Shown here in pieces: positions 1 to 64,000 of a stretch of 64,000 nucleotides of DNA. The stretch covers positions 1 through 64,000 of the forward strand of contig NW_004798738.1 in the NCBI RefSeq assembly GCF_000002075.1, written 5' to 3'. Numbering within the stretch: position 1 is the stretch's first letter; every line of letters begins with the position of its first letter. The position numbers and the translations under genes were made by a program. The stretch is from Aplysia californica. Its lineage: Eukaryota. A model generated the notes under the pieces. The model did not search any database. It worked only from the letters and a program-made list of their open reading frames with translations, and was not told the DNA's origin.

Positions 1-463
1 CCCCGGCGACGCTCAAGACTAAGGGGATATTATGCCGCCACTTGCCTTTCTCATCGTGAATGATGATTGCAAACAAGGTCCGAAGTCGTACATATTCATC
101 GCCACCAGCTTCGCGTAACTGATCACGAAGCGCGTAATACTCTTGCTGTAGTTGAGGATTATTCTCAAAACAGCCTAATACCTTGGTTCGTTCCAAGCCA
201 CATTGTTCGACCCAACGACCGGAAACCTTCAATACTTGGAGTTTAGTCGAGCCTAACCAAACACCAACTTCAGTGTCACCATTGTTGAATTCATGCTCAT
301 AGCTGTCTGTGGAGCCAATCCAGCCTGCAGCGATTGCATTTTGCTGCCGAATGAAAATCCCACAATCTTCCGATTTTTTGCCCGCTAAGAGCTGACAGGA
401 GGGGAGAGAGTCAATAGTCCCTTCAAATTCACTGCCCGTTAGTTCAGATAGAGTAAACGTCAT
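1..463 (-). CDS. Hypothetical protein, DUF5895-like, truncated by the window edge
   Basis: Manual translation from ATG at 463 (MTFTLSELTGSEFEG...LPSCQLL...GIFI...AGW...HEFNNGDTEVG...HNIPLVL) is open to position 1. Family recalled from memory. Confidence 0.5.
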   Translation of the reverse strand, partial: MTFTLSELTGSEFEGTIDSLPSCQLLAGKKSEDCGIFIRQQNAIAAGWIGSTDSYEHEFNNGDTEVGVWLGSTKLQVLKVSGRWVEQCGLERTKVLGCFENNPQLQQEYYALRDQLREAGGDEYVRLRTLFAIIIHDEKGKWRHNIPLVLSVAG

Positions 464-670
464 TTGCTTTTGTGCCTTTATGCTTATAGAATTACGAACC
501 CCTCGCAAATTGGCCCTAATCTAAGACTAGAGCGCGATAGAGAGATTCCGCTACTCTAAAATCGGAGCGCAGCGGAGATTCCCTTCCCCTGATTATAATT
601 CGAGATTTATCAAAATGATTTGCAGCCCTAGCGAAAAACCATCAGTTTTCGAGTTTTGCTTGAGCACTAA

Positions 671-1081
671 TCAATTATCTTTAAGATTGCCGTCTCCCCC
701 TGTACAATCCAAGTGCCATTGAACAAACTCCTTGAGGGCGGCGACGTTTAACTTGCGGTCTTGCTGACGAATAAACAGCCACTGGTCCTTAGGAACCCGT
801 GAGAGTTCTGGTAGGGGCGTCTGAAATAGCCGATAGACATTGATCGTAAACTGGAGGAAGGGGTCTGGCTGGGCCTCGGTTTTGTCCAGTAATTGAGGGT
901 TAAGCAGCTTCAAGTGATTAGTAACGCGATCGCGGATCTCACCTAGCTGCTTTAACCGTGCTGCTTCTGGCTGGTAGTAGTTCAACTGCTGAGGATCAGT
1001 GAGTAATAAGTACTGGTAGATATCCTCAATGAAGTCGTCAATTGTATAACCCGTTTCGGGTTTAGGGAAATCTAGAGACAT
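671..1081 (-). CDS. Hypothetical protein
   Basis: 136-aa ORF, co-oriented with neighbours. Confidence 0.5.
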   Translation of the reverse strand: MSLDFPKPETGYTIDDFIEDIYQYLLLTDPQQLNYYQPEAARLKQLGEIRDRVTNHLKLLNPQLLDKTEAQPDPFLQFTINVYRLFQTPLPELSRVPKDQWLFIRQQDRKLNVAALKEFVQWHLDCTGGDGNLKDN

Positions 1082-1135
1082 GACAATTTTTTTAACTGAT
1101 TAAGATAGAGATAGCGGAGTATTACCATTACCACG

Positions 1136-2176
1136 GTGGCTACAGAATCAAATCAACTCCTAGCTCAACGACATTGTACTGTCCTTGCTTCAGCCCTTAA
1201 GGGTCCATTCCTAGTGGTTTATCTAGGAACTGACGACTCTTTGCGCATAGCAGAAATAACCGATGGGCTCCTTAAGACCTTAAATATCCCTACTCATGCT
1301 CAATTAGATTTCCAGAATGAGATGAGAGACAGTCGATTGTCTCACTTGATCAGCTATGGCGAGTATCTAGATTTAATTCAAATCTGCCTTGAGAAAAAGA
1401 ATATCCAAAAATCACTAACCCTTAACCAATATAGCGGCAATGACATCGTCTTTAATGCCACTATTGCTCCATTTGACTGGGGCTTACATATTATTCTTTA
1501 TTCTGATAACAGTAGCTGGCAGCATGTAAAAGAATGGCCAGATAGGGTAACTGATATCGCTAGCTGGATCTCAGGGATGAAAAAGCCTATGCGAGGGTTT
1601 ATTGCTGCTTTAGCAAGTATTGGTATTTCTATCCCAAGCTTTTTTGTATTTGACCTTGCGAACTCAAAACCCGGCTTTGTGACAGACAATCCAATTGTCC
1701 GATCAGTAGCGGATGACGAAACTTTAACTTTAAAAAAAAAGCTGGCTCTTTTGCTTGAAGAACAAGGGAAGAAATTTAAAGGCCCTAGTCTTAATACAAT
1801 CTCATATTCTCAGTATGCACCTGATTTTAGTGAGCAGTATTATGTAGCCTCTTATGCCCCATTCTTGAGGGAATCTTTTTTTCTTGAAAATAAAGTTAGA
1901 AGTACTTATCAGTTGGGCTGGCGGCAAGTTTTAGAAGCTAACCACGAATACCGCTCGATTGCGATTAAAGCCTCTGAAATAGATAAAAGCCACCCCATGC
2001 GGTCAATGATGCTTAGGGGTGGGCTTGCGGAGATGTTGTTTTATCCTGTTTATAAGCAGGACAAGCTAGTAGGATGTATTACCGTTGGCTTTGTGGAAGA
2101 GTTAAAAGAAGTTGAGTTCCCACTAGTAAATCGACAGATGATTGAACTTGCTGTTTTAACCAATCAAGTTTTGTAA
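1136..2176 (+). CDS. Single-pass membrane protein with C-terminal GAF-like domain
   Basis: Hydrophobic segment GFIAALASIGISIPSFFVF; C-terminal MLFYPVYKQDKLVGCITVGF resembles a GAF strand pattern. Confidence 0.45.
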   Translation: MATESNQLLAQRHCTVLASALKGPFLVVYLGTDDSLRIAEITDGLLKTLNIPTHAQLDFQNEMRDSRLSHLISYGEYLDLIQICLEKKNIQKSLTLNQYSGNDIVFNATIAPFDWGLHIILYSDNSSWQHVKEWPDRVTDIASWISGMKKPMRGFIAALASIGISIPSFFVFDLANSKPGFVTDNPIVRSVADDETLTLKKKLALLLEEQGKKFKGPSLNTISYSQYAPDFSEQYYVASYAPFLRESFFLENKVRSTYQLGWRQVLEANHEYRSIAIKASEIDKSHPMRSMMLRGGLAEMLFYPVYKQDKLVGCITVGFVEELKEVEFPLVNRQMIELAVLTNQVL

Positions 2177-2177
2177 T

Positions 2178-2411
2178 TCATAATCTTGAGCTTTCTATTT
2201 CAGGGATTTCCTCTAGGGTTTTCGGGAGTTTCTGTTGATATTCTTCCAGCAATTCTGTGGGATTATCAGGTTCATTGGAACTATTAGCCCTTAAGGGTGA
2301 AAATAGATACGAGCCCAAGAATAAGCTAGCAACGGGTAGTATTAGCCAAACGCGGCGATACCCGCTAAAAAAGGATTGGAACATAAAGCTGAAAAGTCTT
2401 TGGGTCACCAC
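2178..2411 (-). CDS. Small membrane or secreted protein
   Basis: 77 aa with one hydrophobic segment. Confidence 0.4.
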   Translation of the reverse strand: MVTQRLFSFMFQSFFSGYRRVWLILPVASLFLGSYLFSPLRANSSNEPDNPTELLEEYQQKLPKTLEEIPEIESSRL

Positions 2412-2485
2412 GATTAGTCCTCCTGGTATTTATTAAGGATGCCCTTAAACAATCTTCTGCTTGAAGACAATTAGCCTAGCATTAT

Positions 2486-3550
2486 TCAAGATAACGTTTC
2501 TTCTAAATTACCAATATCTTTTATAGCTGGCATAATCCGAACAGAGAACTCACTTACGTCTTCCATGTCTGCTCCCATGTGGGTATAGCCAAAATCATCT
2601 ATCAGCTTATAGTCCCCAATCATGAATTGCCGATAAGTTCGAAAAAATTCATTTTGGTATACACATAGCCCGTGGGATTCAATAGGCTTAACTGCAACCC
2701 AAAAAGGAGTCTCCTTTCGCTCGCTATTTAAGCGATGCAGGATCAATAAATCTAAGTCTTTTTTTATTCCTGTATAACTGAACATTTGCCTAGGTAGTCG
2801 AAGCGCCTGCAGTCCGCACTTACGACCAATCCACTTTCGTAAAGATAGCGCTTGGGGAGTTGGTGAATCCAATATCTCCGAGGGGGCAATTAAAAGCGCT
2901 AGACCGCCAGGCTTTAAGAGGCTAATACTCTTGGCTACCGCATAGAAATGAAGCGGCCAATCGTAGCCATCAAACTCTGGGTCGAAGAGGGAAACGGGGT
3001 GACGAGGGACGTGATCGATGACTAGTTCAAATTCAGGCTTAAACCGTAAGTCCTCCATACCTTGGTTTAACACTGTCGCCTGTGGGTAAAGAATCTTGGC
3101 GATTTTACAGTTAATCGGATCTGGATCAACCAAAGTCCATTCCGTGCTCAGGCTATTCCCTTGAGTCCCAGTAAATATGCCAATACCGGCAGAAGGGCTA
3201 ATGGCTTTACCCATATGGGCATACCCTAGCTCTTCAGCTATCATCCACATTGCCTGAGCGATCGTTAACGGGGTGAAGTACCCCGTAAACCCAAACATAT
3301 CTACCGATGCCTTCAAAAGGCTATAGTCTTGGCCTAGGCACTGCTTAATTGCATTGCAGTTATAGAGATCTCGTTCTCCTGGGTATTTGAATAAAAACTT
3401 TAATATGCCGGTACCGGCATATTTAGCTAGGGTATCTAGATCGCTAAGTTGCCACTGAGCTGGTGGTTTATGGATTAAGGACAAGGCTGCAATACTAGAA
3501 TTAATCTGCTCTTGAAGGTTATAGGCTAGCGGCTTTGAATATGAATACAT
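2486..3550 (-). CDS. N6-adenine DNA methyltransferase-like protein (DarB-type MTase domain, degenerate motif IV)
   Basis: YFTP..IA..MW; motif I SPSAGIGIF; DHVPR at the NPPF/NVPF position; LLKPGGLALLI; LRLP..MF. Confidence 0.65.
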   Translation of the reverse strand: MYSYSKPLAYNLQEQINSSIAALSLIHKPPAQWQLSDLDTLAKYAGTGILKFLFKYPGERDLYNCNAIKQCLGQDYSLLKASVDMFGFTGYFTPLTIAQAMWMIAEELGYAHMGKAISPSAGIGIFTGTQGNSLSTEWTLVDPDPINCKIAKILYPQATVLNQGMEDLRFKPEFELVIDHVPRHPVSLFDPEFDGYDWPLHFYAVAKSISLLKPGGLALLIAPSEILDSPTPQALSLRKWIGRKCGLQALRLPRQMFSYTGIKKDLDLLILHRLNSERKETPFWVAVKPIESHGLCVYQNEFFRTYRQFMIGDYKLIDDFGYTHMGADMEDVSEFSVRIMPAIKDIGNLEETLS

Positions 3551-3768
3551 TAATTCTCAAATCGATCCTCATTAGAAGCCACTTTGATGCAGGTCTGAAA
3601 ATATTCATTGCAGATATCTTCTTCACCCATTGTTTCTCGGTAATGAGTAAAACCAATTTGAGAGGTCAGCATCACTGTTTCTAAGCGTTGCACACATTGT
3701 CCTCTTTTCTGATCAAAGAATTGACAAGTATGGCAATTGGGTAGTTGATTTAAATTTTGCATAAACAT
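3550..3768 (-). CDS. Small Cys-rich protein
   Basis: CxxCxFF...C...C pattern; coupled to the MTase-like gene. Confidence 0.45.
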   Translation of the reverse strand: MFMQNLNQLPNCHTCQFFDQKRGQCVQRLETVMLTSQIGFTHYRETMGEEDICNEYFQTCIKVASNEDRFEN

Positions 3769-3782
3769 TCTCCTTTGTTTGA

Positions 3783-4130
3783 TTAATTTGTTACCTTTTC
3801 GTCTTCTAATAAGTACAGGTTAATTTGCACGTAAGGGTCATTTTTTACTGGATAAGTATCCCAATGAAAATAGAGGGACATTAGATTAAATGCGCTGCAG
3901 GGTGTAATGACACTAGCTGACTCCAGGTCATTGACAGTGTCAGCTATTAACTGAATAGGAGTGTATTGACTCGGCCAGTTCTGACTAGGGGCTATCTTAA
4001 GACTGTAATGGCTAACTGGGGTTTCAATCTTGGAATCTTTTACCTGATCATGTAGCCGCTGAATCCGCTTAGATGACTCGTATTCATCTAAATACAACAC
4101 TAAGGAGATACAATTTTTTTGCAGTTGCAT
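3783..4130 (-). CDS. Hypothetical protein
   Basis: 115-aa ORF in the operon. Confidence 0.45.
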   Translation of the reverse strand: MQLQKNCISLVLYLDEYESSKRIQRLHDQVKDSKIETPVSHYSLKIAPSQNWPSQYTPIQLIADTVNDLESASVITPCSAFNLMSLYFHWDTYPVKNDPYVQINLYLLEDEKVTN

Positions 4131-4288
4131 ATGTCAACATCGTCATTAATAGTTGGATTAGGTGTGACTAAAACATAAACACCAAAACTAAAACTAAAGA
4201 TTGCAAAAGCCAAGGCCAGTCGCGACCCTGGTCGAGAGAAGTACACTCTTTGCTTTTTTCTATAAGGTGATTTTGGGGTTCTAGGCAT
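4100..4288 (-). CDS. Small membrane protein whose original 5' end is cut off by an insertion
   Basis: One TM segment. Removing 4291-4672 restores RBS GAGGAG plus in-frame ATG TTA CCC TGT ATG CCT. Confidence 0.55.
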   Translation of the reverse strand: MPRTPKSPYRKKQRVYFSRPGSRLALAFAIFSFSFGVYVLVTPNPTINDDVDICNCKKIVSP

Positions 4289-4290
4289 AC

Positions 4291-4672
4291 GAGGCAGAGG
4301 AGTAGATGCGATCTAAGCCTGGGGTAGAGAAGCCTCTCGGGCAGATTTATCTGCCGTGGTAGTATAGACGTATTCTTCGACTTACTTAGACCTCCAGTAG
4401 TTCTAGAGGGAAGTCCTCTAGGTAAAGGGCTAAACGTACCGCAAGAAGGTAGTCTCGACAGTTTAATCGGATCATCATAAATCACTAGGGGTAGAATCCA
4501 GGGTTTAATTATCTGTCAGACCTGAAGAAAGAAAACCGATTCTGGTTGTTTGGAGCAATCCAACTAGGCAGGGTGTTGTCTAGGGTGCGAGTAGACGTAA
4601 GACAAGACTTGTTCTTGCAATCTACGCCAGTAGTGCCAAATCCTCCAGGCTAAAGCTTGGGGAGTGCATCAA
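4291..4672 (+). mobile_element. Non-autonomous IS200/IS605-family element
   Basis: Left end has the 22-nt motif (4336-4357) shared with the intact tnpB IS. Right-end hairpin ends in TCAA. Excision restores a reading frame. Confidence 0.7.
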
Positions 4673-4738
4673 AGGGTAACATCTGCTCCTCTGTCTTTAG
4701 GGTTGCCCAATCCTAGGAGCAACCCTCTTTAAATCTAC

Positions 4739-5125
4739 CTAAGCTGCTTGGACAATTTTTTGATATTGGTATAATTTTTGTTTGGACTTAGGCGTTAGCA
4801 TTAACCACACTTCTTTCTTTAATTCATCCGTGCACAATAGCTGCAAGATTCTTACCACCTCCTCCATCTCTTCATGGGTAAATGCATCATCAATCAATCC
4901 GATCATGCTGTCAAAATCAGCTTGAGTCCAATAGGTGGGATAGGCTTCGCTAAGTAGATAACACCCTTCTCCACTCCAAAGCAGCCCAGTCCCTTCAACC
5001 CAGGTTATATCAGTAACCTGAATCGTTTGACCTAAGTACCGAACCCGATCGCCTACTTTAAACGCACAATCTACGTCAGCCGCTGTTTCTTTATCGGTAG
5101 GCTGCATAGGCGAATGGGTATTCAA
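4739..5125 (-). CDS. Hypothetical phage protein
   Basis: FKVGDRVRY SH3/KOW-like start motif. Confidence 0.45.
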   Translation of the reverse strand: MNTHSPMQPTDKETAADVDCAFKVGDRVRYLGQTIQVTDITWVEGTGLLWSGEGCYLLSEAYPTYWTQADFDSMIGLIDDAFTHEEMEEVVRILQLLCTDELKKEVWLMLTPKSKQKLYQYQKIVQAA

Positions 5126-5169
5126 AAAAGCAACCTCCTGTAATATAGTCTGACTCTCTTTAACGAATA

Positions 5170-5563
5170 ATGTGCGTGAAGTCCCTATCGTCTAAAGGAT
5201 AGGGATGTATATAGCACTTGTTCCAAACATATTTTCTCCGTGGTAAAATAGTAGTACTAGCAGCAAGACTGCCTCTGATCTACATGGCGACGGCCTGATA
5301 CCTCGACACAAACGTACAGCAATGCTGGTGAACAGTGCGAACGGTATAAAACGAACAACCGAAAAATTGATTGTGCATCGTCTGCGGTGGGTCTATCTCG
5401 TGGACGCTAAACAAATTGCCTGTGGATGGGATCTGCTCGGGGTATCAGGAAACTGGTACTAGACAAGACCGTGTGAAGCAGGAACTTCTCAAGATGGCGG
5501 CATCCATTAGATTGGGTGCGTGAGCCGAGAAGCCCAACGTTCTTAGCGTTGGGAGTATGTCAC
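5170..5563 (+). mobile_element. Non-autonomous IS200/IS605-family element with omegaRNA-like right end
   Basis: Left hairpin TCCCTATC...GATAGGGA; GCCTGTGGA...GTGAAGCAGGAA; terminal hairpin CCCAACG...CGTTGGG followed by AGTATGTCA. Boundaries approximate. Confidence 0.6.
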
Positions 5564-5575
5564 TTAGGCTGCGTC

Positions 5576-6064
5576 TTAATCATCCCCAGTAATCTCCCTA
5601 AAAATTCTCTGGATTGGCCCATCCAAGATAATTTGCTGTCCAGTGGTTGTTCGTCCCCAGACCTTAAAATTATAGATTTTCGCGACGGGTTCCCCTTCTT
5701 CTTCTAGCAATCTAAATAGATAATCACTGACAATCCAATACTCGTAAATCTCTTGTGATATCACTTCAAGGTCATGGGCTTCACAGCAGTCCTCGGCTGC
5801 TTCTTGAACGGTGTCAAATAACTCACCAGGAGACTGGGAATCATCACTTGAGAACTCCCAGTAATACAGACCTTCAATTGATTGATGGATTAAATACCCT
5901 TCATCTTCAGCGGTGGCTTCATAGTCAGGAAAATTGTGAAGATCTAACAAGTCATCGTAATATTCACCTTCCTCGAATCTACCTAAATCCATCATCAACA
6001 TAGAAATATTGACGTGAACGTTTTCATCAACAAATTTACTTAGTCGATTTTGATCTAAATTCAT
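5576..6064 (-). CDS. Acidic hypothetical phage protein
   Basis: 162 aa with GGAG RBS; EIYEYWIVS...WGRTTTGQ. Confidence 0.55.
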   Translation of the reverse strand: MNLDQNRLSKFVDENVHVNISMLMMDLGRFEEGEYYDDLLDLHNFPDYEATAEDEGYLIHQSIEGLYYWEFSSDDSQSPGELFDTVQEAAEDCCEAHDLEVISQEIYEYWIVSDYLFRLLEEEGEPVAKIYNFKVWGRTTTGQQIILDGPIQRIFREITGDD

Positions 6065-6217
6065 TCCAGATCTCCAATTAAATTATCAACAGAAACCCTT
6101 AATACCGGAGCGCAGCGCAGGTACAGTTTTACATTTTCAGAATGAATAAAAAAACGATTTATTATTTAAGTGGGCCTGCCTCATCACCCAGGCCCACTTA
6201 ATCTGGGAGGGTGCTTT

Positions 6218-6454
6218 ATGCAAGACTCAGTTCATATTGTCAATCAGCTTGATACCTTGGGCCAAGAACGCCGATTAATGAGGCAGGGAGAACAGCTGAT
6301 CAATCAACTCACCCAAGCGATGTTTACCGCCCATCGGGCGCACGATAAAGAGAAGGTCAATCGCTTAGACAAAATGATTGTTCGTGCTAGAACGCGCTAT
6401 GATCGGCGCTATCAGAAGGTATATGGCCGAGTCACGGGCAGTCTGTCTAACTGA
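6218..6454 (+). CDS. Small helical protein (RYDRRY paralog family)
   Basis: GGAGG RBS before ATG 6218; motif shared with 25289-25657 and 26078-26293. Confidence 0.55.
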   Translation: MQDSVHIVNQLDTLGQERRLMRQGEQLINQLTQAMFTAHRAHDKEKVNRLDKMIVRARTRYDRRYQKVYGRVTGSLSN

Positions 6455-6456
6455 TG

Positions 6457-6642
6457 TTACGCCACTCCCCAAAAGGCAGTCTTGCCCAAAAACCCCAACA
6501 GGGCTAGGACCAAGCCACCCACAAAGGTCCACAGGCGAGCATCCTGGGCGTTGGTCTGTTTTTCTAAAGAAGAGAGCCGTTGATCAACGGCCTTAAAGCG
6601 ATCTGCAGTTTTGGACTCAAACCCAGTCAGCCGCGATCGCAT
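6457..6642 (-). CDS. Small coiled-coil plus TM protein, possibly frameshifted at its 5' end
   Basis: Coiled coil then C-terminal TM. An upstream ATG at 6685 is in another frame. Confidence 0.4.
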   Translation of the reverse strand: MRSRLTGFESKTADRFKAVDQRLSSLEKQTNAQDARLWTFVGGLVLALLGFLGKTAFWGVA

Positions 6643-6684
6643 CTAGCTTCTGTAGGATTTGAGTAGCTTCGTTTGTTGGTCGCA

Positions 6685-6951
6685 TCAAACTTTTTCCTTA
6701 GACTTGTTCAGCAGCTCAATCAGCAGATCTTGGCCAGTCTTAAGGCTAGCTAGCTGCTGATTAACACTGCTGAGTTGCTCGTCAATGCCATCAAACCGTT
6801 TATCTAGCTGCTCCTTAAATTCTGCAAGCTCTGGCTTAATGACGGAGGAAACGGCGAATCGAAATAGTACCCATAGAAAGCTAGCTGCTGCACCAATGGT
6901 GACGATAGTTCCGCCAATCCCAGCACCGTATTCTTTGATGAATTCCAGCAT
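6685..6951 (-). CDS. Small TM plus coiled-coil protein
   Basis: GGAGG RBS; N-terminal TM; LDKRFDGIDEQL. Confidence 0.55.
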   Translation of the reverse strand: MLEFIKEYGAGIGGTIVTIGAAASFLWVLFRFAVSSVIKPELAEFKEQLDKRFDGIDEQLSSVNQQLASLKTGQDLLIELLNKSKEKV

Positions 6952-6963
6952 TTAATTTGCCTC

Positions 6964-7239
6964 CTAGTCAAAGTCGTAAATTTCTTCTTCATCTGGATAA
7001 CCAAACCCATCGGAGTCTACTGACCAGTTCTCACCGGGTCGCTCGTATTTCAATTGCGTTTCGTCTGGCCAATAAGGGTATCGACTGGGCTTACCATCCG
7101 GCCCCTCCCAATATTGCTCGCCGGTTTTTGGATCCATCCATTTTGGGTAGGGGCAAGGCTTGCCATCCGGGTGCTCTCGGTAAAGGGCGCGATCGCGTTG
7201 GATATCGTCGTTAGCTTCTGTATCGTAAAGTTCATGCAT
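6964..7239 (-). CDS. Hypothetical protein
   Basis: 91 aa with internal HPDGKP/GPDGKP repeat. Confidence 0.45.
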   Translation of the reverse strand: MHELYDTEANDDIQRDRALYREHPDGKPCPYPKWMDPKTGEQYWEGPDGKPSRYPYWPDETQLKYERPGENWSVDSDGFGYPDEEEIYDFD

Positions 7240-7331
7240 AATAGTATTACCTTTAATTTGCGAGTTGAAGGTCTTAAAACTGTTGACAGCAGTTTGAGTT
7301 TCGGGGGTCCTGCTAGACCCCCGATTTGGTT

Positions 7332-7610
7332 TTAGTTTGACGTGCTAGTCAGATGCTGCAAAATGATATCGAGCTTCCCGTTGGCCGTCAAAGTGACTTG
7401 CTCTAAACGGTCAAGCCGACCGTTGACTTCGGTGAAGCTCTGATTAACATGGCTCTCCATGATTTCAAAGGCTTCAGATATCCAGCCTTCCGGTAAAACA
7501 ATATTATTGAAAGAATTTAGCGCAACCTTGAGTTCAGATATGGTTAATTCCAGTTGCGCTAGACGCCGGTGAAACGCTAAAGGGCTTGTGGGTTCTTCAG
7601 AGTAAGTCAT
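7332..7610 (-). CDS. Small coiled-coil protein
   Basis: 92 aa; KLDIILQHL C-terminus. Confidence 0.5.
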   Translation of the reverse strand: MTYSEEPTSPLAFHRRLAQLELTISELKVALNSFNNIVLPEGWISEAFEIMESHVNQSFTEVNGRLDRLEQVTLTANGKLDIILQHLTSTSN

Positions 7611-7734
7611 GTTTTACAGTGGTGTTTACCCTCCTATTATATTAAATCTAATTTAATTATACAAATATATTTGCTTAACCAAACAACAGCAGTAATACTG
7701 GGTTAGAATTGGCAAAACAATCAATCCAGGTAAA

Positions 7735-7983
7735 GTGAAAACAAAAACAAAAACAGTATCACTAAATTTTGGCGAATGGTTTCATGTACAGCGCAAGCGG
7801 GCGGGCATCAGCCAGACCGCGATCGCCCAGGCTTTGGGGGTAACGCAGCAATCCGTTGGCAACTGGGAAAACAATCGTTCTCTGCCTCATCTCAGCCCAG
7901 TAGGGATGGCCTGTTTGTGTGAGCTGCTAAAGGTTGACCTCTCAGAACTTGCGGCAATGGCTAGGGATTGGCAGATTAAGTGA
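7735..7983 (+). CDS. XRE/Cro-family HTH transcriptional regulator
   Basis: RKRAGISQTAIAQALGVTQQSVGNWENNRSLP. Confidence 0.85.
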   Translation: MKTKTKTVSLNFGEWFHVQRKRAGISQTAIAQALGVTQQSVGNWENNRSLPHLSPVGMACLCELLKVDLSELAAMARDWQIK

Positions 7984-7997
7984 TAGGATTGATCGAG

Positions 7998-8172
7998 TAG
8001 CCAAACACAGCGTTCTGGCATTAGTACTTCAATATTTTCAAACTAAGATTTTGGAAGCGTCAAGTTTCCACTTCGGCGGTCCACAGTCGGAGTCAGCCCA
8101 AAACCCACAAGGGACACGGGAAGGTGATGCGGTAATGCCCACCATGCGAGGGGAAAGCGATAGCGACTCCTC
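7998..8172 (+). ncRNA. Putative tracrRNA/scaffold RNA, copy B (upstream of the CRISPR array)
   Basis: Shares identical blocks of 27, 14, 12 and 13 nt with 17345-17519(-); the stems between them show compensatory changes. Confidence 0.75.
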
Positions 8173-8783
8173 AACAACACGCAGGCCAATGCAAGCACCA
8201 TTGCTTGCGCTCACTGAAAGGCAGTTCACGTCCTCGATTCGCACCTTGTCAATTTGATAGCAAGTTTTATCTATCTGAAGTGATTTATTGTTCAGGTAAT
8301 GCTTGCGTTTTGTCCGCAAGACTCTTGAGGAGGCAAGGTTCTAAGAAACGCCGTGATTTGAGGCTTATAGGCTGAAGTGTTGATGAACAATTTAGAATTA
8401 TTTACGAATGGGAATTGAAAGATGGTGTGATTTGAGGCTTATAGGCTGAAGTGTTGATGAACATTTTGTTTTAAAACACAGACGATATCCAGATGCAAGT
8501 GATTTGAGGCTTATAGGCTGAAGTGTTGATGAACATTGATGTTATGGAAGAGAAGGTAGATTCTATTCGACTTAAAAAGCCTGGTGAGTGATTTGAGGCT
8601 TATAAGCTGAAGTGTCGATGGACAGGAAGGATATGATTATAAAAATGGGCTTAATTACGTGATTTGAGACTTATAGGCTGAAGTATTGATGGACTAGATA
8701 TTCAAGAGTGGCAAGATAACCTCCCATCATGTGATCTGAAGCTTATAGGCTGAAGTGTTAATGGACTTTCGATAGGTGCAACT

Positions 8784-9242
8784 TTGACATCCTCTCCCTG
8801 CAACCCTAACGGGTATGCACAGAGATTCCTTGGATCGCTCCAAAGATTTCCTGCTGATCTCAGGTCGCCTCTTAACTAGACATCAAATGCAAACGACACC
8901 CTAAAATGTCTCTTCTCCATCCCCGTCAGCTCGACTTCACAGGCATTTTTGAACTGGGTTGCTCATCCCAGTCATGTCCTGCCCGGACGCTATACGTGTG
9001 TTTCGCAACTATTCCCTTAAAGTTTTACATCAACAGGGATTGGTGTTGAAAACCCCATACTTTAACTATTGAGTTGGTTAGGTTCAGATCAAGGCCCACA
9101 TTACTGGCTACCAAGATGTTTATATTTTATCGCAAAGGAGAATAAAACACTGCATTATTGTTCCCTGCGGTCACGCTCCGCTACACCCCCAGCCAAGCTT
9201 TCAGCTATGGGCTGAAGTATTGGGAAGTTTTTCCGATAGCGA
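8784..9242 (-). mobile_element. Non-autonomous IS200/IS605-like insertion in spacer 6
   Basis: TTGACATCCTC...GATTCC reverse right end and a subterminal hairpin near 9185-9225. Removal leaves a ~42-nt spacer. Left boundary inferred. Confidence 0.65.
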
Positions 9243-9864
9243 GTCAATACTTCCGTGAAGGCTTAAAGTGATTTGAAGCTTACCGGCTGAAGTGTCACTG
9301 GACTAGTTGGTTACCCGATAACTCACATACTCCAGTCGGATGTGATTTGAAGCCTATAAGGTGAAGTGTTGATGGACAAGCCAATCACTAAATTGAGATG
9401 CATCAAGCTTGATATGATTTGAAGCTTATAGGCTGAAGGGTTGATGGACTATTAAGCTATGTTTTTGTACAGGCAAGATGATTATGACTTGAGGCTTATA
9501 GGCTAAAGTGTTGATGAACTTACTCCGTGGCGGCGATTTTTAATTCGAATGCAAAGGTAATTTGAGACTTACAGTTTGAAGTATTAATGGACTAGCGGAT
9601 TTCCGCGAAACGCCTTTTTAACAACTGTCTTTTGAGACTGATTAGCTAAAGTGTGGATGGACTGAGATGCAGCTATATTTATCGTGGGCTAAGGGTTGTG
9701 TTTTAAAGCTTACAGGCTGAAGTGTTGACGGACTTTAGGGAAGCTTCCTGTTTGATTGTGGCTCTGCTATAATCTGAGGCTTACAAGCTGAAGTGTTGAT
9801 GGACTCTTGATTACTCAGTCCGCTAAACAAGAGGACGCTAGTGATTTGAGGCTTATAAGCTGAA

Positions 9865-10266
9865 CAAATCGGCGGCAGTCCCCAGCCCTCTGCAGGGTGG
9901 GGAAGGATAGCCCGTGACCGCAGGGAACAATTCTGCGGTAGAATAAAAGCGAGAGTGACACAAACAAACACCTCGTAATCGTTGGACGACAACCCTCAGA
10001 TCCTTGCGGTCTGTTGCTCTTGTCTAACCCAAAACTGACGGATAATAACGATACTGTCCGGCGCATGACGTCGTTAGCCTTCCTTCCAAAGCGCATTCTG
10101 CTTAATATTTGGGGCCAGGAACTGGCCTCGTTAGACGTGGAGTCGCCAACCTCTACTAGCTGATGTTGCTTGCAACAAGCCAGCAAAGCAAGTTGGGGCG
10201 TGGAAGCGTCGAAAGCCTTAAGCTGAGCAGGACGAAACTTCGTCCTCTTAGGGCGAGGTAGTTCAT
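9865..10266 (+). mobile_element. Non-autonomous IS200/IS605-like insertion splitting repeat 15
   Basis: Repeat halves GTGATTTGAGGCTTATAAGCTGAA and GGGTTGATGGAC flank a 402-bp insert with terminal hairpins ending GGTAGTTCAT; no target duplication. Confidence 0.75.
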
Positions 10267-10414
10267 GGGTTGATGGACGAATAGCTCGTGTGATTTAAAG
10301 CTTGCAGCTTAAAGTGTTGATGGACAATTGTGCTTCAGCTTGAGAAAGATGTTGTTGGACGCTCGAACTTCAATCAAATAAAATATTATTCACATCCTGT
10401 TTGAGTTGACGGGA

Positions 10415-10455
10415 CGAAGGGGCGAATCTGTGGTGGCTCGCCCCTTCGCTCTTTT
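10415..10455 (+). terminator. Intrinsic terminator between the array and the convergent VWA gene
   Basis: CGAAGGGGCGA...TCGCCCCTTCG 11-bp stem followed by CTCTTTT. Confidence 0.65.
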
Positions 10456-10460
10456 GTGCT

Positions 10461-11990
10461 TCAAACAGCAATAAATAATTCAGGCAGCTGATCAAACTGA
10501 CCTGATTCCATAGCCTTGTGGCTGATCGGCCAACACAGGCTTGCTAATGAATCAAGGCTTGATTCGCTTTCATCTCCCAGTGTGATCAGAAATAGATTAA
10601 CTTGGGCGTCAATCAAGAACTGCTCATACTTGCTTTTGAACTTACTACCTACAACACATACGCCATCAGTGATAAAAACAATATCAGCTTTACTATAGGG
10701 CTTGGGGCTAGAGCGAATCAGCTTTCTTGCTTTATTCAGTGGGGCCATAAAGCAAGTGCCATCCCCCCTAGATTCACTGACTAATTGCTGGATCCATTGT
10801 TGATACATGCTAGCTGAGAGTTTTTGGGGATCCAGGGTAATCGGTTGATGAGCCTCTTCGTCAAAAGGAATAATAGCAACTATTCTATTTTCGTCAAAGC
10901 ATAGGCAGGTCAAAGCGACAGTCAACGCCTTGGCCCACTCTTCTTCAATCCCATCACCCATCCTCATGGAGGCTGAAATATCCAAGCAGATAACTAGAGG
11001 TCCTTTACCAATAGGATCCGTGGATTCCAGCTCGTATTCTAAAAGCTGACCTTCCATCAAAGAACGATAGAAGTTGAGCTTGCGAACGGGGTGGCTTAAC
11101 TGAGCTAACTCTTGGGGTAAGACCTGCTGAAGATCATTACCTAAGGTTATCCCCACTAGCTGACCATGGCCTTCTAGAGGCTGCTGCCTGCGCTTCTGCC
11201 AAGCCACTTCTAGAGCGTGACCCGCCATCTTGAGGATTTGACGTAGCTGAGGTTCACTCTGAAGCAAGTTAGCAATCTCTAGCTGTTGGCCAATGGGGAC
11301 AGGGGCAAAATCTTGAGAACCCTTACCACAGCCCAGTAAATTCATAGCTGCTGTTGTTTGCTCTATGGACTGCTCCGCTGCTGCTACCCCTAGTTCAATC
11401 ACTTCCGTGATTTTCCCCGACTGGTCAGCGATCGCCTCTTGTAATTTAGCGGCAGCCTTAACTTGTTCCTTGCCTTGCTTTGAGATTTGATCAAAGGTCT
11501 GTTTGTCGTTTTGCAGTGCGGCCTCATGAGCCGCCTCTCGCAATGGCTGTAGGTCTTCAATTGGGTGGGCTTCAGATTCTGGATCCTTCTTTTTAAGCTG
11601 CTCTAGGGTTGTACCCAATTGCACAACTAATGTTTCCGTGGCCAGGGCTGCGCCTAGGTAGTCTCCATTGCAGCGGTTGACTAGCTTGTGAAAGCTAGGT
11701 TCTCCAGTCAGCTTTTGATGCAGCTCTACTGCCCAACCATGTTCTGGTTTTGGCTCTAGCCACTCGGGTTCAGGGTCGTAATAAAGGCGATGATAGACCT
11801 CTTGGGCAAAATTCTGGATTGTCCGCACAGTGCAATCTCTGAGCCTAATATCCATATAGTGATTATGGCGAATATAGTCTTGCCAGAAAACCCGAGAGAT
11901 TGCACTTGTCCTTAAGGTGATATCGTTAGTTTTTTCAGGCAGGGTAGTAATTGCAGTCGTATCAATTGCGGTTAAATCAACAGGCATCAA
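10461..11990 (-). CDS. VWA (MIDAS) domain protein, ViaA-like
   Basis: GPLVICLDISASM (DxSxS), GDGTCF, ADIVFITDG. Confidence 0.85.
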   Translation of the reverse strand: MMPVDLTAIDTTAITTLPEKTNDITLRTSAISRVFWQDYIRHNHYMDIRLRDCTVRTIQNFAQEVYHRLYYDPEPEWLEPKPEHGWAVELHQKLTGEPSFHKLVNRCNGDYLGAALATETLVVQLGTTLEQLKKKDPESEAHPIEDLQPLREAAHEAALQNDKQTFDQISKQGKEQVKAAAKLQEAIADQSGKITEVIELGVAAAEQSIEQTTAAMNLLGCGKGSQDFAPVPIGQQLEIANLLQSEPQLRQILKMAGHALEVAWQKRRQQPLEGHGQLVGITLGNDLQQVLPQELAQLSHPVRKLNFYRSLMEGQLLEYELESTDPIGKGPLVICLDISASMRMGDGIEEEWAKALTVALTCLCFDENRIVAIIPFDEEAHQPITLDPQKLSASMYQQWIQQLVSESRGDGTCFMAPLNKARKLIRSSPKPYSKADIVFITDGVCVVGSKFKSKYEQFLIDAQVNLFLITLGDESESSLDSLASLCWPISHKAMESGQFDQLPELFIAV

Positions 11991-13231
11991 TACAATTCCT
12001 CCACTAGGTCTTCTAGCTGGTCAATATAGCCAGTCACCTTTTCACTAAATTCAGCTTGCAACTGGGCTCCATTCTGCTCACACTCAATGGAGAACTTATT
12101 GGCCTTGTCGATCAAATTCTGCAAGTGAGTACGAACATTATCTGCAGCTTGCAGGCAGACGTCAGCAGGAATATTTTGATTCTCGCATTTCTGCTTAAAC
12201 TCAGTAAACTCATTGATTGCAGCTAGATGCAGGTTATCAAGTTGAGTCTTGCATAGGGGGGCAGTATCTACCAGAATCTTTTTAATTTCCTCGATTTCCT
12301 CAGGCTGCTTCCGCCAGCAGCATTGGGGCAATAGCTCATGAAGATGTTCGGTATAGACACAAGTACAGTCTTTAACGTAGGCAAAAGCTTTGAGTAGATG
12401 AATGATTTTAAGTCGACGTCGGGTACTGACTCGGATCCCATTCGCCTCTATTCGCATAAAGCTGGCAGTCAATAGCGCAAGCAGCGCTGGATGAACCGTA
12501 ACTTCAGCAGCCGCTATGGACATCTGCTCTAGCTGGGCTAGGGTAATAAATTCTTGATCCACGGGTGGTCGGGTATTGTCGACGGCCCACTTAAGCGAGG
12601 TTTTAATCGACTTAATTTTAGTCAAGTCACTGACATAAGGCCGATAGATAAAACGATCCGTAAAGGCTTCCAGGTCTTCACTGGTATTGATTTCATTAGT
12701 CGCCCCCACTAACGACTTGAGGCAGCTATGGGTTTTATCAGGATTGTCATAGGTACGCTCTTCCATTAACTCCAGGAGGCTATTATTAAGCACGCCATTG
12801 CCCCGAAATACTTCATCGAGAAACGCGATATGGGCATCCTGGATACGTCCAGTGACATTTCGTCTAAGCACGTCTTGCTCTAGGCTCTTCAGGCTAATCG
12901 GCCCTAGCACTTCATCTGGAGCCATGGCTTTATTTAGTAGCCGATGGAAAAACTTCATGTCCGTAAACGCTTCGCAAATCTCACGAATTAACAGGCTTTT
13001 AGCTACCCCTGGGGGGCCATATAGCAAGGCATTCTGTTGGACTAGTAACGTAGCGAGTAAGCCATCAATGATTTTGTCTCGCTCTAGATGGGACTGATTG
13101 AGTTGCTGCCGTAAGTGCTGCAATAAGGCATGGGGAGATTTAGCTGTTTTAGTTTTAGTAGCAGCTTTAGTAGTAGCTTTAGATCTACCGGCTTTAGATG
13201 ATTGAGTTGAACGGGTTTGAGTAGTTGGCAT
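11987..13231 (-). CDS. MoxR-family AAA+ ATPase, RavA-like
   Basis: Walker A GPPGVAKS; Walker B AFLDEVF; LNNSLLELMEER; GATNE; AFTDRF. Confidence 0.88.
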   Translation of the reverse strand: MPTTQTRSTQSSKAGRSKATTKAATKTKTAKSPHALLQHLRQQLNQSHLERDKIIDGLLATLLVQQNALLYGPPGVAKSLLIREICEAFTDMKFFHRLLNKAMAPDEVLGPISLKSLEQDVLRRNVTGRIQDAHIAFLDEVFRGNGVLNNSLLELMEERTYDNPDKTHSCLKSLVGATNEINTSEDLEAFTDRFIYRPYVSDLTKIKSIKTSLKWAVDNTRPPVDQEFITLAQLEQMSIAAAEVTVHPALLALLTASFMRIEANGIRVSTRRRLKIIHLLKAFAYVKDCTCVYTEHLHELLPQCCWRKQPEEIEEIKKILVDTAPLCKTQLDNLHLAAINEFTEFKQKCENQNIPADVCLQAADNVRTHLQNLIDKANKFSIECEQNGAQLQAEFSEKVTGYIDQLEDLVEELY

Positions 13232-13296
13232 AGGTAGAGTTTAAGTAGATAAAAGTGCAAATAAATTAGAGGGAGATTAGGAGAACTCAGGTGAAA

Positions 13297-14718
13297 TTAA
13301 AAACCAGCGATCGGGTCCGCGCCACCCATCGCTTTCACTTCGTCAAGGTGTTTCTCTAAAGCAGTATTTGCTTTTTTAGTGAGCTGTTTAATGTTGTTCA
13401 TTCGTCGCCTTAGGGTTGATTCTATGTTGGCCACTCGCCCTGCCTCAATACGTTGCAATGCTGCGGCATTGGGCGAGGCAATTAGCTGCTCCAGCTCTTG
13501 GGTTAACTTCTTGTAATCAGAGGCAAAGTTTAGAGACTGACTCAGCTTGGCAGCCCCTTCACCCGCTTTGTTTTCACCGACGCTATCCTTGACGGCTTGG
13601 TCAATCACAATGATGAAATTCTCATACATTTGCTGCATTCGGATCGGATCTGGATTCGAGTCAATAAAGCTAAGGAGTTCTTGGGACTCAGTGAGCAGGG
13701 GCTTGAGCTTGGGATTGTACTCCTGTAAGACTTCCAGTCGCTGGAATATCTTGTCGATACTATTGCGATCCTGTTGGGTAATCTTGGGTCCAAGGCTAAA
13801 TCGATCCACGAGGCTGGCGATTAGCTCCCAGCCCTGATCCAAAGACACCTCCACTGACTGATTAACCGCATGCACTAAGCCATTGAGCATCAATTTGTTT
13901 GTGGCAATCTTGGTCTCTAAAGCCTTGGCCTCTTCTTCTTCTTCTAAGGTGAGTCGCTGCTTTTGGGCCAGCTGGTGCTGTAGCTCTGCATCTTCAAGCA
14001 GCTTATCCTTAAGGGAGGTAATCTGCATGGGACCATCCACAATAATTTGCAGTGAATTCGCAAAGTCTTCAATACTGGGATACTCATAAGCGTAAAAGGC
14101 CAAAGCCTTGCGCACCTCCCTGCGATTGCCCGCCATTGTCTGCATAAATTTCTCCTCCAATTCCAGCAAGAACGTGGCGAGGTCTTCCTCATAACTGTCC
14201 ACTAGCTGCTGCCGATAACCAGCGGCCTCTGCCTTGACTGCCTCTGCCGCTTCAATAGCCGCTTGGATCTGGCTGCCTTCAACGAACCGGAACGGTTTGA
14301 CATAGATCGTATAACGATTGAAGAAGTTAGACTGAGCGTTAGAAAGCTTGTTCCGAAAGTTACTGAGGTTGTAAGAGAAGGGCTTGCGATAACCGCCCCT
14401 CAAGGCTTCCACCGCCTCTTCTGTCATCCCTAAGTCCTCTGCCTCAATGCAAATCGACATGGAGATAGTGCTGTGAACCTCCAAGGAAAGCCGATATAAG
14501 TCCTTGTCCGCAAGATGCTCCCAGATATCATGGACCGTTAAATCACTGCTGAAAGGGATTTTGTCCTGGGCCGCTCGGATAGAAGTATTATCGTGAATTT
14601 TACTAGCGACTAAGGAGTCAACCGTACTGTGGGTACTGGTTTTGAAGGGATCAATAAAGACAGGTTGATTGGGAGTTTGATTTTGAACTTGATTTTGAAC
14701 TTGAGTCATAGATTTCAC
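13297..14718 (-). CDS. Helical/coiled-coil protein leading the AAA-VWA operon (possibly DUF3150-like)
   Basis: 473 aa; family inferred from operon context only. Confidence 0.5.
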   Translation of the reverse strand: MKSMTQVQNQVQNQTPNQPVFIDPFKTSTHSTVDSLVASKIHDNTSIRAAQDKIPFSSDLTVHDIWEHLADKDLYRLSLEVHSTISMSICIEAEDLGMTEEAVEALRGGYRKPFSYNLSNFRNKLSNAQSNFFNRYTIYVKPFRFVEGSQIQAAIEAAEAVKAEAAGYRQQLVDSYEEDLATFLLELEEKFMQTMAGNRREVRKALAFYAYEYPSIEDFANSLQIIVDGPMQITSLKDKLLEDAELQHQLAQKQRLTLEEEEEAKALETKIATNKLMLNGLVHAVNQSVEVSLDQGWELIASLVDRFSLGPKITQQDRNSIDKIFQRLEVLQEYNPKLKPLLTESQELLSFIDSNPDPIRMQQMYENFIIVIDQAVKDSVGENKAGEGAAKLSQSLNFASDYKKLTQELEQLIASPNAAALQRIEAGRVANIESTLRRRMNNIKQLTKKANTALEKHLDEVKAMGGADPIAGF

Positions 14719-14927
14719 ACCTACTTACAATAACAATACAACATTAAATCTATAGGGATTTAATAATAAACAGAAGGCGCTAGTAGGCTAAAGCCTTTAA
14801 TGTAAAGTACTTTCTAAAGACTGGCCTCTCCCAGGCATGTTTTCCGCTACGATAGAATAACAGGCTTGAATAACAGGCTCACAAGCCAAGACATCATCAA
14901 GACATCAATAGCTGTAAAGGAGACGCC

Positions 14928-15605
14928 ATGAAAAAGTTCAAGCTACTAAAGCCTTTCCAGACAATGAGTCTAGAGGAGCTGGAGGGCTACGTAGACAAGC
15001 GCTATAACGACCGCATTACAGAGATGGTTTACCAAGGGTATGCGTACAAGATGATTCGGGATCGTCGCTTGTACGAGGATTTGTTTGATGACTTCGCCAC
15101 ATACATTAGGGAGCGTATTGGCTTACTACCTCAACAAGCCCACCGAAAGATTCGGGCTGCAAATGTCCTTTTGATCCTGAATGAGCATTATTCCTATCTG
15201 CCTGAGTCTCAGAACCTCTGCCGTCACCTGATGCGCCTCTCGCCTAAACACATCGTTACCGTGTGGGGCGTCACCCTTGAGCACTGGCACGACCCAGACA
15301 GCCCTTGCAATAAGTTCCCCCCCAAGAATGGCCGTAGACATAAAAACTCCCCAACGCCCCAAATGATCAAAGATGCGATGGCGGAACTGAACGTCACAGT
15401 TATGAACCCTGTACGTAGGGAGGTAGAGGATTTTGAGGAGTACCTCGAAGAAGAAAAGGCATGGAAGAAGAAAGTAGAACAGGCAGAAGAACGTTCTGAG
15501 AAAGAGCTTTTGCAGGAGGCTTTAAGAAAAGAGGCAGTAAAAGAAAGAGCGAGGCAGAGGGCAATGCTCAAACGAGAACAAGCACAAAAATCCCCGGTGG
15601 TTTAA
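14928..15605 (+). CDS. Hypothetical DNA-binding protein
   Basis: GGAG RBS; IRDRRLY...F..Y...AHRKIRAA...LPES pattern typical of mobile-element proteins. Confidence 0.55.
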   Translation: MKKFKLLKPFQTMSLEELEGYVDKRYNDRITEMVYQGYAYKMIRDRRLYEDLFDDFATYIRERIGLLPQQAHRKIRAANVLLILNEHYSYLPESQNLCRHLMRLSPKHIVTVWGVTLEHWHDPDSPCNKFPPKNGRRHKNSPTPQMIKDAMAELNVTVMNPVRREVEDFEEYLEEEKAWKKKVEQAEERSEKELLQEALRKEAVKERARQRAMLKREQAQKSPVV

Positions 15606-15622
15606 GCCACCGGGGCAAAAAT
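15587..15622. terminator. Hairpin terminator
   Basis: CCCCGGTGG-TTTAAG-CCACCGGGG with an A-tract on the left, i.e. a U-tract for minus-strand transcripts. Confidence 0.55.
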
Positions 15623-15922
15623 TGCTCATCCGATCTTCTATGCATTTCCTACTCTTGATTCATTGTTCCCGAGTAGGAAAGGTATTTTCCTGGAATAATA
15701 TCTTTCCGTTAATTCTTTAAATCCAACAAGAGTTCAAGCACTTTAGCCGAAGCGCAGCGAAGGCAAAAACCGAAAGCAGTAACTCTTTTCGGCCAGGATG
15801 CCATCTCCAATTTCCAGCAGTTTATGCTAGCCGCCCAGCGTTTGCCTGTCCATTTTTCCCTGGGATTGCAGTCGCAATAGGTTAGGTACGTCCCAACTTG
15901 AAGGTATTCACCAATCTTTCCA

Positions 15923-16291
15923 TTGACTACTCCCCTGGCTGAAGCCTAGGGGATTCCCCTGCTTCGCTTAGGGATTTCGAGCACTTCTTGCTGAAACTTC
16001 TGTCACTTTCCAACAGGACGCTTAGGGACCGTCAATCGTCCCTCTAGACTGTCCGACCTTGCAGTCATCCAGCTTACTTTTGTTGTCTCGTTGCTGAAAT
16101 TGAATCTCTCGCTGATGGAACAACTTTGCTACCGACAGGTATGTTTGTCCTCACGGGATGTTAAGCCCCAACCAATCAGGTCTTTGAGTCTTGCAACTAC
16201 CTTAATTTTACCACGGCAGATAAATCTGCCCGAGTCGCTTTTCCACCCCGGACTGAAGTCACGGGGCTACCAAGCTACCGAGTGTTCTCCC
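15923..16291 (-). mobile_element. Non-autonomous IS200/IS605-family element
   Basis: Reverse right end TTGACTACTCCCCTGG...GGGGATTCC. Left end shares ACGGCAGATAAATCTGCCCGAG (16213-16234) and terminal CTCCC with the tnpB IS. Confidence 0.72.
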
Positions 16292-16962
16292 GTGTATTTC
16301 CCCCAGCCTTAAGACAACCATTCATCTCTTTCCAACTAAGTTTCTAACGTAATTGCTTGGAGATCTCCAACTATTTTCTTGCAAACTCAAGAGCATCGGT
16401 TCATTCACATGTCCAGGCAAACAGTACCTTGTAGTTTTCGAACAAATATTTTAATGCGGTTATTGTCCAGTTCTTTCAATTCATATTTCAACTCGTCCAA
16501 ATGCTCTAATAACTTATCCACTCTTTCCTGCTTGCTGTACCACTGTCAACTTATCCAGCTTGGGCAAGAAATCTAATTTCATCAAGATATTTTCCAGGGT
16601 ATTTTCTCAGACTTTCCAACATGTACCAATACCTTCATGCCCAATAATCAAAAGTATTCGCCTGCATATATCCAAGTGTCCGGCACCACGAACTTCCAGT
16701 TCAAGAATTTGTCACCTAGTAGTCTTCCTTCTTGTCTTGCTGCCTATCCTACTGCTTGCCCTTGACTTTCTTCCTGTCCTGCTTCAAGTTAATCCAGCTA
16801 GAACTGCCGCTTTTTGTTGTTGTCTATGGCTCGGCCCCATGTCCAAATACTGCCTGTCTTTACCCTGAATTTTTCCTACTTACAAAAAATCAATCTGCAT
16901 GTGTCCGCTTATCGGAAAAACTTTGTAGCGTCCCAAGGAGCATGGAAATAAGATATCTTGCC

Positions 16963-16998
16963 GTCCATTAACAATTCAGCCCGCAAAACTCAAACATC
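16963..16998 (-). repeat. Lone degenerate copy of the CRISPR repeat downstream of the Cas12-like gene
   Basis: GTCCATTAACAATTCAGCCCGCAAAACTCAAACATC matches the reverse complement of the consensus at 26/36 positions. Confidence 0.65.
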
Positions 16999-17344
16999 TC
17001 CCGCTTCTTCATCTCCCGCCTCTTTCAGATCACATACAACATCCAGCCGTCCATCAATAGAACATCCAGCCGTCCATACCTTGATTTTGTGCTGGCATGC
17101 ATGTATCCACTTAAAGTTTCTGCTTGTCCTGCTGTTACCCTAGACATTCTCCCTGTCCTGCTTTACGCTAATCCATCCTAGGGGTGTGCAAAAGCCTTTG
17201 CTTAAAAAATATCCAAGCTTGCCATGCCCAAGTTTTCTCACGTCAATTGACTCATCAATTGTTCAGCAAGGTATTTGCCATGTCCAGGGGTGCGCGAAAG
17301 CCTTTGCCTAGCTCTTTAATTGCCAAGGTACGTGGAACATAAGC

Positions 17345-17519
17345 CAGGGAATCGTTATTACTTTTCCCCTGCATGATAGACATTACTGGCTATCTTCCCG
17401 TGTCCCCGAAGGGTTTTGGGCTAATACGCCTGACTGTGGACCGCCAGACGGAGACATAGTCTCAAAGGTTTTATCTGAAAAATATTGGAACGCTAATGCC
17501 AGAACGCTGTGTTTGGCTA
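17345..17519 (-). ncRNA. Putative tracrRNA/scaffold RNA, copy A (20 nt after the effector stop codon)
   Basis: Homologous to 7998-8172; contains a CCC-UUCG-GGG hairpin and covarying stems. Confidence 0.75.
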
Positions 17520-17539
17520 ACTGAATGGTATCACAATTT

Positions 17540-19441
17540 TTAAATCTTTAAATCAATCTTTCGTTCCTTCACTGGCTTACGTTTACGACGCTGAAACTTC
17601 TTAGGAGTGTGGGCTGGATTAACTAGCCCATCTAACTGCACTGGCTTAATCTCAGGTGACTGCTCTATGGGGGGAACATCAAAGCTAGAAGCTTCTAGTA
17701 TCTCCCGAGGGGTAGCCTCGGGCTTAACAGACACTGTTTCAACCACCCGATCCGCCCCTCGATCCACAGCCTTCTGCTTAATCAACGAGACGAATTGGCC
17801 TAGGGCAATAGTTCGAATCTGTTCATTCAGTAACCGCTGCTCCTCTCGACCGTTTGGAGAATAACCCTCTCCATCTTTTTTGGGGATAGGCAGGGGACGA
17901 CCTAAAGCAGCCTTGGGATCGAATGTTTTAATCGCGATATATTGATTCGCATCTACAAACCAGGAGCTGTAATAGTGATGGTAGTTCCGTTTGCAGCGAG
18001 ACTGACGCCGTTCAATGGCGACAATTTTAGTATTGATGCGCTTCCAGTTTTCAGAGCCAAGCTTCATATTAGACTGGACTCTTCTAAGGGCATTAATTCG
18101 CTCTTTGAAATGATCCAGTTGAGGATGTTTGATGCGAATTCCATTGGTAGTATCGGCCAAATAGTTAAACCCTAGATCGATGCCAATGGGTGTTGGTCGA
18201 GGATTGCCAGGACTAACCAGTACCCGCAAGGTGAGCTGGAGGAAAAACTTTTGGCCTCGACGAAGGATGTGAAACGAACCAGGCAGGCAGAGTTCAGGGA
18301 TGATCAGATCTATAGCTCGCTTCTCAGCTAAAGCCTGCAGCTTAGATATAGCCACCTGCTTGCTCTTGTGCTGAGAGCACCAGGCATCTACCTTTTTCAC
18401 AACCTGCTTTAAGAATCCCTTGGGGTCTTCAGGCATCTGCTGATCCGTTTGCAGCCAGCGGATTACGTTCAAAAGAGTTTGGCGCTCCTCTAGCTTCTCA
18501 TTCAGCTCTGGGTAGTCCTCTGGATGGGTGCGCATATGCTGCTCTTGTCGGGCCATCAGTTTACCCAGGCGATCGCTGAGCTTAGGGATATATTGCCAGC
18601 TCAGTCCAGGCAACTTGACTTGATCGTTCTCTAGGTCTAATTTGCACTGACCTCGAAAGGACTGGCTAGGGATGGTATTCACATGATCGCCGCGACTCTT
18701 GTAGCGCGGTCGACGAATCTCCTTACGCTTTGGGTCTAAATAATTCTCCCAGGACTTAGCCAAAACAATAGCAATATAGTCATTGATGTAGACCAGGGGA
18801 ATCGTCGCGTCCTCTAACAACTCCCAGCGCTTCTTCGCAAAAGGCTTGCGCAGATCAGTCACACCATAGGAATCAATCAAGGGATCCGTAAGCCAGTGAG
18901 ATTTGACTAGACAGCAGGCGGGGCGCAATTCAATATTGTCGACATCCCAAGACTTGCGTCGGTCAATCCGCTGCTCAATAGCCAGATCACAATACATCGC
19001 CCACTCGCCATCTGAGGCTTTAGTCACCTGTAGTGCGACTGGTGTATTGTATGTGAGTTCGTGGTGAGGAACCTGGGAATCAAAGAACCCCCATCGGTCT
19101 AGGACATCAGGGTCTGCAGGGGTACCAATCGCCCAATGCTTGGGTGCGGGCACCCGCTTATTAGATTTAGCCTCTGGTTCAGCTGGCTCCTCCGGCACAG
19201 AAGGCCGAGAGAATAAGACCTGAGGCAGCTCTAACTTAGGTGGTGGATTCAAGAACCCCCAGGCAGATAAGATGTCTGGATTTACGGGGGCCTCTTGGAT
19301 TTTCTGTAAGCGATTGGAATACTGACGCCATTCCAGTAGCGCTAAGCCTCTGTTATAGACTTGCTTGAGTATCTCCATCCAGCTGATAACCTCAGCCTTC
19401 TCTCTTGGAGAAAGCAGTAGTGGGAATTCAATTGTCTTCAT
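17540..19441 (-). CDS. TnpB-derived type V (Cas12-like, possibly C2c8/V-U2-related) effector, predicted nuclease-dead
   Basis: TnpB-like N-terminus (MKTIEF...VYNRGL); RRPRYK; RuvC-I IGIDLG; GSENWKR; RuvC-II IAIK instead of IAIE; GYSPNG...LN..I...ALGQF...IKQKA; no CxxC finger or DRD-NAA; two large insertions. Confidence 0.75.
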   Translation of the reverse strand: MKTIEFPLLLSPREKAEVISWMEILKQVYNRGLALLEWRQYSNRLQKIQEAPVNPDILSAWGFLNPPPKLELPQVLFSRPSVPEEPAEPEAKSNKRVPAPKHWAIGTPADPDVLDRWGFFDSQVPHHELTYNTPVALQVTKASDGEWAMYCDLAIEQRIDRRKSWDVDNIELRPACCLVKSHWLTDPLIDSYGVTDLRKPFAKKRWELLEDATIPLVYINDYIAIVLAKSWENYLDPKRKEIRRPRYKSRGDHVNTIPSQSFRGQCKLDLENDQVKLPGLSWQYIPKLSDRLGKLMARQEQHMRTHPEDYPELNEKLEERQTLLNVIRWLQTDQQMPEDPKGFLKQVVKKVDAWCSQHKSKQVAISKLQALAEKRAIDLIIPELCLPGSFHILRRGQKFFLQLTLRVLVSPGNPRPTPIGIDLGFNYLADTTNGIRIKHPQLDHFKERINALRRVQSNMKLGSENWKRINTKIVAIERRQSRCKRNYHHYYSSWFVDANQYIAIKTFDPKAALGRPLPIPKKDGEGYSPNGREEQRLLNEQIRTIALGQFVSLIKQKAVDRGADRVVETVSVKPEATPREILEASSFDVPPIEQSPEIKPVQLDGLVNPAHTPKKFQRRKRKPVKERKIDLKI

Positions 19442-19533
19442 GCGCCCCCAGTGTTTGAATAAATACTTTGAACATAAGGTGATATTACGGCACTATTGCG
19501 TTAGCTATCAAAAAAAATAAAGGAGCAAAAATT

Positions 19534-19785
19534 TTGACGAATAAAGCCTATTTCTTTGCGGACAAACGCACAGGCCAGGTGCGTCGCACTCCTATATACG
19601 CCAGCACTGCTAGTGCTGCTAAGCAAAAGCTGCATCGTCCCCCCGCCGACCAGGCCAGGGTGGCTAAAGTTCGCGCGGTCAAAGCTGCAGAACATCGAGC
19701 TGCGAAGGGAGGACGATGGGTTAGCTCTCGCGTAGCAACAGACTTCAATCAGTCTAGGGGGTTTGGTCCCAAGCCAGGAAGTTGA
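19534..19785 (+). CDS. Small basic hypothetical protein divergent from the effector
   Basis: AAGGAG RBS before TTG; 83 aa. Confidence 0.45.
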   Translation: MTNKAYFFADKRTGQVRRTPIYASTASAAKQKLHRPPADQARVAKVRAVKAAEHRAAKGGRWVSSRVATDFNQSRGFGPKPGS

Positions 19786-19824
19786 ATCCTGCTCCCAGTC
19801 AAAGTTTCAATGGCCTTGGTCGCC

Positions 19825-21090
19825 TTGATCCACTCCCCCGACTAAAGTACGGGGGATTCGGGACTCAAGCAGCGATTGCCGTCAGAGACGGTCTAACATC
19901 GCCTACTCCCAGAGACAGAGATCCTGCCTCTTTAATGTTGTTCGCTGCGTTACCATCACGGTCATTGACCGTCTGACAACTAGGACAGCGCCAACGCCGC
20001 ACATCTAAGGGCAACGACTCCAGTACATGCTTGCAATGGTTACAAGTCTTGCTCGACGGATACCACTGGTCTACATAACCCACAGTCTTGCCCTTTTTGC
20101 AGGCAACAAACGCTAAAATTTGCAGGAATTCACGGAAGGCTAGATCGCTGACTTTACGACCCCATAGCCGCTGCATTCCCTTTAAGTTAAGCGTCTCAAA
20201 AAATAAGTGGTCATACTGGTCTGTAAGCTGATGAGCCAGCTTCCAAAACCAGTCTGTTCGCCTGTTCTTGATGGCTTCATAAGCCCGAGCTAAATGCTTT
20301 CTAGCTCGTTCACGCCCCTTAGAACCCTTCTGCTTTTTAGAAAGGTGGCGATGGGCTAGCGCGATCTGATTAATTCCTTGCTTTAGAAACAAAGGACTCT
20401 TGATCTCAGAACCACCCGATATCGTCAGGAAAGTCTTTAATCCAAAATCAAACCCTGCGCTTTTACCTGTCATGGGTTGTTGATGTTCGTCTACGTGATC
20501 TGTGACGACGAAGATAAATATCTCGCCTAGTGGATTACGTTTGACGGTGATGGTTTTGACGTTTCCTTGGATCTCGCGACTGTTCCAGTATCGATAGATC
20601 TGCTGGCCAATCTTGATCCGACCTTTGCCAAGCAACTTATAGCTTGACTGCTTGAGGGTGAAGGATTTGTATTTGATTCGCTTCTTAAACCCAGGTGGCT
20701 TAGTGCCTCGACTATGGTACTTGAAGAACAACTGGTAGGCTCGCTCTATGCGCTGGCAGATATCCTGCATCGATTGAGAACCTACCAATTGCCAGTACGC
20801 TGAGGTCTTGCGCTTCTTGGCAATGTGCTTTTGCAGGTTGGAACAGCTTAAGTGCTGGCCATAGAGCCGATAATATCGCTTGTGCAAAGCAATACAGTGA
20901 TTCCATATGCTAGAGGCAGCATTAATCGACTGATGAAGCTTCTTACAGCGCTTATGGTTATATAGCTTGAACTTAAACGTTTTCACTTTTATACTTTATC
21001 GCGAATTAAAAGACGGCAGATAAATCTGCCCGAGTCCTTTTCATCCCTGCTCTAAAGAGACAGGGCTTTCAAGTTCCCGTATGCTCTCCC
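19825..21090 (-). mobile_element. IS1341-type (IS200/IS605 family) element, tnpB only
   Basis: Right-end hairpin ends TCAA at 19825; left-end hairpins 21013-21070; preceded by TTTAC; interrupts ORF 21052-21336. Confidence 0.8.
19865..20986 (-). CDS. tnpB: RNA-guided endonuclease TnpB (intact D-E-D and Zn finger)
   Basis: GFDFGLK, FFETLN, CNHC...CPSC, DRDGNAANNI. Confidence 0.93.
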   Translation of the reverse strand: MKTFKFKLYNHKRCKKLHQSINAASSIWNHCIALHKRYYRLYGQHLSCSNLQKHIAKKRKTSAYWQLVGSQSMQDICQRIERAYQLFFKYHSRGTKPPGFKKRIKYKSFTLKQSSYKLLGKGRIKIGQQIYRYWNSREIQGNVKTITVKRNPLGEIFIFVVTDHVDEHQQPMTGKSAGFDFGLKTFLTISGGSEIKSPLFLKQGINQIALAHRHLSKKQKGSKGRERARKHLARAYEAIKNRRTDWFWKLAHQLTDQYDHLFFETLNLKGMQRLWGRKVSDLAFREFLQILAFVACKKGKTVGYVDQWYPSSKTCNHCKHVLESLPLDVRRWRCPSCQTVNDRDGNAANNIKEAGSLSLGVGDVRPSLTAIAA

Positions 21091-21335
21091 GTAAACCTTG
21101 CCTTCCTTGATAAGCTGCGAATGAAAATGACAAACTTCGATATCGAGATGGGTCACCTTTTGCAGATAATAACTAAGCGGACAAGCCAAGGCTTGCCGAG
21201 CATGACCAACAATTTCGTTCCGGTCCTTGGTCTCTAACCACGCCAGAAATTTTTGCTTGTCTAGGTGTTCAAGCACAAGCTCTTGAGTTTGAAATAGTTG
21301 AAAATTTTCCATAGGAATTCCTCTAATTAGGTACA

Positions 21336-21363
21336 AAAAAAAAAGGCGACCTTAAGGTCGCCC
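21336..21363 (-). terminator. Intrinsic terminator
   Basis: GGCGACC-TTAA-GGTCGCC followed by a long U-tract on the minus strand. Confidence 0.65.
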
Positions 21364-21390
21364 AATGAAAGATTTGTTTGCTGGATAATT

Positions 21391-21663
21391 CTACTTTTGT
21401 GATTGAAAATAATTCCAGTTTCGATCAAGTTCCTCAACTGCTTCTGGATCTTCTTCTAGTACTTCTTGTAGTATGTTCCCCTCTAGTTTGCTGACAGAAA
21501 GATCTAGATTGAATATCAGTTTTTGCCCGCAGTCGATGCAGAGAGTTAGATCTCCAGGTCTGGGCTGAGAGACCTCTTCCTCTAGAGAGGTGACTGCATC
21601 AAGAATCTTGCCGCATGTGGGGCATTGAGAAGTTTTTGTTTTGACATACCAGTTTTCAGACAT
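21391..21663 (-). CDS. Zn-ribbon protein
   Basis: CPTCG...CIDCG. Confidence 0.6.
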   Translation of the reverse strand: MSENWYVKTKTSQCPTCGKILDAVTSLEEEVSQPRPGDLTLCIDCGQKLIFNLDLSVSKLEGNILQEVLEEDPEAVEELDRNWNYFQSQK

Positions 21664-21674
21664 TAATTAATATC

Positions 21675-22088
21675 CTATTTTTTGCTAGCAATTTTTTTAA
21701 GTGCACCTGCGATCGCATTCAAAGATTCATTGGTCTGTGTTTGGATCTCTGCCTGTTGGTTAATCCGTTGTTTGTTGTCAGCAATCAACTCCCCCTGCTT
21801 TTCCAGCAGCTCACGATTGCTACTGATAAGCTCACGATTGCTGTTGATTAGCTCAAAGGTAGAGGCGCGATCCTCAAGCAACTTGACTTGCCCACTGCGC
21901 AGCTCAACCATAGCGTCAGTGTTGTCGCGCATAAACCCAGCCACCAGCCGGGTTAGTTCAACTATGGATTGGGTTAGGTTAGCCAGCCGTTGATCGGTTT
22001 TGCGGCCTTGCTCTTGAAACTCTGAAGATGCTGCTTCAATGGCTTTAGCATTGGATTCAATTAGCTTGATCAGTTCTTTTTCAGTCAT
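21675..22088 (-). CDS. Coiled-coil protein
   Basis: Heptad repeats ELINSNR/ELISSNR. Confidence 0.55.
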   Translation of the reverse strand: MTEKELIKLIESNAKAIEAASSEFQEQGRKTDQRLANLTQSIVELTRLVAGFMRDNTDAMVELRSGQVKLLEDRASTFELINSNRELISSNRELLEKQGELIADNKQRINQQAEIQTQTNESLNAIAGALKKIASKK

Positions 22089-23018
22089 AATATTTTCAAC
22101 ACAACTTTTGATATTGTTTTAGGGCTGGGTGCACACAGCCCTTTTTGTTAATTTGATGCTGCTTCAATCGCATTCTCCCAAGCACTTTGCAACCTATTGA
22201 AAAAGTGATCTTTCCAATCATGACCAATGCTAACTGTCGTTGGCTTGCGGATTACCTTCAATCCAGGCAGTTCGTATTGCAAGCAGTCTTGAAAATCAGC
22301 CAAGAACTCATCCGAGTAATCCTCTTGTCCGATCACACATCCTTGAACTCAGACTGAACTTCAGCGCGGAACTGCTTCAACTCACCATCTAGGCGATCGA
22401 TACCTTTCTCATTGTGACGGACGTTCTCAGTGATACCTGAAACTTGGGACTCGATATTTTGTACATTGGGCATGTGGCTAGCTCCTTAGCTACAGCCTGC
22501 GGGAGGGGAATCCACGGCAGGCATTCGATCACGGGCTAGCAATCAAAGGCAAGCAAGCCCGATTGTTTTCATAACTCATATCGATGGTTCTTACCAAGGG
22601 CTGATCACAATCAGTTAGCCAGAGACAGCTAATCGTTTCATGAGGCTGAATCTTAGACCAGTTAGCCACTAACCAAAACCTGTGATTGCCCAGCGGATAC
22701 AAGGTGCAACCTAAAGTCCCAGTTGGAGAATGGTTAAGCTGCAGCTCAAAGACTAATCCAGCAATAAACTCAATCTGATCAGAGCTATTTGTAATATGCA
22801 TTTCAACGCCATAGGGCTCACAACGATAATCAATCGCTAGCTCAGCAGGGATACTCATATTAGTTACAAAAATAAAAATTGGCAAGCGAGTGATTACGGA
22901 TTTGATCTGAAAACTAGAACTTCCTCAGAAATAAAATGCTTGTAATTGTAGAGCAAAGATCCAGCTTTTGCGTAACCACCCTTGAGGCAAGCAAACATTT
23001 ACCATGTGGATTGTTTTG

Positions 23019-23381
23019 TCAATCCTTCGTTTGAAGGATAAACTGATCTTCAACCCTACCATTCTTTAGGAATTTAACCACATGAGCATAGGCACCAGTT
23101 TTCTTTTTTTGTAATTGTCTAACGACCGGCAAGAACCCTTCTACGTTGTTAATTTGAACAGCTCCCTCCACCTCTAAACTATGCCCTTCGACCACAATGA
23201 CCTCCTGAAGTCTTTGTGGATCTGGCTGTTCATAAATCTTGTATACCCAGTGTTGGGTCTGAGTTAAAGAGGAACGTCTTAAGAAATTAGGGAATGACCA
23301 GGAAGACTGCTTACCCTCAGAGGTCGAGCCAGAACCAGAGGCAAGCTGGAAGTTAAACAAAAGCTTGTTAGATAATTGCAT
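23019..23381 (-). CDS. Hypothetical protein
   Basis: 120-aa ATG ORF. Confidence 0.45.
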   Translation of the reverse strand: MQLSNKLLFNFQLASGSGSTSEGKQSSWSFPNFLRRSSLTQTQHWVYKIYEQPDPQRLQEVIVVEGHSLEVEGAVQINNVEGFLPVVRQLQKKKTGAYAHVVKFLKNGRVEDQFILQTKD

Positions 23382-23621
23382 AAGCCTAAATAATAAATAC
23401 CCTGGGCCTTCTAATTCAAGAGTATTTATTTATTTGAATCAATAAATTTTCGACTGCTTTGTTAATCCTGATCATTATATTTTATTGGCCCTATTATTAT
23501 TATTAGTTGCTCACAAGCCGTTTCCGGTGTGAACAAAATACGCTCGCTGCAATAAAATAATTACCGTTACAATTGTTAACAAAATATAAATTCGCTATGG
23601 GACCTCTGCCCATTTACCTCA

Positions 23622-24191
23622 ATGAAATTAATTATCTTGGATAAAGATGGCACTATAACGACACCTGCTAGTGGCGAAAAGTTTGTGCAGCATCCACAGG
23701 ACCAGGTGTTACTCCCTGGCGTTTATTCGGGGCTGGAGTGGTATAAGAGCAAAGGTCGATACTTGGCGATCGCCTCTAACCAGGGCGGGGTAGCTGCGGG
23801 CCATAAGACATTAGAAGAGGCTTATCAGGAGATGGCCTACTGTCGCTATCTGTGTAATCGACTCATAGATGCGACGTATTTTTGTCCAGACCTAGAAGGC
23901 AATCAGATGCATATCACCGATCAGATTGCAGAAGGATCTCGAACATGCATTGACTTAAACCAAGAGGACAAGGATAGTTCAGAGGAGAATAAGCTATCGC
24001 TTTTGAATACAAGCTACTACCGGAAGCCAGGGCCAGGAATGCTTAAGCATGCTATGCAATATTACAACGCCAGCCAAGACGAAACGCTGATGATTGGGGA
24101 TCGGCCAGAGGATTTTGCTGCAGCGGAAATGGCAGGCGTAACATTTCTCTCAGCCGACAAGTGGCGAGAAGAGCTGTTGCAGCTGAACTAG
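23622..24191 (+). CDS. HAD-IIIA phosphatase (GmhB / polynucleotide 3'-phosphatase-like)
   Basis: LDKDGT, ASNQGGV, RKPGPGM, IGDRPED. Confidence 0.88.
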   Translation: MKLIILDKDGTITTPASGEKFVQHPQDQVLLPGVYSGLEWYKSKGRYLAIASNQGGVAAGHKTLEEAYQEMAYCRYLCNRLIDATYFCPDLEGNQMHITDQIAEGSRTCIDLNQEDKDSSEENKLSLLNTSYYRKPGPGMLKHAMQYYNASQDETLMIGDRPEDFAAAEMAGVTFLSADKWREELLQLN

Positions 24192-24859
24192 AGCGACCAA
24201 GGAGTCTGATCGAAGAACTGAAACGCAATCAGAATCATAAAGTTAGCAAGACTGTAAAGGATAGCAAGGTTAAAGCACAGATGCAGAGTCTTCTCCATGT
24301 GCTCATGACGCTCAATCTTGCGGGAGGCTCGTACCATAGTGCCCTGGTGACCTTGGAGATCCCCTAGAAACACTGGACCCCGCTCCCCTTTAATAGGGAT
24401 GAGGGGTCCAGAGTCCGCCTCTGAATCTATGGGGGGATCAGTATCTCCAGAGGAAGCTTCTCCGCTAAGGGATGATGCCGATCTTAGGTTTTGCTCAAGT
24501 ACTACCTGGGTCGTCATCAAGTCCCATAGGGTCATTAAGCTATGGCTTAACACTTGCTTTCCCGCTGCTCCTAATACTAGACCTATCAGGCATGCAGCAA
24601 GGATGCCTGGATGGCTGAGCCACCCGCCTTGAAAGCCCAATGCCGCAGCTGTACTGCAAGCAAGTGAACTGGTTAAGTAATACCGCACCTGTCGATGGAG
24701 ATGCTCCGTCTGAAACTGCATCTCATTTTGAATCAACAGATACTGCTCAAAGGCTATGCTGTTCCATTCAGAGTTTTTAAACATGGATTGATCTACATAT
24801 TGATCTGACGAGAAAAAATCAGAAGGGAAAAAATCAGGGGGAATAAAGTCAGGCGGCAT
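24188..24859 (-). CDS. Membrane protein
   Basis: About three hydrophobic segments. Confidence 0.45.
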   Translation of the reverse strand: MPPDFIPPDFFPSDFFSSDQYVDQSMFKNSEWNSIAFEQYLLIQNEMQFQTEHLHRQVRYYLTSSLACSTAAALGFQGGWLSHPGILAACLIGLVLGAAGKQVLSHSLMTLWDLMTTQVVLEQNLRSASSLSGEASSGDTDPPIDSEADSGPLIPIKGERGPVFLGDLQGHQGTMVRASRKIERHEHMEKTLHLCFNLAILYSLANFMILIAFQFFDQTPWSL

Positions 24860-24866
24860 GAGCTAG

Positions 24867-25202
24867 TCAAATGATTTGACTCAAATATACCTCAAGCAAT
24901 TCTATGCCAATGTCATCATGGGCCAGCGCTTCATAGGCTCCTTCCTCGGGGCTAAAACCTTGGTCGTAGCAGTCACGACTCATCCAGTCAGCCAAGCTGT
25001 ACAGGTCAATTTGATTGCCCGTAATCATCAGGACCTGTTCATTCACTTGAGCCAACCAAGACTGAAACTCCGTATTGTCTAGGCTTGTACTCCCGTAATG
25101 CCCCTCGGTCAAATCTCCAAGTACAGAATCAGTAGGATCGGGTAAAAATTCTTGGGCAAATTCCGTGGCCGGATTAAAGCGAGAGGTTTCAAAGGATGTC
25201 AT
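24867..25202 (-). CDS. Acidic hypothetical protein
   Basis: GGAG RBS before ATG at 25202 (MTSFET). Confidence 0.5.
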   Translation of the reverse strand: MTSFETSRFNPATEFAQEFLPDPTDSVLGDLTEGHYGSTSLDNTEFQSWLAQVNEQVLMITGNQIDLYSLADWMSRDCYDQGFSPEEGAYEALAHDDIGIELLEVYLSQII

Positions 25203-25288
25203 TATAATCTCCAATATCGAAAAATACATCAACATTAAAGCCGGAGCGCAGCGAAGGCAACAGCTCCTTTCCTCTTAAAGATTAAAGC

Positions 25289-25657
25289 TTAAGCTGAGCT
25301 GATCAATTCCACTCGACCTTGGTGATCACCATAGCTACTGTGAGGAGTCTTGTTCTCAGTTACTTGATTAACGCAATTACTGTATTGGCTAAGAATCTGA
25401 TTGTACTTATCTAGCCGACGTGTCCAGCGGGCAGTCGCCTTTTCCCTTAGTTTAATTAGACGGTGCTGGTCTGTATGGTTTTCGGGTATTAAAAAGTCAT
25501 GGCCAATAATAAATTGCTGCTCTTTCTTGATTAGCTCAAAGATCAAATTGTCCGCTTCATTCACTAACAGACTATAGTCTGTTAACTGCAAGTGCCAGTA
25601 GCTAGCTAGGTCAATGGCAGTATAGATTTTGTTGTGGGGATAGTAGATGGATGACAT
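25289..25657 (-). CDS. Small helical protein (RYDRRY paralog family)
   Basis: ADNLI..L...EKATARWTRRL. Confidence 0.5.
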   Translation of the reverse strand: MSSIYYPHNKIYTAIDLASYWHLQLTDYSLLVNEADNLIFELIKKEQQFIIGHDFLIPENHTDQHRLIKLREKATARWTRRLDKYNQILSQYSNCVNQVTENKTPHSSYGDHQGRVELISSA

Positions 25658-26077
25658 TTAATTTCTCTAATAAGTTAAGTAGGTTAAGCAGGTTAAGCAG
25701 GTTAAGCAAGTTATAAACACAGTTGAAGGTAAGCAACATTACAATTAATGCTGCTCGAATAAATTTAGCAGGTTAAAATTTTTGGCCAACACTGAAGAAA
25801 TTAGCGCAAAACGTTTCAGAAATATAGACCTTTTTTAGAAAATCTCTGCCATTAATTTACAGGCTAGCAAATGATAATTCGTTTTGGTGGTTTGTAACAA
25901 CCGCAGATAACAAAAAGCCAAGGAGTCTTGCCCTTGGCTAGCTATGGAGTGTTGTTGATATTATCGCTCAAAAACAAAAAAGAGTACTAGGGATAGGGAG
26001 ACTAGCACTCTATTAGAAATCGGTTGACTGACCCATTAGTTAGGAATATGTTATCAAGGATTTCCTGTTATTTCCTC

Positions 26078-26293
26078 TTAGTTTTTTGAAGCTAGCAGAT
26101 GCAAGTGAGAGTACCGGCGATCATATCGGTCAATTGCTTTTTCTAGCAAGTGTTTTACCCGCCGTGCTTGGTGGGCCTCATTGGCATATGCTGCTTGGAA
26201 ATAGCGAACACGCAAGCTTTCTATAAGGTCATGGGCTTGGTCGGTGAGGTGGGAATACTCAGTAATTTTGTCTGTCATAAAGTTTAAACGCAA
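26078..26293 (-). CDS. Small helical protein (RYDRRY paralog family)
   Basis: AHDLIESL...EKAIDRYDRRY. Confidence 0.5.
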   Translation of the reverse strand: MRLNFMTDKITEYSHLTDQAHDLIESLRVRYFQAAYANEAHQARRVKHLLEKAIDRYDRRYSHLHLLASKN

Positions 26294-26332
26294 GAAATAA
26301 AAAATCTAAAATCAAAAATCTAAAATCTAAAA

Positions 26333-27319
26333 TTAAACTGCAGCCCCAGCCTTGAGCAACTTATCAATCAGCTGAGCCTTGAATGGTGTACGAGGCAACG
26401 TATCAATCTGTTTTTCCAGTAGCTCTAAGCCCGAGACAGGTAGCTGTCCAGGTACTTGCCCAGAGCTTAGGAGGTTTTCAGCAATGGGCTGGTCATGGTA
26501 CTGATGGATTAACCTTAGGTTTTTAGGGTCAGCTCGTCCTTCCCCTAGGCTGCCAATGGGAAAAGCTAGGAACTCTTCCGCTAGATCCCGATTAGGCTTA
26601 GCAGAAATGCTATACGCAAACCCCTCCCTAGGTCCAAGGCCATAGTAGCCTTTCATATGGCCCTGGTCTTGGGTTATACGTGCATACAACGGATCAACTC
26701 GCAACTCTTGATTAGCGGTAGGATTACCATAGAACTGGCTAGGGGTTTGACGAGAGCTCGTATTAAACCCACGGACGCCGCCTCGGGTCATGTACAGCTG
26801 CCATTTATCCTCAGGGTTATCAGCAATCCGTTTGCTTAGAGCATCATGGACATCTCCCAGGTGCTGAATCTGTACTGAGTCTTGCATCTTGTGGGCGACA
26901 TCAGGCCAGTCCCAGTCTGCCATCGGAGTTTTAGCGAAAGAAACATACTCAATCGGTCGCTTACCCCGTGCTGATTCAATCTTGTAAACAACTTCTGGAT
27001 CTGGATAGCTCAGGTACTGACCCGTCTGTTTGTAATTTTGGTTATAGGTATCCATTAATTGCTGAGCGTCCTCAGCCGTTAGCTTTGAGTTACGCAAATA
27101 GAAATCAATTCGATCTCCTTGGCCAAATTTTGGATCGATAGTGCCGCGATCGCGGTGTTCCATTTGCGAGCTAGATGCGTAGGGTACCGACTCATCCGTA
27201 ATGGTCACCTGTTTTACCTGGGCTTTTGGTAGCCCCTTAGGAATCTGTTGCTGCTTTTTCTGCAGGGGAACTGGCTTGGGTCGAGCAAATCGTTTAAGCA
27301 TGATTAAAGTTCGGTACAT
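26333..27319 (-). CDS. Hypothetical protein, possibly virion-associated
   Basis: 328 aa; N-terminal KQQQIPKGLP resembles KQIPPGLP of 42445-44796. Confidence 0.55.
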   Translation of the reverse strand: MYRTLIMLKRFARPKPVPLQKKQQQIPKGLPKAQVKQVTITDESVPYASSSQMEHRDRGTIDPKFGQGDRIDFYLRNSKLTAEDAQQLMDTYNQNYKQTGQYLSYPDPEVVYKIESARGKRPIEYVSFAKTPMADWDWPDVAHKMQDSVQIQHLGDVHDALSKRIADNPEDKWQLYMTRGGVRGFNTSSRQTPSQFYGNPTANQELRVDPLYARITQDQGHMKGYYGLGPREGFAYSISAKPNRDLAEEFLAFPIGSLGEGRADPKNLRLIHQYHDQPIAENLLSSGQVPGQLPVSGLELLEKQIDTLPRTPFKAQLIDKLLKAGAAV

Positions 27320-30300
27320 TGAGATTTGGCAGAAGAATCAAAACACTAGGGTTTAACTTGCCAACCCTTCTTGCGAGCCAGGGCTTGAGCCCGACGCTTC
27401 ATTGCTGAGGAAGTCTGCTGAGCCTTCATACTCTTTTGAGCCTTGCGCTCATTGATGCGAGCCTGGGCTGCTGCCGCCTGCTTCTTCATCGCTTCCACCT
27501 TTTCTGGGGTAATGTCAGCCCGAGCCTTGCTCACCTTGTCGCGATAATCTTGAATTGACTTATCCCTTTGCTGGCCTAGGGTCTGTTGACGCTGCTGGTA
27601 TCGCTGCTCCCCTCGCTGATTAACGTCAGCAACAACATCCTCTGATAGACCTGGACGGTTGGAAATCACCCCCTCATTAGAAGGCATGCCCATGTTGGCA
27701 GCCTCTTCAATCGTTTTGTTATAGGCATCTTGAGCATGACGGCCTTCAAGGATGACCGCATCTAGCCCGTCCGAGAGCGCGTAGTACGCCTGCTTGCTCG
27801 CTGGAGTTGACCCTTTGAACTCTGGCTCCTGGTCCCACCTGGGCTCGGGCACGGAGGACCAGTCCTGAGAGCGATCCACGGAGCCTGCNNNNNNNNNNNN
27901 NNNNNNNNNNNNNNNNNNNNNNNNNNNNNNNNNNNNNNNNNNNNNNNNNNNNNNNNNNNNNNNNNNNNNNNNNNNNNNNNNNNNNNNNNNNNNNNNNNNN
28001 NNNNNNNNNNNNNNNNNNNNNNNNNNNNNNNNNNNNNNNNNNNNNNNNNNNNNNNNNNNNNNNNNNNNNNNNNNNNNNNNNNNNNNNNNNNNNNNNNNNN
28101 NNNNNNNNNNNNNNNNNNNNNNNNNNNNNNNNNNNNNNNNNNNNNNNNNNNNNNNNNNNNNNNNNNNNNNNNNNNNNNNNNNNNNNNNNNNNNNNNNNNN
28201 NNNNNNNNNNNNNNNNNNNNNNNNNNNNNNNNNNNNNNNNNNNNNNNNNNNNNNNNNNNNNNNNNNNNNNNNNNNNNNNNNNNNNNNNNNNNNNNNNNNN
28301 NNNNNNNNNNNNNNNNNNNNNNNNNNNNNNNNNNNNNNNNNNNNNNNNNNNNNNNNNNNNNNNNNATTGAGATCAACGGAGCTATAGGTGCGCGGTGATA
28401 ATGCCTGCTCCAAGGCATCAGGGACTGCACTCGCTCCCCTTAGGTTTGCTTGGGGGGTGGAGACCTGAGACTGGTAGATGTGAGACTCCGGCCCCAAGGG
28501 CACCGTCTCCATCTGGCCCGTGCGCTGGAGGAACTCAGGGGAAGACATCTCTTCCATCAACCGATATTGCTGATTCTCCTGGGGACTCATTAGCCGACGA
28601 GCTGTGGTCTGGTTGATATCAATGTCTGAGCCAAACTCAATGGGCTGCTGAGGATATACGCGAGGTCCAGATTCCTGCACGGGACTCGTACCCAGACCTT
28701 CGCTGATTAACTGGCTAGCTAAGGTTGCACCCCCCTTGGCCTCGGGTAAAACAGATTGGTTCAATGGTTGGGCCGAACCTATTTGCCCCTCAGGGGGAAG
28801 GCCCAGTTCCGCTCTAGCATTGGGGCCGAGAGTACCCTTGAGCATCCCTGATTGATAAGGGATATTCCAGGGGTCCTTACTGGAGCCTTGAAACTGGGTA
28901 TGGGGCGTAGCTGTGGGCGTTCCCTTAGCCATCCCTTGCTGGGTCATTCGGTCTCCTAAGGCCATATCTAAATCCACGAGGGGATTAGACAAGGCCATGC
29001 CCTGGTCAATGTAATCCAGTCGTCGAGCCAGTTGACCTTGGGGGACAGAGGTAATATTCTGATTAGTTTGGGCTCCCCCTAATCCTTGGATTGCACGTAC
29101 GGCGACGTTATCTGTATCAGCAATCTCATGGGGGAATTTCTGCATTCGCCAGTCTGTAACCGCTCTAATCCTAGCTGCTCTTTTTGGATCATATGCAGCT
29201 ATCTCTGGAAGCTTTGCCTGCAGTTTCTTCACTTCGTCAAGGGGCATGTCATATGCCTTGACGAGGTTGCCTAATGCCGTTTGATCCTCACTCTTTAAGC
29301 TGTACATGGGATGGAGTTCACCGCCCTTGCGAGCCCCAAAGGTATTAGCTTGAGTAACATCATTAGAAGCCTGCAGGCTAGCCCGATTCGCTGCACTGCC
29401 AAAGATAGGGTTCTCTGGGTCGAGCTGCTGGGCAATCTCATAAATCTCCTCTGGCCTCAGGCTACCCGCTCGCTTGTCGTACCGATTATTGGACGGCATC
29501 TTTTGAGAGAGGTACCTGTCCCCCGTATTGGGATTGCTAATCTCCTCCCATAGCTGCCGCTCCGGGATGGCCACCGTGCGACCGCCCAGCTGGGCTGGAT
29601 AGTTGGTATAAGGCTCCTGAGTCTGAGGATCTATCGGATGATTGACGGGAGCAAAGCCCATTAGCTTATTCCTGTTCGTCAAGGGATAAGCATTGTAAGG
29701 CCCCACCATCTCATCAAAGCGAGTGGCAAAGTTGCTGGGCATAGGTGTGTAGCCCAAAGCCTGCAGCTCACTCGGCTGTAGCATCGATAGATCAACTCGC
29801 AACTCTTGATTAGCGGTAGGATTACCATAGAACTGGCTAGGGGTTTGACGAGAGCTCGTATTAAACCCACGGACGCCGCCTCGGGTCATGTACAGCTGCC
29901 ATTTATCCTCAGGGTTATCAGCAATCCGTTTGCTTAGAGCATCATGGACATCTCCCAGGTGCTGAATCTGTACTGAGTCTTGCATCTTGTGGGCGACATC
30001 AGGCCAGTCCCAGTCTGCCATCGGAGTTTTAGCGAAAGAAACATACTCAATCGGTCGCTTACCCCGTGCTGATTCAATCTTGTCAACAACTTCAGGATCT
30101 GGATAGCTCAGGTACTGACCCGTCTGTTTGTAATTTTGGTTATAGGTATCCATTAATTGCTGAGCGTCCTCAGCCGTTAGCTTTGAGTTACGCAAATAGA
30201 AATCAATTCGGTCTCCTAGGCCATATTTTGGATCGATAGTGCAGCTATCGCGGTGTTCCATTTGCGAGCTAGATGCGTAGGGTACCGACTCATCCGTAAT

Positions 30301-30981
30301 GGTCACCTGTTTTACCTGGGCTTTTGGTAGCCCCTTAGGAATCTGTTGCTGCTTTTTCTGCAGGGGAACTGGCTTGGGTCGAGCAAATCGTTTAAGCATG
30401 ATTAAAGTTCGGTACATTGAGATTTGGCAGAAGAATCAAAACACTAGGGTTTAACTTGCCAACCCTTCTTGCGAGCCAGGGCTTGAGCCCGACGCTTCAT
30501 TGCTGAGGAAGTCTGCTGAGCCTTCATACTCTTTTGAGCCTTGCGCTCATTGATGCGAGCCTGGGCTGCTGCCGCCTGCTTCTTCATCGCTTCCACCTTT
30601 TCTGGGGTAATGTCAGCCCGAGCCTTGCTCACCTTGTCGCGATAATCTTGAATTGACTTATCCCTTTGCTGGCCTAGGGTCTGTTGACGCTGCTGGTATC
30701 GCTGCTCCCCTCGCTGATTAACGTCAGCAACAACATCCTCTGATAGACCTGGACGGTTGGAAATCACCCCCTCATTAGAAGGCATGCCCATGTTGGCAGC
30801 CTCTTCAATCGTTTTGTTATAGGCATCTTGAGCATGACGGCCTTCAAGGATGACCGCATCTAGCCCGTCCGAGAGCGCGTAGTACGCCTGCTTGCTCGCT
30901 GGAGTTGACCCTTTGAACTCTGGCTCCTGGTCCCACCTGGGCTCGGGCACGGAGGACCAGTCCTGAGAGCGATCCACGGAG
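26692..30981. repeat. ~1.19-kb direct duplication (26692-27883 and 29790-30981)
   Basis: Near-identical copies offset by 3098 bp, each ending at an N-gap. Confidence 0.85.
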
Positions 30982-31900
30982 NNNNNNNNNNNNNNNNNNN
31001 NNNNNNNNNNNNNNNNNNNNNNNNNNNNNNNNNNNNNNNNNNNNNNNNNNNNNNNNNNNNNNNNNNNNNNNNNNNNNNNNNCACCGCCATCGGGTTTAAT
31101 TCTTGACCCGGCAAGAGACGAGATTGCTGAGCAAAGGTGACATCGGGATAGGTGTGAACCGGGAACTGACCCTGTTTGTCTCCTGCTTTAATCGCCTGAA
31201 AAGGAGCATTGTGCCCCAAGATTGAACGGACAGTATCCCCGGCTGGGGATTTGCTGATTCGAGCTGATACCTCGGCATCCCGGAAGGCTATCGTTTCATA
31301 GGGGTTGCGCTGCAGGGCTGCTCGCTGGTTGCCAATCGCTCCCTTGACCTGCTGGTTTAAGTCTCCATAGCCCTGGCGCAAAGACTGTAACTCCTGGTTT
31401 AGCTGACCATACTGCTGACGCAAAGGACCCAGAGCTGGATCATTGGGGTTGGCGGCTTTAAGAGCATTGCCCTCTCGCTCTAGCTGGGGGAGTAGCTGTT
31501 GAGAAATTTCATTGCCCCGCTCATACATCTGACCGAGCTGAGCGCGATTGGCCGATTGAAACGGTGAGCCTGGCTGGTCATAGCTACGATACAGCCCCTG
31601 GAATCTTTGACGGCTCGCCGCTGGGGTCGCTTGGACATTTGTCCAAGTCATCTCGGGGAACATGGCCTGCTCAGTGGGCTGGCCGATACGTACGCGGCCA
31701 GGACCTGGGGTGTCAGTAGCCGCAGCAATTGCTTGGTTGCGCTGACCCGCAAATCGCTTGCGGTTCTTGTTGCGCTGCTTTGGTGTTAATTTTACCGCTG
31801 TGCGTTGCTGGATGGGTTCATTGGGATTAGGCTCAATCTCAATGGCGCCAGGGTAGTTGGCTAAATAGTTCTGAAGTTGGTCGGGGGAGAAGGTGGGCAT
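27346..31900 (-). CDS. Large Q/P-rich protein(s), fragmented by N-gaps and the duplication
   Basis: ORF pieces 30860-31900, 27346-30417 and 30444-30977 probably represent one gene (MPTFSPDQ...WQVKP). Confidence 0.4.
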
Positions 31901-32778
31901 GATGATTTCCTTTGCAGGCTGAAGGGTGGCGTCAGGTTGGCAAGAGTGGCACTAAAAATTAAGAGGCTCGCTTGAGTGATCCTCTCATGGGCAATTGGGG
32001 TTTCGTGAGTGGGCTTAAATGCTGCTGTGCTTATAGCCCTAGTAAAAACAGGAGTGGGAATTGACGGGCTGGAAGATTGATACCAGTTTTAATCGAGATC
32101 AATGGTGAGCATAACCGGGAAGGACAAGCTTGGCCCTAAAGAAATGATTGATTATCTACTGCTTTTCTCAATCTGTTGCTAGCAAATAAAACCTGAATTA
32201 GTCTGAAGGTCTTTTGAATTTACGAGCTAAATTTAACTGGCTTTAATGGATAGATAAACAAAAGCTGGAGCGAGTAAATAATATCCGAAGACGAATAGAA
32301 AACTTGGGCTTTTGTGTTAGGTAAGGCAGGTTAAAGATGCACTAATAATTGCCGGGCTTGAAGGGGGAGGAAACGAAGGGAAAATAGCATAGCTGGACTT
32401 AAAGGGTAGTGAAAATTACATTGCAACAGGGCCTCGATTGTAAACAAATCTAAAGCCAGTGTCGGTTCGTTTACGACGCTATAAGAGATCTTTAAAGAGC
32501 GGTAAACGGACCTACATCGGCTTCAAGTTTGTTTACATTCCAATGGGATCCCAGATATCCTTACCCTCGCTTCCCCTCTTTGATCTCGATCCCGGCAATG
32601 GAGATCCTATAAGCCTGGCTGCAGCTCGTTTCCCTGTGTTCTTTGTGTCGTTAACAGGGTTGCGACCCCGGCGAAGTGGGATTGACTAGTCAGATCTTTA
32701 AGGGGGATTCAAGGCCAAATTTGCGGGGCTCCCTATAGAGAGTATGGGGTCTGTAACAAATGTATTAAGTGTTCAGCA

Positions 32779-32826
32779 CAAAAAAAAATAATGGGGTAAG
32801 CAATTGCAGAAATTGCTTACCCCATA
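32779..32826 (-). terminator. Intrinsic terminator after ssb
   Basis: ATGGGGTAAGCAATT...AATTGCTTACCCCAT followed by a U-tract on the minus strand. Confidence 0.65.
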
Positions 32827-32896
32827 GGTCGTTACGTGTTGTTAAGATTGCTTGACTCTATTAGTTAGTATCTAACAGAGCCAAGATGTAAGGCGT

Positions 32897-33730
32897 TTAG
32901 AAAGGAATTGAATCGAAGTTCATTGAGTCATCGATTGTGGATTCTTGAGCTACAGCGTTGTTCTCGTTGCCACCAGTTGTTGTTCCTTGGGCAAACGGAT
33001 CAGCTACTCGATTATTCTTGTTCGGAGCAGCATTGATTGGTGTGATATTGTTACGCTCATCCCGAGGTTTGACACCCAAGTTAAGCTGACTTACTACTAC
33101 CTTGAAGTTACGAGCGGTCTCATTTGTAGACTGTTTTGTATACTCATCAAACCGGAGAGAACCCGCGATAGCAATCTGCCGACCCTTTGTACACCACTGG
33201 GTGAATATTTCAGCGGTGCGGTTCCAGGTCTCCACATTGAACCAGTGGGTCTCCTTATTAATCCCATCTACAGCAACGGAACTGCGAGCGACCACACTGC
33301 CGCTTTCTAGAGCTGTGAACTGTGGGTCACTGCCCAGTCTGCCTTCTAGGGTGACCATGGAATATTGGATGGGGTCAGAGATGGGAACGAATTTCTGGAC
33401 ATTGATTTGAGGGTAGCTGGAGACTGTACCCGCTTCAGAGGTGACCTTAAAGGCAGTCAAGGGACCTTCAATAATCAAGTCTGTATCTAGGGGTAGTTCA
33501 GCTAAGCGTTCAGCAGTCTTGCCGTAGCCGACCACCTTGATGTAGCCATTGTACTCAGCCTCACCTGCTTGGTAGGTGCAGAGACAAGTGCCCTCTAATT
33601 TAGAGACCATGCCGTTTTTGCCCTCGATAGAAGTGAGGTTAGCAACGATAAGAGTAGTAGCGATGGAAGCGTAGTTCATAGTGAAACTCCTGTAATTAAT
33701 AGTTGAATAGAGACAAAAGTGAGCGGACAA
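32897..33730 (-). CDS. ssb: Single-stranded DNA-binding protein with two OB folds
   Basis: VTLEGRLGSDP, THWFNVETWNRTAE, KGRQIAIAGSL, acidic tail FDSIPF, plus an upstream OB-like copy (GYGKTAE...LIIEGPL). Likely start at 33679. Confidence 0.85.
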   Translation of the reverse strand: MSAHFCLYSTINYRSFTMNYASIATTLIVANLTSIEGKNGMVSKLEGTCLCTYQAGEAEYNGYIKVVGYGKTAERLAELPLDTDLIIEGPLTAFKVTSEAGTVSSYPQINVQKFVPISDPIQYSMVTLEGRLGSDPQFTALESGSVVARSSVAVDGINKETHWFNVETWNRTAEIFTQWCTKGRQIAIAGSLRFDEYTKQSTNETARNFKVVVSQLNLGVKPRDERNNITPINAAPNKNNRVADPFAQGTTTGGNENNAVAQESTIDDSMNFDSIPF

Positions 33731-33807
33731 AACTCGAACAGGCTGCGAGACAGTACAGCCCGTGGGAGTTAGGAAATATTTAGTTGTAGGGAATAGACAA
33801 TTGGGGT

Positions 33808-34482
33808 CTAGGCAGCCTTAGTCTGAAGTGAAGAAAGGGCAGCGTGTAATCGGGTCCGCTTGGTTGTGTCCTTAATGCGGTTGTAGTTTTTGATCTTCAG
33901 ACGGTCGGCAATGGTGGTCCAGGGATGGGAGGCCAGTTGGTCATCCGTCGCCACAGACAGCAGGTCAAGCCAGACTTGAGGCTGGTCGAGGTCCAGTTCT
34001 TCCGGGTGTGGTTCGGATTGGGGCATCTCCACCACCTGGAGGACGGGCTGGGGTACAGAGTAGTCCACCGTGTATGGGGATTCTAATTCTGTGGGTTCCG
34101 GTGACTCATCTAGTGACTCATCTAGTGACTCACTGGGCTGGTCCAGCAAGGGGGGTAGCTCTTCGATAGTGAACCAGGCCCGCACCTGCTGGTAGCGCTG
34201 TAGGGCCACTGCCAGGTAGGGGATACCGTGGTCATTGGTGTGCTGACGCAGCCGCTTTTGTAGCTTGTAGTTCGCGAATTTGGCCGTCAGTTTGACATCC
34301 GCGATCGCCTTGCGTCCTGCGGCCACTGCCAACCTGCGGATACCGTTGCCTATCCAGCTGAGGCTGGACTCCGTGTCACCCACGAGGCGATCGCCGTAGT
34401 AGAACTTCGCCTGGTCGTCAGTCACCGTGTCATGGGCGACATCAACAGCAGCGACGAAGGGATTGTAAGTTTGATTTTCCAT
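33808..34482 (-). CDS. Hypothetical protein
   Basis: AAGGA RBS; 224 aa. Confidence 0.55.
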   Translation of the reverse strand: MENQTYNPFVAAVDVAHDTVTDDQAKFYYGDRLVGDTESSLSWIGNGIRRLAVAAGRKAIADVKLTAKFANYKLQKRLRQHTNDHGIPYLAVALQRYQQVRAWFTIEELPPLLDQPSESLDESLDESPEPTELESPYTVDYSVPQPVLQVVEMPQSEPHPEELDLDQPQVWLDLLSVATDDQLASHPWTTIADRLKIKNYNRIKDTTKRTRLHAALSSLQTKAA

Positions 34483-34631
34483 GATGAATTCCTTGAATAG
34501 ATAAGATTGAAGTGAACAATGTAGGGATTTGTCAGACCGCCGAGGGAAATCAGGTCACCCCTAGGGGCATCACCTCAACGGCCTAACCGAGACACCACTC
34601 TTCTTAGCGAAGCGCAGCGGAGCCCTCCCCC

Positions 34632-34886
34632 CTAAGCTTCCGGGTAGCCCAGGTGGGGAAGGATAACGTATTGCAGGCAGATGATCGCCATCAGCTCCTG
34701 AGCCTCAGCCAGTAGTGCGATCGCTGTATCGTAGTCACTGGCGTTATGCACAATCCAGTAGCGATCACTGACATACCTGAGGTCCAAGGTGCTGGGGATT
34801 CCCCGCAAGGGGAAGAAGCTGAAGGTCACCTCCCCCCGCAGATTGGCGTGCCAGTACACACTGGCATCGGGACAGGCTGTTGTCAC
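34632..34886 (-). CDS. Hypothetical protein
   Basis: 84 aa, abuts the upstream gene. Confidence 0.4.
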   Translation of the reverse strand: MTTACPDASVYWHANLRGEVTFSFFPLRGIPSTLDLRYVSDRYWIVHNASDYDTAIALLAEAQELMAIICLQYVILPHLGYPEA

Positions 34887-35677
34887 TAGGCCACCTCAGA
34901 GGCAGGGCCATTGAGGTACATGTCCATGGCGTACACATCGTCCTCACTGAGGGTGATGCGGGTAATCAGCTTGGCCTTGGTCTTGGCCACGGCCCGGATG
35001 CCCGCAGCCTTGCACATCTGGCGCAGCTGCTTGAGGTTGTACTTTGCAAGCTCCTGCCGCATACTGTCCTGAGTCCAGCTGTAATCTGGTGCCTCAGGTT
35101 CTTGTACAGGTTCTTGTACAGGCTCCTGCACTTCTGCTTCTACAACCTGCAGAGCAACGGGAGCTTCTGCGGCTACTGGCTGGGCTTCCGTCTGGGCTAC
35201 CATCTGGGCCACTGCGTGAAGGCGAGGGTCGATGACCTCGGGTTCTATTACTTGAGTGACTTGAGCCTCGGGAGACTCAGGGGCAAAACCAGCTGGAGTC
35301 AATGCCCTGACTGGGGTTGGGGTTGTAGGTTCAGATGAAATGGTCACAGTTTCATCTTGAGGGATATCTTGAGGGATATCTTGGGAAACAGGACCAGCCA
35401 TGGGATCGAGGGTGCCACGGCGGAGCTGCATTAGCAGCTGGGCAGTGCGGATGCGGTTGGCGGCGATGTTGCTAGCCTTGCACTGCTTGGCGAGCATCAG
35501 GTGGTCAGCGGTATCTGTCTTGAAGATGACCACCTGACCATTGCGTTGGGTATAGAGGATGTTGCGCTTGGAGCGTCTGAGGTCGAGCTTCTTGGGTGCG
35601 TAGATGCGACCCACGAGGCCATGCCTAACGTCCTGGATTAACTGGTATTCGAGTTGAGAAAGAGCAGCTTGAGCCAT
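34886..35677 (-). CDS. Protein with C-terminal Rho-N/SAP-like helical domain
   Basis: ELAKYNLKQLRQMCKAAGIR...TKAKLITRI; AGGAG RBS. Confidence 0.6.
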   Translation of the reverse strand: MAQAALSQLEYQLIQDVRHGLVGRIYAPKKLDLRRSKRNILYTQRNGQVVIFKTDTADHLMLAKQCKASNIAANRIRTAQLLMQLRRGTLDPMAGPVSQDIPQDIPQDETVTISSEPTTPTPVRALTPAGFAPESPEAQVTQVIEPEVIDPRLHAVAQMVAQTEAQPVAAEAPVALQVVEAEVQEPVQEPVQEPEAPDYSWTQDSMRQELAKYNLKQLRQMCKAAGIRAVAKTKAKLITRITLSEDDVYAMDMYLNGPASEVA

Positions 35678-35914
35678 GGTGAATCTCCTGTGGTTGAGTT
35701 GAGTTGATGTGAGTTGAGTTGATAAGCATTTGTACTGACGACAGGGGTCGACAAGGGGCGACAGGTGATGTGTCGAGGGTTGTCGCCCCTTCGATTTAAG
35801 CCAGCGTCAGTTCCGGTCACACCGCTACTTTCAGCGAAGCGCAGCGGAGCTATCCCCCTTAACCCAGGGGAGGTGAGGCGATCGCCAGGGGAGCGAATGT
35901 ATGGGGTGGGTGCT

Positions 35915-36067
35915 TTAAGATTGCAGGGAGAGGATAATCTGGACGAGTAGTTCCCGACCACCAATCTGGCAGGACTGGTCGGGGAAGCTGAACCGATAGG
36001 TGCGTCGGTCCATCTGGCTGTAGGTGATGCCGTGGGCGGCGAGGATTTGGTGAGTAGTTTGAGACAT
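35915..36067 (-). CDS. Small hypothetical protein (50 aa, below track cutoff)
   Basis: AGGA RBS; MSQTTHQILAAHGIT... Confidence 0.4.
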   Translation of the reverse strand: MSQTTHQILAAHGITYSQMDRRTYRFSFPDQSCQIGGRELLVQIILSLQS

Positions 36068-36271
36068 GATAATTCCTAGGGTGCAGGGGGAGGATGTGGC
36101 GAATCCCCCATCGGGTTGACAATTCTTTTAGCGGAGCGCAGCGGAGCCCCACTTCCCCCCTAAGGCGTGAGAGGGGAAGCAGGGTTGGGCAGGTTGTGGT
36201 GACTGCCCTATGGGAGCTGGTATGGCACCGAGACGCACAGCTCCCATCGTTGATTAGCTTAGTGTGATTTT

Positions 36272-36628
36272 CTAGAACCGGTCGAGCTCTTGTAGGTAGT
36301 CGAGGAAGCTGCGGCTCAGTAGCCCATCTGCGGTGAACACGTCAACCAGGTCGGCGTCGGTGATGCACTGCAGGCTGTAGGGCCGTTGGCTGTTGAGGCT
36401 GATCAAGGGGAGGGTGAGGCCGTTGTATTCGAAGCTGGGGTGGGTGGGGGTGAGGCTGTAGTACTCAGGGTCCCGGTGGATGCTGTAGTCGGGTTCGTTG
36501 AGGGGGACGGCGATCGCTAGCCCATGAGGGACGTAGCCGTTCTGGATCAAGGAGCACAGCTGACCCAGAGACTTGTAGAGCTTGGCGTAGTGGAACAGGT
36601 CCTTGTGGATGATACTTAGGTGGCTCAT
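36272..36628 (-). CDS. Hypothetical protein
   Basis: 118-aa ATG ORF. Confidence 0.5.
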   Translation of the reverse strand: MSHLSIIHKDLFHYAKLYKSLGQLCSLIQNGYVPHGLAIAVPLNEPDYSIHRDPEYYSLTPTHPSFEYNGLTLPLISLNSQRPYSLQCITDADLVDVFTADGLLSRSFLDYLQELDRF

Positions 36629-36741
36629 GGCGTTTGGGGTAGTGGTCCTGGGGGGCTGCTCGGCGTGGGTCCTGGTGGGGAGCAGCTCCCCCGCGTCTAT
36701 ATCTAGGATGCCCTAGCGTCTTTCCTTAACGAGCGTTTTGA

Positions 36742-37005
36742 CTAGCGATCGCTGCCAGACCAGTTGCCGGGGGAGACTAGGTGGCCCTTGCGGTGGGCGG
36801 AGCGCATGTGGGGTGGGATGTACTGAACGCGGCTGCTGGTGCGGTTGCTATGCACTTCATCGATCCAGCGCTCGCAGTCTTTGCGTTCGTGGGGTTGGAC
36901 CACGGGGCGAGCCATGGCGGTGCTTAGGTTCTGGATGGGGGCGGCATGTACCTCCTGGGCTTGGCGGCTGAGGTCAGTGCTGGTGCGGATGATTTGATTG
37001 GACAT
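36742..37005 (-). CDS. Hypothetical protein
   Basis: AGGA RBS; 87 aa. Confidence 0.45.
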   Translation of the reverse strand: MSNQIIRTSTDLSRQAQEVHAAPIQNLSTAMARPVVQPHERKDCERWIDEVHSNRTSSRVQYIPPHMRSAHRKGHLVSPGNWSGSDR

Positions 37006-37092
37006 GGTGTAATCCTATAGATGAGGTGGGTTGCAGCTCTAGAGAGCTAAGAGTCTGTGGGGAGGCTTCCACTCCCCAGCTAGGTATAAGAA

Positions 37093-37500
37093 CTAGACAG
37101 ACTGACTCCGGTACTGGATCACTCGTTTGTACACCTGGGCTTCAAGGGAACGGATCCCCTCGGAGAGGAGCAGAGCTTTTTCGTAGTCTTCATTGGCCTT
37201 GGCTTCCTGGATCTGTGGATAGTAGTAATCCAGCAGTCCCAGTTTGTGGCCGAGGTCAGTGGTAAAGACGCGAACGAAGTTGTAACGGATATTATCCCGT
37301 TGGCAACGAGCACTAAAGCGACGCTGGTATTCAGGGGGGCAGTCCCCTCCGACTTCAGCGTCTCCCATCATGCCCTCGAACAACTGCTCTGCGTATTCCT
37401 CAGCTTGACGCCAGTCCAGGGTGTGAACTGGGCCGTTGGCCTGAGCACTAACGATGTTGGCAGTACGGAGTTTGCGGGTGGTAAAAGTCATAGGTGTCAC
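37093..37500 (-). CDS. Hypothetical protein
   Basis: 135 aa. Confidence 0.5.
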   Translation of the reverse strand: MTPMTFTTRKLRTANIVSAQANGPVHTLDWRQAEEYAEQLFEGMMGDAEVGGDCPPEYQRRFSARCQRDNIRYNFVRVFTTDLGHKLGLLDYYYPQIQEAKANEDYEKALLLSEGIRSLEAQVYKRVIQYRSQSV

Positions 37501-37612
37501 CTATATATGGACAAGAAAACTCCAGGGAGACTAAGCCTGGAGCGGAACCCAATCAAGAGCTCAAGGGTCTGAAGGGGAGTTGAACCCCTTCGATTGGCCT
37601 GGGTACCAAAGA

Positions 37613-37780
37613 CTAGCGGTAGTCAGACTGGCGGACGGGACGGGTCTGCCGGAGGTCTGAGCTGAGGTTTTGGATGCCTACGTTACCGAGGATGCTGGGG
37701 TTGAGGCCCATGGCTTCCATGTCTTCTGCGAGTTCGAGGTAGACTTCGCGGGCGGACTGGCTAGAGGTAGAGAGTTGCAT
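37613..37780 (-). CDS. Small hypothetical protein (55 aa, below track cutoff)
   Basis: AAGGA RBS; MQLSTSSQSAREVYLELAEDMEAMG... Confidence 0.5.
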   Translation of the reverse strand: MQLSTSSQSAREVYLELAEDMEAMGLNPSILGNVGIQNLSSDLRQTRPVRQSDYR

Positions 37781-37906
37781 GTGGTTATCCTTTTGAGTTG
37801 ATGAGTTTTCTAATAACGCAGCGCAGCGGAGTTGATTCCGTTAGTAACCTGCCATCATCAGACCGGAGGAGGTCAGTCCTCCGATGACCCCCTAAGGGGT
37901 TTCGGC

Positions 37907-38119
37907 TTAACAAGCGTGACGTTGATTGTCTTCTCGGTCCATTGCAGCGATAATCTGCCGAACGGCATAGAGCTGCTGAGATAGGTGCCTGAAAGTTACA
38001 AGGTCAGAGCCATCAGGATTCATCTCGAGGTCTTGTAATCTTTGAACAAGATCGGCAGCCAAAAGCTTGTAGCCTTGGTAGGTCATCCAGGTCATGTCAA
38101 CGATCTGAGTGGATTCCAT
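37907..38119 (-). CDS. Small hypothetical protein
   Basis: AAGGA RBS before MESTQ. Confidence 0.5.
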   Translation of the reverse strand: MESTQIVDMTWMTYQGYKLLAADLVQRLQDLEMNPDGSDLVTFRHLSQQLYAVRQIIAAMDREDNQRHAC

Positions 38120-39058
38120 GATTGTTTCCTTATGAGTTGTATGGACTTGCTGATAACGCAGCGCAGCGGAGTTGATTCCGTTATCACCTGCCATCATCAG
38201 GCTGAGGGGGTGAGTCCTCAGCGACACAAGCCCCGAGGGGCAAGCGTTTCGGCTGTGTTATTGCGCTTCTGCCATTAGCATTTCCAGGAATGCATCAACG
38301 GNNNNNNNNNNNNNNNNNNNNNNNNNNNNNNNNNNNNNNNNNNNNNNNNNNNNNNNNNNNNNNNNNNNNNNNNNNNNNNNNNNNNNNNNNNNNNNNNNNN
38401 NNNNNNNNNNNNNNNNNNNNNNNNNNNNNNNNNNNNNNNNNNNNNNNNNNNNNNNNNNNNNNNNNNNNNNNNNNNNNNNNNNNNNNNNNNNNNNNNNNNN
38501 NNNNNNNNNNNNNNNNNNNNNNNNNNNNNNNNNNNNNNNNNNNNNNNNNNNNNNNNNNNNNNNNNNNNNNNNNNNNNNNNNNNNNNNNNNNNNNNNNNNN
38601 NNNNNNNNNNNNNNNNNNNNNNNNNNNNNNNNNNNNNNNNNNNNNNNNNNNNNNNNNNNNNNNNNNNNNNNNNNNNNNNNNNNNNNNNNNNNNNNNNNNN
38701 NNNNNNNNNNNNNNNNNNNNNNNNNNNNNNNNNNNNNNNNNNNNNNNNNNNNNNNNNNNNNNNNNNNNNNNNNNNNNNNNNNNNNNNNNNNNNNNNNNNN
38801 NNNNNNNNNNNNNNNNNNNNNNNNNNNNNNNNNNNNNNNNNNNNNNNNNNNNNNNNNNNNNNNNNNNNNNNNNNNNNNNNNNNNNNNNNNNNNNNNNNNN
38901 NNNNNNNNNNNNNNNNNGCATTCAGCGAGCATGGTGTTCTCCTGGTTGAAGTGGTGGATTGAGGTAATGAGTTGAGGTGATGGATTGAGGTGACCTGCCA
39001 TCATCAGACCGGAGGAGGTCAGTCCTCCGATAACCCCCGAAGGGGTCACCGGCTGGAG

Positions 39059-39370
39059 TTAGTCAACGTATCCGTGAAGGATCCAGACTTGGGTACCAGT
39101 GAGTGTATGCAGCCACTGACCGATCTCGGTGATGTGCAGCAGCATTCTTGCCTGGACTTCTGGGTCAAGACCCTCGTCGTCACGGATTATGACGTAGTGC
39201 TGTCGAAGTTCCTTGAGTAAAACCTGGACGCTGATCCTTTCGGTCTCGTCCGTCATCACCATCAGTTCCTCAGCAAGTCCGAGGTCTAGCGCTTCGAAGA
39301 CGAGGCGGCTGTAGTCGGGACTGCCGGAGGCGAAGGTGACGCGTATCTCAGTGACCATTTCGATAGACAT
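39059..39370 (-). CDS. Hypothetical protein, first gene of the leftward block
   Basis: AGGAG RBS; 103 aa. Confidence 0.55.
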   Translation of the reverse strand: MSIEMVTEIRVTFASGSPDYSRLVFEALDLGLAEELMVMTDETERISVQVLLKELRQHYVIIRDDEGLDPEVQARMLLHITEIGQWLHTLTGTQVWILHGYVD

Positions 39371-39531
39371 GTGAGTTCTCCTGATTGAGTTGTATGGTTT
39401 TGCTAATAACGCAGCGCAGCGGAGTTGAACCTCTGAAGAGATTCAATCCTTGTTGCTTTGTTAATTGCCCCTTTGCTATTAGCGAAACGCAGTGAAGCTG
39501 TCTTCCTCGCTCCACCAGAGAACTCAGCTTC

Positions 39532-39621
39532 AATGTAATTAGTTAGTTAGTTAATAGATTAGTTAGTTAAAGCGCTAGCGCTTTAACTAACTAATCTATT
39601 AACTAACTAACTAATTACATT
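39532..39621. repeat. 90-bp perfect palindrome
   Basis: 45-nt arms with no spacer; centre AGCGCT|AGCGCT. Confidence 0.95.
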
Positions 39622-39634
39622 CCAAACAAAAGAA

Positions 39635-39694
39635 GTTAATTAATTAGTAAGAGGAACCGAAGCGAGCTTCGGTTCCTCTTACTAATTAATTAAC
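39635..39694. repeat. 60-bp palindrome (29-nt arms, 2-nt loop)
   Basis: GTTAATTAATTAGTAAGAGGAACCGAAGC-GA-GCTTCGGTTCCTCTTACTAATTAATTAAC. Confidence 0.95.
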
Positions 39695-39864
39695 AACGCT
39701 TTGGGTCTTGTGTTTGCTTTCTCAACTGGGCGATCGCCATTTCGGAAGGTTGCAGCTTTTTTTTTAGTGGAAGGCTGAGCACTATAATATATATATATTT
39801 ACCCCCCATATTTCGCGAGCAATTTTTTCAGTTTTTCCCAGAGATTTATTCACTTCACCCCAGG

Positions 39865-40584
39865 CGACAGCCCCCGACACCCATCCCCCACGACAGCCTC
39901 CGACATGCCCTGTCGCCCCCTGTCGTTTCCTTCTATAGCTTGACATTGGCCCTCGACAGGCCCTATAGGTAAGGTTGTCGGTACTTGTCGAGGCTTGTCG
40001 TGGCTTATTACACTAAACAAGAAGCAGCTAAGATTTTAGGGGTGAGCACTCGCACGCTAGAGCGCTATGTTAAGAAAGGGCAGCTTGCGGTGCGCTATGA
40101 AGAGGGGGACACCGGAAGGGTTGCTTATTTTGACGAAGAAGATATTTATTCTTTAGTGGAACAAAAGAATATTCCTGAGGTAAAGTCCTCTACGGAAAAA
40201 ATGGGTGCGACAACCCCCGACACTAGTTTGTCGGACCTGTCGCACCCTAACGCTCAGTTGTTTTCTATTATAAAAATGCTGAGCCAGAATGCCGTTAATA
40301 TGCAGACAGAAAAAATACCAAGCAAGGGGAAAACTAGTTTGACTGCAGATCAGCTCCAGGGAAAATGCCTTTATACTCTCAAGGAGGTACAAGTGCTGAC
40401 GGGGTTAAGCCAGCAGATTTTACGCTTGGCAATTAAGGAGGGGCGGTTAAAAGCGAAGCGGATTGGCAAATCTTATCGAGTGAAACCTCAGGACATGGAG
40501 CGCTACATCGCTGACCTATACTAGGTGCGACAACCCTCGACAACCCTCGACAATAACCGTGTCGCACCTTGTCGCACCTAGTCG
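39865..40584. promoter_or_regulatory. Phased CGACA/TGTCG pentamer arrays (putative protein-binding sites)
   Basis: About 20 pentamers, mostly 10 bp apart, before, inside and after the HTH gene; another cluster at 35739-35785. Confidence 0.7.
39985..40524 (+). CDS. Double HTH_17 (excisionase/MerR-like) DNA-binding protein
   Basis: YTKQEAAKILGVSTRTLERYVKKG and YTLKEVQVLTGLS...GRLKAKRIGKSYRV. Confidence 0.8.
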   Translation: MSRLVVAYYTKQEAAKILGVSTRTLERYVKKGQLAVRYEEGDTGRVAYFDEEDIYSLVEQKNIPEVKSSTEKMGATTPDTSLSDLSHPNAQLFSIIKMLSQNAVNMQTEKIPSKGKTSLTADQLQGKCLYTLKEVQVLTGLSQQILRLAIKEGRLKAKRIGKSYRVKPQDMERYIADLY

Positions 40585-40979
40585 AGGGTATCAATTAGCC
40601 CAGGACAATGGGTACCTTAAATACGGGGGATATCAGTCTGCCCACACCATCTCAAGAAGAATAAGTCCTCTTCTTAGGGATAGCTCTCGTAGAGAATGTA
40701 ATGATTCAAGCCCCTGTTCAGGGTCAGCCAGATATTGGTTGGCAGAACGGGGTTTTTTATATATGATAAAGCTCAACAAAGGCTCCACCACTTAGAACCT
40801 GGCGGACATAATGCTTTGAACAGCTAATTGATCAACTAGCCTCTAGTTCTAAAGTTCCTAGGGGCTTTATTCTTTGGGAGTTTTGAATAGCTAAATAGCT
40901 TCAGTGCATCTCCTGACCATTGTGGTCAGTTGCCCTTAGGATTCGTTAGGCTACGCATAGCAGGAATTGCTAGTTTTTT

Positions 40980-41771
40980 ATGACTAATACAAATAGTTCA
41001 ACGGAAAGTTCTTCTACGCCAGAAGATAAAACTGTCTTGTTTACAAAGACAGAAGCGACGAAGTTGGCGAACTGTAAGTCGAGTTTCTCTAATTACTTTA
41101 TCAACAATGGTTCAATTCCAATTCGCACGGAAACGATTAATGGTTCACCCCATCATATTTTTACGGATCGGCAAGTTTTAATCTTAAGGCTGCTCAAAAA
41201 GATGAAGGACTTGGGTCTGCTTAGAGCCGAGCTAGTACAGATGGCTAAGGGATTAGCGCCTATTCGGCTAGGTCCTGGGCTGGACATCTATTGGGTCAGT
41301 GGCAATATCTTGGTTTCAGAGGTGAATAACTATCATGATGAATTCCATTCGACAATTGGACGGTTATTGACCCAGCATATCCGCAAGGATCGCTCTAGTT
41401 ATTTTGAGCAATGGCAGTGCTTTTTAGACAATACGACAACTTTGATTCAAGAGATTTATCAGAACGCTGAGACTAATGGTGTCTTTCAGTTTGGCACTAG
41501 AGCGAAAGAGTCTTGTCTCAACCCTGATATTGAGATTAAATTTTTGGGCTGGAAAGAGATTGTAGGCTCTCAGGAGTATGTTCCTAGCTATGACATTTTT
41601 GCGAGTAATATCGTTACCCAGTCTGTGATTAATCAGCGAAAGGGCACAGGGGAAAAGCTAACCCTTAAAGTACCGAAAAAGAATACTCCCAGACGATTTA
41701 AGTCTGCTCCTTATCCTGCTTCTGTTATGCCGAAGACAGCCACATCTGTATTGTCCGTGACATCATTGTGA
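40980..41771 (+). CDS. Hypothetical protein with MerR-like N-terminus
   Basis: FTKTEATKLA...FTDRQVLILRLLKKMKDLG. Confidence 0.5.
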   Translation: MTNTNSSTESSSTPEDKTVLFTKTEATKLANCKSSFSNYFINNGSIPIRTETINGSPHHIFTDRQVLILRLLKKMKDLGLLRAELVQMAKGLAPIRLGPGLDIYWVSGNILVSEVNNYHDEFHSTIGRLLTQHIRKDRSSYFEQWQCFLDNTTTLIQEIYQNAETNGVFQFGTRAKESCLNPDIEIKFLGWKEIVGSQEYVPSYDIFASNIVTQSVINQRKGTGEKLTLKVPKKNTPRRFKSAPYPASVMPKTATSVLSVTSL

Positions 41772-41834
41772 ATGATTTGGGTATATCTATTCTGATCGCC
41801 TATTTGAAGTTGGCAAATAACAAGGAGCATGTGA

Positions 41835-42155
41835 ATGGATATTTGGACATTGCTAGGTACACTTATTAAAGAATTGTTACCAATGGCTCCGCTTTGGGTA
41901 ACAGATGCCCTAGAGGTTGCTGCAATGGTGATTGGTGTTATTGCTGCCATCTGGGCTGCTAACAAACCTGTGATTGCTAGGTATTTGCCTAATTTCTTGA
42001 AAAGTGAGCGAGTCACGTTGGCAGAGCAGATTCTAGGTCATCTACAGACTGCCTCAGGCATCTTCGTTAAGCCAGAGATTGATTTAACGGATCCTGAAAC
42101 CTTGTCGGATCTGATTTTAGATTCCTCACCGATAAAAACCCTGACAGAGGCTTAA
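41835..42155 (+). CDS. Small membrane protein (holin-like)
   Basis: AAGGAG RBS; hydrophobic N-terminal half. Confidence 0.45.
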   Translation: MDIWTLLGTLIKELLPMAPLWVTDALEVAAMVIGVIAAIWAANKPVIARYLPNFLKSERVTLAEQILGHLQTASGIFVKPEIDLTDPETLSDLILDSSPIKTLTEA

Positions 42156-42444
42156 TGCTGACGCTGCTAATTTGCTTGTCAGATTTTATCCTTCTCAGCT
42201 AAAATAATTACAGCTGCCTTTTGACAGTGGGCAGCTAACCAGCTGGCATAGGCTTTCAACTCCTATGTCTTAGTAGACTGGAGGCTACAGTTTACTAGCT
42301 AGGGAAGACTATGATTACTATCTTCCGTAGAAGCGCTAGAACAAGGGGAAGGTGAGATTAGAGCCTCACCTTCCCCACCAAAATCTAAAGGCTTCCCTAC
42401 ACGGCCTTAACGCAACTCACCTTTCGGCATAGGAGCCAACTACA

Positions 42445-44796
42445 ATGGCTTCAGCGTTTGAAACTATTATGCCGATCCCTTATCGCTCCAGTCGCCGCAC
42501 CCAGAACCCCCGCATGGCTAAGCTGCGAGCACAGCGGCGCAAGCAAATCCCTCCAGGGTTGCCGGTTCAGCAGGAGCCTGCTCCACCTGCCACTCAGCCT
42601 ACTTCTCCTCCCAAGGGTACGCCTCGATCTGCGGGTGATCTATATGATGTTCCACCGGAGGTAGCTTCCAGTGCCCCTGCTAATGTTCCACCTGATATTC
42701 CACCTGATATTCCATCTGATATTCCACCTGAAGTCTTACGAGAAATAGCAGCTCGTCAAACCAGCCCATCTCGTCCAGCGAAGGCTGAGGGGACGCCACG
42801 AGTCGTTAAGATTATCAAGCGAGAGCCAGAAGCTCCACCCGCTCCTCCACCGCAATCGCTCCAGGATATTCCCGAAAATATCCCTCAAGATATTCCCCAA
42901 GATATTCCTCAGCAAGCTCCAACCCAGGCTCAGTCCGAAGCTCAACTTCCAGAGGGTTTGCCTGTACCCACTCGTCGAGCGGCACCCCCTACTCGTAAAG
43001 GCAAGACAGCTAAAGTTCAGCGAAGAACTGAATTACCTCCCGAGCTAAATCCTGAACAAGGGAAGGCACCTGTCGCTAAAGCTAATACTCCTGAACCCAG
43101 GCGAGTTGCGGGAGACCTTTACGAGCCAGAAGCAGCTTCACCTCAAAAGGTTTACCAAGACATACCTGATCCTTGGGAGACTCCACCTGGGGAAGGTGTG
43201 CCTACCCACCTAAAAACCCCACAGGCATCAATTCCAAGTTCAGATCAGCCCGTTACTCAATCTGAGGATATTGCTCCACAGCAGCCGACTCAGGTAACGA
43301 ACGTAGAGGCAGCTGAAGGAATAAGTGCACCACCCGCCACCCAAGCAAAGGTAATGGTGCAAGAGGCAATAGAGCAAAAAGCAATGGAGGCTGAGAATCC
43401 CTATCCTTACCCAGTATCTAAACATGTGTTAGATCAGGTTAATCAATCCACTGAAGCTGCTGCGGTTCCCGTCCATGGTTCAGCTGCTGATGTGCCCATG
43501 GCTCAGCCAAAAACTCAGCTAAGGACTAAGCCAAAGAATAAGCCAAGAACAGCTAAAGCTACATCTAGCCAGCACCGAGAGCCCACGCCAGCAGAAATAG
43601 AGGCAATGATTGATCCTGAAAATCCAGGTGCTGTCAACCTTGTGGAGCGAGGCGATCAGGGTTGGGTGACGGTTAACGATCAGCCAGTGGTTGAAGATCC
43701 AGCTTATGACCCGGCGAAGGCTAATTACTATGAGGCTGCTCCCAGCTATCGGCTAACGGAGACGATTAAGCATGCGGGAGAATCTGGCAAGCTTTTGGAC
43801 TCTCTCAAGCAAGGCTCCAAAGTAACACGTAAGTTTGACTTGCCTAATGGTCAAGTGGGGTTAGAGGTAGAGGTACGGGACCGAGAGGGTTTAAAGCAAA
43901 AGGTTTATGCCGATGTCACCCCTGAAGCGTTTGCCCAGATTGAGCGACTTTCTAGTGGGGGCATTGATCCAGCTGCCTTACAAGCGCCAGAAAAGCTCGG
44001 GTTTATTGATTCTTTCAAGGAGGGCTATAAATGGCAAGGCCAGCGGGTAAAACGCAAAAAGGGTGTCTTCAGTGATGTTAACAGCTCTCGCTATGCCAAC
44101 TCGGTCATTGCCGATGCCGCCACTCGTCGTCATCCCCCCCAAGCTTTTTATCAAAACGTCAATAAACTAGGGGCCAACCTGGGTCGTGTTGCGGGTGATG
44201 TTGCTGGATTTGGCACCCAGCACTATGCCTGGAATATTCACCCTTTAGACGTTACTAGCACCGTGGGATATAACACCGTTAAAGATGCGGGTGGGTCACC
44301 TGAGTTAGCACGAACAGCGGCCTGGGGCGCAGCTTCTCTTTTAGGGGCAGCGGCGGGCAACTGGAATCCATTCAATGTGGAGGAGGGCGGGCGACAGAAG
44401 GGCTTTAGGGCAGTTAGCCCTGACGAGCAGGATCCGCGTAAGAGCACAAATCCATTGATGGACTTGGCGTTTCACCGGGGCTTCTTAGGTCGAACGGGCT
44501 GGGTACTTCCCTGGGAGGAGTTTACGAAGGAGCGGCCTGATATTAGCTATGAACAGTATGATCAATATAATCAGTACTTGCGGGACCAGGGGTTTCTAGG
44601 TCTAGCCAAGGGAACTCTGAATGGGATTGATGGGCCAGAGGCACGGGTAATGGGATACCGGATCACTCCCATGGGTGCCGCAGCAGCGGGTGGGTTATTG
44701 CTCGGGGCACGTCAGTACGCGAAGCACCGGCACAATACGATGCAAAAGGCTCAGCGAGTCGCTCAGGCTCGTAAATTGATGAGTCCGATTCCTTGA
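42445..44796 (+). CDS. Large P/Q/A-rich protein, possibly internal virion protein
   Basis: 783 aa with PPDIP/QDIP repeats and a Gly-rich C-terminal domain. Confidence 0.55.
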   Translation: MASAFETIMPIPYRSSRRTQNPRMAKLRAQRRKQIPPGLPVQQEPAPPATQPTSPPKGTPRSAGDLYDVPPEVASSAPANVPPDIPPDIPSDIPPEVLREIAARQTSPSRPAKAEGTPRVVKIIKREPEAPPAPPPQSLQDIPENIPQDIPQDIPQQAPTQAQSEAQLPEGLPVPTRRAAPPTRKGKTAKVQRRTELPPELNPEQGKAPVAKANTPEPRRVAGDLYEPEAASPQKVYQDIPDPWETPPGEGVPTHLKTPQASIPSSDQPVTQSEDIAPQQPTQVTNVEAAEGISAPPATQAKVMVQEAIEQKAMEAENPYPYPVSKHVLDQVNQSTEAAAVPVHGSAADVPMAQPKTQLRTKPKNKPRTAKATSSQHREPTPAEIEAMIDPENPGAVNLVERGDQGWVTVNDQPVVEDPAYDPAKANYYEAAPSYRLTETIKHAGESGKLLDSLKQGSKVTRKFDLPNGQVGLEVEVRDREGLKQKVYADVTPEAFAQIERLSSGGIDPAALQAPEKLGFIDSFKEGYKWQGQRVKRKKGVFSDVNSSRYANSVIADAATRRHPPQAFYQNVNKLGANLGRVAGDVAGFGTQHYAWNIHPLDVTSTVGYNTVKDAGGSPELARTAAWGAASLLGAAAGNWNPFNVEEGGRQKGFRAVSPDEQDPRKSTNPLMDLAFHRGFLGRTGWVLPWEEFTKERPDISYEQYDQYNQYLRDQGFLGLAKGTLNGIDGPEARVMGYRITPMGAAAAGGLLLGARQYAKHRHNTMQKAQRVAQARKLMSPIP

Positions 44797-44809
44797 TGAG
44801 TCCTCAAAT

Positions 44810-45547
44810 TCATAGCTCCAAATCATAAAGGGCATCTACATCTTTACTTTGGACCCCCAGGTAATTCAGGGTCTCACCTTGACTTTGGTGGCCAAAGGCA
44901 GTCATCAGTACCGGGATGGGCACATCATTCTTGAATTGCCAATACCCCCAAGTTTTACGGAGGGTATGACTAGCGTAGTTTTCCTTTAAGCCAGCGGCTC
45001 TACACCACGACTTAACTCGGTTTGACAGATTAGCGACACTCAATGGTTTTCTCGGGTAGTAAAAACTGTTGAACAGGTAGTCATTTTCATACCAGTTTTT
45101 TTTAGAACATAGTAAGTACTGAAGAGCGTTATAGGCATTATCGTTAACGACAACCTGACGCCACTTCTTGGTTTTGGTCTGGTAGATCTTTAAATACTCC
45201 CCTCGTTTCAGGTGATAGACCTGATCCGCTGTAAGGCTGAGTAGCTCACAGGCCCTGAAGGCTGTGTTAATACCAAAGGTGAATAGACAAAACAGGCTCG
45301 GCTCTGGGTACAGCATTTCCTTGATCTCTTGAATCGCTGCCTTACTGCGAATCGGCTCTACCCTCGTGGGTATCCCTCTACGGAGCGTTGAGGCATGAAC
45401 TCTATTAGGGTTTGGATCTGATGGGGAAAGACCAGGCGGTTTAGGAAAGATAACCGTTGAGAATCTCCAGTCCTGACTTCGTTTTTGTTTTCGTTTTCGT
45501 TTTCGAGATGCTTTTTTAGTTGAGGTGCTTTTTGTTTTTGGTGCCAT
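44810..45547 (-). CDS. Tyrosine recombinase (catalytic domain only)
   Basis: TAFRACELL, KTKK, HTLRKT, FGHQS, YLG. Confidence 0.9.
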   Translation of the reverse strand: MAPKTKSTSTKKASRKRKRKQKRSQDWRFSTVIFPKPPGLSPSDPNPNRVHASTLRRGIPTRVEPIRSKAAIQEIKEMLYPEPSLFCLFTFGINTAFRACELLSLTADQVYHLKRGEYLKIYQTKTKKWRQVVVNDNAYNALQYLLCSKKNWYENDYLFNSFYYPRKPLSVANLSNRVKSWCRAAGLKENYASHTLRKTWGYWQFKNDVPIPVLMTAFGHQSQGETLNYLGVQSKDVDALYDLEL

Positions 45548-45914
45548 GAGCCTACGGTTTCAATCGCTGAGAACGCTGTTCAGGGGGGCATCAGCACCTT
45601 AAGTTCTGTATCATACTTAATATGCTCTGGCAATATAAAACCCCAGGTCCCCTAGTGGAAAGCCTTAGGCCACCTTGATCGGAGATCCCCCCCCGGTGAC
45701 CTAGGCCAGTCCTATCTTAAATCTTTTGTTTGCTTACGCAAAAAATAGTTAAAGGTCAAATCTTGCCTATAATTGGGCGAGTGTACGTCAAGACACGAAC
45801 CGATACCGCAGGAAGCAGTGTATTTACACTGCTTTTTTATTGCCGAGGCTGCTGTTTACCTAGTCAGTGGGTGTTATATTTTGGCCAGTCAATTACAACC
45901 GCTGACAAAGTCCA

Positions 45915-46289
45915 ATGAACAAACAGATTGGTCGAATTGCCCGGATTGCGGGCAAGTCTTTTATTAGTGCGTTCAAGAATCCCGGCGAGAAGAATTATGT
46001 TACCCGGCTTGCAAGTAAGGCAGCGGTCCCCCAGGCTCATAAGTTCGCAGGGCGCACCGCCCGATTTGCGGGTCAGTTGGTCCAAGGGGCGACGAACCCT
46101 CACGTGCTTTCATCCATGGCGATTGGCTACCTGCCAATGATGATGATGAATAATCAATATGCAGACATGGCTGAAACAGAATCCATTGATCCAGTGATGT
46201 CTAAGCAGCCGACTTATGGTCAGACTAATCAAATGGATGATATGGATGTCTATGCTCGAACGCTGCAAGATGTGGATCCTTGGAGGTGA
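45915..46289 (+). CDS. Hypothetical protein
   Basis: First of a tightly coupled plus-strand operon. Confidence 0.5.
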   Translation: MNKQIGRIARIAGKSFISAFKNPGEKNYVTRLASKAAVPQAHKFAGRTARFAGQLVQGATNPHVLSSMAIGYLPMMMMNNQYADMAETESIDPVMSKQPTYGQTNQMDDMDVYARTLQDVDPWR

Positions 46290-46750
46290 ACGTGGGCAGA
46301 ATGGCAAATATGGGCGCGGCCTTTAATATGGGCTATCGGCTCCAGCGCCCTTACAGTTCTGATTTTTCTTATAAAGCTGGAAAGCGCTATGGCGGTAACA
46401 GTGATATTGCTAAAGCCTATACAGCCGCTGCCGCAGATACTGGTTTGCAGCAGCGGCTCAATCAGGCTTCAGTGCAAGCGGGTCGAGTGGCGGGAGTAGG
46501 TCATAACTTTGTTGAGAACCGCCCAATCGTGGCTACAGGTATAGGGGCCGTTGGGGCTTATGGCTTGGGCTCTATGCTGTTTGGAAACAGTACGGACGCA
46601 GCGGATTCCCAGGTTAACCCAGGACCCCGCTCTTCGACAGTGGATGTTCAAATGCTAGATGGGAAACTAAAGCAGCGGACCCTACAGCGCCTTCAAGATC
46701 AGATTAGCCTTAACCAAATTTACATTGATGCTCTAGGTGGAGTTGGCTGA
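46280..46750 (+). CDS. G/A-rich hypothetical protein
   Basis: Coupled operon gene. Confidence 0.5.
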   Translation: MEVNVGRMANMGAAFNMGYRLQRPYSSDFSYKAGKRYGGNSDIAKAYTAAAADTGLQQRLNQASVQAGRVAGVGHNFVENRPIVATGIGAVGAYGLGSMLFGNSTDAADSQVNPGPRSSTVDVQMLDGKLKQRTLQRLQDQISLNQIYIDALGGVG

Positions 46751-48006
46751 TGTACGAATATGAAACCTATATGATGGATCCTTACACCCGTCAGCTCCAT
46801 GATCTGGGTGCACCTAAGGCTTCCATCCTACCAACGCCTCGTCAGTTGATCCGCGATCGCAACCTAGCGGATCCGATCCCTCAAGACCTCAACCGACCGG
46901 GATCGGCCAATATGATTACCGATAGCGATCCCACTCGCAGCCTGGTCTGGAGTCAATCGGGGCAAGCCAAGGATGCCAGCACCATTTTGGATTCAGCTCT
47001 AGACCCGACCCGCACAAGCCTTCAGATGGATAAAACCGTACTCGAACCGCCTCTGGTTGATACAGCTCCTTGGCGAAAAAACAGGTCTCGCCCTGGTGCG
47101 CTAGTGCGGCAGCAAAGTGCTGAGATGGTACCCCATGACTTAGGGGCTGCTCGATTAGAGCCCGATACAACCTACCGTCATGGCAGGCGAGGCAACCCGG
47201 AAACCATTTACCAGCAACCATCCAGGAAGCCAACGGCGAATGCTTTAGATATTCTAGAGCCCGTTGCCACTACTGGCATGTATATGGGAACGAGTGCAGC
47301 TGTTAACAAGGGCCAAAAAGTGCTGAAAGCCGCCCAGTCAACAAGTGCAGCAGCGGATGCTGCAAGTACGGTCAATAAAGCAACTAAGGCTGCAGATGCA
47401 GTCGTGAAAGCGGGTCCTAAGGCGAGGTACGATGCGTTCCTTAAGTCCCCTAAATTTCTTAAGGCTAATAAATTTGCCATGCGAGGGGCGGGTGCACTAG
47501 CAGCTTTATCCCTCGTTTCTGATGCAGTGGGTCAATCTAAGCAGACAGAGGCGATGGGCAAAGATGTGGGCGGTCAAGTAGCAGGTAACTTATTGGGTGC
47601 AGGCATTGGCGGTAAGCTGGGGCTTGTGGCAGGGGGACTAGCTGGAGCTGGTTTAACTGCAGTGACAGGTGGATTGGCTGCGCCATTAGCGCCATGGTTG
47701 GCGGGTGCAGGGGCTGCAATTGGTGCCGGTGTTGGCTCTCAGAAGGGAGGCGAGCTAGGCCGGGAAATAAATGTGATCCCTAACGACCCAACCAAGCAGC
47801 CAGCGTTACCGGGGATGATGAACCGGGATAATCCCATGTACCGAGAGATGAAGCGGCGTCAGCGTCAGCAGGTGGAGGACGGACTTTACTATAAAGGACT
47901 CGTACAGCAGCAAGACCGGTTGGGTAAACAAGCAGACGCTATGTTTTCTGCTTATATGAATCAAATGAACCAAGAGGGGGCGATGTTAGGTGGACTACTC
48001 CAGTAA
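46750..48006 (+). CDS. Glycine-zipper protein, putative ejection/internal virion protein
   Basis: GAGIGGKLGLVAGGLAGAG...GAAIGAGVG. Confidence 0.55.
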   Translation: MYEYETYMMDPYTRQLHDLGAPKASILPTPRQLIRDRNLADPIPQDLNRPGSANMITDSDPTRSLVWSQSGQAKDASTILDSALDPTRTSLQMDKTVLEPPLVDTAPWRKNRSRPGALVRQQSAEMVPHDLGAARLEPDTTYRHGRRGNPETIYQQPSRKPTANALDILEPVATTGMYMGTSAAVNKGQKVLKAAQSTSAAADAASTVNKATKAADAVVKAGPKARYDAFLKSPKFLKANKFAMRGAGALAALSLVSDAVGQSKQTEAMGKDVGGQVAGNLLGAGIGGKLGLVAGGLAGAGLTAVTGGLAAPLAPWLAGAGAAIGAGVGSQKGGELGREINVIPNDPTKQPALPGMMNRDNPMYREMKRRQRQQVEDGLYYKGLVQQQDRLGKQADAMFSAYMNQMNQEGAMLGGLLQ

Positions 48007-48763
48007 TCGCAATAATCCATTAGCAGCTCGCAAGCTAGCGGAAGATAGGAATCTTGAGATTCAATTGCGAGCGGCCTTTGCTGATATAGATGCGGCCTCT
48101 GGCTTTGGTGACCCCAATCAGGCGGTAAAGCAGAATGAAGCAGCTCGCAAGCATGCAGGTCTTGCTCACAAAATGGGCCTGAGTACCACGGAGCTTCCAG
48201 ATCTGTTTAACAAGCAGCACTCTATACTGCCAGGTCATAACCAAGTGGATGCAGCTGTGACTGCGGTTTTGACCAGTTATGACTCTAAGAAGCGAGACGC
48301 CAGCAGTGCAGCGGCTGCTCGCGTAAAGACTCAAGAGAATGCTGAACAGCTACGCAGCCAAGAGCTAAAGGGCCAGGAAGAACTCTATGACCTGACGGAG
48401 AAATATCATGATCGGACTCTGGCGAGGCGCACTAAAAGCTCTAAAGAACTATCTGCGTTTAAGCATGGCCAAGAGCTAGAGCTAGAGCGGCTTAAGGGCA
48501 GGATGGATTTGAGGAAAGAGCGGATTTCAGCTCGCGCTGATCGCTATGGCTCAGACGCCCAGAAGTATGTAGCTGACCAGACTGGTTATTCCCAACGCTA
48601 CGTAGCTGATCAGGATCTCAAAGGCAAGCTGGCTGAGTTTAAGCACAAGGCTTTAGACAATGCTCGTCAGCGTCGTCATGAAAAGTTTCAAGGTGTGCAA
48701 ACTCAATTAGACAACAGCAATACCACTAGACGCAATATGATTTCTAATATTTTGAAGAGATAG
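47990..48763 (+). CDS. Helical protein, putative internal virion protein
   Basis: KYVADQ/RYVADQ repeats resembling DNA-pilot-type repeats. Confidence 0.5.
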   Translation: MDYSSNRNNPLAARKLAEDRNLEIQLRAAFADIDAASGFGDPNQAVKQNEAARKHAGLAHKMGLSTTELPDLFNKQHSILPGHNQVDAAVTAVLTSYDSKKRDASSAAAARVKTQENAEQLRSQELKGQEELYDLTEKYHDRTLARRTKSSKELSAFKHGQELELERLKGRMDLRKERISARADRYGSDAQKYVADQTGYSQRYVADQDLKGKLAEFKHKALDNARQRRHEKFQGVQTQLDNSNTTRRNMISNILKR

Positions 48764-48773
48764 GGAGAACAAC

Positions 48774-49478
48774 ATGGCCACTCAAATTAATTCCACTATC
48801 CTTAAGCAGCTGCAGGCCCTGGACAATCCAGGGCCAAATGCCTTGCGTCCTAAAGTGGGCAGCAATACCGTCACTAAGGCCACGGCAACGGTTAATGGCA
48901 ATCAAGGGGGCAGTACAGGCCAACAGATTTATACCCCCAATATCGGTCGGCAAGAGCAGGCTACCCTTGATCGAACGTATGAACAGGAAAAGAAATATGC
49001 CGCTTTAGATTTAGCTACAGCTAAAAAAGCTTCAGCGATTGAAGATTCAATAGACTCCAGGAAGGCAACCCGAGAACATCACTACGCCTCTCAAATCGAT
49101 CAATCTGCAAACCGATCTAGCCAGATGAAGGACTTAAATAAACTACGGGAAACCCGTAGTATTAACGACGCCAATAAGGCTGTGGCTCGGTATGGGGCAA
49201 ATGCTCAGATTAGTTCATCTAAGATTGATGCGGGTGCAAGTAATTATGCTGCTGACAGGCAAAATGATTCTGCTCGTCATGCCGCCAATATGAGTTTTAA
49301 AGAAGCCCAATTGCGAGTGAATGCCGATGTGGGAATTAGCGCTGCCGACCGGGCTTCTAATGAAAAGCTGGGGTTTGCCAAAATCAATGCCGATAACGCC
49401 AATGCAGCGGCAGATCGGCATTATGGTGTGCTGACTTCTTTTATAAACAAAGGCCAAAGTAACTTTAAATATTGGTAG
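48774..49478 (+). CDS. A/N/S-rich helical protein, putative internal virion protein
   Basis: ARYGAN/SNYAAD/ARHAAN repeats. Confidence 0.5.
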   Translation: MATQINSTILKQLQALDNPGPNALRPKVGSNTVTKATATVNGNQGGSTGQQIYTPNIGRQEQATLDRTYEQEKKYAALDLATAKKASAIEDSIDSRKATREHHYASQIDQSANRSSQMKDLNKLRETRSINDANKAVARYGANAQISSSKIDAGASNYAADRQNDSARHAANMSFKEAQLRVNADVGISAADRASNEKLGFAKINADNANAAADRHYGVLTSFINKGQSNFKYW

Positions 49479-49486
49479 GGGGTTAG

Positions 49487-50314
49487 ATGACTGGAATAGC
49501 GCAGATAAATAATGCCGCATTACACCAGATGTACCGGCATAATGTAGATTCTTCTAGGTCTAGCAAAGGAGGTTCTAGTTCCTCAAGCTCCTCAAACCCT
49601 GATGGATACAGAGTTCCCACAGAGCTTGGGCCGGGACAGGCGGTTGTCGGCTGGAGCAAAGAGCGAACGAAAGCACACAACAAACGGGCTCGTGAGTTTC
49701 AATCGCGGGAGCAGGCGATTCATCGCTATAAGCAGATAGCAGCATTGAATAAGGCCAAACAAGAAGCTGGGGTTTCAGGTTCAAACAGCTTGGGATCTTT
49801 TGTTGGATCTGCGAGTAATAGTTCTAATTCCTCTAGCGCTACTGGCTCTAGCAACGCAGGGGCTAATACTGGTTCTGGGTTACCTTCTGTCGGGGATTTG
49901 AAGGGGGATGTCAAAGATATTCTCTATACCCAGTTTCAGAATGACACCCGAGCCATGGGGCGAGCCTTTGGCTTTCGGACGAAGGAAGCGGCCCAGGCTT
50001 ACAAGCATGATAAAGGGCGAGCCGCTCAGGGGTATCAACATCAAAAGGGATTGGCTGCCCAGGGCTTCAAACACCAAAAGGGTTTAAACCAGCAAAATTT
50101 TACCCACTCCAAAGAACTGAAGGAAGTAGACTTTGGCCATACCCAGCAGCTTAATAAGGACCGATTTGCCCATGAGGATGATCAGCTGGGTAAACGGAAC
50201 GCTCATCAGCTAGCGACCATGCGTCTAGAGAATCAGTTCCAGGATGACAACTGGCGGCGCAATCGAGCCGCAGCCCATAGTACCTTTCGTAATGCTGGTT
50301 CAGCTATGAAGTAA
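49487..50314 (+). CDS. S/G-rich protein with 11-aa repeats
   Basis: AAQGYQHQKGL / AAQGFKHQKGL repeats. Confidence 0.5.
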   Translation: MTGIAQINNAALHQMYRHNVDSSRSSKGGSSSSSSSNPDGYRVPTELGPGQAVVGWSKERTKAHNKRAREFQSREQAIHRYKQIAALNKAKQEAGVSGSNSLGSFVGSASNSSNSSSATGSSNAGANTGSGLPSVGDLKGDVKDILYTQFQNDTRAMGRAFGFRTKEAAQAYKHDKGRAAQGYQHQKGLAAQGFKHQKGLNQQNFTHSKELKEVDFGHTQQLNKDRFAHEDDQLGKRNAHQLATMRLENQFQDDNWRRNRAAAHSTFRNAGSAMK

Positions 50315-51001
50315 ATGAGTGATCCTATTACCCCTGTTTCTACTAATCAGCTAGAAACTACCACTGGCCAACAACTACCTTTACGTCAATTTGTAGCAAA
50401 GCTACCTATCAAACTACAGAAAACGTTAACCCAATATGCCCTACATGATGCTAAAGGGCTGGTGGATATCCAGGTTCATCTGCAGCAGCAGTTTCAGTTG
50501 GATTATCCCCTGGATGAGATTGGCCGATGGCGGCAGACTCAGCTGCCAGTTTCCTCTCAGGTAGCTAGCATTAATCTAGATACCTCTCAGTATCATGGTT
50601 TAGAAGAGCAGTATGAGCTGGAATACCAAATGGCTCAAATCCATACTCGCCTGGAAGAAGTCTATAGCGTTATTGATCAGTTTGGCGGGGTTATTGAAGA
50701 TCAGTCTGAAGCGGATCAGCGGTATCAAGCCCTTGTCTTAGTCAAAAAAGCGGGTGGGTTAACCCTCCAGGATGCCTATCGGCTATTGCCCTCTTTGATT
50801 CAGCAGCAAGCGGTATTGATTGAGAAGCTTAACAAGATGCGGTTTATTGATAACCGTTCAGAGCTGATTCTCTCTGGGGCTGACTTTGTGATTCGCTATT
50901 TGCAAAAGCAGGCAAAGGGCTTACCCCAGGCTGGAGAGATTGTTGATCAGCTTTGCATGGGGGCCTGGTCAGCGGTTAATACTCATGTTAACCACCAATA
51001 A
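50315..51001 (+). CDS. Hypothetical protein, candidate terminase small subunit
   Basis: Helical; directly upstream of terL (positional inference). Confidence 0.45.
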   Translation: MSDPITPVSTNQLETTTGQQLPLRQFVAKLPIKLQKTLTQYALHDAKGLVDIQVHLQQQFQLDYPLDEIGRWRQTQLPVSSQVASINLDTSQYHGLEEQYELEYQMAQIHTRLEEVYSVIDQFGGVIEDQSEADQRYQALVLVKKAGGLTLQDAYRLLPSLIQQQAVLIEKLNKMRFIDNRSELILSGADFVIRYLQKQAKGLPQAGEIVDQLCMGAWSAVNTHVNHQ

Positions 51002-51003
51002 CA

Positions 51004-52584
51004 ATGGCTCGCACCCTTGATATTCATTCTATCTATACGCGCAATGCCTTAGCATTGGCTCGTGAAGGGACTGTGGAGGCTCCTCAGCTGAGGGAAGAAG
51101 AGCTACCGCCTATTGTCCTTTTATGTCGACAGCCAACCCAGAAAGGCTTTAGGGCTTTTTATGAATATGTCTGTGAACTCAAGCCAGCGTTGCATATGGA
51201 GTCTTGGATTGAGGAACTGATCCCAGAGCAAGACTCAAAATATTTGCGAGGGATTGCTGGGCCACATACGAATATTTTGGCTCCACGGGGGTCCGCTAAA
51301 TCTACGGTACTGACTATCTTTGTGGCGTGGGTGATTGGCATTCACTACGCTCCAGACTGGGCTGTGGCGATCCAGATTATGTATCTCAGCTATAGCCAAT
51401 CCAATGCGGCTCAAAAGTCTGATGAGATTCGCACGATTATTGAATCGCCTCGCTATTACCAAGTCTTTCCCTGGGCACGTCCTTCAAACCAGAAATGGGG
51501 GAGTGAGAAATGGATGATGGACAAAAAGCACGCCGGTATCAATCCGATTGGCACGGCAGCTTTCACTCTAGTCACTGCAGGCATCCTAGGTGCAATTGTC
51601 TCTAAGCGTTGCCATTTGATTATTATTGACGACATCATTAAATCGACTCAGGCGATTGAGAATCCTACCATTCGCGAAAAGATGGAGTCGAACTGGGAAA
51701 GCTCAGCTCGGCCTACCTTGCTGGAAGGGGGGCGAGCTTTTAGCCTCGGCACTCGGTTTCGAGCTGATGATATTCACTGCACAAAATTCTGCCCGATCGC
51801 GGGCTGGGTGTTGCTCGAACAGTCCGCTTTAATTGAGTACCCAGATCCTAAAGGCAATATCTTAGAAGCTAGCTATTGGCCAGAGATGTACAGCCTGGAG
51901 CATTTGAAGCGGTACCAACATGATGCGCCCATTGATTTTATGTTCCAGTACCAGAATGTCCTGGGCTTCACGAAGAAAACAGGTATCCATCCTGATTGGA
52001 TCCATAAGACAGTGGTGCCTCAGTATTTTGACTACTTAGCCGTAGGTGGTGACTTAGCAGCGGGCAAGCGCAATAAGAATGACTACACAGTTTTTGTCCT
52101 TGGAGGTCGCAAGGATAATCGCTTCTATATTTTGGATATGATTCGCTCTCGCTGGGTCGGCAATATTGACAAACTAGATGCCTTGCTAGACATGCTGTCT
52201 TTGTGGGGAATTGTGGATGTGGAGCAGCAAGAAGATGGTTTGTTCCACTACTATCCGACAGAATTGCAGTGCCATTTATTTATTGAGTCCAATGCTTATC
52301 AGTCTTCCTTGAAGGGGGACTTTGAAGCTTACGTGCAGGGAGAGCACCAAATCTATAACCTGATTTACCGCAAGCAGCATTCCGTTAGCGACAAAGAGGC
52401 TCGCTTTCAGGGGATTGTTGGCCCTTTCCAGCAACACCATGTTTACTGGAATCAGTATGCTGACTTTAAGGAAATGCACCGGGAGATTACCAACTATGGG
52501 GCCACAGCTCATGATGATTGTTGCGATGCCCTGGAAAAGCTTATTAGTGGACTCAGAGGCCGACGAAAACTCCAAGCCCACTAA
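51004..52584 (+). CDS. terL: Terminase large subunit
   Basis: Walker A APRGSAKST; Walker B LIIIDD; GTRF; nuclease motifs GGDLA...DYTV and HDDCCDA. Confidence 0.92.
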   Translation: MARTLDIHSIYTRNALALAREGTVEAPQLREEELPPIVLLCRQPTQKGFRAFYEYVCELKPALHMESWIEELIPEQDSKYLRGIAGPHTNILAPRGSAKSTVLTIFVAWVIGIHYAPDWAVAIQIMYLSYSQSNAAQKSDEIRTIIESPRYYQVFPWARPSNQKWGSEKWMMDKKHAGINPIGTAAFTLVTAGILGAIVSKRCHLIIIDDIIKSTQAIENPTIREKMESNWESSARPTLLEGGRAFSLGTRFRADDIHCTKFCPIAGWVLLEQSALIEYPDPKGNILEASYWPEMYSLEHLKRYQHDAPIDFMFQYQNVLGFTKKTGIHPDWIHKTVVPQYFDYLAVGGDLAAGKRNKNDYTVFVLGGRKDNRFYILDMIRSRWVGNIDKLDALLDMLSLWGIVDVEQQEDGLFHYYPTELQCHLFIESNAYQSSLKGDFEAYVQGEHQIYNLIYRKQHSVSDKEARFQGIVGPFQQHHVYWNQYADFKEMHREITNYGATAHDDCCDALEKLISGLRGRRKLQAH

Positions 52585-53351
52585 CAGGCCCGATTACGAA
52601 TGGCGCAATATTCTTGAATTAACGTCATTAGCCACCACACTCCCTCCTTTGATATACGTGTGGCTACCACTTGAGGATTATTAAGGGCAAATCGGACAAT
52701 TGCTTTGTAGTGAATAAAATGCTGGCGAGTCTGGGTTCTGCTATTAATTTGCAGCAGTCCTCTCTCAATCCAGCCCCGAACAATTCGCTCGGAAATACCC
52801 AGGGCTGTGGCTAGGCTGGGTACTGATAAATACTGGCCTTTCTCCTCCAGGCTAAACAGACAGTCAAGCCTGCGAATCTTATGAGCTAAAGCAATCTTTG
52901 TGCGCACGGGCCATTGATTCTGCTCTGACAGCTTTAACCACCTGGAATAAATATTAGAAAGAGTTAAGTGGTCGGATTCAGCCAGCTCAACTAATGCATT
53001 TTCTTCGGCTTTTGACCAGGGGATAATCTGCATTGAAACCTCAGATAATTCTGATAGTAAAAGCTGTATTTCAGTATGCCCTCTAATGGGAAGCTCTTTT
53101 ATTTGAGCGACCTGTTGATAAACCTGTATAGGGTCTTTATCCTTTGATCCTAAGGCGTTTATTTCTACTAGTAAAGATATTTCTGGGTCTTGCCAAGGAA
53201 CAGCCATCTGACCAGCCTTGATCAGTCGATTTAATTTTGAGCGGATAGAATCCTCTGATTTCTGGAAGTGATTGGATAGATAAGAGATTGATTTTTTGGC
53301 AGTTGCTAATTCAATCAGTTCTTCTTCCAAGTGCTTAGGCCAGCAATTCAT
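52581..53351 (-). CDS. Multi-HTH DNA-binding protein
   Basis: Three W-x-x-x-E Myb-like repeats plus LSVPSLATALGISERIVRGWIERG. Confidence 0.65.
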   Translation of the reverse strand: MNCWPKHLEEELIELATAKKSISYLSNHFQKSEDSIRSKLNRLIKAGQMAVPWQDPEISLLVEINALGSKDKDPIQVYQQVAQIKELPIRGHTEIQLLLSELSEVSMQIIPWSKAEENALVELAESDHLTLSNIYSRWLKLSEQNQWPVRTKIALAHKIRRLDCLFSLEEKGQYLSVPSLATALGISERIVRGWIERGLLQINSRTQTRQHFIHYKAIVRFALNNPQVVATRISKEGVWWLMTLIQEYCAIRNRAC

Positions 53352-53423
53352 GGGTTGTTTTTATCTCGGTGGTTATTGTTAGGCATGTTTTAATTACTTA
53401 GATTAACTCCTTATTTCCAGTAA

Positions 53424-55724
53424 ATGCTTAAACAAATTCTGGATGCCTATTTGGCTGGCACAATGAGTGATCACGAAAGCATGATCATTCCAGCTCATTT
53501 AGCTCAAATGAGATTGTTTATGCTTCGTCAAGGGGTAAAGTTTTATCCGCTGCAAGATACACCCGCCGAAATTAGAAAGCGATGGTTGGATCGGTTATTA
53601 CATCACAGTCGTTTGGGTTTGTATCTGCCACGAATTGTAGATGAGCAATTATGTACGGGGCAGCTGTTATTTTACTTGCGGCCTGTGGGTGATCGGTATC
53701 AGCCTCTTTGGTTTGATGCTCGTCATCATCGGGTTTTTTACAACACCTTAGGTGAGATTTCAAAGGCGATTTGCCTTTACTCCTATGAGGCAGAGCCTAA
53801 CTTCAGGGCGGGTTCCATTGGTCGTCATCGGTCTGTTCGCCTCATTATTACAAAAGATGCAGTCCGTTACGCGGAGCGATCTGGGGTGAATGCTTTTGAG
53901 ATGGAACTGATGGGCGATATGGAGCTATCAGACCGCCAGGTTGAGAATGAGCGCATTGTACGCAACGAAACAGGCGTCCTTCCCTGTGTGGTAGTTAAGA
54001 ATCATGATCCTGGTCCAGGCATTCCGGGTCGAGATGAGTTTACGTCAATTGAATCGGCGTTGCTCACTCATTCTCGGATGCTTGACAACATCAATGAGAA
54101 CTTGCGGTTCTTTGGTAATCCCACTTTGATTACTAGCCGAACTATCAATGACCTGTTGATGATGGATGGCACCAGTGGCCGTCAAGCGACGACGGTGGCT
54201 GCTCAGTCTGGGTTCATGGGTACGGGGGGATCAAGCGCTCGCAGTTTATCTGATCGCAATCAGTATCGCGAGCATATGCAGGAGAGGGGAGGTCTGCGGG
54301 TCCGCAGAATTATCGCCAACATGGAACCCGGTGAACGGGTTGGGTATATCACGCCCGATGCCGTTTCCGGGGACCACAACCGGTACCAGCTGGAGTACCG
54401 GGAATCTTTACGAACGATTTTAGGGGGAGTTGATGAGCTGGGTATTCATTCAGGCGCGACCGCGTTTGAAATTAAATCAATTTTTGGTCGAGCAGCGGCC
54501 ACCGCCAAGATGAAGTGCGAGGCTCTGTTTACCTTTGGCATTTGCGAGTTGTTCTCCCTGGGGATTGAAGCGGAGGAGAACCTTTATCGTCGGGGCTTAG
54601 CACGACGAATGGTGATGGATACGAAGCTCGCCAAGAAGCTGGGATTTAAATCTCAGCAGCTAGAGCAGTTCCAGGCCATTCTCGGCCAGCCTGGAATGGT
54701 GGAATCTCAGATTGGGGATGTCCATCAGTTCTTAAAGCAGGCTTTTCCAGATACGTCTATCCATGAATGGCTGCAGACTCAAACGCTAGTGGGAGAGCCA
54801 GAGGGGTTAATGCCTTATGGAGATCGCACCATTGACTGGGGCTGGAAAGGACCCGTGTTTGAGGAGTCGCCCCGAGAGAAGCTCAACCTTTCAATTATTG
54901 CCCGGAACATGCGTGAAGACGGGGTACAAACTATTGAGTCTTTGCGCCAGCAGTATCCAGACAAGACTGATAAGGAATTGCAAGCGATGCTGGGGGCTTA
55001 TCCTTTTCGACTCGCAGGCCAAATGCTTCAGGGGCTAGGGTCACTATTGCAGATGCAGCAGTCTGTGATTGCTTCACCTTTAATGCAAGTCCCTGATCCA
55101 CAGCAACCTCAAATGCCTCTCGGCCAACGGTACATTACTGCCCTCGGTCAGATTATCGAATCCAACCTCATGTCGTTACAAAAGGAATTAGATCATGGAC
55201 CCAAATACGATCCAGAGCGCTCAGCCACTAGCCCCAGGGAGTCCGCCGCCTACGCAGTCGGTGAATTTACCCCAGGGTCAGCCAGTCACGAACAATATGG
55301 TGAGCCCCTCCAGCTATCCGCAACAGGGTTACCAGTACCCAACTCAGGGAACAGTGGCTTTGCAGCAGCAGGTGCAGCCCCAGCCTACGGTGATCCAAGC
55401 GGCGGATCGCTTCCAGCCCCAGTGGGGGAATTACGGGACTTCAATATCCCCACCCCAGGTGCAACCCTCGCAAATCCCACAGGGGTACCAAACGGCCCAG
55501 CCAGCCCCGCAGCATTTGCCGCCCCCAGCCCGGCCTACAATGCCGGGGTACAACCCCCCAACGCAGGTCCAAACATCCCCCCAGACATTGCCAGTCAGCC
55601 CTGGTTATTCCAACAGCTCTATGGGGTACAGCCAGAATCTCCTTCCCAATCCTCTGGCAAATCCAAGCCCAAATCAGGTGGTTCAGGCTCCTCAGGCTCA
55701 TCAGGTTCCCGCAAGCGCAATTAG
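53424..55724 (+). CDS. Portal protein (putative)
   Basis: Size and position between terL and capsid; LPCVVVKN...GRDEF..I...FFGNPTL portal-like pattern. Confidence 0.7.
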   Translation: MLKQILDAYLAGTMSDHESMIIPAHLAQMRLFMLRQGVKFYPLQDTPAEIRKRWLDRLLHHSRLGLYLPRIVDEQLCTGQLLFYLRPVGDRYQPLWFDARHHRVFYNTLGEISKAICLYSYEAEPNFRAGSIGRHRSVRLIITKDAVRYAERSGVNAFEMELMGDMELSDRQVENERIVRNETGVLPCVVVKNHDPGPGIPGRDEFTSIESALLTHSRMLDNINENLRFFGNPTLITSRTINDLLMMDGTSGRQATTVAAQSGFMGTGGSSARSLSDRNQYREHMQERGGLRVRRIIANMEPGERVGYITPDAVSGDHNRYQLEYRESLRTILGGVDELGIHSGATAFEIKSIFGRAAATAKMKCEALFTFGICELFSLGIEAEENLYRRGLARRMVMDTKLAKKLGFKSQQLEQFQAILGQPGMVESQIGDVHQFLKQAFPDTSIHEWLQTQTLVGEPEGLMPYGDRTIDWGWKGPVFEESPREKLNLSIIARNMREDGVQTIESLRQQYPDKTDKELQAMLGAYPFRLAGQMLQGLGSLLQMQQSVIASPLMQVPDPQQPQMPLGQRYITALGQIIESNLMSLQKELDHGPKYDPERSATSPRESAAYAVGEFTPGSASHEQYGEPLQLSATGLPVPNSGNSGFAAAGAAPAYGDPSGGSLPAPVGELRDFNIPTPGATLANPTGVPNGPASPAAFAAPSPAYNAGVQPPNAGPNIPPDIASQPWLFQQLYGVQPESPSQSSGKSKPKSGGSGSSGSSGSRKRN

Positions 55725-56352
55725 TGATCCGAATTCAGACTGGCCTACTGTCGCTCAGCTAGAGCAGCAGTTTGGCCCCCAAGCCGCTGCCGTCCTTAAT
55801 GAATATGCCTGTGGCCTAGAGGATACGATTCAGCAGCAGGCTCAAGCGATTCAGTTCCAGCACGACACCTTACAAAAGCTCGCTCCCCATATTGATCGTT
55901 ATCAAGTGATGGAGTCAATTCTATTTGATGGCGGTGAGCTAGCGGACTGGGTGAACTGGTTCTACTCCCCGAATGGGCCAGACCCGCTCTACGAAGCAGC
56001 AACGCCAGAGCAAATGGCTCAGCAGCAGATGGCTGAACAGATTGGTCAGCAGCCTGTCACTGGCCCTATTCCTGGTCAGAATGCAGTGGACTGGAATGCT
56101 TCAGCAATATCGCCCCAGGCCCAGTACGAGTTTACTCAAGGCCAGCATCAGCAGTATCCACAGCAGCAGCAAGTTCCTGAAGTTGCCCGTCAAGTCTTCC
56201 CAGGTGGATATCCCAGTAATGCTGCTAGCCCAGCCAATCCATTGGACTTATTGAACAACACTTTGTTGATTAATCCTTCAGCGGCCCCTCACCTTTTAGA
56301 CAATATGATTCGCCAGGGTGCGCTATCTAATACAGCCTTGGTTTATCAATAA
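55195..56352 (+). CDS. Q/P-rich capsid scaffold protein (putative)
   Basis: AAGGA RBS; coiled-coil core; directly upstream of the capsid gene. Confidence 0.55.
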   Translation: MDPNTIQSAQPLAPGSPPPTQSVNLPQGQPVTNNMVSPSSYPQQGYQYPTQGTVALQQQVQPQPTVIQAADRFQPQWGNYGTSISPPQVQPSQIPQGYQTAQPAPQHLPPPARPTMPGYNPPTQVQTSPQTLPVSPGYSNSSMGYSQNLLPNPLANPSPNQVVQAPQAHQVPASAISDPNSDWPTVAQLEQQFGPQAAAVLNEYACGLEDTIQQQAQAIQFQHDTLQKLAPHIDRYQVMESILFDGGELADWVNWFYSPNGPDPLYEAATPEQMAQQQMAEQIGQQPVTGPIPGQNAVDWNASAISPQAQYEFTQGQHQQYPQQQQVPEVARQVFPGGYPSNAASPANPLDLLNNTLLINPSAAPHLLDNMIRQGALSNTALVYQ

Positions 56353-56505
56353 TGGTTGTTTTCTTGGGTATCTAGCCGTATAGGCGTAACTAAGATAATT
56401 TTAGTCCCCCTAACGAAAAATTAGGGGGACGAAGTGCGGGATATTCCCAATTCATTATTACTTACATTTGTCAGTTGAAACCAGCTGACTAGGGGGAAAT
56501 TTTAT

Positions 56506-57612
56506 ATGGTTTTTGTCGATAATGCTTTTCCGCAGATTTTAAGTGCGGAATTATACCGGCCCCATGCAGCCTATATTACTGAGATGCTGGTGGAAGCGAA
56601 GGTGGTCTGGGACCCAACTAAACAGCCTGGAGATACGGTTCAGCTGGATCGGTATGATTTCTGGGGCGACCAGGGCTTGAGTAAAGAAGCCCGGAAGCGA
56701 ACGGATACTCAAACGATTGGTACTGCAAATGGACGCGATATTGAGAAAGATATCATCTATGTCCACCTGCAGGAATTTACTGGACCGTCTGCTGCGGATA
56801 ATGCTTTTGCGCCCGCCTCTTTTCAGATTCCACTGCGAAAAGTTTTGTTTGGCCAACGGGTGTTATGGGGGCAGACGTCTTTAGCACCGGGACAGGATCG
56901 GATTCAGCAGTTCCACGATTCGATTGGTTCGATCACCTTGCTGGATGACTATCGTCGGTGGCGCGATCGCGTCTTTATTAATGAGCTACTAAAGTCCACT
57001 AACGTCTATAACCCCGGTGGCGAAGTAACGGATGGTACTTCGTATGCTGCGGGAACGGAGCGTAACGTGGAGGGTCGGTTCGCCACGGCTGACGTTCAAA
57101 AGGTTGTAGAGCAGCTGACCACTCGCAATGCGCCTCGGTTTGCAGATAGTACCTATCGCGGTATTGTCTCACCTCGGTTTATGCGTCACCTGCAAAATGA
57201 TGAGTCCTTCCGGGAAGTGATGCGCTACCCTGGCATGTCAACCCAGTTGCTGGGGGGACTGATGTATGGCCAGTCTCAAGCGATGGCTGACCAGAATGGC
57301 CAGATTATGCCAGGGGGGATGCCCCAAGCGGTGGTCTATGAAGGGGTGAGCTTCTTTGTCTCTAATAACCTACCCACCTCCACCGTTAGCATTGGCTTTA
57401 ATGGGGGTGCTGCTGTGGATACCACTGCATATTTAGGGATTTTCTTCGGACCTCAGTCCATTGGCATGGCGATGGGCGGTGAAGGGGCACGAGTCTTACT
57501 AAACCAGAATGATGACTTCTCTCGGTTCTTGATTGCTATTTGGCAACTATATGCTGGATGGGAGCTTCTGAATGAGAACTTTGTCACAATCGCTCGTACC
57601 TATGCTGACTAA
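56506..57612 (+). CDS. Major capsid protein
   Basis: 368 aa; GDTVQL, YRGIVSPRFMRHLQND, YEGVSFFVSNNLP, FFGPQSIG (HK97-fold capsid-like). Confidence 0.8.
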   Translation: MVFVDNAFPQILSAELYRPHAAYITEMLVEAKVVWDPTKQPGDTVQLDRYDFWGDQGLSKEARKRTDTQTIGTANGRDIEKDIIYVHLQEFTGPSAADNAFAPASFQIPLRKVLFGQRVLWGQTSLAPGQDRIQQFHDSIGSITLLDDYRRWRDRVFINELLKSTNVYNPGGEVTDGTSYAAGTERNVEGRFATADVQKVVEQLTTRNAPRFADSTYRGIVSPRFMRHLQNDESFREVMRYPGMSTQLLGGLMYGQSQAMADQNGQIMPGGMPQAVVYEGVSFFVSNNLPTSTVSIGFNGGAAVDTTAYLGIFFGPQSIGMAMGGEGARVLLNQNDDFSRFLIAIWQLYAGWELLNENFVTIARTYAD

Positions 57613-57643
57613 TTGCGTTAATTGATTTCAGGAGAATTTCTAA

Positions 57644-58252
57644 ATGGCTATCATTCCCTTAAATAGTCCCATCGCACCAGGGAACTACATTAATATTTTG
57701 GATGCGAAGAAGGGGCAGTTCCTGGAGCTACTGGGCTATCGGGTTGTCCATGTCCTGGGTGTCGCTAAGGTTGACAGCACTGGTGGCACTAGCTTCCCCG
57801 TTCGGCTGCGTCCTGATGAGTTCTTGCCTCACGATGAAGGCAATCAAATCAGTCTTCCCTCTGGAGCAATGGTGCTTCGGTCTGCCTTCACCGTTCCAGA
57901 GGGGTTGGTAGCAACAGATGGTGATGTGCTGACCTATGCGGGTGCTGTCGGTGCTAGCTCCACCGCTGGCGTGCATTTAGCTGTAGTTTCTGGGGCTGCT
58001 GCTAGTAGTACCTTCGCTGCGGGCAGCTTTGTCTCTCAAGCGCCTATTGGGGCATTCTTGGGAGAGGCAGCTGCCAGTACAGCATTAGCAGCGGATGTGG
58101 ACCTAAGTATTAATGTTGCCAATGCGGTGTCAGCTGCAGCAACCTTATATTTGCCCTGTGAGATTATTTACACAGTTGCTGATCCGCAAGGTCCAACCCT
58201 AGAGCAAGCCTATCCTCAACTACAAGGGCGCTCAACCGTTATTAGTAGCTAA
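57644..58252 (+). CDS. Capsid decoration/cement protein (putative)
   Basis: A/G/S/V-rich beta protein after the capsid gene; AGGAG RBS. Confidence 0.5.
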   Translation: MAIIPLNSPIAPGNYINILDAKKGQFLELLGYRVVHVLGVAKVDSTGGTSFPVRLRPDEFLPHDEGNQISLPSGAMVLRSAFTVPEGLVATDGDVLTYAGAVGASSTAGVHLAVVSGAAASSTFAAGSFVSQAPIGAFLGEAAASTALAADVDLSINVANAVSAAATLYLPCEIIYTVADPQGPTLEQAYPQLQGRSTVISS

Positions 58253-58259
58253 GGTTATT

Positions 58260-58296
58260 AGGCAGGGGTTTGCTCCCTGCCTCGTTTGTTATTTTT
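58260..58296 (+). terminator. Intrinsic terminator after capsid genes
   Basis: AGGCAGGG...CCCTGCCT followed by a T-rich tail. Confidence 0.55.
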
Positions 58297-58309
58297 GGGG
58301 GATCGATAA

Positions 58310-59056
58310 ATGGCAACTGCAGAAGAGAAGGAAGCCAGTAAGCTTGCTGCTCAGGAGGCTCGTAAAGCAGCTCGGCGTGCCTCTCGTCAGCAGGCTCAGC
58401 TCCAGCGTCAAGAAGCTAAAGCTGACGAAAAAGCAAAGCAGCAAGCGGAAAAAGCTGAAGCAAAAGTTGAGCGGCAAGAGGCTAGGGCGGAGGAAAAAGC
58501 AGCGGCAAAAGAAGAGCGGCAAGCGGAAAAGGCTGCTGCTCAAGAACTCAAGGCAGCTCAGCGTCAAGCTCGGGCTGCGGCTCGAACTGAACGACAGCAG
58601 GCTCGTAAAAATTCAGCGATTCATTTGGTCGAGCCCCCTTCTCCCTCTGAGACCGTACAGGTTTTACCTAAGCCTCTAGACTCGGAGAAGAGCGCCTTTG
58701 TCCCTGACCCTAAAACCTATGTATATCAAGGGCGACGGGTTCAGGTGATGCAGCGTTTTCATGACATGGTTCAAATCAAGGATGGTGGGCATATTAAATA
58801 TGCTCAGCCTAATCACGTCACTCAAGCGAGTGCTGCTAACCCTGGGGTAGGAGATAGTGAAAAGATCAATATCAACACTGCCTTCGTGGAAGATTTGACC
58901 ACTCATCCATTTTTGGGAATTCGCTCTCGGGGTGTAGCCAATCAACTGATTCGCAATCGCCAGGAGGGCTATCGAGACTTTGAGCATTTTCGGATGGTTA
59001 ATGGCCATATCAGCTCTCTTAATTGGCAAATTATGCAGCAGTACCTAAAGTTCTAA
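58310..59056 (+). CDS. Protein with A/E/K/R helix and C-terminal helix-hairpin-helix (ComEA-like) domain
   Basis: KININTA..EDL...LGI...VANQLIRNR..GYRDFE. Confidence 0.65.
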   Translation: MATAEEKEASKLAAQEARKAARRASRQQAQLQRQEAKADEKAKQQAEKAEAKVERQEARAEEKAAAKEERQAEKAAAQELKAAQRQARAAARTERQQARKNSAIHLVEPPSPSETVQVLPKPLDSEKSAFVPDPKTYVYQGRRVQVMQRFHDMVQIKDGGHIKYAQPNHVTQASAANPGVGDSEKININTAFVEDLTTHPFLGIRSRGVANQLIRNRQEGYRDFEHFRMVNGHISSLNWQIMQQYLKF

Positions 59057-59069
59057 ATGCCAGCTCTAC

Positions 59070-59555
59070 ATGCCAGCACTACCTACTGAAGTCCAAGGCA
59101 AGGTGCGCTATCACCTCAACTACCGCACGGGGGTTACCGATGCGGGGGTAATGGCTTGGCTAGTTGAATCCATGAATACCATTCATGACAACTATGGCGT
59201 GGTGAGAATCACCAAGTTAGTAGAGCGGTGTGAGCAGGCTGAGGATGAGACTCAGACTGGGGGCCAAGACACTGACAACACCTCTTTTAACTTAGCGGCT
59301 AAGGAGATTTATGACGGGGACTTGACCCGAACTCGGGTGCAGTTGCGAGAGAAGACAATTAAAGAGCGCTGGGAGAATTACTATAAAGAAACGGACAATC
59401 TAGCGGAGACCCTCCATGTGCCCAACCTGCGCCGTCCGGGATCTGCAGAAGCCCATTCTCACTTGATTACCTCAGGCGCTTACGTTAAAGCAATTCCAGG
59501 TCCCACGGATACCTGCGTGGCCGACAAGATTTATTTGCAAAATCTGTTTATCTGA
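59070..59555 (+). CDS. Head-tail adaptor-like protein
   Basis: KVRYHLNY N-terminus; position after head genes. Confidence 0.45.
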   Translation: MPALPTEVQGKVRYHLNYRTGVTDAGVMAWLVESMNTIHDNYGVVRITKLVERCEQAEDETQTGGQDTDNTSFNLAAKEIYDGDLTRTRVQLREKTIKERWENYYKETDNLAETLHVPNLRRPGSAEAHSHLITSGAYVKAIPGPTDTCVADKIYLQNLFI

Positions 59556-59563
59556 TTTGAAAA

Positions 59564-60001
59564 ATGGCTTCCACTCCTTTATTTATTGCCTCTCATAATG
59601 TTTCTACCGTCACCTTGACTAATCAGACCGTTACTCGTGATGGCAATACAGGGGCGGGGGCAATCTTGTTTACAGCGGGCAGCAATGGCTCTTTGATTGA
59701 AGCAATCTCAGTCTATCCCCACAGTACGATGGCTGATAACGTTTTACGGTTATTTATCACCTACTTGGGTGAGACAGCTAAATTTCTGATTGATGAACAG
59801 GATTTACCTCAAGTGTCTAGTGTCTCCACGACCGCTAAGATTACTGGCTATCCAGTCTATATGGATTTGTTTAATATCCAGCAGCCCAGCCTCGGTGGTC
59901 AAAAAGCTTTAAAGCTGCCGGGGACAGCAACGTTGACAGTGGGGCTGGGAACCGCAGAGCCGAATGGAATTAACATTACAGCTCACGGTAATAATTACTA
60001 A
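59564..60001 (+). CDS. Virion structural protein
   Basis: MASTPLF...LFTAGSNGSLIEAI beta-rich protein. Confidence 0.5.
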   Translation: MASTPLFIASHNVSTVTLTNQTVTRDGNTGAGAILFTAGSNGSLIEAISVYPHSTMADNVLRLFITYLGETAKFLIDEQDLPQVSSVSTTAKITGYPVYMDLFNIQQPSLGGQKALKLPGTATLTVGLGTAEPNGINITAHGNNY

Positions 60002-60585
60002 TCCGAACCATCTAAAAAATCTCGGTGAGAGACCAGCTCTTGGTAAAGGGCTTGCACAAAGCAGTGAGCTAAATGCTCATCATCTTGATCTCCTGCATTG
60101 AAGGCATGGTTGTACTGCTGGATAATCAGCTGCACTTCAGGCAGTAACCGCTTAAAAAAAGGCTTGTAATGGTCATGGGGGTGGAGGCTATGGCGATACG
60201 GCTTAAAAGTGCCATGGCAATGGGCTCTCAGTCCAGGCCATTTAAATTCATACTCGTAGTGCTTGCTGATTTGTTTGGCCTTAAGAATGCCATTGGCAGT
60301 GAGTCGGGATAGCGTTTCTCGCGTGGTATCTCGGCTCAGCAGTACATAGGGAAGAATATCTTTATAGGTATTGCCGATATAGGCTAAGGCATAGAGGACC
60401 TCCACTTCGGATGGGTAAAGGGTGTCCAAGAATAAAACCCAGTCTTCCTGCTGCCATTGGTGATGTTCTTTTTGGGCTCGCTTTAAGGTCTGTCGAGTAA
60501 TATGTCGAGTAGAAAGGGTGCTCATTGAAGTTCTAAAAAAATATGGCTCGTAATCGGAAGACATGGAACGGCAATGAGTGGGCAA
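59998..60585 (-). CDS. Winged-helix DNA-binding protein
   Basis: LSRDTTRETLSRLTANGILK. True start probably internal (near 60525). Confidence 0.5.
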   Translation of the reverse strand: MPTHCRSMSSDYEPYFFRTSMSTLSTRHITRQTLKRAQKEHHQWQQEDWVLFLDTLYPSEVEVLYALAYIGNTYKDILPYVLLSRDTTRETLSRLTANGILKAKQISKHYEYEFKWPGLRAHCHGTFKPYRHSLHPHDHYKPFFKRLLPEVQLIIQQYNHAFNAGDQDDEHLAHCFVQALYQELVSHRDFLDGSD

Positions 60586-61976
60586 AGCAGACCCAAGAAT
60601 TTAAGTTGCCTACAGACTCTGCCTGCGATCGACAGAACCCAGTAAATAAACTGTATACCGTCAAACACGGCCAAGCCCCACCATTACAAGGGGACACTTA
60701 TGTCCTAGAACGGTCTGCGAATTCAGATCAGAGTTTTAGCGTTTCTGGGGATCTGCGTCGTTATAATCCTTATGATTATAGGATTCAGGGCAAAGGCGAA
60801 GATACTCGTGGTACTGAGTATGATCGGGCGATCGCCCAAGAGCCCCCGGTGATGCACCAGATGAAGCTGCCACCGATTAAGACGGCTAACTTTCTAGACC
60901 GGTTTGCCAGTACCCATTGTCTTACCCAGCATGAAGGTCGCCATTGGGTTTACAGTCCTGAGTCATTATCTCACTACTATTCTCTCTGGAAGCGATACCA
61001 GAAGTCATTAACCCTCCAGCCTCAGGCCATCCTTCAAGATAATAATGGTGAGTCTGTCTATCGCTTCTTCTCAGGCAACAGCCGTTATGGCTACTGGGAT
61101 GTCAAGATTGGCACATTAACAGAAGCAGCTGCAAGCATTTCAGCTCCAGCTGAAGTGCTGAGTATCTGTGACTCAGAGATTGAAATTGAAGCCATTATTG
61201 AGCCGACCACCCAGACAGCCACCTGGGAGCAGGTAGCGGGTCAGACGATTCCCTATTTGGTTACCAAGGGTGGTCGTCTGCTTACCTTATACCGGTCTAG
61301 CCAGATTGGCCCTTTTATCTTTGAGGGGACGATTGCAGGCGTAAACCCATTGTCTATTCGGGTGACTATTCGCACTTCACCATACGATCAGCCATTGATG
61401 GTTTTGCCTCAGGTTCTGCTTGCTCAATACCCACCAGTGACCAATGTTAGGAAGAAACCTGAAATTGTCACAGGGTGCAATGGGTACTTGAAGCTACAAA
61501 ATAGCTTGAATATTCAGTTTGACCCACCTACCTCTAATGAAGGCCATGTCAGTGCCCACCTGCTAGAGCAACTCGTGGGAGATACCTGGACTGTTGTTGA
61601 TGAAACGACGGACTTGTTTTTTAACAATATTGTTCTAGATACCTATTATCGAATCACTACAGAGTTTGATATTTACACCCGTGAATTTGAAGCCACGTCG
61701 CTTAAATTTTCCTTTCCTCCTAACCAGATTGACCTTTACGTTTCAGACTGTGGGCGCAGCCCTTACTTCCAAATTCATTCGAGCTTTAGCCGCTATACCA
61801 CTGAGGTTAAAGCTTATGAAGATAGTGGTGCTATGTATGGCCATCAGTCTTCTCAGTTGTTTGTTCGCTTTAGGGCGATCCACAAGCCTGTTGCTGAAGT
61901 TGAGTGTCCTCTCTATAGCCAGAATGGTATTGGTTCCTTTGTGCGAACGGATTACACTGGCACTGTAATTGGCTAG
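60543..61976 (+). CDS. Tail/baseplate-type structural protein
   Basis: 477 aa with Ig/FN3-like beta segments. Confidence 0.5.
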   Translation: MARNRKTWNGNEWAKQTQEFKLPTDSACDRQNPVNKLYTVKHGQAPPLQGDTYVLERSANSDQSFSVSGDLRRYNPYDYRIQGKGEDTRGTEYDRAIAQEPPVMHQMKLPPIKTANFLDRFASTHCLTQHEGRHWVYSPESLSHYYSLWKRYQKSLTLQPQAILQDNNGESVYRFFSGNSRYGYWDVKIGTLTEAAASISAPAEVLSICDSEIEIEAIIEPTTQTATWEQVAGQTIPYLVTKGGRLLTLYRSSQIGPFIFEGTIAGVNPLSIRVTIRTSPYDQPLMVLPQVLLAQYPPVTNVRKKPEIVTGCNGYLKLQNSLNIQFDPPTSNEGHVSAHLLEQLVGDTWTVVDETTDLFFNNIVLDTYYRITTEFDIYTREFEATSLKFSFPPNQIDLYVSDCGRSPYFQIHSSFSRYTTEVKAYEDSGAMYGHQSSQLFVRFRAIHKPVAEVECPLYSQNGIGSFVRTDYTGTVIG

Positions 61977-62000
61977 CTAGAAAAAAGGGAGGCGTTTAGT

Positions 62001-64000
62001 TTGAGAGGCCATTGTCGTTTAACGTTTACCCATCTACTCACTGGTGACGTTCGAGTGGTTGAGGCGGACAACTTAGTCACTGATGCTTTCTACCTCGCTC
62101 CCATTCATTTCAGTTCTGGAACTGATGTCAATTTGCGGCTAGGAATTAATGATTACGAAGATGACGTTAACCTGGGGATTTCTCAGCGCACCGATCCGCC
62201 AGAGCGTGATCAGTACCTAATAACAGATATGGGTACCCACTGGCTGGAGGCGGCGACCTTAGCCTTGTCCTATCCAGTTGGCTCCTCTGGTGGCAATCTT
62301 CGGTTTGTCAATGTAGAGGCTAATGCTAAGTATACTTGTGTTTTTAGCGCACCTGGAACGGGTAATGCCAGGGATTTTGATACGGTTTTTGTTTATGTAG
62401 ATAGCTTTCCTACCCTTGGTCCTCATGTCCCTTTTTACCTAAAGCTGCCTAGCACCTGTACTCAAGGGGACTTGGAGTTATTGAGTCTTACCTATAGTAT
62501 TGAGCCTACTCAGGCAATCAATGGTGATCCTGGTTATAACAGCACCTCCTATCGAGGACAGCTGTTTTTCCGTAGCTTATTTTCCCCAGCGCCTGCAGCT
62601 GTTGTTGATGAATATATGCCTGCGGGGGTCCCTCTCTCTGATTACAGCATTTATCCTTACCACTACCCCAGCTGGACACTTTTAGCTGATGGAGAGGCTG
62701 ACTATCCAAAGTTAGCAACAGGCTCGGCTAAAGAACCGGATTTTTTCCGTAAACGAATTACCCTTGACTGGCCAGAGGAGCAATGGGTGGGGGTTGTCAC
62801 TCGCTCTTTAGTAGCGACCAACTTTACTACTTGGCCTGTGGCAATCTTTTGGACGCCTACAGCTTTTGGTGGTAATGGTCCCTTCCAAGGTCTGTTTTCT
62901 CATTCTGTGGATAGCAATGAGCTGTACCTAGATCCGTTGAATTTTGCGGCTGGGGTTGGCACTATTACGATTGGGGGGACCTGGGATCGGGATCATCCTG
63001 AAATTTATCAAATCATAATCACTGCAAGTGGTGATGAAACGACAGCTACGTATCAAGTTCGGCGGCGTAATGCTTATTTTATCCAGTCAGACCATACCGG
63101 TCGACTGGCAGGATTGCCTTACTACAGTCCTATCGCTGAGACGCTACCTGGGATTCACAATAATAATGGGACGAATGCAACGCGGTTGCTGCGTTACTCT
63201 AATACAGAATTCCTAACCTGGGACCCCACGGGGATCACGCTACTCAATTGGACAACGGGCGCTTATCAGCATTTTGATGCTGACTCTACTCCAGCATTGC
63301 CCGTGACAGCATTAGGCCAAGTGGTGACCGATGCGGAGATTACTGGGGTGACGGTCGCTGACTATACAGATGGAACCCGGATTATTGCAGCCTGTCGAGA
63401 TACCGGCCTCTATGAAATTAACCCCAGTGCCAATACGGTCACTCTATTGCTGGGTACTCCCTGTTATGGTGCGGACCTAGGCTATGACGGCAAAATCTGG
63501 GCGGTCTTCTCAGATCGACTCGCTAACTCTGATGACTTTGCGGGCAGCTTTATTTATAACGATGGCACTTTTACCGCTGATCGATCCGTGTGTGAGTTTA
63601 TCTGCTGCGATCGGGTGACGGCTGTTCAGCGGATTTGTATGGTTCGCAGCGATCGCTCTCAGTTGCAGTGGTGGGATGCTGCCAATACAACACCAGTGAA
63701 CGGGCCTAGCTATAGCACTTTTGCAGTGGGCCATCCAGCCCAGACCTTAGAGTGCGATCCAAATGGCACCTTTTGGTTCTGTGCGCCTAAGTTGAGTAGT
63801 ACGGGTTTTATCCGAGTATTGACCTATGGCAGTACAAGTGTGACTAGTATTACTAGCACTAGTACCAGACACTTCTTGAGCCGTCATGGGACTGCTGTGA
63901 TTAACGCAGCGTTTAATTTAGTGGATTCGACCAATACCGTTATTGGGAATGTCGGTAGCTTTCCGGGTCTTAGTTTTGGCTATAACACTACCTTGATGCC
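62001..64000 (+). CDS. Large tail protein, runs off the window (absent from the ORF track)
   Basis: GGAGG RBS plus TTG; MRGHCRLTFTHLLTGDVRVVEADNLVTD... Frame checked open for over 230 codons, with no terminated ORF reported in this frame. Confidence 0.6.
   Translation, partial: MRGHCRLTFTHLLTGDVRVVEADNLVTDAFYLAPIHFSSGTDVNLRLGINDYEDDVNLGISQRTDPPERDQYLITDMGTHWLEAATLALSYPVGSSGGNLRFVNVEANAKYTCVFSAPGTGNARDFDTVFVYVDSFPTLGPHVPFYLKLPSTCTQGDLELLSLTYSIEPTQAINGDPGYNSTSYRGQLFFRSLFSPAPAAVVDEYMPAGVPLSDYSIYPYHYPSWTLLADGEADYPKLATGSAKEPDFFRKRITLDWPEEQWVGVVTRSLVATNFTTWPVAIFWTPTAFGGNGPFQGLFSHSVDSNELYLDPLNFAAGVGTITIGGTWDRDHPEIYQIIITASGDETTATYQVRRRNAYFIQSDHTGRLAGLPYYSPIAETLPGIHNNNGTNATRLLRYSNTEFLTWDPTGITLLNWTTGAYQHFDADSTPALPVTALGQVVTDAEITGVTVADYTDGTRIIAACRDTGLYEINPSANTVTLLLGTPCYGADLGYDGKIWAVFSDRLANSDDFAGSFIYNDGTFTADRSVCEFICCDRVTAVQRICMVRSDRSQLQWWDAANTTPVNGPSYSTFAVGHPAQTLECDPNGTFWFCAPKLSSTGFIRVLTYGSTSVTSITSTSTRHFLSRHGTAVINAAFNLVDSTNTVIGNVGSFPGLSFGYNTTLM

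Follow-up and report, generated by a model that had tools for sequence, protein, structure and literature searches.

The window, a 64,000-nucleotide stretch of contig NW_004798738.1 in the Aplysia californica assembly GCF_000002075.1, carries a phage-borne effector of the V-U2/C2c8 lineage with a broken RuvC catalytic triad, two copies of a structured scaffold RNA on opposite strands, and a 16-repeat CRISPR array. On sequence comparison, the best reading, judged slightly more probable than not, is that this system would act as an RNA-guided DNA binder against rival elements. The observation made earlier by a sequence-only reading, comprising the effector, both scaffold copies and the array, was confirmed as a whole. 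Its interpretation was borne out for the phage setting, the type V lineage and the broken triad, but not for the unplaced status of the system or for a split layout as the original arrangement.

Phage setting of the locus

Genes for a terminase, a virion structural protein, a major head protein and a muramidase were present on the contig, in agreement with the phage-borne setting. The carrier is probably a temperate cyanophage of an Acaryochloris-like host; a search with the capsid protein revealed no prophage in 48 genomes. Cas1, Cas2, Cas4, TnsB/C and TniQ families were absent from the 60 window ORFs scanned (60 of the 180 listed), as the earlier reading had claimed, and from 18 ORFs in the 20 kb of contig beyond the window. 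A CRISPR-associated transposon was rejected because tnsB, tnsC and tniQ were absent among these 78 ORFs of the 84-kb contig. No Cas1 or Cas2 was found in the whole assembly, and of 9 genomes from the probable host genus, 8 lacked a Cas1 match. The adaptation machinery would presumably be borrowed from the host.

All 30 bins of positions 7000-21000 were covered by contigs of two runs from one sample, and among the pieces listed none spanned the region whole. The sole joint touching the region led from a stretch end at 21000 to a repeated IS end at 16213. On expression, the 3 partial reads obtained from a polyA run spoke neither for nor against it. No Rfam family was matched within the window.

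A RuvC-degenerate effector, an offshoot of V-U2/C2c8

The effector is encoded at 17540-19441 on the minus strand (633 amino acids) and contains a TnpB-family RuvC region (PF01385, E 2e-4), as the sequence-only reading had stated. The profile and structure searches proposed in that reading placed it within the type V/TnpB lineage as an offshoot of V-U2/C2c8 related to phage Cas12p, and not as an unplaced system. The best family was C2c8 (NF038192, E 2e-37), with 129.2 bits against a cut-off of 350. The guided_TnpB score was 56.8 bits, below the cut-off of 100, while the neighbouring true TnpB at 19865-20986 scored 224.7 bits. An ordinary mobile IS200/IS605 TnpB was rejected on this score, the lack of a zinc finger and the RuvC domain, which is not intact. 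Cas12p was the top match both in Foldseek (E 1.7e-14) and among PDB sequence profiles, at 18-19% identity. Structural alignment gave Z 17.1, rmsd 6.2 and 403 aligned residues with Cas12p, and Z 18.3, rmsd 3.4 and 327 aligned residues with TnpB.

The catalytic site, which the earlier reading called dead, is broken: D422 is the only triad residue left, K505 occupies the RuvC-II position, and the RuvC-III motif and zinc finger are absent. In a FastTree tree of 83 sequences with one TnpB outgroup, picked by similarity to the query, the effector was tentatively nested among zinc-finger-bearing C2c8-like proteins. It falls in a clade of 29 sequences (support 1.0) whose sister comprises two intact proteins. 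The zinc finger is absent throughout this clade, all 29 aligned relatives matched the C2c8 family, and sequence alignment indicates that the clade has lost both the zinc finger and the third RuvC motif. The effector's reading frame is intact and its protein conserved, with 53% amino-acid identity to that of relative L013 although only 37 of 104 four-fold sites are identical.

A nuclease that still cuts or nicks through a rearranged catalytic site is quite improbable. In its favour, 13 of the 27 proteins in alignment A3 that lack the zinc finger retain D422, this subgroup conserves acidic residues at positions 497, 534, 575, 580 and 583, and TnpB proteins with rearranged RuvC sites exist (PMC10691335). 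Against it, the full triad is kept in none of the 27 members and the Asp is lost in the other 14, RuvC-II is Lys and the RuvC-III motif is gone, the gradual loss of residues resembles that described for V-M, and E580 fits a helix-capping pattern. Since the residues for cutting DNA have been lost, the effector most likely acts via DNA binding and, as far as the sequence tells, most likely blocks rival DNA in this way.

The kinship to Cas12p raises a doubtful alternative, in which the dead effector, instead of forming a plain roadblock, would decoy rival V-U2 RNAs or bring in a partner, either the transcription machinery or, like Cas12p, host thioredoxin. In Cas12p, the REC insertion binds TrxA (10.1101/2025.01.20.633832). 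The effector has a private low-confidence REC insertion at about residues 51-129, and C151 is kept in 24 of 29 relatives. However, its N-terminal profile aligned to Cas12p residues 1-31 and then from about residue 216, skipping the thioredoxin-binding domain, and no transposase or sigma-factor gene was linked to the loci examined.

A conserved scaffold RNA shared by two modules

The structured RNA described earlier in two copies on opposite strands was recovered by local search at 7998-8170 (plus strand) and 17348-17519 (minus strand), with 73% identity over 176 nt (E 4e-20); no further copy turned up in the assembly. Within the shared 176 nt, a 43-nt upstream block precedes the scaffold proper. 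Scaffold B, a five-stem tracrRNA-like RNA with an anti-repeat loop, lies at 17345-17472 (minus strand) outside the coding sequence, and its block lies directly 5' at 17477-17519. The first 27 nt of this block are identical to 7998-8024, and this 27-nt sequence occurs in the contig only 5' of A and B. At 7998-8040 (plus strand), a copy of the block is joined to scaffold A (8041-8200, plus strand), which has stems at 8053-8172 and an anti-repeat loop at 8078-8085. The 43-nt block is a putative promoter or processing signal; 17477-17519 had no match to the sigma-70 consensus, and scans for sigma-70 promoters and for terminators did not exceed chance.

Folded separately, scaffolds A and B adopted one common set of five stems (z -2.4 and -2.5). 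In an alignment of six related sequences, from which the structure itself was derived, 95.2% of cells were paired and 13 of 35 pairs showed two-sided changes; none of 500 shuffles reached this level and slid controls reached at most 51%. In scaffold B, all five stems were kept through compensatory changes outside a coding frame. Four-fold sites in the overlapped coding tail were conserved at 11 of 14 positions versus 63 of 148 in the gene body (p 0.012). This conservation extends beyond the five stems, because the 35 codons 3' of the scaffold were conserved at four-fold sites too (10 of 14).

A GUCCA loop is present in five of the six scaffold copies and repeats end in TGGAC, so the loop can, by predicted pairing, join the repeat 3' end. 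The TGAAC ending of four of the 15 full repeats, the three newest among them, would mispair with the loop. RNA duplex prediction between repeat and scaffold gave no consistent long anti-repeat. Searches of IMG/VR with the scaffold motif found no relative, and 14 motif matches in JGI metagenomes, none of them scaffold-like or located close to a homolog, were taken as chance.

Module A, a gene tail of foreign type with an array

Among Acaryochloris relatives, the 3' coding tail of the effector gene contains the scaffold, directly followed by the same repeat family. Copy A shares 92% identity with such a tail and is still in frame, identifying it, from sequence comparison, as the 3' tail of another effector gene of Acaryochloris type that was imported without its gene. 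A duplication of copy B was rejected because of this match to a foreign tail, while silent sites of the two proteins are near saturation. The leader at 8201-8352 (plus strand) resembles, at about 72% identity, the sequence between gene and array in L013 and L137, and an Xre-family HTH gene lies directly 5' of the module at 7735-7983 (plus strand). The two modules of the split layout described earlier are present, but the layout is derived and private, having arisen when a foreign gene tail was imported. The same comparison indicates that the phage's own scaffold moved from the coding sequence to behind the stop codon.

Scaffold RNA and repeat co-occur with effector homologs, which speaks for the link that the earlier reading drew between them. 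Gene, scaffold and array are contiguous in relatives, the array being contiguous in L013, L033, L032 and L034. The same repeat family lies directly 3' of the gene in L013 and L033, and the dead relatives L032 and L034 have arrays of 11 and 6 repeats, respectively. In a phylum sample in which no more than 3 candidates per genome were scored, 1 of 401 genomes was positive; neither IMG/VR nor JGI metagenomes yielded a relative of the protein.

The array, confirmed 3' of scaffold A and its leader at 8353-10325 (plus strand), has 16 repeats of 36 nt and spacers mostly of 34-38 nt. The first three repeats are identical and later ones diverge, with trailer repeats at 27-28/36. An internally deleted IS200/IS605-type element (8784-9240), whose ends flank a TnpB ORF in L038, lies inside spacer 6, and a second remnant (9865-10266) splits repeat 15, the one repeat of 16 interrupted by insertion. 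Because of these two remnants, the array is regarded as eroding. No cas operon with this repeat was found among 30 Cas1 loci, a result in line with the earlier reading; Cas1-linked 36-nt repeats matched it at 20-21/36, within background. A repeat-pattern search of IMG/VR found no relative.

Only one of 15 spacers had a significant match. Spacer 4 (8624-8658, plus strand) matched at 31 of 35 nt a DUF4417-like ORF in G005 that adjoins an IrrE-type peptidase gene, with all four mismatches at the 5' end. The proposed silencing of host defence genes was not supported, as this sole match is to a homolog of a DUF4417-like gene and no cognate target was found. Spacers gave no match in phage and plasmid collections, spacers 7-14 gave nothing significant in 9 genus genomes, and no spacer or module B guide matched the contig beyond 16/20 nt.

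These features bear on a relic, which we consider unlikely though with appreciable weight: module A would be the unused, orphaned tail of a deleted gene, the module B array would have decayed, and the effector would use at most one or two native guides or would have ceased to work. The IS remnants, the degraded trailer repeats and the mispairing of the newest repeats are consistent with it. Orphan tails can arise by decay, because gene-less tails or broken genes occur in Acaryochloris too (L137, the solo copy in L012, L033); decayed tails similar to module A are present in G005 and pREB1, and the genes of L033 and L014 are broken. Against a relic stand the intact and conserved effector ORF, the compensated stems of scaffold B, and the joining of the imported tail exactly at the scaffold 5' edge to the 27-nt-identical block.

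Module B and its pentamer tract

Downstream of the effector lies a single degenerate repeat ending in TGGAC (16963-16998, minus strand), with repeat halves also at about 17040-17085. The repeat copy noted earlier is present, but it matches single array repeats at 22-25/36 rather than the stated 26/36; outside the array, none of 165,831 positions did better and the next best reached 23. The surrounding 930-nt non-coding tract behind scaffold B (16400-17330, minus strand) shows one-strand enrichment of the repeat-end pentamer TGGA[CT], with 17 occurrences versus 3.1 expected. The tract may be an eroded guide array or a set of protein-binding sites. It had no homolog in 48 family genomes and no 70-75-nt periodicity, and the enrichment was absent behind the scaffold in four relatives. 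A rather improbable extension is that the phage's own array has shrunk to minimal guide cassettes spread over about 1 kb, with the five-base pseudoknot end UGGAC/UGGAU as the only repeat remnant, read by the free-standing scaffold, while the dead effector also loads guides from the captured foreign scaffold-array cassette, which would make a two-scaffold, nearly repeat-less RNA-guided repressor.

Comparison with known systems

V-U2 is already known from a cyanophage, vB_AphaS-CL131, for which no tracrRNA was reported (PMC6293099), whereas a scaffold is evident here. Like CL131 gp061 and the c2c8 of a Microcystis NIES-2481 plasmid, the system resides on a cyanobacterial mobile element and shares an insertion after RuvC-II and 36-nt repeats. 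The V-U2 trait of a downstream array and no adaptation genes takes the form here of one degenerate repeat and a distant array, 9 kb off on the other strand. In contrast to the 29-sequence clade, gp061 and the NIES-2481 protein keep D/E/zinc finger/D, and the repeat sequence found here differs.

Cas12p, the "Cas12 hacker" (PDB 9JFS, 9JG3; Wang et al., 10.1101/2025.01.20.633832), is likewise phage-encoded, 500-700 amino acids long, and equipped with a tracrRNA loop-repeat 3' end pseudoknot, a pairing that is predicted for the phage locus. Unlike the effector with its broken site, it is an active nuclease that depends on TrxA and has a zinc finger besides D378/E478/D582. Cas12n (V-N) encodes its tracrRNA in an unstructured C-terminal tail (10.64898/2026.03.27.714800), as do the Acaryochloris relatives; it is an active nuclease, whereas the phage scaffold is now outside the coding sequence.

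PMC12669027 describes binding without cleavage as established for V-C and V-M, interference by binding as demonstrated for V-M and predicted for V-O/V-P, and an inactivated RuvC in Cas12m (V-M) and V-O/V-P, a likeness to the effector. The 29-sequence clade may overlap V-O/V-P of Makarova 2025. Cas12m is structurally further from the effector (Z about 12, below TnpB and Cas12p; weak profile match, E 1.3e-5). Cas12k (V-K CAST) also has a dead RuvC, a cyanobacterial origin and comparable length, but gave Z of about 12 or lower and no family match, and the contig lacks tnsB/tnsC/tniQ. TldRs are TnpB-derived, nuclease-dead RNA-guided binders, some of them phage-encoded. They use a single guide RNA and no array, whereas the phage locus and its relatives have repeat-spacer arrays and the phage scaffold is separate.

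Proposed mechanism and implications

In the DNA-binder reading, the nuclease-dead V-U2/C2c8 protein would bind the five-stem tracrRNA-like scaffold. The GUCCA loop would pair with the UGGAC end of the repeat, a pseudoknot typical of Cas12 tracrRNAs, and would place the adjoining spacer as guide; guides of module A would be used in trans. The complex would bind PAM-flanked DNA without cutting it, as a roadblock to competing mobile elements or island genes. The ancestral order would have been gene, scaffold within the coding tail, leader and array. In the phage, the scaffold would have shifted to a place past the stop codon, and erosion would have overtaken the native array; from an Acaryochloris-type locus the phage would then have acquired tail, leader and array, set behind a second copy of the phage's upstream block, so that the guide supply would be restored. 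Points against this reading are the single matched spacer of 15, the two IS remnants in the array, the TGAAC-ended newest repeats, and the orphan tails and broken genes of Acaryochloris; the covariation, from six related sequences, and the four-fold-site signal are limited as described above.

V-U2 is a long-listed subtype for which no experimental study was found in the literature searched. The present findings indicate the coding tail as the location of its scaffold, define within V-U2-like proteins a clade that lost its nuclease, and provide a test set: the protein, its pair of natural scaffolds and a rule for how loop and repeat would pair. Nothing is overturned, as dead type V binders, phage Cas12s and tail-encoded tracrRNAs were each already known. 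One genome here shows both the exit of a tracrRNA from the coding sequence and the replacement of an eroded phage array with a foreign cassette. If repression proves true, the system would represent another independent origin of RNA-guided repression, phage-borne, and a compact dead binder.

Phage contig and host

The contig comprises 84,324 bases of a 927-Mb assembly, with the window as its initial 64 kb. Genes for a terminase (phrog_38, E 2e-66), a virion structural protein, an N4-gp56-type head protein, and an integrase-family protein were present in the window, and a muramidase gene lay further along. The contig is a temperate-looking bacteriophage co-assembled with the eukaryote. Because a neighbouring TnpB region was 87% identical over 555 nt to the A. 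marina plasmid pREB1 and the effector's nearest named homologs came from Acaryochloris, we infer a host near Acaryochloris. Public contigs of the same sample together covered the whole 14 kb at 7000–21000, and none among the contigs listed spanned it.

IS200/IS605-type elements have visited the phage heavily, leaving two intact TnpB genes and several IS-end remnants (19865–20986, 4316–4372, ~15920–16260, 21013–21034; contig 82774–83886). Two DNA methyltransferase-like genes (2486–3550 and contig 74550–75398) comprised one DarB-like match and one N6/N4 methylase. Two long perfect AT-rich palindromes with arms of 47 and 29 nt (39532–39694), near the switch point of GC skew and gene direction, are a possible origin or hairpin-end site. 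The region 26333–31900, with near-duplicate tandem ORFs, a 300-nt exact repeat, and N-runs at 27889–28365 and 30982–31081, is possibly an assembly artefact and lies outside the finding; a further N-run occupies 38302–38917.

Every element named in the sequence-only reading was found: the effector (P0001, 17540–19441, minus strand), two scaffold RNA copies (A, 8041–8200, plus; B, 17345–17472, minus), the 16-repeat array (8353–10325, plus), and a lone repeat (16963–16998). The lone repeat ranked first among 165,831 background positions as an array-repeat match, at 22–25/36 positions rather than the 26/36 originally claimed. The reported lack of adaptation and transposition genes held for all 78 ORFs scanned, and a search of the whole assembly found neither Cas1 nor Cas2. 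An operon encoding an unknown 473-aa protein, a MoxR-type AAA ATPase, and a VWA protein lies between the array and effector modules (10461–14718, minus strand).

The effector and its clade

C2c8 (V-U2) was the best-scoring family for the 633-aa P0001, with 129 bits where the cut-off is 350. Profile searching returned 103 cluster representatives with E values of 1e-30 or lower, and all 29 aligned relatives matched C2c8. The zinc finger and RuvC-III motif were missing in 27 of these 29; 13 of the 27 retained the RuvC-I Asp, and none had the full triad. P0001 retains D422 and has K505 at the RuvC-II position. That such a protein is a nuclease with a rearranged active site seems to us very improbable.

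A tree was built from 83 sequences (proteins of at least 400 aa among P0001 and its relatives up to P0089, fragments left out, plus five locus translations). These zinc-finger-less proteins formed a 29-member clade with a support of 1.0; its sister group is a pair of intact proteins, and it sits among intact C2c8-like proteins. A separate C2c8-like branch (P0046, P0049, P0053, P0054, P0076, P0077, and P0081) had also lost the zinc finger, which suggests repeated inactivation in this lineage. The predicted P0001 model (pLDDT 82.9) matched Cas12p (Foldseek E 1.7e-14), with structural Z scores of 18.3 for TnpB and 17.1 for Cas12p; Cas12p was also the top PDB sequence match. P0001 shares 53% amino-acid identity with its Acaryochloris homolog at locus L013 with just 37/104 four-fold sites identical, which argues that the effector gene is under constraint.

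A private insertion in P0001 (residues 51–129; 19055–19290) contains two similar D-x-L-x-x-W-G-F motifs, weakly alike a C-terminal motif of Microcystis C2c8 (E 0.3–1) that we take to be reminiscent of a sliding-clamp-binding motif.

Scaffold RNA

From 8041, scaffold copy A aligned over 137 nt with the 3' coding end of L013 at 92% identity, and its translation is still an L013-type protein tail. Behind the coding tail of L013, and of a second Acaryochloris-type locus, L033, come a similar leader and then same-family repeats (28–29/36 and 24/36, respectively). This layout points to an ancestral order in which the gene carries the scaffold in its coding tail and the leader and then the array come after it. 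The scaffold-in-tail arrangement of the Acaryochloris relatives resembles that described for Cas12n (10.64898/2026.03.27.714800). P0001 lacks the scaffold-encoded segment, and the phage scaffold is located behind its stop codon.

Six scaffold copies (two here, three coding, and one free-standing on pREB1) yielded five stems with 95.2% of cells paired and two-sided changes in 13/35 pairs. As high a result came from 0/500 shuffles, in a small, related set from which the tested structure was itself derived. Copies A and B folded separately into the same topology. The stem 2 loop contains GUCCA in 5/6 copies, complementary to the TGGAC end of 11/15 full repeats; this predicted pairing resembles the loop-repeat pseudoknot of Cas12p (10.1101/2025.01.20.633832).

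The RNA model detected the scaffold in 4/48 family genomes. The diverged pREB1 copy (L012:3065–3240, minus strand), with an AUCCA loop, precedes a reversed repeat-like stretch; the effector gene is 7 kb away and runs on the other strand, making pREB1 a second element with two inverted scaffold copies.

Tails of Microcystis C2c8, CL131, and two dead relatives with arrays (L032 and L034) contained hairpins, found by eye, with 3–5 bases complementary to their own repeat ends, which differ from those of this phage; examples lie in the Microcystis c2c8 tail (L016:4805–4840) and at the end of CL131 gp061 (L001:8709–8732). The scaffold model matched the L034 tail weakly (E 0.064) and gave no match to the other three. 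According to PMC6293099, cyanophage CL131 carries V-U2, no tracrRNA was found, and a regulatory role was suggested; the hairpins that the canonical V-U2 loci (Microcystis and CL131) seem to have in or just after the gene 3' end are candidates for the "absent" tracrRNA.

Guide array and spacers

The three leader-side repeats are identical and later ones drift; the three newest end in TGAAC, which mispairs with the scaffold loop. One of 15 spacers gave a significant match: spacer 4 (E 6e-6) matched at 31/35 nt a 384-aa ORF beside an IrrE-type peptidase gene in one genome, the ORF itself having a weak DUF4417 match (E 0.0011, under the cut-off). The mismatches fall at the 5' end, so that this ORF is a homolog of the spacer source, with no PAM readable. 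Cas1 occurred in 1/9 genus and 26/48 family genomes, and none of 30 Cas1 loci shared the array repeat.

Behind scaffold B, the scaffold strand of 16400–17330 contained 17 TGGA[CT] motifs where 3.1 were expected and 500 shuffles gave at most 9. The tract ranked top of 528 contig windows, with both region and motif picked after the data were seen. The opposite strand of 15600–17350 had none. Of all pentamers in the tract, TGGAC and TGGAT were both in the top six. No periodicity was found in it, and no homolog in 48 family genomes. The tract could represent a guide array in eroded or minimal form; a cluster of protein-binding sites is the other possibility.

Origin of the split layout

The 43 nt preceding copy A (7998–8040) are not coding tail; the first 27 match the block before copy B exactly, and the contig has no further occurrence of them. 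This common block and the coding-tail origin of copy A indicate that module A is a chimera of the phage's own upstream block with an imported scaffold, leader (8201–8352), and array. Duplication of module B was rejected as its source, copy A being a foreign coding tail. The block/scaffold junction may have been selected. In an independent sample, several contigs resembled the scaffold A-leader stretch and none extended over the effector gene, in line with a cassette common in other elements.

The system could instead be a relic: IS200/IS605 remnants sit within the array (spacer 6 and repeat 15), and gene-less tails also arise as decay products (L137). We consider this unlikely. That the effector is a partner-recruiting or decoy form appears more doubtful still. 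We lean towards a nuclease-dead RNA-guided binder that would use scaffold and crRNA against rival elements.

None of the literature examined describes a nuclease-dead clade of V-U2 or the scaffold of such a clade; an account may exist in supplements or subscription papers. PMC12669027 names inactivated V-O and V-P subtypes, and its V-P appears distinct from the active Cas12p. The locus is real and each ingredient has precedent; judged by that literature, both the combination of features and the history traced here are new.

What the first reader, a model, noticed from the sequence alone, without database searches (positions are those of the whole stretch)
7998..8172. Duplicated ~175-nt scaffold RNA showing covariation
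Copy B (7998-8172,+) and copy A (17519-17345,-) share exact blocks TAGCCAAACACAGCGTTCTGGCATTAG, GGCGGTCCACAGTC, AGCCCAAAACCC and GGGACACGGGAAG. The variable parts keep pairing: CCC-ACAA-GGG vs CCC-TTCG-GGG; GGTG..CACC vs GATA..TATC; TGGAAGC..GTTTCCA vs GAGAC..GTCTC; GAGGGG..CTCCTC vs AGGGGA..TTCCCT. The invariant GTCCA is complementary to the repeat 3' end TGGAC, like the short repeat:anti-repeat duplex of Cas12f/Cas12k tracrRNAs. This implies both copies were under structural selection.
Basis: partly seen in the sequence, partly recalled or inferred. Interest (0 to 1): 0.85.

Follow-up and report, generated by a model that had tools for sequence, protein, structure and literature searches.

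The report
Guide-RNA scaffold of a dead Cas12-like protein
The two ~175-nt copies are genes for a folded scaffold RNA (tracrRNA-like) that most likely docks short guide RNAs onto a small, probably cutting-deficient Cas12/TnpB-like protein of cyanobacteria and their phages; in relatives the same RNA is written inside the protein's own coding sequence.

Summary
With nine relatives from other loci, five hairpins are conserved: 36 pairs, 96% paired, 28 pairs with changes on both sides against 11.8±2.3 in shuffles (0/500) and 4-8 in slid controls.

Copy A starts 21 nt after the stop of a 633-aa Cas12/TnpB-fold protein. That protein has Lys at the RuvC-II Glu position and no RuvC-III or zinc finger. 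Copy B sits 180 nt upstream of a degenerate CRISPR array.

In relatives the same 130-nt core lies inside the 3' end of the effector gene. It is read in two different frames there and is noncoding in copy A, so selection acts on the RNA.

GUCCA sits in the loop of hairpin H2. Loop and repeat 3' end change together across loci (GUCC:GGAC, GUGC:GCAC, UUGC:GCAA). The loop-complementary pentamer is enriched on one strand downstream of the scaffold, which points to mini-arrays of a 5-nt tag plus a short guide.

The copies are not a simple duplication. B's core is 92% Acaryochloris-type and only 65% like A, yet the first 27 nt are identical.

No Rfam match. Expression is untested. I rate it a new variant of a known kind.

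The parts
7998..8180 (+). Scaffold RNA copy B. It comprises the 5' module 7998-8047 (hairpin 8000-8019; anti-repeat-like 8019-8044); H1 8053-8069; H2 8070-8093 with loop GGUCCACA 8078-8085 (GUCCA 8079-8083); H3 8097-8120; H4 8123-8143 (GUAA loop 8132-8135); H5 8148-8172; and the tail CAACAC 8175-8180.
   Evidence: (155.6 bits). The core is 92% identical to Acaryochloris-type scaffolds.
17340..17519 (-). Scaffold RNA copy A. It starts 21 nt after the effector's stop codon and is noncoding. The GUCCA loop is at 17441-17437.
   Evidence: 109.7 bits. In the frame used by relatives it reads GAT AGC CAG TAA. No ORF of 80 aa or more overlaps it.
17540..19441 (-). 633-aa Cas12/TnpB-fold effector, predicted to be nuclease-dead: D422 is kept, Lys505 stands at the RuvC-II Glu position, and RuvC-III and the zinc finger are absent.
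   Evidence: Cas12u2 2.3e-43, partial; Cas12p 3.7e-18; pLDDT 83; Foldseek Cas12p 5e-14, TnpB 7e-9.
8353..10325 (+). Degenerate CRISPR array B. It has at least 15 repeats of 36 nt (GTGATTTGAGGCTTATAGGCTGAAGTGTTGATGGAC) and ~35-nt spacers, and is interrupted at 8767-9260 and 9866-10267. The first three repeats are identical and end in TGAAC.
8181..8352 (+). Leader between scaffold B and the array. It is collinear with the leaders of Acaryochloris-type loci and contains TTGTCA-N17-TATCTA and the conserved TGCTTGCG hairpin motif.
   Evidence: by eye; the promoter scan did not flag it.
16411..17290 (-). Mini-array downstream of copy A: eight TGGAC tags on the minus strand (first bases 17286, 17076, 17053, 16967, 16845, 16499, 16469, 16415). 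Three keep a longer repeat tail (TTGATGGAC or TTAATGGAC), and each is followed by a candidate short guide.
   Evidence: (8 observed vs 0.88 expected, P 4e-6, 0 on the other strand).
7735..7983 (+). 82-aa XRE-type helix-turn-helix ORF that ends 15 nt before copy B. Whether it belongs to the system is uncertain.
   Evidence: No conserved partner gene was found in other loci.
7981..7989 (+). TGATAGGAT, an extended -10-like box 9 nt upstream of copy B. The counterpart TGATACCAT lies at 17536-17528(-), upstream of copy A.
   Evidence: Read. Inference only: the scans did not flag it.

Best explanation
Both copies are genes for a ~180-nt tracrRNA-like scaffold RNA that serves a compact Cas12/TnpB-fold effector.

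Shown:
- The core folds into five hairpins (H1-H5) joined by invariant single-stranded stretches (AGCCCAAAACC, GGACACGGGAAG, GGAAAG).
- This structure is conserved with many compensatory changes in 11 loci.
- In relatives the core is embedded in the 3' end of the effector ORF, in the part that codes for a disordered tail. In the window, copy A lies just past the stop codon.
- The H2 loop is complementary to the last 4-5 nt of the repeat and covaries with it across loci.

Inferred:
- The scaffold binds the effector.
- Guide RNAs come from array B (36-nt repeats) or from mini-arrays that consist only of a 5-9-nt tag plus a short guide.
- A guide docks by a tag:loop pseudoknot next to the guide. 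A second short duplex adds to this: repeat nt 25-30 pair with the tail after H5, or, in the window copies, repeat nt 21-33 pair with the 5' module.
- The complex binds DNA without cutting, because the effector has Lys at the RuvC-II Glu position and lacks RuvC-III and the zinc finger. It would then act as an RNA-guided repressor or roadblock.
- Copy B is the surviving 3' end, leader and array of an Acaryochloris-type locus whose effector gene is gone. It is fused to the same 5' module as copy A and is probably used in trans by the resident effector.
For: Structure and covariation: 96% paired, 28 of 36 pairs with double changes vs 11.8+-2.3 (0/500), slid controls 4-8. RNAalifold finds the same helices.

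RNA-level selection: the blocks AGCCCAAAACC and GGACACGGGAAGG are read as AQNP..TREG in Acaryochloris, P0011, P0014 and P0018, but as QPKT..DTGRG in P0010/L020. They are noncoding with an in-frame stop in copy A.

Linkage to the effector: the scaffold lies at or inside the 3' end of the gene in 9 of the 11 scaffolds (8 of 9 relatives' loci, and just past the stop codon for copy A); copy B and L033 have no gene next to them.

Loop and repeat end: window, L001 and L004 have GUCCA / ..UGGAC; L020 has GUGC / ..GGCAC; L022 has UUGCU / GGCAA; L023 and L024 have GUGCU / GGCAC and AGCAC.

Blind pentamer test: the most enriched strand-specific pentamers downstream pair 5/5 with the loop in all four mini-array loci. 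A random pentamer does so 2-6% of the time. Enrichment P values are 4e-6, 8e-10 and 8e-6.

Tail and repeat: CAACAC:GUGUUG (copy B, L004) against CAAAGU or CAAAGC:GCUUUG (L001, L009). L009 was checked after the prediction was made.

Effector fold and motifs.

Precedent: the Cas12p tracrRNA forms a 4-bp pseudoknot with repeat nt -1 to -4.
Against: There are no expression or binding data.

The three newest, identical repeats of array B end in UGAAC, which puts a C.A mismatch in the middle of the proposed 5-bp duplex.

Whole-repeat versus scaffold duplex energies are no better than shuffles. The similarity of the 5' module to the reverse-complemented repeat is not significant by identity, and the helix count reaches only P~0.02.

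The position of the second anti-repeat differs between loci: 5' module, tail, or leader.

The alignments used for pair counts were fitted to the model, and the four Acaryochloris-type sequences are close kin.

No target was found for any spacer.

'Nuclease-dead' rests on motifs and on a model, and catalytic rearrangements are known in TnpB.
Confidence: 0.75

Rival explanations
1. The similarity is protein-coding history only. Both copies would be decaying remnants of duplicated 3' ends of the effector gene, and the conserved blocks would reflect a conserved C-terminal peptide (..GGPQSE.AQNP.GTREG..), not an RNA.
For: P0002 residues 470-550 match window 7955-8197 (57% identity, E 7e-19). The frame through copy B is open for 107 codons. 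The motif AQNP..TREG recurs in several family proteins.
Against: Copy A has a 1-nt deletion and an in-frame stop, yet keeps every helix through compensatory changes. L020 reads the same nucleotides in another frame. This part of the protein is predicted to be disordered and its residues vary wherever the stems covary. 28 of 36 pairs show double changes.
Confidence: 0.04
2. It is a structured RNA, but not an effector scaffold. It would be a cis-acting element of the mRNA 3' end or of the array leader (stability, termination or processing signal, or a leader element for spacer acquisition), and the loop/tag complementarity would be incidental.
For: It always sits between the effector ORF and the leader or array. 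No effector-RNA contact has been shown. The long-range repeat pairing is statistically weak.
Against: Loop and tag covary across five loop types, and the tag is enriched on one strand. Size and architecture (five to six stems plus a pseudoknot to the repeat end) match the tracrRNA and omega-RNA of the nearest solved relatives. Copy B and the solo copy in L033 persist without an adjacent ORF.
Confidence: 0.1
3. It is the omega-RNA (right-end RNA) of a mobile or recently mobile TnpB-type insertion sequence. The two copies would then be two IS ends, not parts of a CRISPR-like system.
For: In relatives the RNA overlaps the 3' end of a TnpB-fold gene, as omega-RNAs do. An intact TnpB (19865-20986) is next door. 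Copy B looks like a truncated element.
Against: There are only two copies in 64 kb and few in public data. No TnpA or IS ends were found, and the effector lacks the RuvC-II Glu and RuvC-III. The scaffold is followed by a leader and arrays with many different spacers rather than one guide at an element boundary. There is no Rfam match.
Confidence: 0.08

Closest known systems
Cas12p ('Cas12 hacker', type V-P) tracrRNA:crRNA (PDB 9jfs/9jg3; bioRxiv 10.1101/2025.01.20.633832)
   Same: It is the closest solved fold and sequence relative of the effector. Its tracrRNA is ~185 nt with multiple stems. A 4-bp pseudoknot forms between the last four repeat nucleotides and the tracrRNA. Some members of the present family, like Cas12p, are phage-associated.
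   Different: Cas12p is an active, TrxA-dependent nuclease with RuvC-II Glu (IAWED). Here that position is Lys and RuvC-III and the zinc finger are missing. The pseudoknot partner here is a hairpin loop in the middle of the RNA, not nt 7-10. In most members the scaffold is encoded inside the ORF.
TnpB omega-RNA / reRNA (ISDra2 and relatives)
   Same: The scaffold RNA overlaps the 3' end of the gene of a TnpB-fold protein. It is multi-stem with a pseudoknot next to the guide.
   Different: No transposase or IS ends were found. Guides come from CRISPR arrays or mini-arrays 150-270 nt downstream, not from the flank of the element. In the window the scaffold has left the ORF.
Cas12k (V-K) and Cas12f tracrRNAs
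   Same: A long structured tracrRNA lies between effector and array, with short bipartite repeat:anti-repeat pairing. Cas12k is also nuclease-dead and cyanobacterial and uses truncated repeat-spacer units (bioRxiv 10.1101/2021.02.06.429022).
   Different: No tnsB, tnsC or tniQ was found among the neighbouring ORFs of the window that I scanned. The effector is only distantly similar to Cas12k (Foldseek E 2e-4). There is no sequence or Rfam similarity of the RNA.
TldR and dCas12f-sigmaE (nuclease-dead TnpB/Cas12f-derived RNA-guided transcription factors)
   Same: The RuvC domain is truncated or inactivated, guides are short, and the predicted action is binding without cleavage. Minimised arrays reduced to a half repeat near the tracrRNA are described for the sigma-associated clade (PMC10691335).
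   Different: No flagellin, ABC-transporter or sigma-factor partner was found. Canonical CRISPR arrays are still present in several members. It is a different clade, nearest to Cas12p and V-U2.
Type V-U2 (C2c8) of cyanobacteria and cyanophage vB_AphaS-CL131
   Same: It gives the best profile hits (NCBIfam V_cas_c2c8, PADLOC Cas12u2). The hosts are cyanobacteria or cyanophages, and the loci are minimal with no adaptation genes. No tracrRNA had been found for CL131 (PMC6293099).
   Different: The score is far below the family cut-off (129 vs 350 bits) and covers only the RuvC half. The CL131 effector is 26% identical over 27% of the length.

Membership tests
type V tracrRNA | Encoded next to the effector gene and the CRISPR array, in the array's orientation | tested here: met
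   Copy A lies 21 nt after the effector stop. Copy B lies 180 nt before array B. The order is the same in L001, L004, L009 and L020.
type V tracrRNA | Anti-repeat complementary to the crRNA repeat | tested here: met
   A 4-5 bp loop:repeat-end duplex covaries in five loop types. A 6-bp tail:repeat duplex has two covarying positions. A 13-bp helix with the 5' module exists in copy B (P~0.02). Whole-duplex energy is not better than shuffles.
type V tracrRNA | Conserved secondary structure across orthologous loci | tested here: met
type V tracrRNA | Transcribed, bound by the effector and required for guide use | not testable with these tools
   There are no transcriptome or biochemical data.
TnpB omega-RNA | Overlaps the 3' end of the tnpB-like ORF | tested here: inconclusive
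   Met in 8 relatives' loci. Not met in the window, where copy A lies after the stop and copy B has no ORF.
TnpB omega-RNA | Part of an IS200/IS605- or IS607-type element, with the guide taken from the flank at the element's right end | tested here: not met
   No TnpA and no dispersed copies were found. Arrays with many spacers follow the scaffold.
type V-K CAST (Cas12k) | Tn7-like tnsB, tnsC and tniQ genes next to cas12k | tested here: not met
   The neighbours are MoxR, VWA, TnpB and an HTH protein. No Tn7 domains occur in the other large ORFs.
type V-U2 (C2c8) | Effector reaches the curated family score | tested here: not met
   NF038192 scores 129 bits against a cut-off of 350, over a partial region. 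The match to the CL131 effector is 26% identity over 27% of the length.
Cas12p (V-P) | Intact RuvC triad (active nuclease) | tested here: not met
   Lys505 stands where Cas12p and TnpB have the RuvC-II Glu. There is no RuvC-III or zinc finger.
any Rfam family | Match at the gathering score, or any E<1 hit over the scaffold | tested here: not met

The most novel reading that the evidence does not exclude
A cyanobacterial and cyanophage family of Cas12-like proteins lacking the RuvC-II Glu and RuvC-III writes its guide scaffold into the coding sequence of its own disordered C-terminal tail. It needs only a 5-nt tag, complementary to a scaffold hairpin loop, to load guides. 'CRISPR arrays' can therefore shrink to strings of tag plus ~12-20-nt guides that programme transcriptional control. 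The window would show the scaffold escaping the ORF, and a second, chimeric scaffold with its array being used in trans.
Probability: 0.35. Interest if true: 0.8.

Novelty: new variant of a known kind. Interest (0 to 1): 0.66.

Why it matters
If correct, this supplies the missing guide-RNA component for an uncharacterised, compact (~520-630 aa) Cas12-like family close to V-U2 and Cas12p, which lacks the RuvC-II Glu and RuvC-III. No tracrRNA had been reported for the V-U2 locus of cyanophage CL131, the one such account I read.

It is a clear case of protein/RNA dual coding. The same nucleotides are kept in two reading frames and in noncoding DNA.

It also suggests a minimal rule for guide loading: a 4-5-nt tag pairing with a scaffold loop. 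That rule would explain both the degenerate arrays and the mini-arrays.

It makes testable the question of what such standalone effectors lacking RuvC-II Glu and RuvC-III do in cyanobacteria and their phages. The effector is compact and may bind DNA without cutting it, so it could also be of practical interest as a programmable DNA binder.

Tried and rejected
- RNAduplex energies of scaffold against the whole repeat were not better than shuffles in any locus, so a long contiguous anti-repeat is rejected.
- Homology of the copies' 5' module to the window effector's own coding sequence was not significant and is withdrawn.
- The 5' module as a reverse-complement copy of the repeat is not significant by identity. 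Only the helix count is suggestive.
- The MFE long-range pairing GGCAUUA:UAAUGCC is rejected in favour of hairpin H4 with its GUAA loop, which covaries.
- A partial third copy at 22602-22629 has nothing of the core.
- Protein-pattern scans of metagenomes and IMG/VR found nothing.
- A DNA-motif scan gave 32 stretches, of which 31 were chance matches.
- The plasmid megablast hit turned out to be an unrelated element at 15923-16295.
- Spacer and guide searches against the window and the fetched loci gave no convincing target. The one exception is a 16/19 inverted match of the guide at 16944-16962 to 16563-16581, which I did not pursue.
- No conserved partner gene was found upstream of the effectors.
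- The promoter and terminator scans flagged nothing at either copy.
- I did not search the spacers against the phage collection.

Full report
**1. Observation**

Copy B (7998-8172, +) and copy A (17519-17345, -) align over about 180 nt. GGCGGTCCACAGTC occurs only at these two places in the 64-kb window. A profile HMM and a covariance model find exactly two copies.

Each copy folds with z about -2. The local hairpins are the same in both. The long-range pairs of the two minimum-free-energy structures are not.

The CCC-loop-GGG example is a loop change on an invariant stem.

**2. Context in the window**

Copy A begins 21 nt after the stop codon of a 633-aa ORF (17540-19441, -). This ORF hits OrfB_IS605 weakly and NCBIfam type V C2c8 far below cut-off (129 vs 350 bits). 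Its best PADLOC hit is Cas12u2, at 2.3e-43 but partial.

Copy B lies 15 nt after an 82-aa XRE-type HTH ORF. It is 180 nt upstream of a degenerate CRISPR array (8353-10325, +) with 36-nt repeats ending TGGAC and ~35-nt spacers. Two insertions interrupt the array.

A MoxR/VWA gene pair lies between the copies, and an intact TnpB lies beyond the effector. Among the ORFs I scanned there are no Tn7 genes and no cas1 or cas2. Rfam has no match, even at E<1.

**3. The effector**

Only nine homologs appeared in a 5.8-billion-protein index. An exhaustive profile search found about 25 full-length clusters and 103 proteins at E<1e-30.

The AlphaFold model is confident (pLDDT 83, pTM 0.73). An insertion at residues 64-129 and the C-terminal tail are disordered. 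Foldseek places the model nearest to Cas12p-TrxA (5e-14), then ISDra2 TnpB (7e-9), dCas12f, LaTranC, Cas12f and Cas12k. The sequence profile agrees.

In that alignment the family has IAIK where Cas12p has IAWED and TnpB has IAVEDL. Across 28 members the RuvC-II position is K in 14, E in 6 and Q in 4. The RuvC-I Asp is kept in 15 of 28. There is no Cys-rich zinc finger and no RuvC-III segment. The proteins end in a disordered tail and a conserved basic RNRKRExAIG motif.

I therefore infer that the window protein (D422, K505) binds but does not cut. This inference rests on motifs and a model only.

The V-U2 effector of cyanophage CL131 is only 26% identical over 27% of the length, so this is a separate family.

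**4. The key comparative result**

In the Acaryochloris-type loci (L001, L002, L004, L009) the 130-nt core of the scaffold lies inside the 3' end of the effector gene. There it encodes ..EILEASSFHSGGPQSE.AQNP.GTREG... A stop codon, a ~150-nt leader and a CRISPR array follow, and the array has the same kind of repeat ending TGGAC.

The covariance model also finds the scaffold inside the gene's 3' end in more distant members: L020, L019, L022, L023 and L024. L020 and L022 sit among phage tail and terminase genes.

Three facts show that the selection is on the RNA:

- P0010/L020 reads the conserved blocks AGCCCAAAACC and GGACACGGGAAGG as QPKT..DTGRG. The others read them as AQNP..TREG. The reading frame differs while the nucleotides are kept.
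- Copy A is noncoding. A 1-nt deletion gives GAT AGC CAG TAA in that frame.
- Where the stems covary, the encoded residues simply follow them (EASSF, ELAEF, EVSNL for H1).

On 11 scaffolds, 36 pairs are 96.0% paired. 28 pairs and 65 cells have changes on both sides, against 11.8+-2.3 and 16.3+-3.4 in shuffles (0/500) and 4-8 pairs in slid controls. RNAalifold predicts the same five hairpins on its own. H4 is capped by a GUAA tetraloop in eight of the 11 sequences (GAAA or GCAA in the other three).

Two caveats apply. The alignment was fitted to the model, and four of the sequences are close relatives.

**5. The GUCCA:UGGAC idea**

All Acaryochloris-type and window scaffolds have the same loop and the same repeat end, so they cannot test it. 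The distant loci can:

| Locus | H2 loop | Repeat end or tag |
|---|---|---|
| L020 | UAGUGCAA | 36-nt repeats end ..CGGCAC (GUGC:GCAC) |
| L022 | GAUUGCUGC | GGCAA, nine times vs 0.5 expected, none on the other strand |
| L023 | GCGUGCUAC | [AG]GCAC, 14 vs 1.5 expected (P 8e-10), about every 21-30 nt |
| L024 | GGGUGCUGC | [AG]GCAC, 10 vs 1.6 expected (P 8e-6) |
| Window, downstream of copy A (minus strand) | GGUCCACA | TGGAC, 8 vs 0.88 expected (P 4e-6), none on the opposite strand |

In the window, three of the eight tags keep a longer repeat tail (TTGATGGAC or TTAATGGAC).

I also ran a blind search for the most over-represented pentamers. The top or near-top pentamer pairs 5/5 with the H2 loop in all four mini-array loci. 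A random pentamer does so in only 2-6% of cases.

The closest solved relative, Cas12p, forms just such a 4-bp pseudoknot between repeat positions -1 to -4 and its tracrRNA. The authors note that this is general for Cas12 tracrRNAs.

I conclude that the loop is very likely the anti-tag. I also conclude that in several loci the 'array' consists only of this tag plus short guides.

One observation counts against a strict requirement. The three leader-proximal, identical repeats of array B end in TGAAC, which places a C.A mismatch in the duplex.

**6. A second duplex**

Repeat nt 25-30 can pair with the six nucleotides just after H5:

- CAACAC:GUGUUG in copy B and L004.
- CAAAGU:GCUUUG in L001.
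- CAAAGC:GCUUUG in L009, which I read only after making the prediction.
- In L020, nine bases just after H5 pair with repeat nt 25-33. That stretch is HIP1-like, so it is weak evidence.

The window copies also carry a 5' module that the Acaryochloris loci lack. In copy B, CAUUAGUACUUCA pairs with repeat nt 21-33 (13 bp, 7/300 shuffles), and UUUCAAA pairs with the repeat's 5' part. Copy A has the corresponding 11/13 and 10-bp helices with its own degenerate repeat.

These helices are suggestive but not statistically secure.

**7. Relation of the two copies**

The cores are only 65% identical. Copy B's core is 92% identical to L001 and L009, and its leader and repeats are collinear with theirs. 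A stretch of ~90 nt encoding the basic C-terminal tail has been deleted between two GTGCTTG repeats. P0002 residues 470-550 still match window 7955-8197.

Yet the first 27 nt of the two copies are identical, and the upstream TGATAssAT box is shared.

The simplest reading is as follows. B is the remnant of an Acaryochloris-type locus (3' end of the gene, leader and array). It has been recombined with the A-type 5' module. A is the resident effector's own scaffold, displaced from the ORF into the 3' UTR.

The single-stranded blocks and the H2 loop are identical in A and B, so the resident effector could plausibly use both. This last point is inference.

**8. Comparison with known systems, and novelty**

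The system works like a type V tracrRNA or a TnpB omega-RNA. It is a member of no curated family that I could test. It is not V-K, because there are no Tn7 genes. It is not V-U2 by score. It is not Cas12p, because it lacks the RuvC-II Glu and RuvC-III. It is not an IS-borne omega-RNA. It has no Rfam family.

The census by Altae-Tran et al. (PMC10691335) describes inactivated V-U groups and arrays minimised to half repeats in another clade, so the kind of system is known.

I did not find the following described in the searchable literature:

- this scaffold;
- its embedding in the ORF tail of a CRISPR-associated effector;
- the loop/tag covariation;
- the 5-nt-tag mini-arrays.

I rate it a new variant of a known kind.

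I did not encounter any N runs, human-like contigs, or broken toxin or animal-virus genes.

Noticed in passing
window 15923-16295: This noncoding stretch is 85% identical to an intergenic stretch of Acaryochloris marina MBIC10699 plasmid pREC2. Its hairpin CTCGGGCAGATTTATCTGCCG recurs at 4336-4357, 16213-16234 and 21013-21034. It may be an unrecognised small mobile element or ncRNA.
   Followed up: partly
window 8767-9260 and 9866-10267: Two insertions of ~400-500 nt interrupt CRISPR array B. The second splits a repeat (9844-9866 + 10268-10279). A weak glmS-like Rfam hit (E 0.16, below threshold) lies in the first.
   Followed up: no
window 8353-8534: The three leader-proximal repeats are identical to each other and differ from the consensus by ending in TGAAC. 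This is the pattern expected of recent spacer acquisition, although no cas1 or cas2 was found among the window ORFs I scanned.
   Followed up: partly
window 26692-26902 and 29790-30000: A perfect 211-nt direct repeat, spaced 3098 nt apart, lies beside or inside a 1023-aa ORF (27346-30417) that has no Pfam match.
   Followed up: no
window 22602-22629 (+): A 28-nt stretch matches 22/28 the promoter-proximal sequence and first 15 nt of copy A (TGATCACAATCAGTTAGCCAGAGACAGC). Nothing of the scaffold core follows it.
   Followed up: partly
window 16944-16962 (-) and 16563-16581 (+): The candidate guide after the last full repeat of mini-array A has a 16/19 inverted match 380 nt away (0.01 expected by chance). 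This could be a self-target or a relic of a duplication (41-nt direct repeats at 16756 and 17135 are spaced 379 nt apart).
   Followed up: no
window 8289-8299; L001 4958-4970 and 5066-5078; L004, L009, L019, L020, L006, L007: A conserved motif (G)TGCTTG(C/T)A occurs right after the effector's stop codon and again just before the array in most loci. Its function is unknown; it could be a processing or protein-binding site.
   Followed up: no
window 7934-8257 (+): A 107-codon open frame runs through copy B in the frame that relatives use for the effector tail, although the basic C-terminal motif is deleted. It is probably kept open by the RNA constraint, but a small protein cannot be excluded.
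   Followed up: partly
L020 (ERZ4210451 contig) and L022 (SRR30597350 contig): Family members sit beside phage tail and terminase genes. L020 carries a regular array of at least 18 repeats. This indicates phage-borne systems lacking the RuvC-II Glu.
   Followed up: partly
L033 805-929: A solo, partly decayed scaffold copy (loop GGUCCGCA) lies on a 45-kb metagenome contig with no adjacent effector. Like copy B, it is an orphan.
   Followed up: partly
window 10461-14718 (-): A three-gene block lies between the two scaffold copies: a 473-aa ORF with no family hit, a MoxR-type AAA+ ATPase, and a VWA protein (a RavA/ViaA-like pair). No link to the RNA-guided system was found.
   Followed up: no

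Follow-up and report, generated by a model that had tools for sequence, protein, structure and literature searches.

The window analyzed here comprises the first 64 kb (64,000 nucleotides) of the 84,324-bp contig NW_004798738.1, which belongs to the Aplysia californica assembly GCF_000002075.1 (927 Mb, 4332 contigs). It codes for a large terminase, a major head protein, a virion protein, and an integrase, and the contig is probably a co-assembled temperate phage or prophage whose host, judging by an Acaryochloris-like TnpB and by effector homologs that are nearest in Acaryochloris, would be Acaryochloris or a near relative. The region from 7600 to 21200 was covered in all 30 of its bins by contigs from a DNA run that may itself be the source of the window, at a depth of about 5 and with one differing place, which argues against an assembly artifact. 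This region holds a CRISPR array, a tracrRNA-like RNA, a type V effector gene, and an intact TnpB element, with a MoxR AAA/vWA operon between the effector gene and the array. An XRE-type HTH gene (7735 to 7983, forward strand; Pfam HTH_3, E value of 3e-9) lies upstream of the tracrRNA-like RNA. Neither Cas1-Cas2 nor Tn7-type families (tnsB, tnsC, and tniQ) were found among the window proteins scanned, a scan that extends up to the last 20 kb of the contig. Scans for promoters and terminators gave nothing above chance, and two poly(A) RNA runs, which are no test of expression, gave 2 and 0 reads.

The effector gene (17540 to 19441, reverse strand) is an open frame of 633 codons, coding for a predicted nuclease-dead, Cas12p/V-U2-like protein of 633 aa with WED and REC domains, a thioredoxin-binding-like domain, a helical PI-like insertion, a truncated RuvC domain, and a basic tail. 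The sequence-only reading of this DNA had proposed that its RuvC domain is broken, and an alignment of 123 sequences bears this out. The aspartate of RuvC-I is kept (IGIDLG, D422, in the same column as D180 of the TnpB upstream), the glutamate of RuvC-II is replaced by lysine (YIAIKTFD, K505, in the column of TnpB E264), and past RuvC-II there is neither a CxxC nor a RuvC-III motif, so that the Zn finger and RuvC-III are gone, as had been claimed. The protein is therefore without two of the three catalytic motifs and the Zn finger, and it retains the WED, REC, and RuvC scaffold. Both the linker and the basic tail are characteristic of the family, and a structured RNA overlaps the tail in close relatives.

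The predicted structure has a pLDDT of 85, with low values (<50) at residues 70 to 81 and 89 to 123 and low values in the tail, and by the model, Foldseek, and VIA-align it has the TnpB-derived WED/REC/RuvC fold. The top match was Cas12p in both Foldseek (E value of 1.2e-14) and the profile search (E value of 4.6e-39). The superposition suggested in the earlier reading was run against TnpB, Cas12p, Cas12m, and Cas12k, with a divided outcome: the best Z score was obtained with ISDra2 TnpB (Z 18.3, root mean square deviation [rmsd] 3.4, 327 residues aligned), and the most residues were aligned with Cas12p (Z 16.9, rmsd 6.0, 395 residues, 18% identity). That the structural Z score is nearer to ISDra2 TnpB than to Cas12p counts against our main reading; by sequence, the nearest solved relative is Cas12p.

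Homologs of the effector in Acaryochloris share 47 to 50% identity with it, and 25 homolog representatives were found at an E value of ≤1e-30. A FastTree phylogeny of 123 proteins, none of them Cas12p (121 of 154 hits, those of at least 380 aa, the 33 below this length being excluded, plus two window proteins), places the effector inside a clade of 29 members (support of 0.996). The clade is nested among V-U2/Cas12p-like proteins with D-E and Zn fingers, and D, E, and Zn fingers are retained in its sister branch and in those around it. Within it, the RuvC-I aspartate is kept in 13 members and lost in 16, the RuvC-II glutamate is kept in 5, with seven different residues in that column, and none of the 29 has D and E together, a CxxC of the Zn finger, or RuvC-III. 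Over the core of two intact relatives (L003 versus L004), dN/dS was 0.075; between the window gene and its relatives, synonymous sites are saturated (pS of 0.85 to 0.87, pN of 0.32 to 0.33). The lack of any intact site in the clade, together with purifying selection between relatives, indicates that the inactivation is old, shared, and maintained. These counts also strengthen the earlier proposal of domestication rather than decay, as the gene is not a lone decaying allele among clade homologs with D-E-D.

No family members were found in viral contigs, the only full-length family match in 401 sampled cyanobacterial genomes was on plasmid pREB1, and the 927-Mb assembly held no second copy of the effector family. 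A literature search, which took in few subscription papers and neither the preprint supplements nor the data sets of PMC10691335, returned no account of a dead V-U2/Cas12p clade. The family may be one of the altered-site groups V-U24, V-U43, and V-U44 of PMC10691335; the one supplementary file of that study that was searched does not mention Acaryochloris, and neither inactive forms nor cyanobacteria came up when the Cas12p preprint (10.1101/2025.01.20.633832) was searched by term.

The two large insertions described in the sequence-only reading are both present, but the first, N-terminal one consists of two unlike parts, and the second is common to the relatives. The four closest relatives do not have the first part (about 75 aa, roughly residues 52 to 128), most of which is disordered in the model, and the second part (about 60 aa, residues 129 to 190) is a conserved family domain. 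The duplicated motif pointed out earlier was confirmed at residues 55 to 63 and 111 to 119, or 55 to 64 and 111 to 120 when delimited with the pattern D-x-x-x-x-W-x-x-(F/L), and 22 of 36 nucleotides are alike. The stretch from this motif through the conserved domain (about residues 55 to 190; 18872 to 19279, reverse strand) was compared, by profile alignment and column counts, with the residues of the thioredoxin-binding (TB) domain reported within the REC domain of Cas12p (W102, F105, V113, L115, C127, I129, and I172), a protein that also has a two-helix PI domain ahead of RuvC (10.1101/2025.01.20.633832). The published residue numbering matches the aligned chain after a 128-residue tag offset. 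In the family profile, V113, L115, C127, I129, and I172 align to V135, L137, C151, L153, and L178 of the effector, which by this alignment has the hydrophobic residues and the cysteine of the TB domain. W102 and F105 match W117 and F120 by motif spacing, assessed by eye, and the Cas12p segment DIFARWSSF resembles, again by eye, both DVLDRWGFF and DILSAWGFL of the effector, the duplicated motif matching the start of the TB domain.

The cysteine at position 151 is found in 23 of the 29 clade members and also in many active relatives. As the active relatives with D-E and Zn fingers already have the conserved cysteine of this domain, the insertion domains predate the inactivation, and the earlier idea that domains were gained along with it does not hold. 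Two results count against our main reading: the W-x-x-F motif is present in 9 of the 29 clade members and in none of the four closest relatives, and in the alignment the REC-layer aromatics W44, Y45, and W47 of Cas12p are unmatched (W44, Y45, W47, and L51 correspond to R44, L45, K47, and A51 of the effector, in a helix whose register may be shifted). We conclude that the first insertion combines a TB-like domain of about 60 aa that was inherited with about 75 aa of added disordered sequence that the closest relatives do not have. The second insertion (about residues 286 to 385) is a confident helical bundle in the model, shared by the relatives with variable length, and its position and helical fold suggest that it is the counterpart of the Cas12p PI domain. 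The suggestion that the insertions may recruit a partner gains a candidate by homology, thioredoxin, through the alignment of the first insertion with the Cas12p TB domain; we give about even chances to the domain around C151 docking host thioredoxin as in Cas12p.

The intact TnpB element (19829 to 21060, reverse strand; TnpB at 19865 to 20986 with D180, E264, and D344) lies 423 bp upstream of the effector and outside the system. It had been taken as an internal comparison for the effector, a role it cannot fill, as the two proteins have no significant alignment (best blastp E value of 0.30) and TnpB falls outside the clade. We also considered it as the parent of the effector and rejected this on the same E value and because it roots outside the family. 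The element shares end sequence with a remnant at 16213 to 16293, and a TnpB remnant on the Acaryochloris plasmid pREB1 matches its TnpB at 87% identity. The element is an unrelated insertion.

The tracrRNA-like RNA (8051 to 8210, forward strand) has five stems, a loop, an anti-repeat at about 8172 to 8190, and a closing hairpin, and it is homologous to the coding tail of close relatives, with 8041 to 8177 being 92% identical to that of L004. Apart from the copy behind the window gene, the same stem set was found in four of five tail copies, the one in genome G405 being partly different, and dS drops from 1.96 to 0.42 in the RNA-overlapping tail (L003 versus L004). The second loop of the RNA, GGTCCACA, is able to pair with the repeat end TGGAC (TGGAC:GTCCA); pairing of a loop with the repeat end has been described for Cas12 tracrRNAs in general (10.1101/2025.01.20.633832). 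Rfam gave no matches. In all four loci tested, the sequence following stem 5 pairs with the repeat of that locus, with 4, 11, 33, and 85 of 2000 shuffles as good, in a zone chosen by eye after looking at the sequences and following a first test on a misplaced zone over the closing hairpin, in which 399 to 544 of 1000 shuffles were as good. The anti-repeat changes along with the repeat (GTGTTG/CAACAC in the window, GCTTTG/CAAAGT in L004, and GATCTA/TAGATC in G404). The cognate assignment of anti-repeats to repeats ranked 2nd of 24 permutations; this rank and the choice of the zone by eye both count against our main reading.

The RNA is followed by a leader (8211 to 8352, forward strand; 72% identical to the leader and first repeat of L004) and by the CRISPR array (8353 to 10325, forward strand), which has 16 repeats of 36 nt and is located 7 kb from the effector, on the opposite strand. 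Its intervals are 12 spacers of 34 to 38 nt, one of 53 nt, and two with insertion sequence (IS) remnants (501 and 413 nt). The repeats are exact at the leader end and decay with distance from it; the first three share one sequence, the one with the best pairing to the anti-repeat (−16.1 kcal/mol). The 7-kb distance, the opposite strand, the drifting repeats, and the two IS remnants all count against our main reading.

The coding tail of the effector gene has lost the scaffold stretch, and a second scaffold copy (17340 to 17519, reverse strand) stands directly behind the gene, 73% identical over 176 nt to 7998 to 8170. This copy (17519 to 17348) shares about 45 nt of upstream sequence with the array-side scaffold, and base changes on both sides have left its first two stems intact. 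It is without an anti-repeat for the main array (duplex of −7.9 versus −16.1 kcal/mol), again a point against our main reading. Beyond it lies a probable worn-out leader and array (16300 to 17339, reverse strand) with one degenerate repeat at 16998 to 16963, 580 nt downstream of the effector (profile score of 23.3 bits, the next best outside the array being 8.4), and an excess of repeat 3′ ends, as TGGAC occurs eight times on the reverse strand and never on the forward strand, with 0.94 expected. Beyond the scaffold, this 16.3- to 17.3-kb region had no homolog in nine Acaryochloris genomes. The phage thus holds two old modules, one with the effector and a worn-out array and the other with a tracrRNA and an array but no effector. 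As we found no other effector copy in the assembly, the simplest reading is that the array-side RNA is used in trans.

A linked array, as expected of a type V effector, is found at half of the eight relative loci and in the window in the form of the degenerate repeat and the full array. Repeats lie directly downstream of the effector homolog in L004, L020, L089, and L090, three of them with the same repeat family as the window array; in L004, a similar leader and two repeats of that family come after the coding tail. Counting against our main reading, L003, L005, L019, and L021 have no repeats, and the genes are broken in L005, L021, L089, and L090 (they are intact in L003, L004, L019, and L020). 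The neighborhoods include parA/parB in L004 and IS debris in L003 and L089, and L019 to L021 look phage-like by eye.

To find targets, 48 genomes of the order were searched with the array as far as position 9880. Besides IS matches, just 1 of the 13 simple window spacers found a match, which counts against our main reading. Spacer 4 (8624 to 8658, forward strand) matches at 31 of 35 positions, with a perfect run of 25 nt and an E value of 5.6e-6, the sense strand inside the coding sequence of a 384-aa DUF4417-like gene, a chromosomal accessory gene of Acaryochloris genome G405. All four mismatches fall in the first 10 positions, which counts against our main reading and means that the true target is probably an orthologue. 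The gene diverges from an HTH gene and a capP-like peptidase (E value of 1.8e-15), and divergent layouts of the HTH/capP type mark defense operons. The DUF4417-like gene itself matched no PADLOC or other defense family, so that its being a defense gene is only a lead. One plasmid homolog diverges from an XRE regulator and another lies beside parB and an HNH gene; the target gene was not found in 301 sampled genomes, in a search run without a positive control, or in phage records.

Spacer 1 of L004 gives a self-match, being identical at 33 of 34 positions to the exbB/tolQ gene of its own assembly, upstream of exbD, on the sense strand and inside the coding sequence; it also matches exbB/tolQ orthologues in 4 more of the 48 genomes. 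A retained self-match fits a non-cutting effector, and it may reflect either selected repression or a tolerated accident. TonB-ExbB-ExbD powers the entry of some phages. The 5′ flanks of these two targets had no common PAM, which counts against our main reading. Window spacers had no match in their own contig, their own assembly, or phage records, four spacer cores and the repeat pattern gave 0 matches each in viral contigs, and the distal spacers gave nothing acceptable in nine genomes (best E value of 0.13). Two further candidates were rejected, namely, the best match of a G404 spacer (83%, E value of 4e-4), which runs past the spacer, and a 23-nt match of L004 spacer 2 (E value of 0.028).

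Judged from sequence, the effector is part of a phage-borne, nuclease-dead type V CRISPR system from the V-U2/Cas12p lineage, and it probably acts as an RNA-guided, non-cutting repressor, a reading in which complex formation, R-loop binding, and transcription block are inferred. The effector, made 7 kb away, would load the tracrRNA (8051 to 8210) and a crRNA in trans, and the complex would form an R-loop on matching DNA and stay bound without cutting, blocking transcription from host genes and competing mobile elements in the manner of Cas12m and TldR. As the effector cannot cut, chromosome-targeting spacers would be tolerated by the host, and spacers are probably added by host Cas1-Cas2, as none was found among the window proteins scanned. 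Docking of thioredoxin at the C151 domain would tie DNA binding to the host redox state.

Other explanations have to be weighed against this repressor. The family could be a functional dead binder of which the phage retains an orphaned copy, with effector and array as two old paralogous modules that no longer cooperate. The two scaffold copies are just 73% alike, the array-side one is closer to the L004 tail (92%) than to the copy beside the effector, the effector's own downstream array is nearly erased, and IS remnants sit within the main array. We nevertheless consider this unlikely, as the effector frame is intact with synonymous sites saturated against the relatives, the first three repeats do not differ from one another and have the best pairing to the anti-repeat, no other family member was found in the assembly, and both scaffolds share the 45-nt upstream stretch and the core stems. 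It also seems quite unlikely that the effector, though dead, directs a partner enzyme (integrase, transposase, sigma factor, or the MoxR/vWA module) to DNA, as Cas12k does, instead of acting as a roadblock. The large REC and helical insertions, the MoxR AAA/vWA operon between effector and array, and the phage integrase would suit such a role, but no common neighbor was seen among the relative loci and no Tn7-type family among the window proteins scanned.

That the effector is still a nuclease or nickase, its active site being rearranged, is hard to credit: the RuvC-I aspartate is lost in 16 of 29 clade members, seven residues occupy the RuvC-II column, none of the 29 has both residues, and the 33/34 self-match persists in L004's own assembly. 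These results outweigh the retention of D422 (and of this aspartate in 13 of 29) and the description in PMC10691335 of TnpB clades with rearranged sites, one of them without a Zn finger. We regard as very unlikely a decoy that soaks up host guide RNAs or thioredoxin, with DNA targeting secondary; a phage-encoded dead Cas9 has been proposed to sequester crRNAs (PMC11656645), and the doubled motif in the disordered insertion would suit a sponge. Against this, the RNA pairs with a repeat family that is the phage's own and that, in the loci examined, was found only beside the effector family, and the doubled motif is private to the window copy.

If the non-cutting repressor is correct, type V CRISPR would have lost cutting independently once more, after Cas12k and Cas12m, and in a lineage whose active member depends on thioredoxin. 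The locus captures the separation of a tracrRNA from the coding tail, which it overlaps in relatives; here it stands free and in duplicate. What minimal phage CRISPR loci do when they have neither nuclease nor adaptation genes becomes testable, as does the use of adaptive guides by phages for host-gene repression, and a predicted natural DNA binder of 580 to 630 aa whose tracrRNA and repeat are defined is a candidate for a compact CRISPRi tool. A broader picture, which we find rather doubtful when all of its parts are joined, is that cyanobacterial phages and plasmids carry a reprogrammable CRISPRi made of a dead Cas12p-like protein that would acquire host-chromosome spacers and silence the genes they match (a CapH/CapP-flanked candidate defense gene and the ExbB-ExbD energizer of outer-membrane receptors), gated by thioredoxin and light-driven redox, the doubled motif being a second or regulatory docking site.

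Among known systems, the best family match is V-U2/C2c8 (Cas12u2; NF038192, E value of 2.3e-37; PADLOC Cas12u2, E value of 2.3e-43), although the NF038192 score of 129.2 bits is below the cutoff of 350. Like the V-U2 loci of vB_AphaS-CL131 (gp061) and the Microcystis plasmid (c2c8), the system belongs to cyanobacterial phages and plasmids and has an effector followed by an array, without cas1/cas2. The differences are that our effector is without the RuvC-II glutamate, RuvC-III, and the Zn finger and that its repeat family is unlike that of the Microcystis locus. A regulatory role has been suggested for V-U2 in a cyanophage (PMC6293099), and spacers common to different cyanobacterial systems have been reported (10.1101/2021.02.06.429022). 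Cas12p ("Cas12 hacker," type V-P; PDB 9JFS and 9JG3) is likewise phage-borne and similar in size, with the same order of WED, REC with TB domain, helical PI insertion, RuvC, and disordered tail, and its tracrRNA forms a pseudoknot with the repeat end (10.1101/2025.01.20.633832). That protein, however, keeps D378, E478, D582, and the Zn finger and cleaves DNA, whereas the effector keeps the aspartate of RuvC-I only, and its pseudoknot is AAAC:UUUG instead of the TGGAC:GTCCA of the window (repeat end TGGAC/TGAAC, loop GGTCCACA). In its catalytic residues, the effector departs from both V-U2 and Cas12p.

The mobile IS200/IS605 TnpB proteins are farther away, as the effector scores 56.8 bits against the guided_TnpB cutoff of 100 and has no intact triad and no Zn finger. 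Cas12k of the V-K CAST is also a dead cyanobacterial type V effector with a tracrRNA and a PI domain, but no Tn7-type genes were found among the window proteins scanned, and the structural match is weaker (Z 12.0). TldRs are dead TnpB proteins with one fixed omegaRNA-derived guide and no array. They resemble the window system as nuclease-dead, RNA-guided repressors, some of them prophage-borne, aimed at host genes, and differ from it in that the latter has a tracrRNA-like RNA, an anti-repeat, and a multispacer array. Cas12m, a type V effector of mobile elements that does not cut, silences by DNA binding (PMC11013384 and PMC11656645; further papers in the comparison were PMC13728456 and PMC12704722). 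It uses a single crRNA with no tracrRNA and keeps the Zn finger (PMC11013384), whereas the effector has an anti-repeat RNA and no Zn finger. As Cas12m is only a distant structural match (Z 12.2), the inactivation of the effector appears to be separate from that of Cas12m. We infer that the effector works like Cas12m or TldR while being a member of neither group.

In the tree of 123 proteins, the V-U2-like proteins that lack the Zn finger and have altered RuvC sites include a second group (P0045, P0062, P0040, P0052, P0071, P0112, P0056, P0141, P0063, and P0133), placed apart from the clade of the effector. As this second group is separate, the sequences indicate that the V-U2-like lineage is one in which inactivation has occurred at least twice.

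The entire contig carrying the effector (G000:C1468) is a bacterial phage of 84 kb within a 927-Mb assembly, and it probably comes from an associated cyanobacterium. Between the array and the effector there is an operon (window 10461-14718, -) coding for an unknown protein of 473 aa, a MoxR AAA ATPase, and a vWA protein, and no such operon was seen adjoining the effector's relatives at the loci examined. A basic ORF of 83 aa with no Pfam match (19534-19785, +) separates the effector from the TnpB element. Short IS200/IS605-type remnants are found at 15930-16293, 8780-9240, 9860-10270, and 4321-4361, two of them within the CRISPR array. Farther along, two adjacent genes (26333-27319 and 27346-30417, -) share a near-identical start, and the segment 26692-27883 recurs at 29790-30981 with 99.4% identity, adjoining N runs, which is possibly an assembly duplication. 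Long perfect or near-perfect palindromes (90, 60, 106, and 35 nt) were observed at 39532-39694 and 32436-32825.

The scaffold copies at 7998-8170 (+) and 17348-17519 (-) are inverted repeats of each other, an arrangement that is probably old, as the copies are 73% identical. Inverting the 9 kb between them would bring the array directly behind the effector; the joint expected from this flip was not listed among the DNA-run contigs covering window 7600-21200.

Around the target of spacer 4 in the Acaryochloris genome G405, we observed an AT-rich island (contig C23, L123:7502-10307) containing a Cys-rich DUF4417/TGT-like gene divergent from an HTH gene and a capP-like peptidase, a candidate undescribed defence module. 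The Acaryochloris plasmid pREB1 carries a stand-alone, effector-less scaffold copy (L091, G001:C2:181820-181949, -), 7 kb from the plasmid's gene of the effector family. Pairing between the window repeat and the 3' portion of this copy is strong (-20.5 kcal/mol), although no repeat like that of the window was found near it. On a Gloeobacter plasmid (L008:7257-9600), a V-U2-like gene is followed by an array in which, here too, the repeat starts with GTGAT.
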